A stretch of 64,000 bases of DNA from contig NW_021833418.1 of the NCBI RefSeq assembly GCF_006345805.1, positions 1-64,000 on the forward strand, read 5' to 3'. Positions 1 through 64,000 of this stretch are shown here, piece after piece; position 1 is the stretch's first letter; every line of letters begins with the position of its first letter. This DNA comes from Octopus sinensis (taxonomy: Eukaryota). Made by a program: the position numbers and the translations under genes. The notes beneath the pieces are model-generated. The model saw only the letters and a program-made list of their open reading frames with translations. It was not told the origin of the DNA and ran no database searches.

Positions 1-861
1 AAAAATACTTGAAGAAAATGAATTCACAGAAAACAAAATACTTCGACTTGCACCTTACAGTCCAATGTTAAATCCAATCGAACAAATATGGTCTAAAATG
101 AAAGCTTTTGTAAAAAGAAAAATGGCTGAAAATCTTGGGAATATCTTAGATGGAAATGAACCTGACTTGTCAAAAACAGAATTTCGGAAACAGAGATTGG
201 AGGATTTAATTAAACAATCGACTATCTATCGACTTTCCCGTTTGAGTTCGACAAGTCTCTGATATGGGATGCGACGTGTTCAGACACTTTCTCGGAGCTT
301 AATCTTCCTTCTTCAGCTGTCGAGGCTGGCTCAGTCTCTCGCAAAACCGAGAAGATGAAGATCGGAAAGTACAAGGAGCTCTCTGAACGATATCTGTTCA
401 CTCCTATCGCCGTCGAGACTTCCGTCGTCATTCCTTTTTGAAAAAGCTTGGCCGCATGATTTCCCATAAACGGGGAGACCCACGCGAGTCCAAGTGGCTT
501 CTCGAAAGGATTTCCTTGGCTATAGTACGTGGAAACTGTGTTTCCATTTACGAGGCCGGGAATTTAGTAAGTTAATAACTATTTTATTCTCTTTTTTTTC
601 TGGTATAAATGAAAATAGATATGATAATTAAACAATCTATGGACGAAGTTACTCCAAAGATTTGTGCTAAGTTAATAGCCAGAATCCAAGGACTATTGCC
701 TTCTTTATTAAATTACAAGGACGTAACATTTTAATTTTTTCGTTTGATATAAATGAGTCATCATTTTTTTCAAATATTTCAAAATTAACTTGGAAATCCC
801 ATATTGAATTTGGAAATTCCCACTTTGAACTTGGAAATCCCATATTGAACTTGGAAAGGTA
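1..861 (+). mobile_element. Tc1/IS630-family DNA transposon, right part (interrupted DDE transposase and right TIR)
   Basis: LAPYSPMLNPIEQIWSKMK motif. Right TIR ends ...TTGGAAAGGTA at 861 followed by TA. Full copy at 27821-29529. Confidence 0.9.
220..624 (+). mobile_element. 5'-truncated CRE-like non-LTR retrotransposon inserted in the Tc1 transposase
   Basis: Reads WDATCSDTF...KYKELSERYLFTPIAVETS...ISLAIVRGN (RLE endonuclease end). Flanked by the 13-bp direct repeat TAATTAAACAATC (207-219, 625-637). The transposase frame resumes after it (SMDEVTPK...). Confidence 0.85.
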
Positions 862-1399
862 TAGTATTGTCCATATTTTCTTAACATGAATCCGCCCCCT
901 TGTCTGAAGACTAAGCTATGGATAATGGATCTGGACAGTCGTGAGTTCGATTCCGAAGGAGGCTAGTTTTCATCCGGGGGTCAATTCTCGTTATCGTTCC
1001 CCTGCCCGTGAGGCAACGAGTACTTCTGGCACGACACAGTTGAAAAATGGGGATCTCTTACCTTCCTTCCGGTCTTAGCGTGGCGTATGGGGTCCACCAT
1101 GTCAGTTGGAACTTCCAATCGGATATGGCAACGCTCAGGAGGCACTTAATGCCCACCGAAAAAGGACTTCTAGATCTCAGACCCTGGGACATCGTCGTCT
1201 CAGGCCGTTCATGTGGGCAGGATCGAACCTTTCAGTAGTATCTCCCTCGCTTGAATCGGGAATCACGGGTATGTATAAATTTTTATTAAAACTGATAAAA
1301 TAATTAAATTTAAAGCAGCGTGATTTAATGCGTTAGGTGACACTTTCTATGGAAGAATTGGAAATTATCAGAGAATTCAAGTCCAATGAAGAGGACAAA

Positions 1400-2830
1400 T
1401 TCAAGTCCAATGACGGGCCCCTTGGGTACAGGGACAAATAGAAAGGTGTTTTCTGCATTAATTAATTTTAGATTTAATAAGAGTGTAAAAGGTTGGATTT
1501 CCTCCACCAGTGAATCAAAAAATTGTTTTGGACGTTATGTCAATATTATCAAAGATATTGTCGAGGATTATAATTACACTATTCACTCGACGACAAGGCA
1601 GATACCTTTCTTTCTGTTTATGGGAATCAAGAATTGCAATTCAGTCAGTGAAACACATCGAAAAGAGCTTATGGGGCATATAAGTCATATTATTTTTTAT
1701 TGGTCATATTGATGTTATTTCTATAATTAATAAACTATTATTATATTTTTTAATAGTTTTATTAATTTTTTTAGGTCTTATAGGTCATATTTTATGCCGT
1801 TAGGTCATATTATTTTTTAGGTCATATTTTTTTTGTTAGGTCATATTTATATTTATTAAATCATATATTTTTATTAATCTTTGTTTAAATTTTGACAATA
1901 ACACGTTTTCACACGTTTTGGTAGTTGGCCGCTTAAATATTATAGATTTTTACACGCCGAAACAAAAGCAATATAACAATCAAAAGTTAAATAAAATAAT
2001 TAAACGATACCCGTCTGAATTTCAGATTGATTCAGCTGGACGTTTATTTTGTTTGAAATGCTCAGTTTTTGTTAATTTTACGAAAACGTTTAATGTGGTG
2101 CAGCACAGGGAAACTACCCGGCATAAAAAGGAACAGACAAAATTTCAAACGCAACTCTTCTGAAACTTGAAGCAAAGAAAAATTTAGGAATTTGCTTAGT
2201 CGAAATGATGACGAAGGGGAATATACCTCTTTATAAAATAAGAAATGAACACTTTATTAACTTTTTTAATAATCTCGGATTTACTGTTCCCAGCGAAAGT
2301 TGGTGCAGAAATATAGTTCCAGATTTGCAATATCAATTGATTGAAATGCTTAAAACAATTATTTCTGGAAAAGATATATTCATACTTGTTGATGAAACGG
2401 AAATCAATAAACAGAAATTTAATATTTTTAAGTTATATTTTAGAATTTTAAAGTCATATTTTTTACGGTCATATTTAACTTTTTTAAGGTCATATTTCTG
2501 GTTGCCCTAGTGATGATACAGAAAAAGAGGATTTGGAAATGACAGTGATGACGAACTTGAGAAAAAGAGAAAGGAAGCTTTCAAAAACATTGTCTCTTGC
2601 GGTATAAAAATGAATAAAAAAAGAAAATGGAAAAACGATGAAGATAGGCCATCAGAAGGCGATCTTGTACTTCTACGTACAGATAATGACACCAATCGGC
2701 CAAGATATCCGTTATACGACGGAATTGATTCCAGCAAACACAAGATCATCAGTGTGAAAAACGATCAGTATTTTTTAAAGGGGGAAAATGGTGAGATTGT
2801 AGAAAATGTACACATCTCAAGACTTAAAAC
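1400..2830 (+). mobile_element. Degenerate retroviral-type integrase remnant, split by a hAT-like insertion
   Basis: IVEDYNYTIHSTTRQIPFFLFMG (end of integrase core, ~1560-1630). EGDLVLLR...VENVHISRLK (C-terminal SH3-like part, 2610-2830). Confidence 0.6.
1680..2509 (+). mobile_element. CGGBP1-like hAT element remnant
   Basis: Zinc-finger-like GRLFCLKCSVFV...QHRETTRHK and LVDETE. TAGGTCATATT subterminal repeats. Right end TGGTTGCCCTA is identical to the TIR of the element at 32400-33136. Left TIR not found. Confidence 0.65.
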
Positions 2831-2839
2831 AATTAAGAA

Positions 2840-3690
2840 ATGCCTTTCCTCGTTTGGAGTACGCACTTCTCCCTGTATCCGATTCCCGGATGCAGTCGGA
2901 GAATTCGATTCGCTGCTCAGGAATACTCTCGTTCAAATCTCAAACGTACATTTTGACGAAATGGGCTGGAAACAGGCTATCCTGCCTATCAGGCACGGGG
3001 CCGCAAAGGTCTACACCCGCTCTCCTGCCGCAAATGCCCTGGGAGGTTCCCCAGGCACGGACAGCTTAATTCCATAATAAAGCGTCTGCTCGAGGCAACC
3101 GGCATCCCGTGCCAGCTGGAGCCCTTTGGCCTTAACAGGGGCGATGGCATGAGGCCGGACGGCGTCTCGCTCTTCCCGTTCAAGTGCGGCAAAGCGATCG
3201 TCTGGGACGCGACATGCTCTGACACTTTTGCGTCAACATGCCTTCTCGCGTCCGCGATCGAAGCTGCCACAGCGGCGAGGAGGGCAGAGACCCGGAAGAA
3301 AGACAAGTACGCCTCGCTCGCCGACAGATTCCTCTTTGTGCCTGTTTCAGTCTAAACATCAGGCACATTCGGCCCAGCCACGCTACGTTTTCTCACCGAG
3401 AGAGGCCGTCACCTCGGGAGGATTAGATACGACCCCCGCGAGGTCAATCGGCTTTTTGAGCGCGTCTCAATAGCCGTACTCAGGGGGAACAGTTTCTCTA
3501 TTCTCTCTGCGGCTAGCAGCTGACTTCCTGTTCCATTATCTTTTCTATTTCGAAAAAAAAATTAAAAACCAAAAAAAGAAAAATATAAAAAAATTAAAAG
3601 AAAAAACAAAAAAATAAAGATAAAAAAAATAAAAAAAAAAAAAAAAAAAATTAAAAATAAAAAAACAAAAAAAGAAAAAAAAAGGAAATT
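2840..3690 (+). mobile_element. CRE-like non-LTR retrotransposon 3' fragment with A-rich tail
   Basis: WKQAILPIRHG; RPDGVSLFPFKCGKAIVWDATCSDT...KKDKY...FLFVPV; SIAVLRGN. A-rich tract at ~3550-3690. Confidence 0.8.
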
Positions 3691-3779
3691 AAAAAGGTGC
3701 AGGAAATGTAGGTAGTGTAGGCTTATGTAATGTCAGGGAAAATAAGATTAGTCATCAGTTGTCAGAAGATAATCAATCG

Positions 3780-4318
3780 ATTCGTCTCGATGAAAATAAG
3801 TTAAGTAAAGAGGTATTAATATTAGATTTATTTTTAGTGTATGGAAACGGATTACCTATTGAGAAACAAAGAATATTTGGAAAATACACAGGTTTTAGAT
3901 AATTTATGTAGCACGAAACGTAAAAAAGTTAGTGTAGAAAATAATAATTTTATACGATATAGTTTAGATGATATAAGTGTTAGTCTAGATAATAAATTTA
4001 AAATTAAAGTAAATAGTTCAAATGAGACGTTTTCGATCTCAAATTTTAGACGAGAAAAGAATAGATTGCGAATGGCTATGAAAAGGGCATCCGAGTCACA
4101 AGATCAAAAGGAACATCGACAAGAATGCAACAGATTAAGAGCAACTATAAGAAGGAGGCAAGAGACCGATGATATGAGGAATTTCAGAAAAGAACAAAAT
4201 AGGCGATAGAATAGGGTTACATTAAACCAGGTAGTTTTATACATCTACATAAACTTATAGTTGTTTGATGAAACAGGCCCTCCGCAGGAGCTAGGTCGCG
4301 GTGAGCGAAGCGAGCTAG
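3780..4318 (+). mobile_element. Possible non-autonomous Helitron remnant
   Basis: Charged RLRMAMKRASESQDQKEHRQ region resembles Helitron N-terminal repeats. GC-rich small hairpin ends in CTAG|T at 4315-4319. Confidence 0.4.
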
Positions 4319-4659
4319 TATTTTATAATTACTTAAAAGGTTCGCATTCAAAAAGATTATGGGACGAATCCTTCCTTGAGATTAACCAGGTTTGAACATC
4401 CATACGGGGATCCATTCACTATTGTTGCAAAATTGTCTAACAACTTTGTCAATGTGGAAAATAGTGATGGATCAGTAATGAAAGTACATGCCAAACGACT
4501 CAAGAAGTTAGATAACAGTCAGAAATAATAATTGTCCTTGATCTATCAATAAAATAAGTTATTTTGACATTGATTGAGTAAATTTGATTGGTCGCGTCTA
4601 GAGCTCGGTCGCTCGGCTCGCGACATAATATTTCGAATTGTTAGCAAAATTATATAAGA

Positions 4660-4850
4660 TTCAAATATCACAAAAGTATAAATAAGTAAAAAAGGAGATT
4701 AAAAGAAAAAAAATCGAAAAATATCACAAAAAATATAAATAATAAAAAAGGAGATTAAAGAAACAAGCTCGAAAAATATCACAAAAAGTATAAATAAGTA
4801 AAAAAAGGAGATTAAAGGAATAAAATCAAAAAATATTACAAAAATGATGA
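4660..4850. repeat. A-rich minisatellite, ~58-bp unit, about 3 copies
   Basis: Recurring AAATATCACAAAAAGTATAAATAAGTAAAAAAGGAGATTAAA. Also present at ~35780-35970. Confidence 0.8.
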
Positions 4851-5179
4851 ACTTTCAGATAATTAAATCATTAAAAGAAAATACATCTTGAATTATTCCT
4901 TCTGAATCCAATTAAGATAAAAAAATAAAGTGTAGCAAATAATTAAGAGAGCACCACAAGTAAATCAACAGCGTGCTCACACGTGTCTTAATTTATTAGG
5001 TATTAGGTTTACCATTTTAAAAATAAGATAATTAATAATAATTAATGAAAAAAACTTTATTTTTATTACAAAACAGTTTTGAATGTCAGTAATTCTCACC
5101 TTTAGAGAGAGCAAGGATCCAATAATAACCAGATTATTGAAAAAGGTTATTTAAAATCAATTAATCTTGGCTATAGCAA

Positions 5180-5320
5180 TTGGAAACTACTTCCGCCAAT
5201 TGAATGCTAAATTGGCAGCAAAGAGTGTATGCCCCCACCTCAGCTCAGAATTTGCTCCTTACCAACTCGGGGTGGGGATCGCCAACGGTTGCGAGTCCGA
5301 CATCGCCAATTTTTTTTTGT
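5180..5320 (+). mobile_element. CRE-like reverse transcriptase fragment
   Basis: LAAKSVCPHLSSEFAPYQLGVGIANGCE reading, typical of the CRE-clade RT region. Confidence 0.55.
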
Positions 5321-5699
5321 ATATCAATCCTCCCTGGTGACATAACTACCGAATTAGCAGTTATTTTGTTTTTTGCGGTGCAAGTGATTTCAATCTTCAT
5401 TGTTATTTCGAATTTGGTTGGAGCGATTTATGGTTTTATGCTTAAAAAGTTGAATATTTATATCATTTAATCTAAAAAAATATTGTTGTCACCACGCTTC
5501 GGAAAATAAGTGCAAAGTAACATATATTAGCAATAAAGTTTAACTCTGAAAAGAACACGTAATTATTAGTTATTCAATTTCCGTTTTTGTAATTTGTAGT
5601 ATTTTTTACATCAAACTCACCCTCTTAGGGCCCACGTATAATGCACCGATGGCCAGATTCATGTCAACGCAGAGTCTAGATTCAGGAACAAATGCCTAA

Positions 5700-6105
5700 G
5701 TGTCCCTAAAGTGGACCCGATCAAGTCCTCTTGAATGACCTACGAGCAAGGTGTGGAAAAATGGAAAACAATCATGACTTACGGAACCATAATGAAATAG
5801 TCAAATGTATCCATCTACACCTATGTAAAATCTATGGAATAGACAAGTCACAGGCTTTATTGATACAAGCGGAAGCTGAAAAGTCACAAGGCGACTTGTC
5901 GGTACTACAGACATCACATGTATTCTCCTAAGATTGAACCTTCTGTAGAGCCTATATCCAATCCGTCGTTCTGAGAAAGACTTTATTATGGCAGAAGCCT
6001 ATATCCAATCCGTCGTTCTGAGAAAGACTTTATTATGGCAGAAGCCTATATCCAATCCGTCGTTCTGAGAAAGACTTTATTATGGCAGAAGCCTATATCC
6101 AATCC
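5700..6105 (+). mobile_element. R4/Dong-like retrotransposon 3' fragments with a 47-bp tandem repeat
   Basis: RNHNEIVKCIHLHLC and AYIQSVVLRKTL match the C-terminus of the element at 42648-46185. 47-bp units start at 5950, 5997 and 6044, with a partial unit at 6091. Confidence 0.75.
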
Positions 6106-6340
6106 ATGTGAAGAAGACATTCAAAATAAAGAATGAACGACGAAAATCAACTTTAATTGACTTTTTCAGAGTAATTATATCCGTAATTAATAGTGGTTCT
6201 TTCCATTGACTTTTGTCAAGTATTTGATTCTTTAATACAATCTTCTCCTGAAGACAAAACAAATTAATGGTGTCTAAAGATTTTATAAATTGTGTGTTGT
6301 GTGTTTATTTAAATGGAATAAATAATATAGTCCTGGTGAT

Positions 6341-6931
6341 ATGTCGATTGTGCGACTGAAAAGTTGTGACGGTGAGATATTCCACGTACCCTATGACGTA
6401 ATATGCGTGTCGAACATGCTCAAGCGGATGTTGGATGGTAGTCCCCTGGCTGACCCCACTAGACCTGGGGATGATGAGTGAGGACGAGGCAGCCCTTCCT
6501 CTGCCAAATGTGACGGCAGGAATTCTGCGTCGAGTAGGTGAAGGGGGATATAGCTAGATCATAAACTGGTGTACGTATCACAAGGACGACCCAGTGCAGT
6601 CGGAGGCCACGAGTCGGTCGACGAGGACTGACGATATAATCCCCTACGACCTGGAATTCCTCAAAGTAGACCAATCCACGCTGTTTCGACTAATTTTGGT
6701 ATTTTGTGTGGCTGACGACAGGCTGCCAATTACTTGGATATTCAGCCTCTCCTGACGACGTGCTACAAGTACACTGCCAATATGATCAAGGGCAAGACGG
6801 CCGAGGAAATAAGAAGACACTTTAATATTAAAAATGACTTTACTCCCGAGGAGGAAGAACAAGTCACCCCTCCCTTCCATTCCTAGATTCGACGAGAAAA
6901 CAAATGGGCTGAATTTGATAAAAATTACTAA
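6341..6931 (+). CDS. SKP1: S-phase kinase-associated protein 1, 5 exons
   Basis: After removing GT-AG introns 6438-6462, 6534-6557, 6699-6721 and 6863-6886 (23-25 nt), it reads [14 protein letters not shown]...LPLPNV...AANYLDI...[33 protein letters not shown]. Confidence 0.95.
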
Positions 6932-7934
6932 TTTGTTGTCTTGTTTGTCTCCTTCATTCTCCGCTTGCCAAATAATCATAGTTTTAAGCCAATCAATTAG
7001 AAATCTGGGTATTTCCGATCATCAAATTTTTTTTTTAAAAATCAGATGTTCATATCCCAAATAGCTGAAGAGAAAGAACCACATACCATTCTAAAATTTG
7101 ACATAATAAAATTATTATTCGCGTGGATGTCACTACAGTTGTCTATATTCCACAGACAATATTTTGAACAATGATTATAGTTAACCCCGGGAAATTAACC
7201 ATTTAATTAATTTGAGTAAATATCGAATGGCGTCGTATTTTGAAGTTTGTTTAGTCATTGACATTTATTTTCCTTGTTTGCTTGGGAACCCTATTCTGTC
7301 TTATTATGTGAAATTGTTTATTTTCTGATCTGTCATTTGCTGCGTTCTTTTCTGCAGTTTTATAACTAAAACTTTCAACAATGATTTTGTAGTTATGAAA
7401 TCAAAGACAAAATTCTAAATTGCAACATAGTCAAAATTTCTTTTCAGAATAACCAATCGATATGATTCCAATAAATTATATTTAACGGACTCTGCCCTTT
7501 ATCTATAGGCCAACATGACGGGAGTAGTAAATGTCACGGACATCGAGAGGATGTCACAATTGTGGATGTTGTCGTAGATTGAAAACTATCACTCATGATT
7601 TAGACATAAATGAGGAATTAATGAGTATGGCTGCATTTAAAGGAAGACATGGTGCAGCACGACTATACTTAATTTTATAGCTATGTGAACAGTTCTACAA
7701 CTTATTTAACAAATTCACCTCAATTCATTATAATCTATACAAAAACAAAGAATCAACGATCAATATTATTGGTTTAATATTGTGGCTACATACTTGGTTC
7801 AGGTCGACAAAAGTTCTTGCTTTTCCTTTTTCTCATTGATAAACTTGTTAGAAGAAATGACTGCTAATTTAGTAAATTGATGTTTTCCGAATTGTCTATT
7901 GGCACAGAAATGGCGCAGGAGTAACGAAAGGATG

Positions 7935-7992
7935 CTAATTATGGGCAGATGTCTATTACAGTGTATATAACATGATGAGAAACATGACACTA
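7935..7992 (+). promoter_or_regulatory. Putative core promoter shared by the two peptide genes
   Basis: AATTATGGRCAGATGT, then TATATAA (7964-7970), then AGAAACATG. The same arrangement (TTTATAA at 8696-8702) precedes gene 2 with 22-23 nt spacing to the ATG. Confidence 0.5.
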
Positions 7993-8223
7993 ATGAAGTA
8001 TTTCCTGTTTATTGCATATGTTGCACTCGCATGCTCCAACATGGCAGGATTCGTTATTTATTTTTAGATACAAAACAAGACTGACGACACACAATCTCTC
8101 AAGGACAAACGAGCTTTAAGTTTTCTGGGGAAAATTTTTGGACCACTCATGAAAAAAATAACAGCACTTGGTAGAGGAAGTTCGGAATCTTCCGAAAGTC
8201 ATTGCCACGAGGAATATAACTAA
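7993..8223 (+). CDS. Secreted amphipathic peptide precursor 1 (antimicrobial/cytolytic-like), 68 aa
   Basis: Exon 7993-8043, 24-nt GC-AG intron 8044-8067, exon 8068-8223: MKYFLFIAYVALACSNM-IQNKTDDTQSLKDKR-ALSFLGKIFGPLMKKITAL-GR-GSSESSESHCHEEYN. The function is inferred from architecture. Confidence 0.75.
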
Positions 8224-8725
8224 CCTAATTCGTCTAACAATCTTATTTGTTCCTATATTTTCTGTTGTTTATTATCTTTTTAACGAACTTGATAAATTAA
8301 TTACTTGTATTAAGAAATCAAAGCGGATAGCGATATCTCTCACCACATCAAGGTAATTTTCTGTTCCAATTTTTTCCTGAAATAAACGCCCAGGTTTTAC
8401 AAATAAAATGTCGACAGTTTTTTTACCCAAAAAAAGACGTGATGAAACAAAACAAACGGTAATAAAGATGCACCTGATATACAATCTTAGATGGTGGAAT
8501 ATGCAGGAAGACAACTCAAATATAACCGTTGTGAATAAATGTGCACGCTGTGAAGAATGCGCACATTGAATAGTGAATGATAATGAGGAGTCTCTTTTAT
8601 TGAGTGTAACAGGCTGAATTAGTCAGTGCCGAGTGTACAAGCTAATTAGAGTTATAAATTATGGACAGATGTGTAACAAATGTGAACATTGTGCATTTAT
8701 AACATCGTTAGAACATGCGAGGGAA

Positions 8726-8919
8726 ATGAAGTATCTCATTCTGATCGCATGCATTGCAATGGCCTGTTCGAACATGGCATGATTCCGTACTTATCATCTT
8801 AGATTCAAGATGAGATTGAGGATAAACCAACTGTCAAAGAAAAACGAATTTTTGGGATATTTTCAATGCTGTGGGAGAAAATCAAAATGTTAAAAGATAA
8901 GATCTTTGGAAGACGATAG
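8726..8919 (+). CDS. Secreted amphipathic peptide precursor 2 (antimicrobial/cytolytic-like), 55 aa
   Basis: Exon 8726-8776, 26-nt GC-AG intron 8777-8802, exon 8803-8919: MKYLILIACIAMACSNM-IQDEIEDKPTVKEKR-IFGIFSMLWEKIKMLKDKIF-GRR-stop. Confidence 0.8.
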
Positions 8920-9037
8920 TAGTCGACAAATTTAATATACTAACCACTTTTCCTAAGCTTTAACACACTCATTTTATTCTTATTGTAATTAGAGTGGTTA
9001 TCCACTTGAACTTTTAATGACAATAAAATATATAGCA

Positions 9038-10565
9038 ATGAGTGTGTTGTGGACACGTTGTGTGCATCGTGAATTGGTGAGGAAAGTGGGGACAGGGAAC
9101 GTAGTACTGATAGACAGTGCACGGACTCCGTTCTGCAGGGCGGGGACAGACTTGAGAGACACAATGGGACATGAACTACAGAGCGCGGCGATAAGGAACG
9201 TGTTGAAGAAGACAGGAATAGGAAAAGGCAGGTGTGTGGGTAAAGTGTTAGAGGTGATCGAGTACGTGTGCGTGGGGACAGTAGTGCAAGAACCGAGAAC
9301 GCACAACATAGCGCGAGAAGTGGTGTGAGGTGTGAGAGTAGTAGTGTGTGCTGGGGGGAGGACTGTCAGTGCCGGGGCACACAGTGTCAATGGCGTGCAT
9401 ATCGTCGAACCAGGCAGTGGCGAGCATGGGGGAACTGATAAGGAGTGGGGCGTATAAAGCAGTGGTGGCCGGGGGAGTGGATATTATGTCGGACGTGCCC
9501 ATTCGCTACAACCGGACTCTGAGGAACACATGCTGGCCATGAACCAGGCCAAGAACAAATATATGAGGGCGCTGTGATGGCTGTGAGGCTACTGGACCCC
9601 ACTCAAGTGCTCAGTCCAGAGGTGGGGACGAGTGTGATATGGTAGCTGCCGGGGGTGGCCGAGTTCTCCACAGGGGAGACCATGGGACACTCGGCAGATC
9701 GACTGGCTGCAGCCTTTTCCATATCGAGGGAGGAGCAGGTGAGGACTGCTGTCGTGTTGTAGGACTGGTACGCCCACCGTTCCCACTCACTCGCAGCTAA
9801 GGCACAGGCGGAGAGGGCAACTGACGGACGTGCACGCGTATCAGAGTATGTCCATCTCCCCATGTCTTATAGCCAAGTCCACACTCACACCTGTGACAAT
9901 GGAGTCAGAGTGACCCCACTCGAACAACTGGCCACTCTCCCCCCCTCCTTCGTCAGGCCACACGGCACTGTCACTCCTGCCAACTCCTCCTTTCTCACCG
10001 ACGGGGCCTCGCCTGTCTCTCATGGCAGAGGACAGGGCATTGCAACTCGGACTCACTCCCAAAGCATATCTCCGCCAATATACTTTTTCTGCACAGGACC
10101 CCAAAGACGAGTTGTTGATGGGGTTCCTCCACTCACTCACTCTAGACCCGCCTACTCCATTCCACGCCTCCTCCACTCAACACGACTCCAATGGCCGACA
10201 TTGACGTTTTTGAGATACACGAGGCCTTTGCTGTACACATTCACATCACCCTTAGGGACAAGTTCTCGCCAATCTTAAGGACACTCTCTTCCGATTATTT
10301 CTGTCGGAGAGCCCACAACATGTCCAATGTAGTCTTTCTTCTCATGTAGGTTGGAAATATCCCCATTGATAAATTGAATTTGTGGGGGGGCTCCCTCTCC
10401 ATTGGACACCGTTCGGGGCCACCGGAGTCAGATTGCTTGCACATGCCGCCAACAGATTGATTGACGAGGACGGCACCTTCGCTTTGCTCTCTTCTGTGCT
10501 GCGGGGGGAACAAGTAAGCCACTTTCTCATTGTAGGGACATGCCATGTTGCTCGAGCGATATTAA
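9038..10565 (+). pseudogene. HADHB: 3-ketoacyl-CoA thiolase (trifunctional enzyme beta type), frameshifted copy
   Basis: Same gene as 40295-41826 but with multiple small indels (e.g. GAGGAACAC vs GAGGAAACAC, CTCCAATGG vs CTCCAATTGG, GGACACCGT vs GGACACCCGT). May be sequencing error rather than a pseudogene. Confidence 0.7.
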
Positions 10566-10699
10566 CCTACTCTCTAACATGTCTCACGTTTCCAATTAAC
10601 AGATTGTATTACGAATAGGGCAATAGGAGTTGTTAGGACTTGTCCAATATTAGTCAAGGTGAGAGTAAAGGTGGTGAGTAGAAACTAATCTGGCTGTGG

Positions 10700-10800
10700 A
10701 CTCAACTGTTCCTGAAGGACTCACAAAAGCTTACATTCAGTCGGTGGTTATGTGGAGAACATTGGAGAATATGCGTGCAGAAGATACGTTTGGAATAATC
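10700..10800 (+). mobile_element. R4/Dong-like retroelement C-terminal fragment
   Basis: KAYIQSVVMWRTLENM resembles RTYIQSVVLKRTLESM in ORF 42694..43134. Confidence 0.55.
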
Positions 10801-11479
10801 CAGCCGGAAGAATGCCTAATGGCTTGGTTCATAAATGGAACAAGCTTTGCCGAGTGTGCCCATCGAACTGAGAATGACCGCAGAGTCCAGCTCTGGCTTG
10901 AAGAGGAAGTAAATCGACTGAGAGCAAGCGCATTAATCACTCTTATTATTTCCCCTCTTCTGTACTTTTCTTTGTCACCCAACAGACCACACAACAAGGC
11001 AGATAAGTCGGTGAGAACATACTGGGTACAAATATACTGACAAATCAAATGGATAAATGCAGCCGCAAACATTACTTCACAGCTGCGCCAAATAAACTAA
11101 ATAAACCATTGCGTGTACGTGGAATTCAAACTCCCTTGGCGAAAGAGTCGGCATAGGTGACGTCCAAAACAAGCGCTTCTCGAAGCGTACAACTCGTCGG
11201 TTCTAGAACTGAGGGAAACCAGATTTTCCAGAGCTTTATGAATTAGGTTGATACTGCTTATCTAGAAATAAGTTGCCAGGGCATCAAAAGAGTGCGAAAG
11301 AAACAATTAACCAGCCCTAAGTCTTATATTCATAGTGGAATAAAAATGAAATATGTCGGAAATAAACCGTCAGATCGAATTCTATACATTTAAATTACTC
11401 TCAAAAAGGAACAGAGCGTAATTAGAAGGTAATTCTCTGTCTATTATGAGAAAAAAATGCCAAAATACAAATGTAATTC

Positions 11480-13300
11480 CATCCTTGAGTGTAGAGAAAA
11501 CCCTTTGAAGAACAACATCAAAAACATTCCTTGGATCACTGCAATGATATTAATTGAGACAGATCAGAAGCACAATTACTGTCCTCACACGGCGGAGTAT
11601 GTTGAATTCCACCCACATATATCCGACAATTAAGTCTAACCACTGATAATCATCCACTTGTCGTGCGTGTATCTAAATGAGTCCGAGAGAGGGGTTGATA
11701 TTTCACGAAAAATCCAAACTAAAATGTCTCTCAGCGTCCTCTTGGGTCGACCACACAATCACTTAATGCCTTCTTATGAGCTGTCTCTGTAATATTCACA
11801 GTCCCCGGCCTTCTACTCAACATGAAGACAAATATATTTTACCATACTTACACAACAAGTACAGAAGAATTACTAAACTCACCAACAAGCTTAGACCGCT
11901 TTTATTATTCTCAATGATTTTACTATTCTCAACAGGCAATCTAAACACTCTGAACTGCCTTTATCTTAAATGCAGCAACAAACCAGAACTATGCGCTATC
12001 CACAGTCCCTTCAAGGCAGAATTTAAATTGGCCCAACCAACCTTACGATTGCACAACTTCTTTAAAGAAGAAGAAATCAAACCAACAAATCCAATTCTCG
12101 ATCATTCAATAATGAGGAATATAACTGTATTTGCTGATTTGTAAGAGCACAACAGACCACGTATTCTCCTTAAACATAAAAACAAAGCTCATTGGACTTT
12201 TCATAGGAAAATAATGTGAGAGGGAATGCTTGTCCTTCGAATTATGTAAAGATTCACTATAGAGATCAGTTCAGCCAGTTTTTGATCTCCCTTTAATCTT
12301 TGACTTTCAGTAATGTCTAAATCCCGTCCTCGAAAAATTGGATTTTCAAACTTTTTCTTAAATTCCAAACACAATCCTTTAATATGAAAATACAAACCAC
12401 CAAGAATCTCTTCGTTGACGAATTAACCAACGAGAAATACTCCAAAAAATCATTTTGAATCAGTTGTCCCAGAAAGAATAATTCTTCTTCGAATAGCCAA
12501 CCACATCAATTGTTGTGTAAACCTGACTTTGTTGTTTTTTAGTCGATGACCCCAAGCGGTAATAAAACAATCAGAGACTTCATCACAAATCAATAGACTG
12601 GACTCAATTCTTCTCAATAGACTGCAATGCAATCTCAAAGTCTCGTATGAAATGATCATAACGGTCCATTCGACTTCTTTCTTCAGAAAACCTCCTTTAA
12701 ATGAATTAAAATCAAATCACTCAAAATCGACTTGATAGAGTTTTTTTCATTTCCATTGGCGGTCATAACAACAAATTTATCATCTACCCATTTTAAACTC
12801 CTTTCTCAATTCTATGTCAAAAATAATGACAAAATAAACTTTTACGAGACTGCTTGGAGTTACCACCACGACTTTATCAACCACGAGACTTCCATAAACT
12901 ACAGGATAAAGTCAAATTAGACAAATGCATTTCAAAGTTTGCCAAGTCCCTTAAAAATTAGCAAAATTAAACGATCATTCATCTGCCATTATACATTCAC
13001 GGAAACCTGTGAGTTGTGCTCCAGTGACACAATCAAAACATGAATTTTATGCCCTGAAATTCAAATTTGTGGAAAACTTCTCGTTGATGTGGGCGAAGGA
13101 TATTTGAGAATAATGCATCTACAACCACGTGAAACTAATTTGTCATTTCTAGTGGTTTTGTTTAAAATATCGTTTTGTCGTAGTGATTCTTCCATGGAGA
13201 ATTGTGGAAGGGTGAATAGTATTAAGCATCTCATTTTAATGATCGTGGAAAGATGTTCTGGTAAGTCTTCGACGGAATCCGAAAGCTCTTTCCAAAGATT
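11480..13300 (-). pseudogene. RAD54L: RAD54-like SNF2 helicase pseudogene
   Basis: Ordered motifs across frames: HVVVD..ILRPHQRE, GIKF, CIMADE, IISYETLR, LLICDE/GHRLKN, IILSGT, IVNLYIIRRTS, VVCCALT, LKKLCN, FVFMLS, HKKALSDCVVD..ERHFSL. Many frameshifts, stops and apparent internal deletions. Confidence 0.85.
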
Positions 13301-13339
13301 CATTTGAAATATACCCGTTTAAGGGCACTTTAAATGGTT

Positions 13340-13560
13340 TATAAATTCACTTGGATAAAGCCACTTCGACCTGCTTGAAACAATTTTGTGAAGTGATCCT
13401 CACCTCGACAAGTGTAATTTTGTTGCTCGATTTGTCGTAAACAAATATGTCGGACTTGTTATCCGGGACAGCATTATCCGCCGGAAGGTTTGTGTCAACT
13501 CGATCGAATTCCCACAAATCAGTTGGTAGTGACAGATTTGACTAAATGGGTTTTAATTTT
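13340..13560 (-). mobile_element. R4/Dong-like RLE endonuclease fragment
   Basis: Minus-strand NKSDIFVYDKSSNKITLVEVRITSQNCFKQVEV. Confidence 0.65.
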
Positions 13561-13876
13561 CCATAAATATTCACGTGAAATATCATCTCTTGAGAATCAT
13601 CAGCTTTGATATTATCAATTCATTACATTCCGGAATTGTATTTTCGAGATAAGAGAATTGTGCGATAGTGGCTATATGAGTTTTCTTTGAATTAACGACC
13701 CGAATTATCTAATATCATACAACTTGATAAATTATCAAGATTTTCAATTCTTACAGCCGAATTCTGAGTTTTCTGGAAACAAATTCAAATACTTTGTATA
13801 TCAATAGACACTAAATTAAGGCAGTACGTCGGTGTGGTGTTCAATCGAGTATAGATCTGGTTAATCATTCTAACTA

Positions 13877-14990
13877 CAGTAAAACCTCTGGTGCTCGCAT
13901 TTTCGGGACCGAAGAAAAAATGGCGAGCAATAGAATTTGGCGAGCAATGGAAATAATCAATAATTGTTGTGACTTTGAAATTTTGAAAACATCTCGGTTT
14001 TCGATACTTTCCGATCATAAGTGAGCCTTCCAAGTCTTTTAAGGTTAATTTTTATGAGCTTCGAGTGTTTTTCTCCATTTTCAATTTTTTCTAACATAAA
14101 CTCAAATTTAAGTTTATTAAAATGTCCTTTGAAGGATGTAATGATTCCTGATCCATTGGTTGTAGAATTGTTGTAGTCTTCGAAGGTAGGTAAAGAACTT
14201 CAATTGACTCTAATCAGCGTGAAAGTTTATGGGATGGGCATCGATCCACAACTAAAAGAATTTTTCGTTTTTTAGATGCCTATCCCATGTTAAAAAGCCA
14301 TTCGTTAAAATTTAACTTGTCATCCATGCTTTTGGTGAATGACAGTAATCGACAAAATTTTCGACTTTAAAAATTTTTAAAGCAGCGAGGTTTCTGGAAC
14401 TTTCCAATCATTAGTGGAATTTTTTGGTCCGTCCCAGTTCATATACATTGAACATAGCAACAAAGAAAATCTAAAAAATAAATATTAAGGTAATCTACCT
14501 TCGAACAAAAATTAAACCGTTCTTTAAGGATTTTATGTCCAATTTAGTTCGGTGTCAATAACAGAGTAAGTTAAGTTAGATAATCTCTCTTATTGGAGAA
14601 AATAGGATCAGTAGACATTATTTATCTTTTCAAGTCTAAAATCGTTTACAGCCCTTCGAGATATTTTTTTCTTCAAAACAGAAGAAAAAAAAATGTAGCT
14701 ATAAGGTCCATCGTGAGATTTGTTCTCCTCCATGTACGCAATAATGCGACGTTTTTCATTAAAAGACAATCTTGTGCCACTTACGCATGTTGAATTTTAG
14801 TATAGTTGAAATTTTATATAAAAAATAGTTTAACCAAAAAAATTTTTAAAAATTAATGGCGAGATTTAGAAAATGGCGAGCAATAGAATATTTATCAAAA
14901 TTTACTAGAAATTTTTAATTTTTTGGAAAATATGTGGCGAGCAATAGAGGCGGCGAGTAACAGAGGTGGCGAGCACCAGAGGTTTTACTG
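13877..14990 (-). mobile_element. Non-autonomous pogo/Tigger element (1114 bp)
   Basis: 22-bp TIRs CAGTAAAACCTCTGGTGCTCGC / GCGAGCACCAGAGGTTTTACTG with TA on both sides. DDE_1 remnants (IGKYRKPRCF; LQPMDQGII). Confidence 0.9.
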
Positions 14991-16239
14991 TATTAACATA
15001 ATAAAGATATTGAATAATCGATCATTGATTTGCTGTATTTCATAATTATTCTGAGGTCAGGATGTATTGTAGAGAATATGATTGATTATATGCATTGATT
15101 GTGACATTTTCAATATGTTATCGGGATTTAAAGTCAGTCGAGAGAGTTGTTCAATGAATTATTTACTTATGATTTGTCTGTTGTCGATGGCAATCATGTT
15201 ATGCCCCAAAGTGTTCAGGTTGAAGAACAAGATTCACTGGTCGATCCAATAGAGGACAGTCACCATGTTGAAAATGTCCGTCATAACCGTGATGGTAGTG
15301 GATATCTGAGAATGGGATGAACCAGTAACCAACAAATACTAATTCATAACAAATAACCTGTCAATTTATTTAATATAATTTCTATTTTTTCATAAGAATA
15401 TTTAAATGGTCAACAACTTGTATAAAGTGTCATTAATAGTACATTCCCGTCCATATCCTTGTGGTGTGTTATTATGGTAGTAATATCGATACTGTAATCG
15501 ACCTAGGCAGTGAATGTGATAAGTACAAGCGTGACAACCGACAACATCAGTCGGAAATCAGGTGGTGGGGGGTCAATGACTTTATTCCTTTCCAAATAGA
15601 AAAAGTGGAGGATTTAGCGAAAGGGTACCACTACTGCATTCTCATGGACTTTTTATTCCCAAGTACAGTATTGCTAAATGAGAGAAATCCTTTCCCCTTC
15701 GAAACTAAAGACCAAGGCATGTCAAGAATACGAGATATTTCCAGAACCTGAAAGAACTGCAAAACCTCTTTCGAAGACAGGCGTGGACAAAGTGGTGCCC
15801 ATCCAGAAATTGGCGAAAGGCCGATTCCAGGACAACTACGAGTTTGTGCAGGTTCCACAAAATATTCCTAAGGAACTACGACCCCTCTTCCAGGGAGGAG
15901 ACCACTCTCCGCCACAGAAGGTGGTTTGGGGTGGCCAAGCAGAGTCGGGAAATACGTCCTGTCAAGACTGCTGTTAATTCTGAGGTGGCCTCTCTCAAGA
16001 CTGCTGTCAATAATTCTGAGGTGGTTCTCTCAAAAGTGAACTGCAGTTGGTCAAGAGTGAGGTGTGTTTAGTTGATAACCAATAGTATGAGACTTTGTAC
16101 AACCATGTCCTTAAAGTGGAGTCTGAACGGGATTCCTACTATGCTTCCCTACAGCGATGTGAGAGGCTCATGGACTTGAAAGACACGATCACCAAAACTG
16201 AGTTGCAGGCTGCCATTTATCAGGAGGACTAGTCACTTT

Positions 16240-16620
16240 CATTATTTCGCATTAATAAGCCATTCTCCATTTCAGGGTTAGGAATGTCGGATAGATATAA
16301 ATTGAATAGAGCAGGAGAAAGGGGGGAACTCCATTTGGAAGAAATTTTGAGATTGATTTGATTCCATTCACCCCTCTCCTTCCGCTGAGGAAATTCGAAA
16401 GTCAAAGTTTTATGTTCGAGTTGATGGATAGGTTAAATATTTTTTGAGTTAGTATCTTTCTGGAAACTGGAAACCTTCCATTATAAACTGGGTTAATGTG
16501 GTAAGATGTGTCGAGGTAGAGAAATTACTTCTAAAACCATGTTGGATGTATGTAAGAGGGAGAGTAGGGGTTATCAAATCGAGGTCAGCCCAGCTTGAGA
16601 ATTGGGCGTATAAGAGAATT
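16240..16620 (-). mobile_element. Jockey/L2-like reverse transcriptase remnant
   Basis: Minus-strand QHGFRSNFSTSTHLTTLTQFIMEG and SPALFNLYLSDIP. Confidence 0.65.
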
Positions 16621-16630
16621 TTTTCATCTA

Positions 16631-18793
16631 TACTTAAACCTTTCTATATTGCCACGAAAAAAAACCAAATATTTCATGGCAATAAGCAGGGTGGAATTAT
16701 AACGCGACCCCGCTAAAATTAATTAAACACAAAATATTTATTAAAAAACTCCTTAATCGTTGACTGTCTACAACTATTTTTTAGACAATTCCGATATTCC
16801 TTTTTAATATGTTTAATATATTGTAAGTTTTTTTCCCACATCCTTTGAGTAAACTCGATCCCGGCAGTATAACTTCAAACGCATAAGCCATTTCATTTTT
16901 AGGCCTTTTTTAATAAAGTTTTCTTTTATGTATTCTTCATCACTGTCATTGATTCTTTGAAGTGTAGACAATATTTGGTCTTCTTTAATTAAACCGATGC
17001 ATTCATCCATTTGAATATTTGAAATTTATAATTCCTAAATCGTTTCCAAATTTTTTTGCTTGTTATTCAAAACAATGTTTTGAAACCTTTTGATCTAGTG
17101 CTGAGAGCGATCTATCAATGTAAATGATTGTCAAAAATAAAAATAATCTATTACATCAAAGTTAACTAAGGTCAATTATTGACAATTAATAAATGATAAT
17201 TAAACATTATTTCTCGACAAATTTTTTTAATCGAAGAGAAAGATTCGTCCCATCTTTTGTACACGAACCTTTAAGTAATAAAAATAGAATACAATATGAG
17301 AAAAGCATACAGGATCTCATTGGCCATCATGCGCGGGAATTGCCAGTCGATCCGCTGCGCATTTTAAACCTTTTCACTTTCTCCATTAGTATAAACAAAT
17401 TCGAATACAATATCTCCAACATCTAACTCATATTTGATCGATGGACTCCCATCTTCCATTCATTCTTCTATAATATGAAGACTGCAAATTCATCCTCTCA
17501 AATTAAACTGGCACTCATCATCTTTACTAATAAATAACAATAAAAAACCTTTATTATAAATGTCGGGATTTTCGAAACTTCAAATTCTTCATATCAAAAC
17601 TTTTCGGTTTCGTCAACACTGATTCAACAACAAGATGTTGATTCCAGGAATGGACTAACGCCTAGAAAATTAACAAATGCAATTTACATGAATGAGCACT
17701 CAGATTGTACAAAAACACAGCTTTTCGAATGTGTTTTATCCACTCTTTTTATCATCCGGAGTTATCAATTTGTATAAACTTCTTGTGATCGTCTGATTAA
17801 ATCTTTCAACTATCCCCTGACTCTGGGGATTGTTGGGTCGTCCATGAATTTTGACAATTTTATACTCTTGACAGAGTTTTCTTATATGGTCATTCTTGAA
17901 CTCCGGACCATTGTCTGACTGCAAGTATTTACAAGGCCCGTGATCAATAAAAATTTCTTTTAACTTATTGGCAACTTCTCTTCTACTTTTGTTCAGTAGG
18001 TTCCCGGTGAATTCATATCTCGACTAGACGTCAATCACAGTCAACAACCAAGAAAATTGATCATTGTCATTTTCAAACCTTGGCAATAACACAATTTTAT
18101 ACCTTTATAGGTCAATCAGATCAATTTGAAATCTCTCATTCGGTACATCCGCAAAAATATGACTTACGTCGTCATATTGTTTCAGCGGACCTGCAGACTG
18201 GCATATATCACAGTCTCTTACCACCTGACGAATAACATCTCTTTTAACAAAACAAAATCGTTTTCCACACAATTCTTCGAGTGCATTGTGTCCATAATGG
18301 TTAGCGTCGTGGATATCTTCTGCAATTGTCCACATCTCAGGTTTGTTGGTTGAGGCAATAACAAGTTTGTGATTAGATAAATAATCTTGAAGATAGACCT
18401 TTCCGTCTATTAAAACGAATTTTTCAGCCTTCTTTTTTAGTTTGTACTTCCGAGAAGTTGAGATGTTCAGGTCTTGTCCTTCGAGGATAAATTTTATAAT
18501 GTTGTACTCTTCATTATTTTTTATGAAAACTTTGTTAGAAATCAGAACAACGTGATTAGTGAAATAGTTTATTGAGTTTATTGTCAAAAATTATGGTATG
18601 CCAGCAAAAATTGGTGTAAATCTTAAATAAAAGTAAAATAATTTAAAAATTTGAATGGCGTTATATCGGATAAGGCACATAATTGGCGTGGCAATAACTG
18701 AGTGGCGGGATTTGGCATTATAAAGAGAAATTCAAAGAAGAACCAAAAAATGACGTGGCAATAAGCGGCGTGGCATTATAGAGAGGTTAAGTG
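16631..18793 (-). mobile_element. TA-flanked TIR element carrying a degenerate zinc-finger/rve integrase (KRBA2/SCAND3-like)
   Basis: Imperfect ~26-bp TIRs TACTTAAACCTTTCTATATTGCCACG / revcomp CACTTAACCTCTCTATAATGCCACG. HDANHYGH..CDICQ, RFQIDLIDL, LQSDNGPEFKN, GRPNNPQSQGIVERFNQT. Confidence 0.75.
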
Positions 18794-19372
18794 TATTTGG
18801 TATTTGATTCTGGTTAACGGAATAGTTGAAAATTTTCGTCACTGCATCATTCCGATGGGACCAAGCTGCTTTAGCAAGGTTGTTGGAATCAGATCTGGTC
18901 CACAGGATAGGGATGATTTTGCAGGGGATATCTTGTAAATGTAAAAAGTGAAAAACTCACGTGTGGGAATATAAATTTTACTGTTAATGCTCTTACGGGA
19001 TGTGCTACAATATTCATTGGGTTAAGTGAAAAACTCACAGTAAAAACTACATCTAAATTAGAAAAATACAAACTTATAAAAAAAGAATTAATTTATAATT
19101 GATGACGGCATATTTTCTATTCCTAATTCAATCTTTATCCAAAGAACTAGAATAACTAAAAACACAAATTAATTAGTTATTTAGACAATGAAATTAAGAT
19201 GAAAACACTCGAATTCGCTATTCACAAGAATGCCGCCAGAGAATATAAAAACTTCATAAGAAATGTAGTAAATTTCTTTTTACTGCGAAACGCTTAATTA
19301 TTGAATGAATTATAAAAGACTGGGAAATTTGTAAATTTGCCGAGCCGCTAAAAAAATTTTTAAATAAATATA

Positions 19373-20937
19373 CAGTAAAGTCTCTCGAATACGCCGACTC
19401 TCGAATCCGCCAATTATAATTAATAAATTCTCTTATCCGCCATTTTTCCTAGAAAAAATTCTCGAATCCGCCATATTTTTTATAATGAATCCGCCATGTG
19501 TCCTAATTTTAAATAATTTTTTTAATTAAATTTACTGATATATAATCAATTTATTAACACGTTACATCTGTCTTTGTTGTTGTATTAATGAAACGTAACT
19601 GTACAAGACTAAAAAACAATCAAAAAATTGAGATTTTGAAGTTTATTCAAACAAATAATGAATTATCTTCACTAAAAATTTCTGAGATTTTTTCAAAAAA
19701 ATACAACTTGCCTGTTTCTCGCCGATCTATTGATGATCTGAAAAGTAAAAGAGGATCTAACATTATGTTTCATAACCTAAGATCTGACATTTCCCGCAAA
19801 CAATATTTAAAGTTTGCTGAAATCGATGATAATACTATTGCTTGGGTCAATTCAATGGATCTTAAAGGAGCCATTTTAAATGATAGGATTATTACTGAGA
19901 AAGCAAAAGCCTTTGCATTGAATCTCGGGATTACTGAATTCAAAGGAAGCAAAGGGTGGTTAGTTAAATTTAAAAAGAGGAATGGTTTGAAATTACGCAA
20001 TATGCATGGAGAATCTGCAACTCCAAATTTTGACCCTAATTTAGTATCAGATTTCATTGAATTAATCAAAAATAAAATCAGTCTTTACGGAGCTCAAAAT
20101 GTTTATAATGCCGATGAAACTGGCTTATTTTACAAAATGATACCGTCTAAGAGTGTTTGTAAAACCATTAAATCTGGCTATAAAGTCCTGAAAGACAGAG
20201 TTTCTGTTATGTTATGTAGAAATGTTGACGGTACAGATAAGCGAACATTCTTACTAATTGGGTTGTTTAAAAATCCAAGATGTTTCAAGAATTTCGATAT
20301 CAAAAAATATGTTATATATTCAAATTCAAAGAGAGCATGGATGGATAGCAGAATTTTTAATCAATTTCTATTAAAATGGGAAATGGAATTGCGAAAACAA
20401 GATAGAAAAATTTTGTTTGTTGTAGATCAATCTCCTGCACATAAGGTGAATTTCATGAAATTTACATTAGGTATTGATTGAATTAAAACAAATTGAGATG
20501 TTATTTCTACCACCTAATACAACATCTTTTTTACAGCCCATGGATCAGGGCATAATTAAATCGTATAAATGTAAATTCAATTCTCTAAAATTTTCTAATA
20601 TAATTCAAAAAATTGAAGCTGGGACAAACCCCTATGTTGTTACCATTAACGAGGCTTTTATCGCTTTAAACAAATTAAAAGAGTTCTATAATCAAGAAGA
20701 ATTCTTTAATATAGAAAATCTTGAGTATATTGAAAACATTGGATCTTCAATGATCCAAACTCTAAGAAGAAACAAGTCGAAACTTACTGATTTTTTTGTT
20801 TTTAATTAATTATTTTGGCTTAATAATTTAAATTATTAATGGATTTAAAAATCGATAAGTCTCTCGAATCCGCCAAATTCTCGAATCCGCCAGATTTTGC
20901 CGATCCCCGAAATTGGCGGATTCGAGAGACTTTACTG
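19373..20937 (+). mobile_element. Tigger/pogo DNA transposon (1565 bp)
   Basis: TIRs CAGTAAAGTCTCTCGAATACGCC / GGCGGATTCGAGAGACTTTACTG, TA target duplication, transposase inside. Confidence 0.95.
19588..20809 (+). CDS. Tigger transposase (HTH, CENP-B HTH, DDE_1) with one 25-nt intron
   Basis: FKGSKGWLVKFKKR, YNADETGLFY, KDRVSVML, LFVVDQSPAH. Removing GT-AG 20446-20470 joins the two ORFs (HK/VLIELKQIEMLFLPPNTTSFLQPMDQGII). The C-terminal part looks shortened. Confidence 0.8.
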
Positions 20938-21199
20938 TACTTAGGTATCGATTCTAATTAACATGTAACTGCAAGAAGTCCACATGAAAGATTCTGAGGG
21001 AATTTTTTGATGTTAACAAATATAAATATTTTAACAAACAATTATCAACATTTACAACAAATTCAAACTCTGCAAATTTTTAAAAAATAAAACTGCTTTT
21101 GGTGATACTTATTTTAGAAGCTATAAATAAACTAAAAAAAATTTTGTCAAATTTGATATTGCCAAATTTTACAAACAGAAAACGGATGAGAATTTTATT

Positions 21200-21500
21200 T
21201 ACAAAATCAGTCATCAATATGTTCCGGAACAATTTATTTTCGAGTTTCCAACAACGGAGAAGAATTCAAAAAACAACTGATGAATCAAATATGCAAAAAA
21301 ATAAAATCAAAAAGTTTAACAGTCCAAGTTTATAAGTTTAACTGAATGAAGGTGTGATTGACCGCTTTAAACAAACATTAAAACAAAGTATGGCAAAACT
21401 GATGGAAAAAATAAAAAAAATGGAAACTATATTTAGACAAAGTAACATATTCGTATAATACGACACATCACTCGGTGTTGAATGAAACCTTCAAAAAGTT
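21200..21500 (+). mobile_element. Integrase core remnant
   Basis: DRFKQTLKQSMAKL and ILDKVTYSYNTTHHS readings. Confidence 0.45.
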
Positions 21501-21563
21501 TAGTAATATTTCTTGAATATTTTTATAATATTAACAAAAACAGTTAAAAAAGGAACTAATTAG

Positions 21564-21830
21564 CTAATGAAGCCATCTGTCCGAAGTGGACCCCGCCAAC
21601 ATAATTGACGTTGCGTTGCCTCTCACGATAGCAACGGAGATCAACTGGAGAAGCCACCGGGTCTCACGTGTGTCGTGGCTTTTTAATGTGGCTAAGCGTC
21701 CAAGCTTCTTTAGGAAGCGAAGCGATTTCCCACTTATTCCTCCAGTTGTCTCGACCACAATCGGACAGAACACGAATCGATCTCGTAGCGCTTCATATTT
21801 TCCTGAATTAACTTGAATTAACACTGTGAT
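21564..21830 (-). mobile_element. CRE-like non-LTR 3' fragment
   Basis: KYEALRDRFVFCPIVVETTGG...LQLISVAIVRGNATSI. Confidence 0.8.
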
Positions 21831-21939
21831 TCATGAAATAATAAATTTTTATCTCATTTATTATTTAGATGAAAATAATTAGTCATCGTTTTCATGCTAA
21901 TATGACTTGCTTAAAACTTAATAACTTAATACTCCAGAG

Positions 21940-22991
21940 CAGGCATTCTCAACCTTTTTTTGTTCATCGCCCCCTTAGATATTTTATCGCCCCCCTTTGA
22001 AATTTTATCGCCCCCTTGTCCATATACAATTTAAAAATTTTTGGGCATTGTCCCTTAATTGGTTGTTTTTTGTATATAACTCAAAAATCAAAATATAAAA
22101 TAATAAATCAAATGTAAAAAATTGAATTTCTATTAAAAATTATTAGTGAGACTTTTGATATTGATGTTTACTCGCTAAATATTCTATGTCGGGTTTAAAT
22201 CCCATTAAAACAGCTTTACTATCTACAATGACGCTTTCATCAATTTGTAATGAAAACTTACTTCGCTTCAGTCTTTCAATAAGGATTTCCTTTACATTGT
22301 CACCCATTTCATCAATTCTTTGACGAATCACCTGAACGTGTTAGTTAATGGTTAAGACGGTGATTTTGTTTGGCTTAAATAATAATAGTAATAATCGAAC
22401 CATTGCTAAGAGGTAGACTTTTAATAATTTTAGAAGCATCTTGATGCATTACATCCGATATTATTACTTCCAGTGATGGAATTATTGCATTTTCTGCGAT
22501 AGTATGAGAACTGGAAGTTTTCGCAATAATTTCAGCAATTTTATAAGAAGCGATGTGCGCACCCACAACTACATATAAATAAGTGTTAAATAACCATCAT
22601 GTACTGGCTTTGTGAATTACGATTTGATCGTTTTCTTATTTTCAAAATTGTATTTTAAATATTCAATCGGCTTTGACATTTTATCCGGGTGCTTGCGTTT
22701 TAGATGATCCAGTAATCGTGATGGCTTCATCGCCTCATTTGAGAAAGAACATTGACAAATAAGACAATAAGGCTGTTTTGTATCTTCAGTACTTTGAATA
22801 AACCCATATTTTAAATATTCGTTTTGATAATGACGACTTTTCTTATTTGAGCGAGAAGACATCTTAGATACCAAACAAGAATGTAAAAACAGCGTGCTAT
22901 TTTAAAATCGCCCCCTTGTAAAAAATTATCGCCCCCCTGTACAAAATTTTCGCCCCTAGGGAGGCGATTCGCTCCCGGTTGAGAACACCTG
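21940..22991 (-). mobile_element. Non-autonomous hAT (Buster/ZBED-like) element
   Basis: TIRs CAGGCATTCTCAACC / GGTTGAGAACACCTG. 8-bp TSD CTCCAGAG (21932-21939, 22992-22999). YLKYGF..PYCLIC..MKPSRLLDHL and FSLQIDES remnants. Confidence 0.92.
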
Positions 22992-23269
22992 CTCCAGAGA
23001 ATGGATACTTTCAACAATTTCATTTATTAAAAATTTGTCCATATAAAAAATACCTAAACATATGTCTGTGCAAACATATTGCTGAGGCTGTCTGATATGC
23101 CATCATTTGTTCAATATCCATATTTGTTACAGGATTTGGATATTGACAGCCCCTCAAGATAAAAAACGAAATTTCCTCTTTAATAGCATGTATTGGTTTA
23201 ATCAAATATGACATTCTTAATTATTTCTTTCTATGTGAATAAATGAATTTATTTATTTAAAAGGAAAAG

Positions 23270-23700
23270 CCGAAAAAGAGAGAAAAAGTTAATGAGCCTT
23301 GGGGAACAATTTGAGGCACTTTTATTTCTAAAGTCTATTTTATAGCAGTTTATTTAATAATTTATTGGCCAAAGAAATTATTCAAATTTCTAACGATAGA
23401 ATACTAAATTAACTAATTATTGACGCCGCTTATTGGGGCATTTTTTAAATAATTTAAAAAAAAAATTTTATGCATTATTTTTTTAATTATAGCGTGTGGT
23501 TTAGTGGTTATGCTAAAAAAACTTTCTTGTGAAAAGTTAAAACCTTTGGTTATTGGAAAGCATAAATCACCCAGATGCCTTAAAATATAAGAACTGAGGA
23601 TTGTGAAGTAATGGTTTTAAATTAATACAAATTATATACGATGCGTCCAAAAATGCATGGATGAAAATAATATTTTCAACAATTGGTTTAAGATAAGACA
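23270..23700 (+). mobile_element. pogo/Tigger DDE remnant
   Basis: EKLKPLVIGKHKSPRCL reading and a following AWM-like segment; no TIRs found. Confidence 0.45.
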
Positions 23701-24085
23701 GTTGATAAAATACACAATTGATTTAAATGGTATTTTATTTAAAGAAAAAGTTGAAAAAAATATAAATTATCATACCCTCTGTATTTGGCGGTGGATTTTT
23801 ATTATGGCAGGAATTCAACTGTATTTGTGATAACCAAAAGCTTTTATTTAAACGTCTACAATATCAAAAAATGTAACCGGTTCCCCATGCGTAATGCGCT
23901 GTCACATAATATACCACTAATTAATGTATTCGGCAAAAGTCGTTTCAAGGTACTGAAATGCGTTTTTAGATTACTTTACTCAGTGTTTTTAACAAACATC
24001 TGAAAACCATTTTTTCAATGATTAGACTGACCGTAGTAAAGATTTGGTTAAATTTATTGAAAATTGGGAATAAGAAAAAAAGTAA

Positions 24086-24522
24086 TTAGCAGCACAAATC
24101 ATTTTCGTCGCTGAGAGCATGATAGTTCTGGACTGATATTTGAATGGGAGAAATAAAGATCTGACTTAGAAAAAATCCAACCAAAACGGCCGAGCACAGA
24201 TAATAGTTGAGAGACATGAATATTAACATTAAAATGTAATTTATTCCGAGTCGAATTGTGAGTATTGCGGATTTGCCCAAATGAGACAAGGATTTCAGTG
24301 TTTGCACATAGCGATAATTTATTTTACAGATTCTGCCGTATTTACATGTCACAATTTTTTCTAAAACATGCAGTAACTCTGATAACATTGTTAGAAACAC
24401 CGTTGCGAAAATCGCGAGCCATAGGTCTTTAAATTAAATGCAGGAATAATACGTTTTTGTGATTGCAGAGTGAACCTTTGAAAAAATAAAGTAATTCCTT
24501 TCCAATTTGTATGGAATAACAT
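24086..24522 (-). CDS. SLC31A1: CTR-family copper transporter (SLC31A-like), ~136 aa
   Basis: Exon 24453-24522 plus a 26-nt GT-AG intron (24427-24452) gives MLFHTNWKGITLFFQ..LWLAIFATVFLTMLSELL. It carries the MxxxM motif (YILMLIFMSLNYYL) and a C-terminal CC. Confidence 0.85.
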
Positions 24523-24747
24523 GATTTTCAACAGAAAAATTAATTGAATGTGACTCGATTAATTTTTTTAAGTAAAAAAATACTATTTAAATTATAAATA
24601 ATTAAAATATTGTGAGATACAAATATGTCGCGTTCTATGCCTATATTGGCAAAATCCTTTGCCCTTATAATAAGTCAATAATGGGGAAACAGTTCAAAAT
24701 GATGGGGTCCTTCAAGAATCTTAAAAATCCGACGTATTAAGAATATT

Positions 24748-24990
24748 CTCGATGATGAGGTCCTTAGAACTTTTCCGACAAAAAATTATTTTCGGCATTT
24801 TAGTTAAAATCAACAACAAAGATGTCCTCGATTCACAGATGAGATGCTTAAAACCTTTTCCACAAAAAATTATTTTTTGCATTTTGGTTAAAATGAACAA
24901 CGTGAATGTTCTCGACTCTGATGATGAGGTCAATTAAAACCTTTAAACAAAAAATTAAAGAATTATTTTCAATATGTTAATAAAAACGAC
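24748..24990. repeat. Degenerate tandem repeat, ~80-85-bp unit, about 3 copies
   Basis: Recurring CTCGA..GATGAGGT..AAC.TTT..ACAAAAAATTATTTT..ATTTT.GTTAAAAT.AACAAC. Confidence 0.7.
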
Positions 24991-25679
24991 AGCGAGAATA
25001 TGAGCAATGAGGTGCTCTTAATTATTCGTGATAAAAAAATCAATTTTCCTAGGATTTTCACTTTACAATTAAATTTCACATATCTTTATTAACCATAAAT
25101 CAAAATTAAAGATATTATTTGACCTTGACGGTGTTACCTGTGCGGACACATTTGCTCCAAAGTTATTCAGTCTGCGTCGTTTCCTGGCTTCGCGTCTCAC
25201 CGGGCCGAGGAAACCAAACGAAGGAAATACGCACCCCTTCCTGACGCGTACAACTTTGTCCCAATGGTGTGATTGGGCCGGCCAGGAAGAGGATTCTGTC
25301 TATAATTGGGAAACTGGTCGGAAAGAAAACCTTTGACCACCGGGAAACCAGCCGGCTGTACCAGAGAATATTCATAGCAATCTTAGCAGGTAATTCGCAA
25401 TTTCAGCAGAGGATATATAGGTAGGTGTGCTTGATTTCTTTGGTTTATTGTTTACATAATATGAGTTTATCTTTAGATGATTCTTGTGGCTGATTCCGGC
25501 GTAGAATTTCATTAGTTTACTCAATTCAGGTTGACTTTTCTCTTCTGAATTTGTGCAATGGTTGGCAGGTCTGAACTTTTTGAGAGGATTATTGGAATCA
25601 TCTAATTAATTACTCTAATTAACTGTTGGTGATTCTTGGGTTAAATAAAAAAGTAACAAGCCATAATAGTAAGGACAGA

Positions 25680-26454
25680 TTAGGGAGTGGCTGTGACCAA
25701 CTGAGTGGTGGATATGCCCTCCTTGTCGATTATCTGCATGTAGAATGACCCCAAATCGACAATGAATCGTTTTTGTATCTACAAATGTGGAGTACAACCA
25801 ACACAGTCAACACACTTCTGGACGAGCTCGACTGCCTCCTCTCGACTCATGTCTGGGCAATGACAGTAATCACTACCACCACGCAGGTTCTGGTCGAGCA
25901 CTGGGAAGGTGAAGAAACTGCCATATCCATTCACAGCAAAGGGCACTCTCACCATTGCCCCGTACATGTCAATACTGTAACACTCCCCACCATCTGTGAA
26001 CCCCCCCACGATCATATTCACTTCGTAAGGTCTCTACAATTTACAAATCAGAGTGGGCTGTCATGGAATATTCTAGAATGTTCTGGAATGTTCCAGAAAG
26101 TGCTATGTGAATACCCGTGTGCGTAGTGTCTCCGCGATCTCTCTTCTGATAAAGTTGGCAGTGGAGTGGACACTCATCTCAGTGCCTGGACAGTAATATT
26201 AGGGATGACCAGTGTGCATTTTCTTGAAAAGAATGTTCTTGGCGATGTAGTCACAAAAGTAACGGACGTCCCCAGGCTGTCCATTTGCAGCCAAAACGAC
26301 GTGGTCACTCAGTTTCATTATTTTTAGATTATCTGGAGTGGTTGTGAGGAGAGGACTTGCCATATTTAATAAACAGAACTCGGGCGTCCACTTTAGTATC
26401 AGCTGCAACCACAGTAAAGTTGTCCGTGCAAAACCCCAGAATACAACCTGACAT
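25680..26454 (-). CDS. PSMB2: Proteasome subunit beta type-2 (beta4)
   Basis: MSGCILGFCTDNFTVVAAD..GQPGDVRYFCDYIAKNI..STANFIRREIAE..PYEVNMIVGG..PFAVNGYGSFF..IQKRFIVDL. Introns include GC-AG 26333-26360 and an 81-nt intron 26034-26114. Confidence 0.9.
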
Positions 26455-26599
26455 TGTCACGCAACTGCACTTATTTTATTTATTACTCTAATCAGCCATT
26501 TTTAATTTTATATAAATTAATTAATGGAATCTCTTGAAAATCATTCGAAGTTAATTATTAACACATCAACATTGCATTGTCCCAACAGACGAGCTCTCT

Positions 26600-27660
26600 C
26601 CATGCAAACCAACTCCACAATTAAAAACAACTTGCGACCCCGCCTCGTTCAGGCCGATATCTGTCCTATTAAAAATCTTTTAAAAAATTTGTCTTGAAAT
26701 CAAAATACCCTTTCCTTACTCTATCAAATGCACAACAAGGTTTCCGACCACAGCACTTAATAACAACACACCTATCACAATAACAAGATTCATTGCAGAC
26801 GTATTTAAGAACTAATTTCTTCCTCAACGAACAATCCTGGCATCAGTTGATATGCCAAAGCATTTGACCGGACTTTGATATGTTCTAAGCTCAAAAATCT
26901 ACTCTGAAAATCTGGCTGTGTAGCTTCTTATCTGGTAGACTGGCTCGGGTCTAAAAACTCATGGTTTCTCTACTTACTTAATGGGGTACTTCAAGGCTCC
27001 TGTCTTTCTCCAGCCCTTTTCAACCTACACCTCAGTGATATGCCAACTAATCCAAAAACACTACTCCTCTCCTTTGCTGACGATATTGTGATTGCTTTCA
27101 TACACAATATCATTAACAGAGCGATTAGTTCACTCCTAACTCAGCTAGACTTCTTTAGTTCATATGACTTCTTTGGCGTCCAAATCGTCTATCGCTGTTT
27201 TTACCTCTGACAAACGACAATTCAACCTAAACCCAGCCCTCTGTGTGGCCGGTGAAGAAATTCCTTCATTGGGAATCTTGCATCGTTCCGGTCGAAGACT
27301 ATTTAGGGACGAGAGGACTACAATTCCTCCACGAATTACAAGATCTCTATTTCAGAAAACAAAAGACATATTATCACTACTCTGGCCGATCAATATCTCT
27401 CAAAAATACTCTTAACGAACAAATAGAAAACTGGGAAAAAATAATTAGTGATTACATCTCATCTCATGCTATTAAGATGCTCAAGAATAACAAACTTGTT
27501 GATTCTTCCCCGCCACTGGTCCATCCTCAGAGCAATCAATCGACAGGTACCTCCGTATTTAACTTTGACAAATATTGCTCCTTCACCCCGGAGGATTGCT
27601 CAATTAAAGCACCAAAATAAATATGAACTCACAAAACTAGTATTGACCATATTTTCTTGA
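26600..27660 (+). mobile_element. Degenerate Jockey/L2-like non-LTR reverse transcriptase
   Basis: SFRPISVL, QQGFRP, DMPKAFD, GVLQGSCLSPALFNL, SFADDIVI, spread across frameshifts. Confidence 0.75.
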
Positions 27661-27820
27661 CATAAACCCATCATAAAAATTCTGGTTTTGAATTAAAAAT
27701 AATTTTTAAAGAATAAATTCTCTGCATTTTAAAAATAATTCTTTAAAAGAGCTGAAATTAAGAAAAAGTAAAAGAATTGCTCAATTAAAGCACCAAATTA
27801 AATATAAACTCACAAAACTA

Positions 27821-29529
27821 TACCTTTCCAAGTTCAAAGTGGGATTTTCCAAATTCAATATGGGATTTCCAAGTTCAAGGATTTTCAAGTCGGTTATTGA
27901 ATTCATTTATTAATTTAAAATCGCCTTACATTACAAAATGTACGTTAATAAAAAGAAAGAATTAGCTAAAAAAATAAAAAATTTGTTGACCGTTTACGAA
28001 AATGATGGGGATTGGAATCAAGTTGCATGTTCTCTCGGAATAAAAAGAACAACTGCATACAGGTGGATAAAAGAAGGCTTTAATGATGATTTAAGAGGTG
28101 GTTTTCGATATTCAAAAATTTCAAATACCGTACGAGATTATATGCAAGAAATGGTCGAGTCAAATCCGAAAATTACTTGCAAACAATTGGCTGCAGAGAT
28201 CCAAGATAAGTACGGAATAAAAGTGTCAGGTGAGTGCGTTCGCCTGCATCTTGATTCGCTTATGTATACCATAAAAACATAAGATTCGAACCTGAAAAAA
28301 GCAACTCAATGGAGAACAAAGAGAAGCGCAAAAGATTTTGTGAAAAGCTGCTTGGTTATTAAGCAATGGAAATTCCGATTCTTTTTATGGACGAATCCAA
28401 CTTTAATTTACACATATCAAGAAAACAAGAGAGGTCGAAAAAGGGGCAGCGATGTAATACACGTGCAGCTTCATCTAAAAAAGCTAACATTCATGTTATC
28501 GGTTGCATCGGTACAAAAGGGGTAATACACTTTGAAATACGAAGAGGATCCTTTAATAAACAAACTGCGTATGATTGGATTAAAGCATGCTTTAAAAAAG
28601 CATATGAAGTTTATCTAAGTCCAGTAGTTTTAATAATTGACAATGCTCCATGTCATACAGACATTGAAAAAATACTTGAAGAAAATGAATTCACAGAAAA
28701 CAAAATACTTCGACTTGCACCTTACAGTCCAATGTTAAATCCAATCGAACAAATATGGTCTAAAATGAAAGCTTTTGTAAAAAGAAAAATGACTGAAAAT
28801 CTTGGGAATATCTTAGATGGAAATGAACCTGACTTGTCAAAAACAGAATTTCGGAAACAGAGATTGGAGGATTTAATTAAACAATCGACTATCTATCGAC
28901 TTTCCCGTTTGAGTTCGGCAAGTCTCTGATATGGGATGTGACGTGTTCAGACACTTTCTCGGAGCTTAATCTTCCTTCTTCAGCTGTCGAGGCTGGCTCA
29001 GTCTCTCGCAAAACCGAGAAGATGAAGATCGGAAAGTACAAGGAGCTCTCTGAACGATATCTGTTCACTCCTATCGCCGTCGAGACTTCCGTCGTCATTC
29101 CTTTTTGAAAAAGCTTGGCCGCATGATTTCCCATAAACGGGGAGACCCACGTAAGTCCAAGTGGCTTATCGAAAAGATTTTCTTGTCTATAGTACGTGGA
29201 AACTGTGTTTCCATTTACGAGGCCGGGAATTTAGTAAGTTAATAACTATTTTATTCTCTTTTTTTTCTGGTATAAATGAAAATAGATATGATAATTAAAC
29301 AATCTATGGACGAAGTTACTCCAAAGATTTGTGCTAAGTTAATAGCCAGAATCCAAGGACCATTGCCTTCTTTATTAAATTACAAAGACGTAACATTTTA
29401 ATTTTTTTTTTTGATATAAATGAGTCATGATTTTTTTTCAAATATTTCAAAATTAACTTGGAAATCCCATATTGAATTTGGAAATTCCCACTTTGAACTT
29501 GGAAATCCCATATTGAACTTGGAAAGGTA
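27821..29529 (+). mobile_element. Tc1/IS630-family transposon, both TIRs present, transposase disrupted
   Basis: TIRs start TACCTTTCCAAGTTCAA, contain internal ~20-bp repeats and are flanked by TA. HTH ORF 27938..28282, DDE ORF 28366..28929 (FMDESNF, IIDNAPCH, PYSPMLNPIE). CRE insertion 28887-29291 with TSD TAATTAAACAATC. Confidence 0.93.
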
Positions 29530-32399
29530 TAGTATTGTCCATATTTTCTTAACATGAATCCGCCCCCTTGTCTGAAGACTAAGCTATGGATAATGGATCT
29601 GGACAGTCGTGAGTGTGATTCCGAAGGAGGCTAGTTTTCATCCGGGGGTCAATTCTCGTTATCGTTCCCCTGCCCGTGAGGCAACGAGTACTTCTGGCAC
29701 GACACAGTTGAAAAATGGGGATCTCTTACCTTCCTTCCGGTCTTAGCGTGGCGTTATGGGGTCCACCATGTCAGTTGGAACTTCCAATCGGATATGGCAA
29801 CGCTCAGGAGGCACTTAATGCCTACCGAAAAAGGACTTCTAGATCTCAGACCCTGGGACATCGTCGTCTCAGGCCGTTCATGTGGGCAGGATCGAACCTT
29901 TCAGTAGTATCTCCCTCGCTTGAATCGGGAATCACGGGTATGTATAAATTTTTATTAAAACTGATAAAATAATTAAATTTAAAGCAGCGTGATTTAATGC
30001 GTTAGGTGACACTTTCTATGGAAGAATTGGAAATTATCAGAGAATTCAAGTCCAATGAAGAGGACAAATTCAAGTCCAATGACGGGCCCCTTGGGTACAG
30101 GGACAAATAGAAAGGTGTTTTCTGCATTAATTAATTTTAGATTTAATAAGAGTGTAAAAGGTTGGATTTCCTCCACCAGTGAATCAAAAAATTGTTTTGG
30201 ACGTTATGTCAATATTATCAAAGATATTGTCGAGGATTATAATTACACTATTCACTCGACGACAAGGCAGATACCTTTCTTTCTGTTTATGGGAATCAAG
30301 AATTGCAATTCAGTCAGTGAAACACATCGAAAAGAGCTTATGGGGCATATAAGTCATATTATTTTTTATTGGTCATATTGATGTTATTTCTATAATTAAT
30401 AAACTATTATTATATTTTTTAATAGTTTTATTAATTTTTTTAGGTCTTATAGGTCATATTTTATGCCGTTAGGTCATATTATTTTTTAGGTCATATTTTT
30501 TTTGTTAGGTCATATTTATATTTATTAAATCATATATTTTTATTAATCTTTGTTTAAATTTTGACAATAACACGTTTTCACACGTTTTGGTAGTTGGCCG
30601 CTTAAATATTATAGATTTTTACACGCCGAAACAAAAGCAATATAACAATCAAAAGTTAAATAAAATAATTAAACGATACCCGTCTGAATTTCAGATTGAT
30701 TCAGCTGGACGTTTATTTTGTTTGAAATGCTCAGTTTTTGTTAATTTTACGAAAACGTTTAATGTGGTGCAGCACAGGGAAACTACCCGGCATAAAAAGG
30801 AACAGACAAAATTTCAAACGCAACTCTTCTGAAACTTGAAGCAAAGAAAAATTTAGGAATTTGCTTAGTCGAAATGATGACGAAGGGGAATATACCTCTT
30901 TATAAAATAAGAAATGAACACTTTATTAACTTTTTTAATAATCTCGGATTTACTGTTCCCAGCGAAAGTTGGTGCAGAAATATAGTTCCAGATTTGCAAT
31001 ATCAATTGATTGAAATGCTTAAAACAATTATTTCTGGAAAAGATATATTCATACTTGTTGATGAAACGGAAATCAATAAACAGAAATTTAATATTTTTAA
31101 GTTATATTTTAGAATTTTAAAGTCATATTTTTTACGGTCATATTTAACTTTTTTAAGGTCATATTTCTGGTTGCCCTAGTGATGATACAGAAAAAGAGGA
31201 TTTGGAAATGACAGTGATGACGAACTTGAGAAAAAGAGAAAGGAAGCTTTCAAAAACATTGTCTCTTGCGGTATAAAAATGAATAAAAAAAGAAAATGGA
31301 AAAACGATGAAGATAGGCCATCAGAAGGCGATCTTGTACTTCTACGTACAGATAATGACACCAATCGGCCAAGATATCCGTTATACGACGGAATTGATTC
31401 CAGCAAACACAAGATCATCAGTGTGAAAAACGATCAGTATTTTTTAAAGGGGGAAAATGGTGAGATTGTAGAAAATGTACACATCTCAAGACTTAAAACA
31501 ATTAAGAAATGCCTTTCCTCGTTTGGAGTACGCACTTCTCCCTGTATCCGATTCCCGGATGCAGTCGGAGAATTCGATTCGCTGCTCAGGAATACTCTCG
31601 TTCAAATCTCAAACGTACATTTTGACGAAATGGGCTGGAAACAGGCTATCCTGCCTATCAGGCACGGGGCCGCAAAGGTCTACACCCGCTCTCCTGCCGC
31701 AAATGCCCTGGGAGGTTCCCCAGGCACGGACAGCTTAATTCCATAATAAAGCGTCTGCTCGAGGCAACCGGCATCCCGTGCCAGCTGGAGCCCTTTGGCC
31801 TTAACAGGGGCGATGGCATGAGGCCGGACGGCGTCTCGCTCTTCCCGTTCAAGTGCGGCAAAGCGATCGTCTGGGACGCGACATGCTCTGACACTTTTGC
31901 GTCAACATGCCTTCTCGCGTCCGCGATCGAAGCTGCCACAGCGGCGAGGAGGGCAGAGACCCGGAAGAAAGACAAGTACGCCTCGCTCGCCGACAGATTC
32001 CTCTTTGTGCCTGTTTCAGTCTAAACATCAGGCACATTCGGCCCAGCCACGCTACGTTTTCTCACCGAGAGAGGCCGTCACCTCGGGAGGATTAGATACG
32101 ACCCCCGCGAGGTCAATCGGCTTTTTGAGCGCGTCTCAATAGCCGTACTCAGGGGAACAGTTTCTCTATTCTCTCTGCGGCTAGCAGCTGACTTCCTGTT
32201 CCATTTTCTTTTCTATTTCGAAAAAAAAATTAAAAACCAAAAAAAGAAAAATATAAAAAAATTAAAAAGAAAAAACAAAAAAATAAAGATAAAAAAAATA
32301 AAAAAACAAAAAAAGAAAAAAAAAGGAAATTAAAAAGGTGCAGGAAATGTAGGTAGTGTAGGCTTATGTAATGTCAGGGAAAATAAGATTAGTCATCAG

Positions 32400-33136
32400 T
32401 AGGGCAACCAATTGCAATTTTTTGCAATTAAATATAATTTAATTAAAATTCGATAAATAATAAAGTAATGAATAGACATTAATTTTAATAATATTTTTAT
32501 TCGATTTAAATTTGCAATTTTTTGCAATTTTTTGTAGTCATTTTACAATTTTTTGCAATTTTTTTAAATTAAAAAAAAATTTTTTTATTAAAAAATAATA
32601 TAATTATAAGTAAAAGATTATTAAAACGTGTTTTAGTTGTTTGTTGTAATGGGTAAAAGGACAGTGTCACAGAAAATTTCATTTTATGCAAAGAAATTCC
32701 CCGAGTTTGTTATTGACAGTGAAGGGAATTTATTTTGCTCCAATTGCTCAACTGTTGTACGGTGTGACACAAAATTTTTTGTTGATGCGCACCGTTCTTC
32801 AAAAAAACATTTAAAAGCACACAGTATTTCTTTGAATTTAAATTTATAGAATGGACAAATTCATCTCAGAGTTCACAAACATTTCTTTCGGCGATAACGG
32901 ATACTCGAAAGGATTGGGGGATCAAAGTAACACAAGCGTTTTTGGAGGCAAACATACCAATTTATAAAATCAGACATTTGATTATTTGATTTCCTATTAC
33001 AATAAATAATTTCGTTAATTTTTTGCATAATGTAATGTTTACAATTAAAAAAAATTATTTTTGCAATTTTTTACAATTTTTAAAATTCATTTTTGCAATT
33101 TTTTTTATTAAAAAGTGCAATTTTTTGGTTGCCCTA
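32400..33136 (+). mobile_element. Non-autonomous CGGBP1-like hAT element (737 bp)
   Basis: 11-bp TIR TAGGGCAACCA / TGGTTGCCCTA. 8-bp TSD GTCATCAG; empty site in copy A at 3751-3758. LFCSNCSTVV..AHRSSKKH zinc finger. TTTTGCAATT subterminal repeats. Confidence 0.92.
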
Positions 33137-33376
33137 GTCATCAGTTGTCAGAAGATAATCAATCGACTCGTCTCGATGAAAACAAATTAAGTAAAGAGGT
33201 ATTAATATTAGATTTATATTTAGTGTATGGAAACGGATTACCTATTGAGAAACAAAGAATATTTGGAAAATACACAGGTTTTAGATAATTTATGTAGCAC
33301 GAAACGTAAAAATGTTAGTGTAGGAAATAATAATTTTAAACGATATAGTTTCGATGATATAAGTGTTAGTCTAGAT

Positions 33377-35099
33377 CAGAGGTTTCCAAATGGGGAGGCG
33401 CGCCTCCCTAGGGAGGCGTTGACTCGTGTCAAGGGAGGCGCGAAAAGTATTTCAGAAACATTTTTTAGAAAATTATATCTATGTAAAAAACGTGACTATA
33501 TTCCGATAATAAGAGTTATTAATTTAAAAATTATATTTTTTCAAAAATTTATTTAATTTATTAGACAATTAAATAATTTTAACACATGAATAAATTCTTG
33601 AGTGGTTGCAAAAGAAAATTCACGAATAATAAAGATTTTGACGATGGTTCAAAAAATCAAAATGATTGGAATATAATCAATACCACTCCAAAGACAAGAA
33701 AATACTTTCCATCTTACTTATTGTTAGGATTCACACGTATCTTTGTTGATTCTATGGAAAAACCCCTCTGTTTGCTTTGCCTCAAAACACTTGCAGCAGA
33801 TAGTATGAGGCCATGCAAATTAAGAAGACATTTTGAAACGATGCATTCTGAACATGTCCATAAGTCTGAAGAATTTTTTAAAAGAAAATTAGAAGAGTTT
33901 GATAACCAAACGAAATCGTTAAAAAAACTTGTTTCTGTCTCTTCAAATGCTGTCTCTTCATAGCATCGTACAAAGTTTCTTACAGGATTGCAAAATGCAA
34001 GAAACCGCACAATATCGGAGAAACTCTAGTTTTGCCAGCAGCTATCGATATGGTTGAAGCAATGTTTGGCGAATCCTATGCAAAACAATTACAGCAAATA
34101 CCGCATGCTGATAACACAGTCGCAAGAAGAATTGATGACATATCTGAAGATCTTTGTGATCAGTTGGTTTCTCGACTACGTAACTGTAAATTTGCTATAC
34201 AAGTTGATGAGGGAGCTGACATAAATAAAAATGCACATTTAATTGCATATGTCAGATATGCTGAAGAAAGTACAATAATAGAAGATCTATTATTCTGGAT
34301 GATGACTTTATTGTCAAATTTGCCTATTTAGTTGACATTTTTGGGAAATTGAGTATATTGAATAATCAATGCAGGGACCACAACTACATTTATTCTCTCA
34401 AAAGGACAAAATAAAAGCATTTATGAAAAAATTGGTATTATGGAAATCAAATATACAAAAAAATATCTATGACATGTTTCCACTTTTAAACACCTTTTGC
34501 GCCATAGTGAACATTGAAGCAAACAAAGACATATTTGCTGAACATTTGGATTGTTTGTTGAAGCATTTTGCTCACTATTTTAAAGATCTCGACTGTAAAA
34601 TGTTCGAATGGATACAGAATCCATTTATTGATGAAGAAGATAATCAATTTGCATTGACAACTTTTGAAAAAGAAAAATTGATAGAATTGTCATGCGATAC
34701 ATTATTGAAACAAAAATTTGAGAGAGAACCGCTAATTTCTTTTTGGTTGAATGTAAGAACTGAATATGAAATTTTGTCGAATAAAGCAATGAAGTTTTGT
34801 TGGCATTTGCTACTTCATATTTATGCGAAACTGGATTTTCTGCACTAGCTGCAATTAAATCTAAATATCGAACTCGTTTAGTAGTGACTAATGAGCTAAG
34901 AGTAGCACTCTCTGCGATGACACCAAGATTTGAAAAACTTTGCGCCAAGATGGAAAAAAAATTATCTCATTAACTTTTTGTTTTAAAAAATTGTTTTTGA
35001 TAAAATAATAATTGTATTATATTATGGAATATAAAAGGAGGCGCAAGATTGTACTTTTTCTCTAAGGGAGGCGCGTAAAAAAAAGCTTGGAAACCTCTG
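33377..35099 (+). mobile_element. hAT element, Buster/ZBED5-like (1723 bp), transposase fragmented
   Basis: TIR CAGAGGTTTCCAA / TTGGAAACCTCTG. TSD GTCTAGAT; empty site in copy A at 3983-3990. PLCLLC..MRPCKLRRHF, FAIQVDE, WIQNPF motifs. Confidence 0.95.
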
Positions 35100-37262
35100 G
35101 TCTAGATAATAAATTTAAAATTAAAGTAAATAGTTCAAATGAGACGTTTTCGATCTCAAATTTTAGACGAGAAAAGAATAGATTGCGAATGGCTATGAAA
35201 AGGGCATCCGAGTCACAAGATCAAAAGGAACATCGACAAGAATGCAACAGATTAAGAGCAACTATAAGAAGGAGGCAAGAGACCGATGATATGAGGAATT
35301 TCAGAAAAGAACAAGATAGGCGATAGAATAGGGTTACATTAAACCAGGTAGTTTTATACATCTACATAAACTTATAGTTGTTTGATGAAACAGGCCCTCC
35401 GCAGGAGCTAGGTCGCGGTGAGCGAAGCGAGCTAGTATTTTATAATTACTTAAAAGGTTCGCATTCAAAAGATTATGGGACGAATCCTTCCTTGAGATTA
35501 ACAGGTTTGAACATCCATACGGGGATCCATTCACTATTGTTGCAAAATTGTCTAACAACTTTGTCAATGTGGAAAATAGTGATGGATCAGTAATGAAAGT
35601 ACATGCCAAACGACTCAAGAAGTTAGATAACAGTCAAAAATAATAATTGTCCTTGATCTATCAATAAAATAAGTTATTTTGACATTGATTGAGTAAATTT
35701 GATTGGTCGCGTCTAGCGCTCGGTCGCTCGGCTCGCGACATAATATTTCGAATTGTTAGCAAAATTATATAAGATTCAAATATCACAAAAGTATAAATAA
35801 GTAAAAAAGGAGATTAAAAGAAAAAAAATCGAAAAATATCACAAAAAATATAAATAGAAATAATAAAAAAGGAGATTAAAGAAACAAGCTCGAAAAATAT
35901 CACAAAAAGTATAAATAAGTAAAAAAAGGAGATTAAAGGAATAAAATCAAAAAATATTACAAAAATGATGAACTTTCAGATAATTAAATCATTAAAAGAA
36001 AATACATCTTGAATTATTCCTTCTGAATCCAATTAAGATAAAAAAATAAAGTGTAGCAAATAATTAAGAGAGCACCACAAGTAAATCAACAGCGTGCTCA
36101 CACGTGTCTTAATTTATTAGGTATTAGGTTTACCATTTTAAAAATAAGATAATTAATAATAATTAATGAAAAAAACTTTATTTTTATTACAAAACAGTTT
36201 TGAATGTCAGTAATTCTCACCTTTAGAGAGAGCAAGGATCCAATAATAACCAGATTATTGAAAAAGGTTATTTAAAATCAATTAATCTTGGCTATAGCAA
36301 TTTGAAACTACTTCCGCCAATTGAATGCTAAATTGGCAGCAAAGAGTGTATGCCCCCACCTCAGCTCAGAATTTGCTCCTTACCAACTCGGGGTGGGGAT
36401 CGCCAACGTTTGCGAGTCCGACATCGCCAATTTATTTTTTGTATATCAATCCTCCCTGGTGACATAACTACCGAATTAGCAGTTATTTTGTTTTTTGCGG
36501 TGCAAGTGATTTCAATCTTCATTGTTATTTCAAATTTGGTTGGAGCGATTTATGGTTTTATGCTTAAAAAGTTGAATATTTATATCATTTAATCTAAAAA
36601 AAGTATTGTTGTCACCACGCTTCGGAAAATAAGTGCAAAGTAACATATATTAGCAATAAAGTTTAACTCTGAAAAGAACACGTAATTATTAGTTATTCAA
36701 TTTCCGTTTTTGTAATTTGTAGTATTTTTTACATCAAACTCACCCTCTTAGGGCCCACGTATAATGCACCGATGGCCAGATTCATGTCAACGCAGAGTCT
36801 AGATTCAGGAACAAATGCCTAAGTGTTCCTAAAGTGGACCCGATCAAGTCCTCTTGAATGACCTACGAGCAAGGTGTGGAAGAATGGAAAACAATCATGA
36901 CTTACGGAGCCATAATGAAATAGTCAGGTGTATCCATCTACACCTATGTAAAATCTATGGAATAGACAAGTCACAGGCTTTATTGATACAAGCGGAAGCT
37001 GAAAAGTCACAAGGCGACTTGTCGGTACTACAGACATCACATGTATTCTCCTAAGATTGAACCTTCTGTAGAGCCTATATCCAATCCGTCGTTCTGAGAA
37101 AGACTTTATTATGGCAGAATTTAAGCACTTTTTAATTTTGTCTTGATGGTAGAATTGCAATACAATCTTCTGAAGACAAAACAAATTAATGGTGTGTAAA
37201 GATTTTATAAATTGTGTGTTGTGTGTTTATTTAAATGGAATAAATAATATAGTCCTGGTGAT

Positions 37263-37853
37263 ATGTCAATTGTGCGACTGAAAAGTTGTGACGGTGAGAT
37301 ATTCCACGTACCCTATGACGTAATATGCGTGTCGAACATGCTCAAGCGGATGTTGGATGGTAGTCCCCTGGCTGACCCCACTAGACCTGGGGATGATGAG
37401 TGAGGACGAGGCAGCCCTTCCTCTGCCAAATGTGACGGCAGGAATTCTGCGTCGAGTAGGTGAAGGGGGATATAGCTAGATCATAAACTGGTGTACGTAT
37501 CACAAGGACGACCCAGTGCAGTCGGAGGCCACGAGTCGGTCGACGAGGACTGACGATATAATCCCCTACGACCTGGAATTCCTCAAAGTAGACCAATCCA
37601 CGCTGTTTCGACTAATTTTGGTATTTTGTGTGGCTGACGACAGGCTGCCAATTACTTGGATATTCAGCCTCTCCTGACGACGTGCTACAAGTACACTGCC
37701 AATATGATCAAGGGCAAGACGGCCGAGGAAATAAGAAGACACTTTAATATTAAAAATGACTTTACTCCCGAGGAGGAAGAACAAGTCACCCCTCCCTTCC
37801 ATTCCTAGATTCGACGAGAAAACAAATGGGCTGAATTTGATAAAAATTACTAA
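37263..37853 (+). CDS. SKP1: S-phase kinase-associated protein 1, duplicate
   Basis: Nearly identical to 6341-6931 with the same four micro-introns. Confidence 0.95.
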
Positions 37854-39249
37854 TTTGTTGTCTTGTTTGTCCCCTTCATTCTCCGCTTGCCAAATAATCA
37901 TAGTTTTAAGCCAATAAATTAGAAATCTGGGTAGGCCCGATCATCAAATTTTTTTTTAAAAATCAGATGTTTATATCCCAAATAGCTGAAGAGAAAGAAC
38001 CACATACCATTTTAAAATTTCACATAATAAAATTATTATTCGCGTGGATGTCACTACAGTTGTCTATATTCCACAGACAATATTTTGAACAATGATTATA
38101 GTTAACCCCGGGAAATTAACCATTTAATTAATTTGAGTAAATATCGAATGGCGTCGTATTTTGAAGTTTGTTTAGTCATTGACATTTATTTTCCTTGTTT
38201 GCTTGGGAACGCTATTCTGTCTTTTTATGTGAAATTGTTTATTTTCTGATCTGTCATTTGCTGCGTTCTTTTCTGCAGTTTTATAACTAAAACTTTCAAC
38301 AATGATTTTGTAGTTATGAAATCAAAGACAAAATTCAAAATTGCGACATAGTCAAAATTTCTTTTTAGAATAACCAATCAATATGATGCCAATAAAATAT
38401 ATTTAACGAACTCTGTCCTCTATCTATAGGCCAACATGACGGGAATAGTAGATCGAGAGGATGTCGAAAGAACAAATTATGGATGTTGTCGTAGATTGAA
38501 AACTATCACTCATGATTTAGACATAAATGAGGAATTAATGAGTATGGCTGCATTAAAAGGAAGACGTGGTGCAGCGCGACTATACTTAATTTTATAGCTA
38601 TGTGAACAGTTCCTTTAGAAAACAAATAATTTTCATGTAAAATAACAACCGCGTAGTCCATGGAATAAATATTGAGTTTAAACGAAACAAGAATTAAAAG
38701 TAACGTCGAAAAATTTAATGAGATTTAAAAAAATTTGTACTCAAATAATCACCACATCATTAATTATAATTCTGAACAATTCAGAAAAATTCTTGTGAAA
38801 CAACTTTACAAACTAGCACATTAAAACAATACGCCAGGAAACCAAAACTGCACGAATGAACTCGAAATTCCCAGTGAACAGTGTCTGGTTCTGAAAATAC
38901 ATGTATGGAAATAACAAAAGAAACAAGTTTGAAAAGAATCAAAAGACTTCCTGACCAGATATCCAACTTGTTTAACAAATTACCTCAATTCATTATAATC
39001 TATACGAAAAACAAAGAATCAACGATCAATATTATTGGTTTAATATTGTGGTTACATACTTGGTTCAGGTCGACAAAAGTTCTTTCTTTTTTTTTCTCAT
39101 TGATAAACTTGTCAGAAGAAATGACTGCTAATTTAGTAAATTGATGTTTTCCGAATTGTCACAGAAATAGGGCAGGAGTAACGAAAGGATGCTAATTATG
39201 GGCAGATGTCTATTACAGTGTATATAACATGATGAGAAACATGACACTA

Positions 39250-39480
39250 ATGAAGTATTTCCTGTTTATTGCATATGTTGCACTCGCATGCTCCAACATG
39301 GCAGGATTCGTTATTTATTTTTAGATACAAAACAAGACTGACGACACACCATCTCTCAAGGACAAACGAGCTTTAAGTTTTCTGGGGAAAATTTTTGGAC
39401 CACTCATGAAAAAAATAACAGCACTTGGTAGAGGAAGTTCGGAATCTTCCGAAAGTCATTGCCACGAGGAATATAACTGA
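39250..39480 (+). CDS. Secreted amphipathic peptide precursor 1, duplicate
   Basis: Intron 39301-39324. Same protein as 7993-8223 except Q>P in the propiece; stop TAA>TGA. Confidence 0.75.
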
Positions 39481-39982
39481 CCTAATTCGTCTAACAATCT
39501 TATTTGTTCCTATATTTTCTGTTGTTTATTATCTTTTTAACGAACTTGATAAATTAATTACTTGTAGTAGGAAATCAAAGCGGATGGCGATATCTCTCAC
39601 CACGTCAAGGTAATTTTCTGTTCCAATTTTTTCCTGAAATAAACGCCCAGGTTTTACAAATAAAATGTCGACAGTTTTCTTACCCAAAAAAAGACGTGAT
39701 GAAACAAAACAAACGGTAATAAAGATGCACCTGACTTGCAATCTTAGATGGTGGAATATGCAGGAAGACAACTCAAATATAACCGTTGTGAATAAACGTG
39801 CACGCTGTGGAGAATGCGCACATTGAATAGTGAATGATAATGAGGAGTCTCTATTATTGAGTGTAACAGGCTGAATTAGTCAGTGCCGAGTGTACAAGCT
39901 AATTAGAGTTGTAAATTATGGACAGATGTGTAACAAATGTGAACATTGTGCATTTATAACATCGTTAGAACATGCGAGGGAA

Positions 39983-40176
39983 ATGAAGTATCTCATTCTG
40001 ATCGCATGCATTGCAATGGCCTGTTCGAACATGGCATGATTCCGTACTTATCATCTTAGATTCAAGATGAGATTGAGGATAAACCAACTGTCAAAGAAAA
40101 ACGAATTTTTGGGATATTTTCAATGCTGTGGGAGAAAATCAAAATGTTAAAAGATAAGATCTTTGGAAGACGATAG
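39983..40176 (+). CDS. Secreted amphipathic peptide precursor 2, duplicate
   Basis: Intron 40034-40059. Coding sequence appears identical to 8726-8919. Confidence 0.8.
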
Positions 40177-40294
40177 TAGTCGACAAATTTAATATACTAA
40201 CCACTTTTCCTGAGCTTTAACACACTCATTCCATTCTTACTGTAATTAGAGTGGTTATCCACTTAAACTTTTAATGACAATAAAATATATAGCA

Positions 40295-41826
40295 ATGAGT
40301 GTGTTGTGGACACGTTGTGTGCATCGTGAATTGGTGAGGAAAGTGGGGACAGGGAACGTAGTACTGATAGACAGTGCACGGACTCCGTTCTGCAGGGCGG
40401 GGACAGACCTGAGAGACACAATGGCACACGAACTACAGAGCGCGGCGATAAGGAACGTGTTGAAGAAGACAGGAATAGGAAAAGGCAGGTGTGTGGGTAA
40501 AGTGTTAGAGGTGATCGAGTACGTGTGCGTGGGGACAGTAGTGCAAGAACCGAGAACGCACAACATAGCGCGAGAAGTGGTGTGAGGTGTGAGAGTAGTA
40601 GTGTGTGCTGGGGGGGGGACTGTCAGTGCCGGGGCACACAGTGTCAATGGCGTGCATATCGTCGAACCAGGCAGTGGCGAGCATGGGGGAACTGATAAGG
40701 AGTGGGGCGTATAAAGCAGTGGTGGCCGGGGGAGTGGATATTATGTCGGACGTGCCCATTCGCTACAACCGGACTCTGAGGAAACACATGCTGGCCATGA
40801 ACCAGGCCAAGAACAAATATATGAGGGCTGTGATGGCTGTGAGGCTACTGGACCCCACTCAAGTGCTCAGTCCAGAGGTGGGGACGAGTGTGATGTGGTA
40901 GCTGCCGGGGGTGGCCGAGTTCTCCACAGGGGAGACCATGGGACACTCGGCAGATCGACTGGCTGCAGCCTTTTCCATATCGAGGGAGGAGCAGGTGAGG
41001 ACTGCTGTCGTGTTGTAGGACTGGTACGCCCACCGTTCCCACTCACTCGCAGCTAAGGCACAGGCGGAGGGCAAACTGACGGACGTGCACGCGTATCAGA
41101 GTATGTCCATCTCCCCATGTCTTATAGCCAAGTCCACACTCACAACCTGTGACAATGGAGTCAGAGTGACCCCACTCGAACAACTGGCCACTCTCCCCCC
41201 CTCCTTCGTCAGGCCACACGGCACTGTCACTCCTGCCAACTCCTCCTTTCTCACCGACGGGGCCTCCGCCTGTCTCCTCATGGCAGAGGACAGGGCATTG
41301 CAACTCGGACTCACCCCCAAAGCATATCTCCGCCAATATACTTTTTCTGCACAGGACCCCAAAGACGAGTTGTTGATGGGGTTCCTCCACTCACTCACTC
41401 TAGACCCGCCTACTCCATTCCACGCCTCCTCCACTCAACACGACTCCAATTGGCCGACATTGACGTCTTTGAGATACACGAGGCCTTTGCTGTACACATT
41501 CACATCACCCTTGTAGGGACAAGTCCTCGCCAATCTTAAGGCACTCTCTTCCGATTATTTCTGTCGGAGAGCCCACAACATGTCCAATGTAGTCTTTCTT
41601 CTCATGTAGGTTGGAAATATCCCCATTGATAAATTGAATTTGTGGGGGGGCTCCCTCTCCATTGGACACCCGTTCGGGGCCACCGGAGTCAGATTGCTTG
41701 CACATGCCGCCAACAGATTGATTGACGAGGACGGCACCTTCGCTTTGCTCTCTTCCTGTGCTGCGGGGGGACAAGTAAGCCACTTTCTCATTGTAGGGAC
41801 ATGCCATGTTGCTCGAGCGATATTAA
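40295..41826 (+). CDS. HADHB: 3-ketoacyl-CoA thiolase, mitochondrial trifunctional enzyme beta type, apparently intact
   Basis: [113 protein letters not shown]. In frame after removing about nine 21-27-nt introns. Confidence 0.93.
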
Positions 41827-42218
41827 CCTACTCTCTAACATGTCTCACGTTTCCAATTAACAGATTGTATTACGAATAGGGCAATAGGGAGTTGTTAGGA
41901 CTTGTCCAATATTAGTCAAGGTGAGAGTAAAGGTGGTGAGTAGAAACTAATCTGGTTGTGGACTCAACTGTTCCCGAAGGACCCACAAAAGCTTACATTC
42001 AGTCGGTGGTTATGTGGAGAACATTGAAGAATATGCGTGCAGAACATAAGTTTGGAATAATCCAGCCGGAAGAATGCCTAATGGCTTGGTTTATAAATGG
42101 AAGAGGAAGGAAATCGACTGAGAGCAGGTGCATTAAACTTAATCACTCTTATTATTTCTCCTCTTCTGTACTTTTCTTTGTCACCCAACAGGCCAAGGCA
42201 GATAACTCGGTGAGAACA

Positions 42219-42647
42219 TACTGGGTACAAATATACTGACAAATCAATAAATGCAGCCGCAAACATCACTTCACAGCTGCATCAAATAAACTAAATAAAC
42301 CATATCGTGATATCAAGTCGATTACGCAGTCACTCCTAAATTGCAGGTTATCCACCAAACCTGGAAGAAGATCAAAAAAATAAGATTGTAGTTCCGGACA
42401 GTAACGAAAGGGTAAATTAACTGCTCAATGATTAGAACGAATAAGGAACAGAATGAAATTTCCAAACCATGTCCAATTTATATTAAAGATTCAACATAAA
42501 CTTCAATGGGGAAAGATAATGAACCCAGTTTTGACTTTCTCGAATAAAGTCACAAACTCGCATGGAAATTGGGGAGGAAATGAGAGCTTAATAAGGCTAA
42601 GAAACGGAGATAAAGTGCAGACGACGACTCGAAGTATTTCTTAAATA
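42219..42647. repeat. 429-bp direct repeat, left copy
   Basis: Matches 46186-46615 except for one extra T in a T-run. Confidence 0.95.
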
Positions 42648-45600
42648 CCAATGTTTAATAAAAATTAATTATGTAAATTCTATCTTAAATTATTTAAGAA
42701 TCCAGATCGTCAGTGATTTCTCTTCTTCGCTTGGAAGAAGAGTTTGCAACAAAATTCTCATCATTTTCCATTTCTGCGTCAAAGTAATTGTTCAACTGAG
42801 TGTCCTCACGACATGCCAGCTCCGCAAGTTGATTGGCGGCAGAGGCGTACTCCTCGTTGTCTACCTTCATCCCATGTCTGTGTTCAATAAGCATACTCTC
42901 TAGAGTCCTCTTCAGCACAACCGACTGGATGTATGTCCTCGTTCCTTCTTCAATGGATAACTTGTCCATATGACTTTTAAAGAACTTTGAGACAACTCCA
43001 TCCCATGTCAAGACAATTGGAATAATCTTCACTTTTGCTTCATAGAGAACCGACAGTTCGTTTGCAAGCAGGTCATATTTGTGAAATTTCTCCACTTCAA
43101 CTTGCTTTAAACGGTCTTGCGAGGTAACTCCCACTTCGATTAAATGAATTTCTCTTTTTCTCTTGTCATAAACGAAGATCAGGTTTATTGAATTGAACCT
43201 TTGTTTCAGTCATAATTGAAGTGTCAACTCTGATTTCGACATTTTGGGTCGACATTGTTGACACGACTGAATGTCCTTTCAATTTCCTGCTTCGTTTTAT
43301 TCCATACATTCGACACAAGTGGAGATGAATACACTTTACCACTTCGTTGTGTCTTCGGAGATAATCACTGTTTAGCATCCTACCACACCGCGTGGCTAGA
43401 TGGTCAACAGTCTGCCTGCTTTTTTTGCAGTGGACGCATAGTGATCCCGTGTATGCAAAGAACAAATTCCTATCTTGCAAAAGACAGTACAATGCTTCGC
43501 TTCGTGGACCATTGTTCCCTTTCGATAGCCATTGCGAAGAAGTAGATATGTCGACATCTGATTCCTCCATACATTTGAACATCACCGAGTGTAGTGATTT
43601 ACTGTTAATTCGGTTAAGCAAGAGTTTCCTTTGTGCGTCCTTCAGTAACTCAATGGTCAGATTTTCCCTGCCGACAGCTGCATATTTGGAGACAAGAAAT
43701 TCTGCGATTGTGGCTAAGTGCCATTTTTTCCTTTTATTACTCGCAGAATACCCGACCTCCGCAGACAGGTAGTCGACTGTTTTTCCAAACTTTTAAGAAA
43801 CTGGAAGAGCATTAATTCGCTTTTGAAAGAAATTGAGGCAAGTCCTCTTCCAAGGGTCTTGCGGTCCAAATACAACCTCTCCTTATTTGCAGGCTGGAGG
43901 TGTAACTTGAGAGTCGTAAGTAATCGGTCGTATTTGTTGGTCAATCTCATCGAATCGTAAGGTTCGATATTGATTAGCCCATATAATAATTATATAGGGA
44001 TAATGCATATTCATTGATTCCACGAAACAAATTTACAGCATTCAGGTTTGTTTTTGACAACATAGTTATCCTCTTCTTGACATTCTCCAATATGGAGTTC
44101 ATAACTTTATTCTTGAGAACATTACTTCCGCCATCTTCAAGTACACCCAAGTAGCGATATCCGTTGATTCCATCGACAGTCTCACAGCATGATAAAGATT
44201 CCACATTAGATGCTGATTTTTCGGAATTCATCTCTAGGCCGACACTTTCAAAAAATCCATTAACAGCCTCCATCATTTTGACTAACACATCTTCTTTGAG
44301 GGCAACTATTTTCAGATCGTCAATAAAGAAGAAATGATTGGTGGAGTATGTCAACATATTGGGATCTTCCCGATTAATTTCGAGTTTGGGAAACATGGAG
44401 TTAAGCATCCTGCTTAGGGGATCCATCGCCATAACGAATAGCAGCGGGGACAATGAATCTCCTTGGAGTATTCCCCGGCTTAACTTTACTTTCCCAATTC
44501 TTTTCCCATCGATATGTAAGTTTACTGTCCACTTCTTGACTATGTTCTTTACAAAGCTGACAATCCAATGTGGTATTCCAGAGCAATCCAATACGTGGAA
44601 CAAGAACTCGTGATCAACTGAGTCAAATGCCTTCTTCACATCGACCCAAGCAGAATAGAGGCCATTTCCATACTCCTTATTCAAGCATTGGTTAATGAGG
44701 GCTTGCTCTTTGGCGCCTTGACATTGCTTCCTCGTCCCAAGCTGATTATCTGAGATTAAGCCAAATGCCTCGATGAAATCGGCCAGTTTGGCATTAACAC
44801 ATTTGGTGACAAGTTTATACAAAGTTGGCATACACGTTATAGGGCGTAAGTCATTCGGGGTCTCACACTCACTTTTTTTAGGGATCAAGTAAGTTACGCC
44901 AGTGTAAAACCAGCTATCAGGCGTGTACTCTCCATTAATTATTCGGACTATCTCTTTACACAGAAACCCATGCAAAGAATCCATCTTCTTTAAGAAAAAG
45001 TTATACGTTCCGTCGCATCCGCATGCCTTCCAGTCAGGTGCATATTTGAGCATATCCATAATAAAATCACTTGTGATTGAGGTCGCATGGTTTCACCGCC
45101 AGTACACCTCACACCCACAAAATCATAAACTACGGGCCCCATATTTTTCTTGCTCCAGACATCTTCCCAAAATGATAAGCACTCACCATCACCAAACCCA
45201 TACAGGGTGGCTTCGTTGCTCGAAGATAAGTTTCGATAAAATCTTCTGCGGTTTAATTCAAAACACGCATTGTCTTTCCGGAAATTTTTCCTCGAGAATG
45301 GATAGATATCTGTCTTTTTGATTCTAATTAGATCATTCAATAGAGTCTCAATTCTGGTTAGCTCCCCCTTCTTAGACTTCTTATATCCGTAGCGGCAGAG
45401 AACATCCATTGCCTTTTGCTTTTCTGCCTGAGGCAAGGTTTGTTTGGAGAAGGAACGAACTGTGTCAATTTCATCTGCTAATTTAGAGATTTTTCTTTCC
45501 GTGTTTTCCAACCATGTGCTCTGTGGTCTGGCTCTCGTAGTTAAGGCCAAATAAGCACACTGTGCAGCATATAGAATATCGGTAATTTGATTAATATCTT

Positions 45601-46185
45601 GATAAATTGCAGAATTTAATCCAGCCAGGATATCAGTTTTTACCATCCTTCGTTGCACCTTTGGAGTTGGCTTTCGAGAGTCTCTCTGAATAGACTGAAC
45701 TTTCCCAATTTGGAATTTGAGTTCCTCTAGGCAATTTCTGAAACTGGAAATTTCTACGTCCACATCATCTTGCACTCTGGAAGAGTCGCATCTCCCTTGC
45801 ACATTGTTATTCCGTCTAGCCATGCTCTTTAGTTGGCATAAACTAGAGCACTTTGCCGAGTACTTCTCATTGAACTTCTCCAGGACAAGGTTCCAACCAC
45901 CTCTTGGCATCCTTCCAAGTCTTTGCTTCGTGCAAGGGCAATCTGAGACACCCATTCGCCTTCAGAGACACCATTGACATTTCCGATGATCGCAGAAAGA
46001 GAATGCAAGTTAGTTTTGGCAGCATCACCAACAAGATCTTCTTTAACACCATTAGCTCTTGTGGCATTGTGAGGTCCCATAGGCGACGGTCCTGTCTTTT
46101 TTAAGTTCTTTTTATTTGCAGGAAGGCCCGTAGGTTTCGTTTTCCTTAACTGCTTGGAAACGTACATGCACACACCACAACAACT
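42648..46185 (-). mobile_element. Near full-length RLE-type (R4/Dong-like) non-LTR retrotransposon
   Basis: RT motifs LRPITCMPTLYK, VDVKKAFDSV, GILQGDSLSPLLF, HFFFIDDLK, YRYLGV. CVHC..DHLATRC/RRHNEVV zinc knuckle. PDL..IEVGVTSQD endonuclease. One reading frame broken by about 4 frameshifts. Confidence 0.93.
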
Positions 46186-46615
46186 TACTGGGTACAAATA
46201 TACTGACAAATCAATAAATGCAGCCGCAAACATCACTTCACAGCTGCATCAAATAAACTAAATAAACCATATCGTGATATCAAGTCGATTACGCAGTCAC
46301 TCCTAAATTGCAGGTTATCCACCAAACCTGGAAGAAGATCAAAAAAATAAGATTGTAGTTCCGGACAGTAACGAAAGGGTAAATTAACTGCTCAATGATT
46401 AGAACGAATAAGGAACAGAATGAAATTTCCAAACCATGTCCAATTTATATTAAAGATTCAACATAAACTTCAATGGGGAAAGATAATGAACCCAGTTTTT
46501 GACTTTCTCGAATAAAGTCACAAACTCGCATGGAAATTGGGGAGGAAATGAGAGCTTAATAAGGCTAAGAAACGGAGATAAAGTGCAGACGACGACTCGA
46601 AGTATTTCTTAAATA
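46186..46615. repeat. 430-bp direct repeat, right copy
   Basis: See 42219-42647. Confidence 0.95.
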
Positions 46616-46889
46616 ATCCAGTTGTTAATTAAATAATATTTTATACACGTTGCACAATGTGTCTTGTTTGTACTCCTAATGATGATAATAAAATCTGATG
46701 TGTTGACCATGCAATAGTTTATATTTTATTATTAATTACTTTCTTAAATACTATATAATCATATATCCTGCATTGGTCGATTTGCTGATCTAGATTATGA
46801 GAGCTGAAGGAGTACTAATGTAATTCCTTTATTTTAAGAGTGGCTTTAAGCAATAGTTAAATCAGGAAAGTTAGTGATAGAGAAAATGA

Positions 46890-48400
46890 TTAGTTGAGAC
46901 CGTAGTATTCAACGTCGTCAAAGTCGGCCATCTCGTATCCCGACAGTCCAAAGCCGGCGAATATTCCTTCTGTCACGTCAGTTGTACCCCCATAAATCAG
47001 ATGACCCTCAATCCTGGCAGTAATTGTATTATTCTGGAACTCATATAATAATCAAACGTGTGCACTGAACGTCATCGTTATCCATTCGGGTACGGGCAGT
47101 GTGGTGGCGTTAGGAATCCGTGCAATCAAGGACAGGCGTGCTAAAGGCGAGTCACAATTTGCGTGTACCCAAATCGTTGTAGAAAAGTGCTTCGTTTGAC
47201 GGAGTGTTGTAAAAAAAGTCCTTTGACATTGAAGGAATCGAGTCCTCCGTTGATCATTCGCAGCATTACGAACGGCATCACATTCAATTTGGGCAATATT
47301 TTCACTCTAACGGAAATCACCGAACTAAGTAAAAAAAGCATGCCAACTTGAAGGCAGACGGGAACAGAGTGAGTGGTGCGTTGCAAGGAACGGGTGTCCA
47401 ATCCCGTTCCGTAGTAGGGGAGGCCCGGATTGTAGGATGAGGTGAGGCAGCACCGAGGAATCCCGTCAGAGAGTGTTGGATGTAGTTCCTGTTGAATTTC
47501 TTAGAATATGCATAAAAATGGAACACAGCCACGAATCCGCCGTAGAACTGGTCTTCGGAGGCGATCTGAGGTTTTCCTTGAGAGTTGTAGTTGTAGTGGT
47601 CATCAGGGTAATGGAGTCTGATTGGTAGATAGAAATCAACCCGACGATATCCACCAAATCAGCAAGTGCGGCATCATTCTCCATATCCTGGTTGATGGTG
47701 GAGACTCCGTCTGCTGCGATTATTTTAGTGTCCGGGCAGCATCGGTCGAGATTACTCATTCCAAATCTGTTAGTCCAGGAATAACCCCGATGGAGTCAAT
47801 CGTCAAGTTGTGGTGTTCCTTCGCCCCAGTAATCCATTTGGTGGTATAGTTCGCCAGTTTGTGCGGATGCAAGTACGGGTCTCTCAGCCAGGAGGGGAAG
47901 CACCAGGAGAGTCCGCTCAGATGAAGTTTGTTATTTAACTATAAATGAAGAATAAAGACGACATTTTTGGCTGTAGTCATGATTTTCCACTCGTATCCTT
48001 GAAAGTAGTTTTCGTCATGTTCGGTGTGCATGTGAGAGGCCTCACTGCCGCCTAGAGATGTGGCACTACTGGCTCACTTGAGGATTCACAGTCGCCCCCA
48101 ATTTCAACTTTGAGGATTTGCAGAAATGCTCCGTATTTGGGCTGGAATGATTTAATTAATGAATTATCCGGAAAAGTAATTCCATAATTTGGTCGAAATT
48201 GGAATAATTGGTCAAATATTTGGATGTCGCCTAAGAATAAGTTGAGGGGAAACTCCGCCGCCGCTGATTGCCCCGATCCCCATGTATTTCGAGGTCTTTT
48301 GGTCATCCAGGTCGATCACAGTGGCCGATTCCGAGATGCTGTCATTGACACTGACCAAAGAGGTGCACTATCATCTAAAAAGAGCCAAATATCAAAACAA
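46890..48400 (-). CDS. GALC: Galactocerebrosidase-like (GH59), internally shortened; possibly a pseudogene
   Basis: MGIGAISGGG/ATSKYL, PKYGAFLQILKVEIGGD, SHMHTEHDENYFQGYEW, LSWCFPSWL, KIIAADG, LVDIVG/LHYP, FVMLRMINGG, GFGLSGYEMADFDD, joined by micro-introns. Start codon and continuity not resolved. Confidence 0.8.
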
Positions 48401-48469
48401 CCATTTGGATGATGTAAAATACACCACATGTAGGCCATTGTGGGCTTTAGAGAACTGGAGAGACGGGAC

Positions 48470-48830
48470 TGGTCTCCCCCATTCCCCTATTACTCGTGCG
48501 AGGGAGACTATCTTCAAGGCTCGATTTGAGCGAGGATGGGTACATTAAGCCGCATGTGGACAGTCCGAGAGAATAGTTGAGCGTTTTAATCACAGAATTA
48601 CAAAATCACTGTCCAAGTTGAAGTATCCTAATAAAAATAAATGTGTCTCGATTCTTCAGTCTACATACAACAATACACTCATTTTCAAATGAGACCCCAT
48701 TCAAGCGTTATCGAGGAATTTTGAGTCTTTACCACCCAATTCGAACAAATGTCGATCGAGCATGATGGAGGGTGTTTTAGCATCAACCATCTCATGTTCA
48801 TAGACGACATTAAACTGTTCACTCTACTAA
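48470..48830 (+). mobile_element. Integrase and R4-like RT fragments
   Basis: IVERFNHRITKSL..STYNNTH (integrase) followed by NHLMFIDDIKLF (RT motif). Confidence 0.5.
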
Positions 48831-50671
48831 TTCTTACTAAGGTGGAGTGGGTTAAGTGTATCCCAAAGGGGTCAAGTCACACTTATGAGATGTCCATGAT
48901 GGCCTCACTCGTCAAACCCGAACGGAGCTTCCAGCACAGAATTCGAACCCTTGACTGATGGAATCGATCGACTCCAATCCATGCATTGCGATGAATTTTT
49001 CAACACTGAATCAAGTTGCTACTGATTCCGACTTGACTTTTGAGAAAAGAGCTAACATCTACTTTCCCTTTTTTGTCTTTTCTTTTTTTTGATTCAAAAA
49101 AATTCTTTTTTATTGTTATCTTTATTTGTTCGTTCGCTCTTTTGGGAGCCAAAGTTAGTCATTTTTTTCAGATTTTAACAGTACACATATTGAACTTCAT
49201 TTACAGAAAAAAGGCAATCTGATGAAAAAAGGCAATCTATCAATTATATCAACTCTGTTCCGTCGATATAGACATAGCTTTCGACTTAGTTTTGAGAAAG
49301 ATTCTATTAAGGAAAATAATTTAAAACAAGTTTCTAGGAAAGCTCAAACTATGGATCACTAACTTTCTAAGTAGACGAAGGAGTGCCTCACAGGACTGAA
49401 ATCTATGTTACGTCTTCTGCCTAGTAAGACACTGGTATTGACCAAAAATAGTAAAACATCATCCTGGCATCAATAAACATCAGTTGCGATTTAAAATTAT
49501 GATTATAGATGTCTCATTTTTAGTTAATTAACCAAGAATCGGATAATGAAAGCGAATTTTACGTGACAACTGGCTAATTTTATTCCTTACGATTCTAAGG
49601 TAACCATCTTCCCCCCAACACCAACTATTTTTATATTTAATTTCGATGCCTGTTTTTTATGAGCCCGTATTCTTTATCATTATCTACCCCATATTCAACA
49701 CGTTCTATGTACGCGGTCACATCCAGGATTATCAAAAATTCCTATAATTCTACACAATTATACCTCCTGAATACAAATAATTTGATATACAAATTGTAAT
49801 CCCAATAGGACCAATTTCAGTAAAGTTCTTAATGCCAAGGAATGGCAAGTATAGACATAATTTGTGAATACTACTGGATTGTTTTTATATCTGCATTCTT
49901 ATTTCTATTATAAAGTGCAGTTTCATAAACCATTCCTAGATAAGGGTACTGCTCAGTATTCCCCCATTTTGAATTGAGAACAACGACGAGAGGACTGTAA
50001 AGTTATGCTGTGTCATCCACTAGGGCACTGCCCCCACTTTAGAGGAGTTGAAGAGTGCCATGAGGACTGCCCTGTGGTTGACGAGGCCTTTGTTCAGACG
50101 GGCTATCAGGCCTACCTCGATATACTGACAAAGTCCAGCAATTGCTATGTTAAGACAAATAGTTAATAATTTACGCCCCTCACGGCCATGTGGAGTATTA
50201 GAGTGGGAATACTCGAACTAGTGAGTGATGCTCATGTCCTACGCGCTGGACGGTTTCCTCAGGACAATCACGTCATCGACTGGGCAGTGTTCGGTCACTC
50301 ACTTGTCCCCATTCGATACTTCCACGAGCCACCCCATTCCTCCACAACAATGTCCTCCCACTACAAACACTCTCATCTACATGCACTGGGTCTTTCATCG
50401 GGAGGCACTGGCGGGTGTTTTCTATTCGTGACGTCATCCCGTTTAGAGGACAGAATTGATAGAGGACAATATTGTTAATTGTTAATCAGACTACTTCACT
50501 ATACTACCAGATACTGTACATATATATTTGTAATAATAGAAATGATTTACTCGCATGTTTTTAGATTGGTTAACCTATATTGAACTACACGAATCTGGGG
50601 TTAGTCTAGAAATTTCTAGTGGTGACACGTAGTTTGGTGTTATATATAGTTTTGGACGTGTGTGAATAGTA

Positions 50672-53268
50672 ATGAGTTCAGTAATCGGGATTGACCTTGG
50701 AACGTTGACTTGTCACATTGGTGGAATCCGAGGAGGAGGAGTGGAGGTGATCCTGGACGAGTCGTCATCGAGGGCAATAAGGTGGTTGAGTGAGTGGAAT
50801 GGTCAGTTCAGCGGTGTCGTTCAGGGGGAAAAGACGTTATGGGGGGGTGGAAGCGGAGCCGCAGATAATAACGAATAGTGTCAACACAATAACACATGCC
50901 AAGAGTTTGGTGTGTGGGGAGAGTGAGGACCCGAAAGTGAGGGGAGTGTTGGATGGAGTGTCATTCGGAGTGTGTGGAGAGGGATCAGTAGTAATGAAGG
51001 TGGAGTACGACGGGGGGGAGGTGTGTTTGTGCCCCACGCAGGTGGTGGGGATGATTCTGGGGAAACTGAAGAGGACGGCGGAGATGTGGTTGGGGACGAG
51101 CGTGACTGATGTGGTGATATCTGTATGGTAGTCGTGCAGATGGATAGGTGCCCGTGTACTTCACGGAGGGGCAACGAAGGGCAGTGATGGACGCGGGGAC
51201 GATAGTTGGGCTGAGTGTGCTCAAAGTGAGCAGTGACGTGACCTCAGGTTGTGTGTGGGTGATATGTCAGTGGGTGTGAGTTACGGTTACTACAAGAGGG
51301 ACGTGCAACAGAACATTGCCATCCTCGACTTTGGCCACACCTCTCTCCAGGCGGGCATCTGTCAGTTCAAGGACAACTCAATGCAGGTGGTGGCCTCGGC
51401 ATATGACGACGGAATTGGAGGGGAGCAGTTGGATATGGTCCTCGTCGAGTACTTTCTGGGCGTGTTCAAGACCAAGTACAACATGCATGTGGATCGCCGG
51501 TCACGTCCCTTCCTCAAACTGGTGCAAGCATGCAGGACATGTAAGAAGACAATGTCAATCAACGGGAATGAACTCAATTTGTCCTTGGAAGTGGGGGACG
51601 TGGATGTGTCGGCCACCATTTGTCGGTCGTGTCCTCCTCTCTCACACTCAGGAGTCAGTTCAATCAAATGGCCGCCTGGGTGTATGCTCGCGTCCAACAA
51701 GTCCTCCTCTCCCTCATTGCCCGCTCTGGCCTCGACAAGAGTCAGATTAGTGCCGTCGAGGTGGTTGGGGGGTCCAGTCGTGTCCCCAAGTTTGTGGAGA
51801 CGGTCGAAGAAGTGTTCGGAATGAGTGTCAGTCGAACTATGAACGCAGATGAGGCGGCCTGTCGAGGGTGTGCCATTCAGGCTGCCATTCTCTCCCCCTC
51901 TCTCCGCTCTGCTCCCTACTCCATCCTCGACTACCTCCCCTACGAAATTGTCCTCCTTTCCACTCCCCCCACCACCGACGGGTATTCTTGTTTACACACT
52001 CTAGTACTACTCATTTGCTGTCCTTCCCCCTCGGCTGTCCTCTCCCCTCTGGACGACGCCTCACTCTCACTTATCACACTTCCTTCACACTCACGGCATC
52101 CTACGCTGATCACTCTCCTCTCTACTCCAAACACATTGGTCTCCCCACCACTCTATTCCAGCCCACTTTGACGTCACCCTCCAACAACCTGCCGAGGTCG
52201 AACTCAAACTTATTCTCGATAAAAGTGGCATTCTCAAACTCACCAATGCACTCCAAGTTGACAAGTACACCGACGAGGGAGACGACAAACCGAAGAAGAG
52301 GCTCACCAATTTGCCCGTCACCTCCCGAACTGCCAGTCTCCCCCAGGAAGTGTTGGATGCGTATGTGGAGATGGAGGTTGGTGTGCTGTGTCCAGTGTAG
52401 GCCAACATGCAAATGACCACCGACCTGCAAGTCCAGAGGGACATTGCCAAGAATAAATTGGAGGAACTCGTCCTCACCTTCCGTAGTGGGGTGGAGTGTG
52501 AGTTGAGTGCGTTCGTCCCCCCTGCCGTACTGTGTGTGTTGAGTGGTAGGACAGGAGTGCCATCACCACTCTCCTCGACTCCACTGAGGAGTGGTTGTAC
52601 GACCAAGGACAGGACGCTGAGAAAAGAGAGTACACTGCCAGGCTGACTGACATCGAGGTACACTACATTGCCATATCTCAGAAATACTCACTCCCCGTTC
52701 TCCATCGAGCATCACAATATGAGTCCCTTCCTCACGTCCTCGACGAGTTGGGATGTCAGTTGACACGTGTTGAGGAGGGTGTCCAGTTGATGGAGGCGGT
52801 ATACATTGTGCCTGTACAAGCAGGGGGAATATGATTATGTCAGTCAGGAGGAGATCACTCATGTCTGTGCTCTCGCCTGTCGAGTCCGGGAGTGGTATGA
52901 CCAGGCCTGTCGGGCATTCCACAACATTTGCTACTACACTGACCCACCCATCTCCCTCACACAAGTCAGAGAACAACTACAAGTACTACCCCTCTCTTAT
53001 CCAGGCCATCCACACTGAAATCATTCCCGTCCTCTCAAGGCCCAGACCACCTCCTCAGGAGACTATGGTTGTCGACCAACCAACCAATGGGGTAGCCAGC
53101 GACGAACCAACCAAAGTTCCGACTAATACGGAGACGGCCACCAACGAGGAGGCACAAACTGGCACGGACGTTCCTACTAACACGGAGAAGACCACTAACA
53201 CGGACGTTCCTACTAACACGGAAAAGACCACTAACACGGACGTTCCCAGTCAAATGGACATTGATTGA
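50672..53268 (+). CDS. HSPA4: HSP110/HSPA4-family chaperone, many micro-introns
   Basis: MSSVIGIDLG, LDFGHTSLQ, GIGGEQLD, VEVVGGSSRVP, RTMNADEAACRGCAIQAAILSP, AKNKLEE, EEWLYDQGQD, and the C-terminal MDID typical of HSP110. Confidence 0.9.
53163..53247 (+). repeat. 36-bp coding tandem repeat (TDVPTNTEKTTN, ~2.3 copies) in the HSP110 tail
   Basis: Direct reading of CACGGACGTTCCTACTAACACGGARAAGACCACTAA. Confidence 0.9.
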
Positions 53269-53289
53269 GACGTTCCTGACTAGTTTTGG

Positions 53290-55250
53290 GTTTTTTATTT
53301 CGTTTATTGTGTTTTGGTTGATTAAGACGTGTTGGATATGTTTTCTTAATCGATTTTGTTCATTTGGCGTCAGTGATAGAGGCCTACTCCTGCATTTGTT
53401 GTAGATTTCAGAATTCGAAATTCTGACAGAATAGTTCACACCAAATAAGCTGTTTTCTGTAAAACGTGTCGAGATCTGTTGATTCGGCATTCGTACAGGC
53501 CAAGTGCTGGCACAGTATAACAGTATCGACTTCACAAATACATTGTACATACGTATCCGTAGATTGACACCGATTTCTTTCAGCCATCCCTTTTTGAGTT
53601 TTCTAATTGCTACTCTAGCTAGTGTTTTCATATTAATGATGTCTTGTATGTCGCGCAGTAAAGATCCAAGCTTGTTGACATGTCGCCAGCGTTCATTAAG
53701 GATATTGTCCATTCTTTTGATTTCGATGATTTCCTTTTTGGCCTTATTGACAAAAAGGAACCATTCCCCCAATTTATCTGGTGCATTCTCATCAAATCCG
53801 TGAGGGCTTCTATATCTTTGGATATAAAGTCCACGTCATTTGCATAATCGATTTCGTGTATTTTTCCTTGATAGCATGTTCTTAGATCACGTAGTGGGGT
53901 TTCGGAATAAATCAGAAATAGCAAGGGAGAGAGGGAATCTTCCTGAGGGACGCCGATTGTGGTTTTGAAAGGTCTGGAGAGAGTTCTTCCAATCCTGGCT
54001 GAGAGTTATGTATTGGAGAGCAACAGTCGGATGATCCTTTGCAGAGATTCATTCACAAATAGTTTAAGAACCTCCATAAGCTTATGCCTGCTGATAGTAT
54101 CAAATGCTCCAGACATATTAATCCCAAAAATGGTCGTTGCATTTTTAAATGTTTGGCGGTTGCACAGGACCACCTAAAACTCTACAGAATGTCTGCTGTC
54201 GACTTTCCTTCACTAAATCCACTTTAGCATGCTGACAGATATTTTTTTTGCCGAGTATTTTAACCGGTTCGAAAGGCTTTGCGTAATGTGTTTAACAAAA
54301 TGACTCGACGTAAACTTTCTAGTGGTCCTTTTGGTTTGTTAGGCTTTTGTATAGATATCAATGTTCCATTTCTCAGGAATAGAACCGAGTTCGTCTTAAA
54401 ACTCCGTTAAACAATCTTGCAATGATTTCAAAAAGGCACATTGGTCCACATTTCCGATCCTTCGTTCCTACGTTTCTTCAGCTTACTGCACGCATATTGG
54501 ACTTTTCGAGTGTGATGACTGTTCCCAAAGTCCGTGGTTTTCCGATAAAAGGATCGAGATCATGACTGTTCGTATCGAGTAGATTTTTCCAAGTGGGAAG
54601 CGATCAATTCGACTTGTTCTTTGGTCAAAATAAGCTTCCCGTTCTCATCCGTGACATGTATTGTTGCTTTTTCTTTCCTTGCAGTAAACGGACTCCACCA
54701 AACATTTGTGCATTGTCCTTAAATGGCTCTAGCTTGAGAAAGAAGTCATTCTATGAGTGTTCATTGTTAAGTTTGTGGATTCTTTTCCTGATTTTATTCC
54801 GTTCAGATCGAAGTTTGTTTAAAATGACCATTTTATGGTCACTCAGTAGAAGGGGCATCATTCAATAAAAGTTTGTCCTTAGACCGGCTAATGTGGTATG
54901 TGGTGAACTGGGTGCATAAGGGCGGTGTTTCCAATGAAAAAATCATTCACTTAACAAAAATTATAGTATTTCTACCCTCCCCAGTAGTGTAGAATATTTC
55001 TACAGCCCCGTCGATGTATGACTCCTCTCTTCCACTGTGTGGAGCATACACGTTGATGATTGCCATTTAGCTTTTGGAAGGCACAAATCATACATCCTGA
55101 TATGCAGGACACACATCCGATCGTTGAATTTATAGAATTTATATATTCGAGGAACAAGGAGGTCATGACTGGAAAACCTTGTCGGGAATGTTTCGAATCA
55201 CCGGGAAAGAAAATAAGTTTATAGGCTCCGTAGTGTTCACAGCCTCCATC
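53290..55250 (-). mobile_element. Degenerate RTE-like non-LTR retrotransposon
   Basis: GAFDTISRHKL, IGVPQEDSLSPLLF, IDYANDV, KLGSLL, RMYNVFVKSILLYCASTW. Extent of the 5' part is approximate. Confidence 0.75.
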
Positions 55251-55763
55251 CGCAACCTTCGTTTATTGGAGGCATCCAATAGAGATATGTTATTTCTTTA
55301 AATAATCGCAAAGTGTTTTCCTCGTCCATCCCATTGAATCCTTTTTTAGACTCCATTGTAAAGAGACACGTCACCTCGAAGACTAATCTAAATTAAACTT
55401 TCTTCTTTCGATACTGAAGCATTTATCTTCTCCGAAACCGAAACTATTTTTTAATGGGTTTACCTATTTAGGTTTAACCCGAAACATGAATTGTACATTC
55501 TGAACTCGTTCCAAAACTTATCACAATTCGGAATAATTGAAAATATACTTTCGGCCCTGTTCACGGAAACTTGGCTAATTGCACCAAACTATCCGTTTTC
55601 TAAACCTCCCAGCAAGTTTATTTGAGCTTTTTAGAGTATTCACGGCAATTAATCTAAAGTTTCCAGATGTCCGTTGTCTCACTCCAAGATAAATGTTTGC
55701 AAAAAGACAAATAATGTTTTTTTTATATATATTGGAGAAAAGTGTAAATATAGAATAAATAGT

Positions 55764-57416
55764 ATGTCCTGTGAATCGTTGGGAAGCTGTGGTGGATCAG
55801 TGAGTAGTGTGGAATATGAATCGACACTATTAAAATGGACGAATTACATATACGGGTGGCAGGAGAGATACTTTATTTTGGAGAAGGGGAGTCTGAGTTA
55901 CTACAAATCGTGGGAGGACGTGTGTTATGGGACTCGTGGGTGTGTGTGTGTGAAGGAGGTGCAAGTGATAGTATGGTTGGTGTGTAATGCCAGTTGGACG
56001 ACTACGACGAGAGGAGGTTGGACATATGGACGAAGGACACCGTGTGGTACATTCGAGCCCCGTCGGTGGAGGAGAGGAATCGGTGGGTTGGCCTGCTGAA
56101 CAGTTCGGTGGAGTCGGCCTATGGAAGTGAGGGGTCTCTCCACTCGGATGTGTTGTCCCGCGAAGGGAGGTGTCCCCTCTGCCCACACTGGAGGGACAAG
56201 TACTACAGGGAACGAGATAAGAACAGGCAACTGAGGAAACAACTGGCTGATCTATTCCACGACGCAGTGGACTACTCAGAGGACTGTCCTTACAGGGGGG
56301 ACATTACTGCCCAAGTGGACTACTCAGAGGACTGTCCTTACAGGGGGGACATTACTGCCCAAGTGGACTACTCAGAGGACTGTCCTTACAGGGGGGACAT
56401 TACTGCCCAAGTGGACTACTCAGAGGACTGTCCTTACAGGGGGGACATTACTCCCCAAGTGGACTACTCAGAGGACTGTCCTTACAGGGGGGACATTACT
56501 CCCAAGTGGACTACTCAGAGGACTGTCCTTACAGGGGGACATTACTCCCAAGTGGACTACTCAGAGGACTGTCCTTACAGGGGGGACATTACTGCCCAAG
56601 TGGACTACTCAGAGGACTGTCCTTACAGGGGGGACATTACTGCCCAAGTGGACTACTCAGAGGACTGTCCTTACAGGGGGGACATTACTGCCCAAGTGGA
56701 CTACTCAGAGGACTGTCCTTACAGGGGGGACATTACTGCCCAAGTGGAGTCGTGGGAGGGGAGGTGGGCACAGGCAGGCCGAGTGCGTGTGGAGTTGTCA
56801 TCCCCGCGAGAGGACATGCAGTTGTTCAGAGTGGAGAGGGACTCGTTCATGCTCACAATGACTGTCCAAGTACTCTCTCTCCCTCCTTCCTAGCACTTTA
56901 CTGCCCGGGAAATTGCCATGTCCTTCTTCGACATAAAAGAACGGTGTGAGTGGCAGGACTCGGTGGAGCGGACTGAGACATTGGAGAGGTTCGGGGAGGA
57001 CACGGAGGTGTTTTACGAACTGCTGCATCGAGTATTCCCCCTCTCCCAGCGGGAAATGGTGTGTTGGTCTCACATCACTCATCTCCCCTCCCACGACTCC
57101 TGGACTGTCATCAACCGTTCCTGTCACCACCCGGCCTCCCCCGTTCTTCTCTTTGTCCATTCCTAGACCATTGCCACACGCATTACTGTACACATTGACT
57201 TGTTGGCCAAGACCATCAAGACGGGGGCGAGGGAGGACATTGTCACTGAACTGTCCTTCATCACCAGTGGTACTTTCTCCTTTTATTCCAGTCGATTTGC
57301 GTGGGTGGATTCCTCCTAATGTCGTCCACGCTGTTGCACAAAGAATGTGGCCCAGGGGAATTGCTCGATTTGTTGCTCATTTGAGTACTCACTACAATGA
57401 TCCTATTCTATATTAA
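55764..57416 (+). CDS. CERT1: Ceramide transfer protein-like (PH + FFAT-like + START)
   Basis: LLKWTNYIYGWQERYFIL..LSYYKS, RRLDI..VWYIRA, ESAYGSE, FHDAVD; START motifs RVFPLSQRE, GWIPPNVVHAVAQR; ends PILY. Confidence 0.9.
56267..56743 (+). repeat. Coding minisatellite, 10 x 48 bp (VDYSEDCPYRGDITAQ)
   Basis: Units start at 56267, 56315, 56363, 56411, 56459 (47 nt), 56506 (46 nt), 56552, 56600, 56648 and 56696. Confidence 0.97.
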
Positions 57417-57821
57417 TAAATATAAGCTCTAAAGATAACCATATTGCCTGATGTTTACTTTAATACTAATGTACATTTGCGTCAATGAATAGTTCTGGAG
57501 GACTCGTAAAGAAGTGTCCGTAATTGGTTAAAGTGAATATATAAAGAACTTTCTAGACTTGTATACGACTAATTCTATTTCCAGGCTTAAACAACTCGTA
57601 AGACATACTTCTATTTGATAGTCTTGTACTCTTTAATTAATCTATAATATCGTATTTGGAAATTCAATCCGGATTAACATTATTCTACTATGTCTAAGGA
57701 ACATTCGAATGTAAAATGGTCTTTCCGTTTCTGGTAAAGCTGTTTGAGTACATCAGTGAAATAGTCACCACACTATCATCAATATCTAGGAACGGCTGTG
57801 TCTGGAAAGGTTCGTGTAGAC

Positions 57822-59460
57822 CAGTGTTTCCCAAACTTTTTAGCAATATCGCCCACCATGAAAATGTACATGGAAACAAAAAGAAAAAATAAATTTATTT
57901 ATAAGAACAATCAATGAGAACAATGACGTTGTATGAAACAAGTTCTTCTGCATTTGGCTTTATGTTCGTAAGACGAAGCCGTAGATTTCATCTCTCAGCA
58001 ACGTCTATCGGTTTCGACTTTTGGTCACGAGTTAAGCTAAAGCTTTTCTCAACCAAGTAAGAAGTAAGAAAAGCGATAAAAATAATTTAGCTTTCTCCCA
58101 TAACACACAATATTTTTTAGGAATATCCACCTGTAGCCAAAAATCTTGATAGGACTTTCGTTTGAATGTTGGTTTCAATTCCCAATCATTTTTGAATACA
58201 ATTAGTTCCAGTCGACAACAAGATTTGACGTCGTCGATACCTTGAAAAGGATCTATGATCCAGTCCGGAACTTCTAGTTCGCACAAATCTTTGAAACGCT
58301 GCTTTATATCATTTTCAATAGTGATTAAATGTTCAGCATAATTTTCGAGATCGTCTTCAGAAAGTAGGTTATTAAGATTGTCGAGACGTGGAAATTTGCT
58401 TAACTTCTTTCTACCAATATTTCTACAAAACAAGGATAGCATTGAAATAAAAGCAGCAATGAGTTCAACCACAGTGTCGAAGAGAGAGAATATACGTCCC
58501 AAACAGTCACCCTTTGATAGCCACCTTACTTCTGTATGCATTAAAAGTCGTACAAAATCTTCATCATTATCAACACAAAGCTGGTAAAAAAGACGTGAAT
58601 CCAGCGAGTTTGATTTAATTTTGTTAATAGAAGAAATAACTGTATTAAGAGAAGAATATAATCGAACAGTTGTGTTTTTAGCAACTAAATGCTGCCGATG
58701 GATATTTTTTTAGGAATATCCACCTGTAGCCAAAAATCTTGATAGGACTTTTGTTTGAATCTCACAAATCTTTCGGTTTCTAGCATTCGTGCAAAAAGTA
58801 ATTTCTGCATAATCCGACAATCTTTGACAAAACGTACATATGCAAGTAATAAAGAGTCATTTCCAGAAAGTATTGACTCATCTGACTGTAGACTAAAGTG
58901 TATATTTTTCAATATTGAACACAAATTGTTTTCTACATCGAATGCCATGTCATCGATACGTCTCTGTACCGTGTTGTTACTCATTGGAATCGACTTAATG
59001 ATATTCTGATGAGGTTGGTTCATAACCGTTGTCAGTATTTCGCGAATTGATGGAACTATAAGTTGTCCGCCAATTGTGTGGGGTTTACCAGATTTAGCGA
59101 CAAGTACAGCAGTATTATATGATGTAATAAGACCATCATCATTCCTTTTATGATCAGCAGTAAATATATTTGCCCATTTCTGTTGATTTTTGTGTTTTGT
59201 GAGTAGTCCTTTAAAAAACGCAAGCGGCTGGTTGGATTTATTTGGATGAACCTATATTTCCATAAAATATAAATATGAACCTTTCTTAAATGCTGACTTA
59301 ATCTAGTAGGCTTCATAGCCTCGTAAGAAAACGACTTTTCGCATATCAAACAAAAAGGTCGTTTTTCATCATTAGGAGTTGTAGTGAAACCGTATTTTAT
59401 ATACATAATATTATACTGACGAGTTTTTCTACAAACAGACGAATTTGTATCCATTAAAAC
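57822..59460 (-). mobile_element. hAT (Buster/ZBED5-like) remnant with one TIR
   Basis: CAGTGTTTCCCAAACTTTT at 57822. YIKYGF..PFCLIC..MKPTRL, MSNNTVQRRI, FSLQSDES, HTEVRWLSKG, WIIDPF. Confidence 0.85.
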
Positions 59461-59969
59461 ACCAAAATTGATTTACTCTGTTTTAATTTATTTTTTGTTT
59501 ATTCGGCCTGAATATGTATTTGTTTGAGTACATCAGTGAAATAGTTACCACAAGAGACTATCATCGATGGACTGTTTCTAGGAACGGCTCTGTCAGGAAA
59601 GGTTCGTGTAGACAATAATTAGAGATTTTCATTAACAAAAATCAGTGTACTTGCACATGTCAAGTCTAACCTGGCCAAAATAATTTTATTTAAAAAATAG
59701 TTTGTTAGCGTCCAGAGAATTAACACGCCGGAGAATGGACACTGCTTAGAACACAAAATCGGCAAATGAAATATCGCTTTTAGGGTTTACGGTTGAACAT
59801 ATTTCTCATAAAGTCGACGGAGGACAGCTGAGTGAATGAAGGAACATACCACATTAAATATCGCATAACTGCGGGAGGACGTGAGCTCGAGAGCAGTCGA
59901 GCACACTCGCCGTTGTTTGTCGCCTGCCAGTGGAGAGGACTGCCACGTCTATCGTCTAAAACAGAAGTC

Positions 59970-61230
59970 GGCAGAATCTCCGACTTCACGGGCCGGATTA
60001 TAAAAAATTATTGTTCTGCGGGCCTGATAATTTTTTTACTTATTTAGGGCTAATATTAATTGAATAAAACTTTATTTAACAAAACAACGAGTAAATTTTA
60101 ATTGAATTTGCTGTTTAATATTTCATATAATGTCGTTTATTGTTAGAGAGATCATCGATATTAGGTGCATAGGTCGTGGAAGCTAAAATTAAAACATCAT
60201 TAAGATGATTATCCGTAATTTTTGTTCTATGATTATTTTCCGTGTTTTTCATTTTTGAAAATAACTGTTCGCAAACAAAATTACTTCCAAATAAAGATAT
60301 CATGTTTTGGAATGGTTTACTAACAACGGATATTTTTTACACGGTTGAACATATTTCTCATAAAATTCCACAATGTTACAATGATTTGAATAAAAAATCG
60401 TCTTAAGAATATGATTATACTGCAAATCTATAAGTTCCAATTGATAGATTTCATTTGCTGAATTGAATTGGTTTCTACAAAGGTATAGAAACATCTTAAA
60501 TTCGTCCGAATAAGCCTTAAAGTACAAAAATCGAGATGAAAAGTGGGATTTCAATTCGATAAGGACATCTAAAAAATGGATATATCATTTGATTTTGTTT
60601 TTTTTAATTTTGGAAATTAATGAAGTTTCGTTTTTCAATTGACAAATCCACAAATTAATCTTATTTTCAAATGCAATAATGTGAGAATATAATTCAGGTA
60701 TCAGCAGACTTTTTCCTTGTAAATTCAAATTCAGATCATCAAGATAAAAAGTAATGTCAACCAGAAATACAAATTTTGCAAGCCATTCAGGATCACGAAG
60801 ATATAAAGCATCAACATTTTTACTTTCAAGTAATAATCGTACTTCATTATGCAATAAAAACAATCGTTTCAACATTGATCCCCTGCTTAGCCATCTGACA
60901 TTTGAAAAATATGTTAGATCTCCGTATTAAAAGTCTATACCCAGCAAAAACTCCTGAAACTAATGATGATACATGGCTCGTGATAATATTACGTTAACAG
61001 TTTTTACAACAATATTCATAACGTCTTGTAGTAACGCTATTTTCGTAGATAAGGCCTCGTGGTGGATAATACAGTGAATCTTTTATTTTCTCCTCAATTA
61101 ATATCACCAACCCCTTTTTATTTCTTATCATCGCGGGAGCTCCATCTGTTGTAATTCCCACAAGTTTAGATATTTTCATTTCTGTCAGCATTTGTACAAC
61201 AGCATGTCTTTTAGACTCTAAAAGTAGTCG
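59970..61230 (-). mobile_element. hAT (SPIN/GTF2IRD2-like) remnant
   Basis: ITTDGAPAM, WLAKFVFLVDIT..LNLNLQGK, SLFGSNFVCEQLFSKMK. GGGCC subterminal motifs near 59990-60030. Confidence 0.8.
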
Positions 61231-61685
61231 GCCACTCCACAACGTTTAACACCGTCGGGACTAGTCCTCCCAGATGTTTTTGGAGTTCCTGTGTCTGCGC
61301 ACACACTCCTTGTTCAGCAAGTCGTAGATGTTGTAAGATTAGACACACACACCAGACTTGTGGCAGTTGAAGATGTACTTGACAGCACACCACTCTGTTC
61401 AATCATTGTGTGTGTCTTCTATGATAGCATCACCACACTGTCCCCTCCCGAAAACAGCTTCTTCATTAGAGTCAACACCTTTCAAACAGTTCTTCCTGAC
61501 TGCACCCTCAGTCAAAGTGGTACAACGTCCTGAATTCCCTCTCCTCCATGCCGCCCTATCGACAGACCTCTGAGTCGACAGTAGTTTGTTTGGTGAGAAT
61601 AGTAAAGAGGATAACCTCAATGATGACGTGAGTGACTAATCAGGCAACAAATAGTGATATTAAGGAGTAGACATAGCGTGAGAGA

Positions 61686-63921
61686 ATGGAGACGTACTGC
61701 CTCCAATTCTCGAAAGTATAATTGGGGAGTAAAGAAAGGTGAATCCGAGTGGGGAAGTGGTGAAGGTGGGGATCGAGGAGGAGGGGTTCTATGTGTACTG
61801 CATAGGAAAAGTGAGTGAGTGAGTGAGAAGTAGAAAATATACTTCATCGACACGGGGATAATTCTGGACGTGCGGAGGGGAGCGCGGACGTCCTTCGCCA
61901 AAGTAAGGAGTGTGGTGAATGGCAGGAAATGGGCGAGTACCGCCTGATGAGGAAGGAAGTGGAGACGCTCACTCCGAAGAGGACCCTCACGATAATATTC
62001 GGGAATAGTTTAGTGGAGACAGAGCGAGCGACATTTGTGTTTTACAAGTCGAGTGAGGCAGAGGTGGGGAGGGTGTATATTTGCAGAGATTCGGCGACTT
62101 TCTGCTGAGTGTGATGAAGGGCGGAGGGGTGACTTGCCCTCTGACTCAACTGCGGAAAATATATTCGAGATATCGACTGGTAATACGCCATTATGGGAAA
62201 ATGCGACTGTCGAGGTTGTGGGAGTGAGTGATAGGCAGTCTGACTAAGAATTACCAGCAATTGGGGAACAGGAAGGTGAACAAGGCTTTGTTGTACGCAA
62301 ACATGGACAAAGTAGGCCTGTTTGGTCACTCTGAGAGTAACTTTCTGACTGCCGACAATTTTACATTCGATCACTTTTTCCTGTTTTACACAAGCCTGTC
62401 GAATTGTCTCAACTTGAGAAAAATATTGAAGTGGACTATGGACGATCTGGGGGACTTGTTGAAGGAAAATAAAGTGTCGATGGAGGTGATTGGCACGTTC
62501 GAGACAGACGAAGGACTGAGACAGAAAGGTAGGGAGGAGTGGCATTGCAGGGGTGGTGTCGATGGAGGGAGTACTGAAATATCTGTTGAGTGACCACAAC
62601 CTGTACAGGAGTGAGAGGACGGACGACATGGACCGTCCACTGCACGAGTACTTCATCAACTCATCACACAACACTTATTTAGTGGGTCAGTCACCACCAA
62701 GCACTTCATAGGCAATCAAGTGGGCAGTAGGGCAGTGGTCGACAATTACCATCTCGTCCTCATGCAGGGTTGTCGGTGTGTCGAACTGGACTGCTGGGAT
62801 GGGCACAACTGTGAGCCCATCGTGACACACGGCTACTCCATCTGCACTCTTGTGTCCTTCAAGGTACAGTCGTGTGTCCACTCAAGGATGTTGTCCACGC
62901 CATTGCTGAGAGTGCATTCAAGACCTCCCAATTCCCCGTCATTCTGTCCATCGAAAACCACTGCTCGTACAACTCCCTGTTAATCAGTAGCAAAAAGGTT
63001 GAGGAAAAAATGGTAAAGTATATCAAACAAGTTTTCGGGGACATGCTCCTCCCGCCTGTATCCTGTCCTAATTTCTACACTCTCACTCAGCTCAAAAAGA
63101 GAATTCTCATCAAGTCCAAAAGTTGTGTCTTCTCTAATCAGCCACATGACTGCCTCGCCTCGGTGGTGTACCTCAAGTCCGTCCCCTTCAAGGAGGACGC
63201 CCAATCAATCATGACGTCTCTGTCGGAAACGGTGGCCACCACGCAGATCGAGACGAGATTCTCCCAATTCTGCAAGTTTGTGTTGTTTTGCTATTCTGGT
63301 TCAACACGCAAAACATTACGAGGATTTACCCCAAGGGCACGAGAATAACGTCCTCCAACTACAACCCTGCGGTAGTCCACACAACTCATTCCTAGTACTT
63401 CTGGACTGCCGGCTCTCAAATGGTTGCCATGAACTTCCAGACTTTGGGTGAGCATTAGTCCACCATAGTAGACGAAAATATGCAGACCAATCTGTCCTTC
63501 TTTGAGTCCAACCAACACTCCGGATATGTCCTCAAACCCCCACCCCCAATCCAAACCCAGCACATGCACATCCACGTTGTCCCCTCTCATATTCCAGTTG
63601 ATTTCACTCCATCTCAACCCTCCATCCAACTCCCTCTCACACTGCAGAATTACAATACTCGGCCACCACACTATTAAAATCACTTTCCATTCTGCCAAAA
63701 ACAAACTCACACACAAAATAAACAAACAACTTACTCTCCCCAACGTCCCCCGTTCCCCCATCACTCTCCTCCGCCTCGCCCTCGAGGACAAAAACGACAA
63801 CCTCATCGCACAGAACATGCTTCCCGTCACACATCTCAATCACGGCTACTTGTTCATTCCCCTCAAAAACGCACTCAACCAACTTCACGACTTTTCTGTC
63901 CTCTTCTTGCATCACCACTAA
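61686..63921 (+). CDS. Phosphoinositide-specific phospholipase C (X box, Y box, C2-like tail)
   Basis: DMDRPLHEYFINSSHNTYL, QGCRCVELDCWDG, PIVTHG, FPVILSIENHCS, RIYP, SSNYNP, MVAMNFQT, GYVLKP, split by micro-introns. Start codon tentative. Confidence 0.92.
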
Positions 63922-64000
63922 TTTTTTATTTTCATTCACTCATTCTTTATATTCAAGCGACTTCCCCAGACATCACTCTTTGCTCTCCCGTCATATATGC

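Follow-up and report, generated by a model that had tools for sequence, protein, structure and literature searches.

Does the locus at 8726-8922, which we call gene 2, encode the precursor of a secreted amidated peptide, and, with its leader running directly into an in-frame stop codon, by which intron would it be expressed? The locus is read on the forward strand of the window, i.e., the whole stretch of 64,000 nucleotides analysed here, and its predicted elements are the following:

8726..8776, + strand: gene 2 exon 1, starting at the ATG at 8726 and encoding MKYLILIACIAMACSNM, a signal-peptide-like hydrophobic leader of 17 codons
8803..8847, + strand: gene 2 propiece IQDEIEDKPTVKEKR, 15 residues, with a dibasic Lys-Arg at its end
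8848..8907, + strand: gene 2 predicted mature peptide IFGIFSMLWEKIKMLKDKIF, 20 residues
8908..8922, + strand: gene 2 Gly-Arg-Arg, a putative amidation and carboxypeptidase signal, followed by TAG TAG (8917-8922)
8698..8702, + strand: TATAA, a putative promoter element located 24 nt 5' of the gene 2 ATG
9022..9027, + strand: AATAAA, a likely polyadenylation signal located 100 nt past the gene 2 stop and 11 nt 5' of the ATG of a thiolase gene (9039)

Organization of Gene 2 and Its Paralogue

The leader of gene 2 has a GRAVY value of 1.63. Without splicing, it is followed by GCA TGA at 8777-8782, the in-frame TGA occupying positions 8780-8782. The segment 8777-8802 (GCATGATTCCGTACTTATCATCTTAG; 26 nt) begins with GC and ends with AG, and exon 2 (8803-8916) then encodes the propiece, the mature peptide, and GRR in a frame that is shifted by +2 with respect to that of the leader. 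Since both frames are offset, the removal of a stretch that is not a multiple of three is required between them. The initial annotation had described the gene at these coordinates, with this translation, the KR site, the Gly-Arg-Arg end, the double TAG, and the in-frame TGA, and a direct reading of the sequence confirmed all these elements. The composition that it gave for the mature peptide (4 K, 1 E, 1 D) and the positions at which it placed hydrophobic residues (1, 2, 4, 5, 8, 9, 12, 15, and 19) were also correct.

Other reading frames of the locus were considered and discarded. The ORF that starts in the +1 frame from the ATG at 8810 lacks a leader, and the same frame is closed in gene 1, the paralogue presented below; on the reverse strand, there are no ORFs of more than 40 codons.

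Gene 1 lies on the same strand and is composed of equivalent parts:

7993..8223, + strand: gene 1, paralogue located 730 nt upstream of gene 2, forming with it a tandem pair of matching layout
7993-8043, + strand: gene 1 exon 1, encoding the leader MKYFLFIAYVALACSNM of 17 codons
8044-8067, + strand: gene 1 GC..TAG segment of 24 nt that aligns with 8777-8802 of gene 2
8053-8079, + strand: gene 1 alternative GT..AAG intron, 27 nt, canonical
up to 8220, + strand: gene 1 exon 2, encoding IQNKTDDTQSLKDKR, ALSFLGKIFGPLMKKITAL, and GRG SSESSESHCHEEYN

The two paralogues share 72% nucleotide identity and have in common a leader of 17 codons, a propiece of 15 codons (IQNKTDDTQSLKDKR in gene 1), the K-x-K-R sequence, and a Gly-Arg after the helix. 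The residues I, Q, and D of the propiece are also kept between them, together with K-x-K-R. The gene 1 mature peptide ALSFLGKIFGPLMKKITAL is followed by Gly-Arg-Gly and an acidic tail, whereas gene 2 ends with Gly-Arg-Arg immediately before the stop. The mature peptides themselves have little shared sequence, but both show an amphipathic periodicity. At the position of the gene 2 TGA, gene 1 has GGA. When the two genes were compared by the Nei-Gojobori method, dN/dS was 0.10 for the leader (pS 0.69, pN 0.17) and 0.44 for the propiece, and with these values well below 1, both frames behave as coding.

Both genes are also preceded by similar upstream sequences, the first element being placed as follows in gene 2:

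8656..8672, + strand: upstream motif AAATTATGGACAGATGT (consensus TAATTATGGRCAGATGT), a putative promoter element present before all four peptide genes, i.e., the two genes and their second copies

The consensus has four matches at no more than one mismatch, each located 54-70 nt 5' of a peptide-gene ATG, when 0.32 were expected by chance; one further match is found elsewhere, with 3 mismatches. Gene 1 carries a TATATAA at the same distance from its ATG as the TATAA of gene 2 (~25 nt), and the Hsp110 gene has TATATATAG ~31 nt 5' of its ATG, a geometry like that of the peptide genes. This TATA-to-ATG spacing suggests that leaders are very short in this genome.

The Ultrashort Introns of the Source Genome

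The introns of the source genome were characterized in five genes of the window, those encoding Hsp110, a phosphatidylinositol-specific phospholipase C (PI-PLC), Skp1, the thiolase, and a protein with PH and START domains (PH+START). An automatic minimum-intron path allowing introns of 18-45 nt produced wrong gene models, and a manual, homology-guided curation was used instead, with human HSPA4 and HADHB as tblastn guides only and with the conserved motifs of PI-PLC, Skp1, and the PH+START protein. This yielded 27 curated introns of 21-27 nt (mean 24.0), all of them GT..AG, with an A at position +3 in 15 of the 27 and an enrichment of A at positions -7 and -8. The acceptor is TAG in 17 cases, CAG in 9, and AAG in a single one (PI-PLC, 62864-62886), and a GC donor is found in none of the 27. 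A further PI-PLC junction with a GAG acceptor (63232-63257) was excluded from the set because a single-base assembly error explains it equally well. The spliced products matched their Pfam domains continuously across the junctions, i.e., PI-PLC-X from position 1 to 143 of 144, HSP70 from 1 to 396, both Skp1 domains, and also Thiolase_N, PH, and START. An intron of 26 nt has therefore a normal length in this genome.

In an arthropod, an intron of this length would make no sense. The introns of Dicyema acuticephalum measure 26.2 +/- 1.9 nt (PMC2222250) and the median intron of Dicyema sp. is 27 nt, although about one third of the introns in dicyemid gene predictions have 30 nt or more (PMC6543705). 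Myxobolids have median introns of 22-27 nt, and their splice logos have shrunk to "GTa" and "AG" (PMC13644364). Among animals, introns so short have been reported only for dicyemids and myxobolid myxozoans (PMC2222250; PMC6543705; PMC13644364), and thus the intron sizes of the window point to a dicyemid or myxobolid myxozoan affinity of the sequence, not to an arthropod one. The window has ~38% GC and carries many transposons, with pogo and Tc1/mariner elements, a LINE-type reverse transcriptase, and a fragment of a gypsy-like integrase. This GC content and transposon load fit the figures of Dicyema japonicum, with 36.7% GC and 49% repeats (PMC6736024), but are also compatible with a myxobolid. 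An Rfam scan of the window gave no match. Among proteins, eight ORFs of the window had no counterpart in a collection of 15 billion sequences, a transposase ORF had no entry either, and an Hsp110 query of 229 residues had no hit at E<=1e-20, a cutoff that was too stringent.

Selection of the Gene 2 Intron

All donor/acceptor pairs were enumerated for both paralogues, which left three candidate introns for gene 2:

8777..8802, + strand: model A, the favoured intron, 26 nt, GC..TAG, containing the in-frame TGA; productive
8766..8809, + strand: model D, an alternative canonical intron, 44 nt, GT..AAG, with its AG at 8808-8809; productive
8787..8809, + strand: a competing canonical intron (B-like), 23 nt, GTACTT...TTCAAG, in frame, with the TGA kept as codon 19; non-productive

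The precursor predicted from model D would be MKYLILIACIAMA-Y-EIEDKPTVKEKR-IFGIF...GRR, with an unchanged mature peptide, and its signal peptide would end in ...IAMA, followed by YEIEDK... The initial annotation had stated that the only internal GT keeps the stop and that expression of gene 2 needs a GC donor. There are in fact two GTs 5' of the acceptor. Joining the one at 8787 to 8809 does retain the TGA in frame, but joining the one at 8766 to the same acceptor is productive, so that the first statement does not hold. The second one is too strict, as the 44-nt GT-AG intron gives the same mature peptide; what stands is that no solution other than the GC-AG intron occupies equivalent positions in the two paralogues. 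Only with the GC-AG model is a productive mRNA obtained from both genes at identical position and phase, and this is the reason why it is favoured here.

The features of the GC-AG intron agree in part with those of the curated set. Its acceptors are TAG, the commonest type (17/27), in contrast with the AAG of the GT alternatives (1/27). Its lengths of 26 nt in gene 2 and 24 nt in gene 1 fall inside the 21-27 nt range, and the A at +3 also fits. The donor, being GC, departs from the GT(a)...AG boundaries of ultrashort introns, and its context (ATG/GCATGA in gene 2 and ATG/GCAGGA in gene 1, the slash marking the junction) is weak when set against the general consensus for animals. In GC-AG introns, the remaining donor consensus is usually near-perfect, which compensates for the C. 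A GT-AG intron of 15 nt in gene 1 was rejected, since it would be shorter than any intron of this genome that we have seen.

The candidates were then scored with donor and acceptor position weight matrices and a length model derived from the 27 curated introns:

Model A (GC-AG): gene 1 +0.4 bits; gene 2 -1.1 bits
Model B (GT-AAG): gene 1 -5.7 bits; gene 2 +1.7 bits (TGA kept), the best of the gene 2 candidates
Model D (44 nt): no such option in gene 1; gene 2 -7.8 bits

In leave-one-out scoring, the real introns ranged from -0.4 to 13.5 bits, and 38 decoys located inside Hsp110 exons reached at least 1.7 bits. With decoys scoring like real introns, the splice model has no power to rank the candidates. 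This lack of power echoes the minimal splice signals published for dicyemids and myxobolids.

The main competitor of the GC-AG intron is a purely canonical splicing that would yield the same genes and the same mature peptides through 8053-8079 (27 nt) in gene 1 and 8766-8809 (44 nt) in gene 2, with products reading ...CSNMAGF/TDDTQSLKDKR and ...IAMA/YEIEDKPTVKEKR, respectively. All 27 curated introns are GT-AG, both options are in frame and stop-free, and the AAG acceptor has a precedent in the PI-PLC intron mentioned above; moreover, the gene 2 signal peptide would finish in A-M-A, a textbook signal-peptidase site, and introns of at least 30 nt make up about one third of those predicted in dicyemids (PMC6543705). 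However, the intron positions and phases would then differ between the paralogues, the 44 nt exceed the range of all curated introns, and a GT is missing from gene 1 at the position equivalent to 8766. Canonical splicing would also place the rare AAG at both acceptors and would use in gene 1 a donor (TTC/GTTATT) whose bases at -1 and +3 are the ones least favoured, and its scores are -5.7 and -7.8 bits versus +0.4 and -1.1 for GC-AG. We regard this solution as unlikely, although worth keeping in mind, and we give about even chances to the expression of gene 2 through the GC-AG intron 8777-8802.

Conservation of Gene 2 in a Duplicated Block

The region 1-10840 of the window is repeated at 28668-42102, and thus each peptide gene is present twice, the second copy being located ~31 kb downstream:

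39983..40176, + strand: second copy of gene 2, identical in sequence
39250..39480, + strand: second copy of gene 1 (copy B), with two differences, one replacing Gln by Pro in the propiece and the other turning the TAA stop codon into TGA

Over 1353 nt around the peptide genes, 40 sites distinguish the copies of the block. The 194 nt of gene 2 are free of differences (P=0.002 versus the local divergence), and both peptide coding sequences together accumulate 2 differences when 12.6 were expected (P=5e-5). The identical run that covers gene 2 and its promoter (8655-8954; 300 nt) is the longest in its own block, begins at the promoter motif, and stops 32 nt beyond the second TAG. The adjacent thiolase gene shows, between the same copies, at least a dozen single-base indels, many of them frameshifting.

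Other long identical runs between the copies fall on genes as well, e.g., on Skp1 at 6347-6949.

A reading of TGA as a sense codon was ruled out, since this triplet terminates copy B of gene 1 as well as Hsp110. The Hsp110 product ends in MDID immediately before the TGA, a four-residue ending that the human HSPA4 guide sequence also has. TGA is thus a genuine stop in the source genome, and its presence at 8780 in both copies of gene 2 means that it is older than the duplication of the block. Since then, gene 2 has not decayed, the downstream frame of 38 codons, the KR site, the GRR, and the amphipathic pattern being all intact. Most simply, the mature gene 2 mRNA would lack the TGA: the constraint on the gene, seen in the identity of the copies and in the dN/dS of 0.1-0.4 between paralogues, argues that it is spliced out. 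Gene conversion could be an alternative cause of the identity between copies.

It could also be that gene 2 is dead or non-productive, i.e., that the GT at 8787 and the AG at 8809 are used, that translation stops at the TGA at codon 19, and that the peptide is made from gene 1 only. This 23-nt intron (8787-8809) has the top splice score among the gene 2 candidates (+1.7 bits), its donor is no more than one base away from that of the canonical option of gene 1, and the codon in question is TGA in gene 2 versus GGA in gene 1. A gene without function would hardly be expected, nevertheless, to remain identical over 194 nt in a run that spans both gene and promoter while the neighbouring thiolase gained frameshifting indels over the same period, nor to maintain its coding frame, processing sites, and helix pattern with a TGA that predates the duplication. 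We consider this outcome quite improbable.

More improbable still, and by far, is that there is no gene at all and that chance alone produced the frames and motifs in the AT-rich DNA between genes, 5' of the thiolase. The frames are certainly short, they have no database match, and the splice signals are weak. But the diverged paralogues keep the lengths of the segments and the processing sites, with a dN/dS well below 1, both have the upstream motif and the TATA element, and the conservation between the blocks is specific to the peptide units. A paralogue with the same architecture and a conserved second block copy indicate that the layout of gene 2 is more than chance, and gene 2 is probably a real gene under constraint.

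Predicted Peptide and Its Proposed Processing

Gene 2 very probably encodes a precursor composed of a signal peptide, a short propiece with KR at its end, an amphipathic helix of 20 residues, and Gly-Arg-Arg, and the motifs of a secreted amidated propeptide (leader, basic site, and C-terminal Gly plus basic residues) are all found in its sequence. The helical periodicity proposed in the initial annotation was substantiated by the calculation of the hydrophobic moment, which is high in the gene 2 peptide (0.517 at 100 degrees on the Fauchere-Pliska scale; shuffle mean 0.254, p=0.033). The significance obtained for gene 2 is modest. The gene 1 peptide reached 0.558 (shuffle p=0.002), the control consisting in both cases of shuffling the residues of each peptide, and the maximum over all angles was located at 100 degrees for the two of them. 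The gene 2 peptide has a mean hydrophobicity of 0.76 and a GRAVY of 0.66, and, if amidated, the net charge would be +3 for gene 2 and +4 for gene 1, so that both peptides combine the high moment and the net positive charge of the amphipathic-helix class. AlphaFold2, run with the exon 2 product as a single sequence, predicted a single helix at residues 11-34, with pLDDT averaging 87-92 over residues 11-30, a support that is weak for a model obtained with no alignment.

According to these features, the productive mRNA would be generated by the removal of an ultrashort intron containing the TGA, most likely the 26-nt GC-AG intron 8777-8802. The 17-residue hydrophobic leader would direct the precursor to the secretory pathway, where a convertase of the subtilisin type would cleave after the Lys-Arg at the end of the 15-residue propiece. 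A carboxypeptidase would then remove the two C-terminal Arg residues, and the exposed Gly would be converted into a C-terminal amide. The product, IFGIFSMLWEKIKMLKDKIF-NH2, with a predicted monoisotopic mass of 2485.399 Da in its amidated form ([M+3H]3+ 829.474), would be a hydrophobic, net-positive peptide that may form an amphipathic helix on membranes and act there in an antimicrobial- or cytolytic-like manner. The mass predicted for the gene 1 peptide is 2046.243 Da. The sequence itself shows the layout of gene 2, its paralogy and conservation, the ultrashort introns around it, and the amphipathic character of the peptide, whereas we infer that the gene is transcribed, where precisely it is spliced, and that its product is secreted, processed, amidated, and active. 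Gene 2 has no homologue in the databases searched, and its putative function, like the presumed bioactivity and amidation of the peptide, is predicted from motifs. No prohormone convertase, carboxypeptidase, or peptidylglycine amidating enzyme is encoded in the 64-kb window, and the literature search for them was also blank.

The same gene might have another role if the amidated peptide were not membrane-active but an intercellular signal, hormone- or neuropeptide-like, acting on a receptor. Dibasic cleavage and Gly-directed amidation constitute the classic neuropeptide route, and dicyemids have been reported to retain receptors of the rhodopsin family whose closest resemblance is to those of neuropeptides (PMC6543705). 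Against this role, the mature peptides of the paralogues share periodicity but little sequence, which is usual for membrane-active peptides and not for receptor ligands; the hydrophobicity values given above are very high, each precursor contains a single copy of the peptide, and there is no relative in other animals. We consider a signalling function rather unlikely. A conserved leader combined with a divergent yet amphipathic mature part favours membrane activity.

Homology Searches

The precursors of gene 1 and gene 2 were compared with public sequence collections at several levels. A word-indexed search of 5.8 billion clusters with both precursors returned no homologue, and an HMMER profile built from the two exon 2 products gave no match among 1.84 billion representatives. 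No peptide family, be it of the frog-skin type, the cecropins, or any other antimicrobial or venom precursor, was found in Pfam-A with four splice variants of both precursors at E values up to 10; the sole row obtained for them, BRCA2_TR2 (E=0.19), was dismissed as a chance match. The search of the PDB with the peptide precursors, the scan of metagenome contigs for the peptide locus, and the full-text literature search for the peptide strings gave nothing, and in the literature we found no report of secreted amidated amphipathic peptides from dicyemids or myxobolids. Judged by sequence, gene 1 and gene 2 form an orphan family, although the kind of precursor is a known one.

Significance

Taken as a whole, we think it possible, although only tentatively, that an ultra-reduced parasite devoid of nerves and organs (dicyemid or myxobolid) has lineage-specific secreted amidated amphipathic peptides, both paralogues being expressed via a conserved GC-AG intron of 24-26 nt. 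If this is true, the minimal spliceosome of these animals would tolerate a donor other than GT in an intron that scarcely exceeds the footprint of the spliceosome itself. Apart from GT..AG, an ultrashort intron offers next to nothing for recognition, so that a GC-AG micro-intron, if conserved, would put what the spliceosome reads to a useful natural test. If expressed, these genes would provide the first candidates for secreted peptides with membrane activity or amidation in a group of animals noted chiefly for the genes that it has lost, as well as a handle on the dealings of the parasite with microbes or host cells in its niche. Their expression would also help to find out whether a body without neurons still has the machinery to process and amidate peptides. 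Nothing similar to the peptides of genes 1 and 2 is present in public protein sets, and annotation pipelines that bar introns below 30 nt or donors other than GT will overlook such genes.

Comparison With Known Systems

The intron of model A resembles those of dicyemids and myxobolids in its length (26 and 24 nt), its YAG acceptor, and the A located 7-8 nt before it (PMC2222250; PMC13644364), but the logos published for these groups start with GT and that of model A would start with GC. With U2-type GC-AG introns, it shares the boundaries, which coincide in position between the paralogues; a strong remaining donor consensus is usual in those introns, whereas the donor context of model A is weak.

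Regarding the peptide, the initial annotation had suggested a comparison with short helical peptides of scorpion and ant venoms. This comparison is misplaced as to the source, the intron sizes indicating a dicyemid or myxobolid, and the gene 2 peptide shows no relation to any known peptide family. The non-disulfide-bridged peptides of scorpions and the helical peptides of ant and bee venoms are, like that of gene 2, short, amphipathic, and often amidated, with Gly-Arg-Arg or Gly-Lys-Arg after the peptide, and scorpion precursors have an acidic C-terminal tail, as gene 1 has after its Gly-Arg. However, in scorpion precursors the mature peptide directly follows the signal and the propiece is C-terminal, whereas in gene 2 the propiece is N-terminal and there is none at the C-terminus. 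No homology to gene 2 was detected among scorpion, ant, or bee venom peptides, and the genome context is not that of an arthropod (PMC13644364).

The closest likeness in the order of the parts is that with the precursors of linear cationic amphipathic peptides of host defence or cytolysis that have an N-terminal propiece, namely the skin peptides of amphibians and spider linear peptides such as latarcins and cupiennins. These peptides come from vertebrates and arthropods, while the source of the peptide genes appears to be an ultra-reduced parasite with 24-nt introns; gene 2 has no sequence similarity with their precursors, and its propiece has just 15 residues and no net acidic charge. The arrangement of signal, short charged propiece, basic site, helix of ~20 residues, and Gly plus basic residues is nonetheless the same as in gene 2, and the precursors of these linear peptides combine a conserved leader with a fast-diverging mature part, just as is observed between gene 1 and gene 2.

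The duplicated block and its genes

A block of approximately 10.8 kb is present twice in the window (1-10840 and 28668-42102), with 97-99% identity between the two copies, which are separated by approximately 18 kb of transposon-rich DNA. The second copy carries additional inserts. The longest identical runs coincide with the gene positions, i.e., 1155-3482, the Skp1 gene (6347-6949), and peptide gene 2 (8655-8954), which encodes a predicted secreted amphipathic peptide precursor. The non-coding divergence is not uniform, since it reaches 2.4-4.2% around the peptide genes, whereas in the region 1-6000 the two copies differ at only about 0.8-1.3 sites per 100 nt. The Skp1 gene contains four introns of 23-25 nt, and its sequence is identical in both block copies. 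The block also contains a thiolase gene:

6330-6950, and second copy at 37250-37870: intact Skp1 gene
9039-10600 (first block copy) and 40296-41860 (second block copy): HADHB-like thiolase gene, two copies

The two thiolase copies differ by at least 12 single-base indels, located at short homopolymers. Several frameshifts are observed in the first copy and at least one in the second (an additional T at 41450), and these frameshifts reflect either pseudogenization following the block duplication or indel errors of the assembly.

Transposons, repeats, and other genes of the window

The transposon remnants comprise a gypsy-like integrase fragment, a pogo/Tc5 transposase, a Tc1/mariner transposase, and a LINE-type reverse transcriptase. 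Their coordinates are listed here jointly with those of a repeat, and are followed by two further genes:

18105-20809, 27938-28929, and 43974-45955: transposon remnants
5949-6105: perfect 47-nt repeat, 3.3 copies
50672-53268: Hsp110-type gene
62500-64000, continuing past the window end: PI-PLC gene, X and Y boxes

Eleven introns, each 22-26 nt in length, interrupt the Hsp110-type gene. On its coding strand, G predominates in the 5' half and C in the 3' half, and the introns match the local base composition. A 36-nt repeat (53163-53246) encodes a TNTE/DVP-rich tail, followed by a conserved MDID end. A second coding repeat is a near-perfect 48-nt tandem array (56266-56748; 10.1 copies, 98% matches). 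It belongs to the coding sequence of a lipid-transfer gene of the PH+START (CERT-like) type and yields VDYSEDCPYRGDITAQ ten times. In the PI-PLC gene, the intron 62864-62886 uses an AAG acceptor, and the junction 63232-63257 would require either a GAG acceptor or the correction of a single base.

Upstream elements

In every gene examined, a TATA-like element is found 10-31 nt 5' of the start codon (8698, 7964, 50641, about 9028, and about 6320), a spacing which implies that the 5' leaders would be very short. The AATAAA located 3' of peptide gene 2 (9022) and the TATA-like element of the thiolase gene overlap. In addition, the peptide genes have a common upstream motif:

7936-7952, 8656-8672, 39193-39209, and 39913-39929: upstream motif of the peptide genes

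In gene 1, the paralogue of peptide gene 2, this motif includes TAATTA, the equivalent in gene 2 being AAATTA. The motif may drive a cell-type-specific expression of the peptide genes; we take TAATTA to be the core of a putative homeodomain-type binding site.
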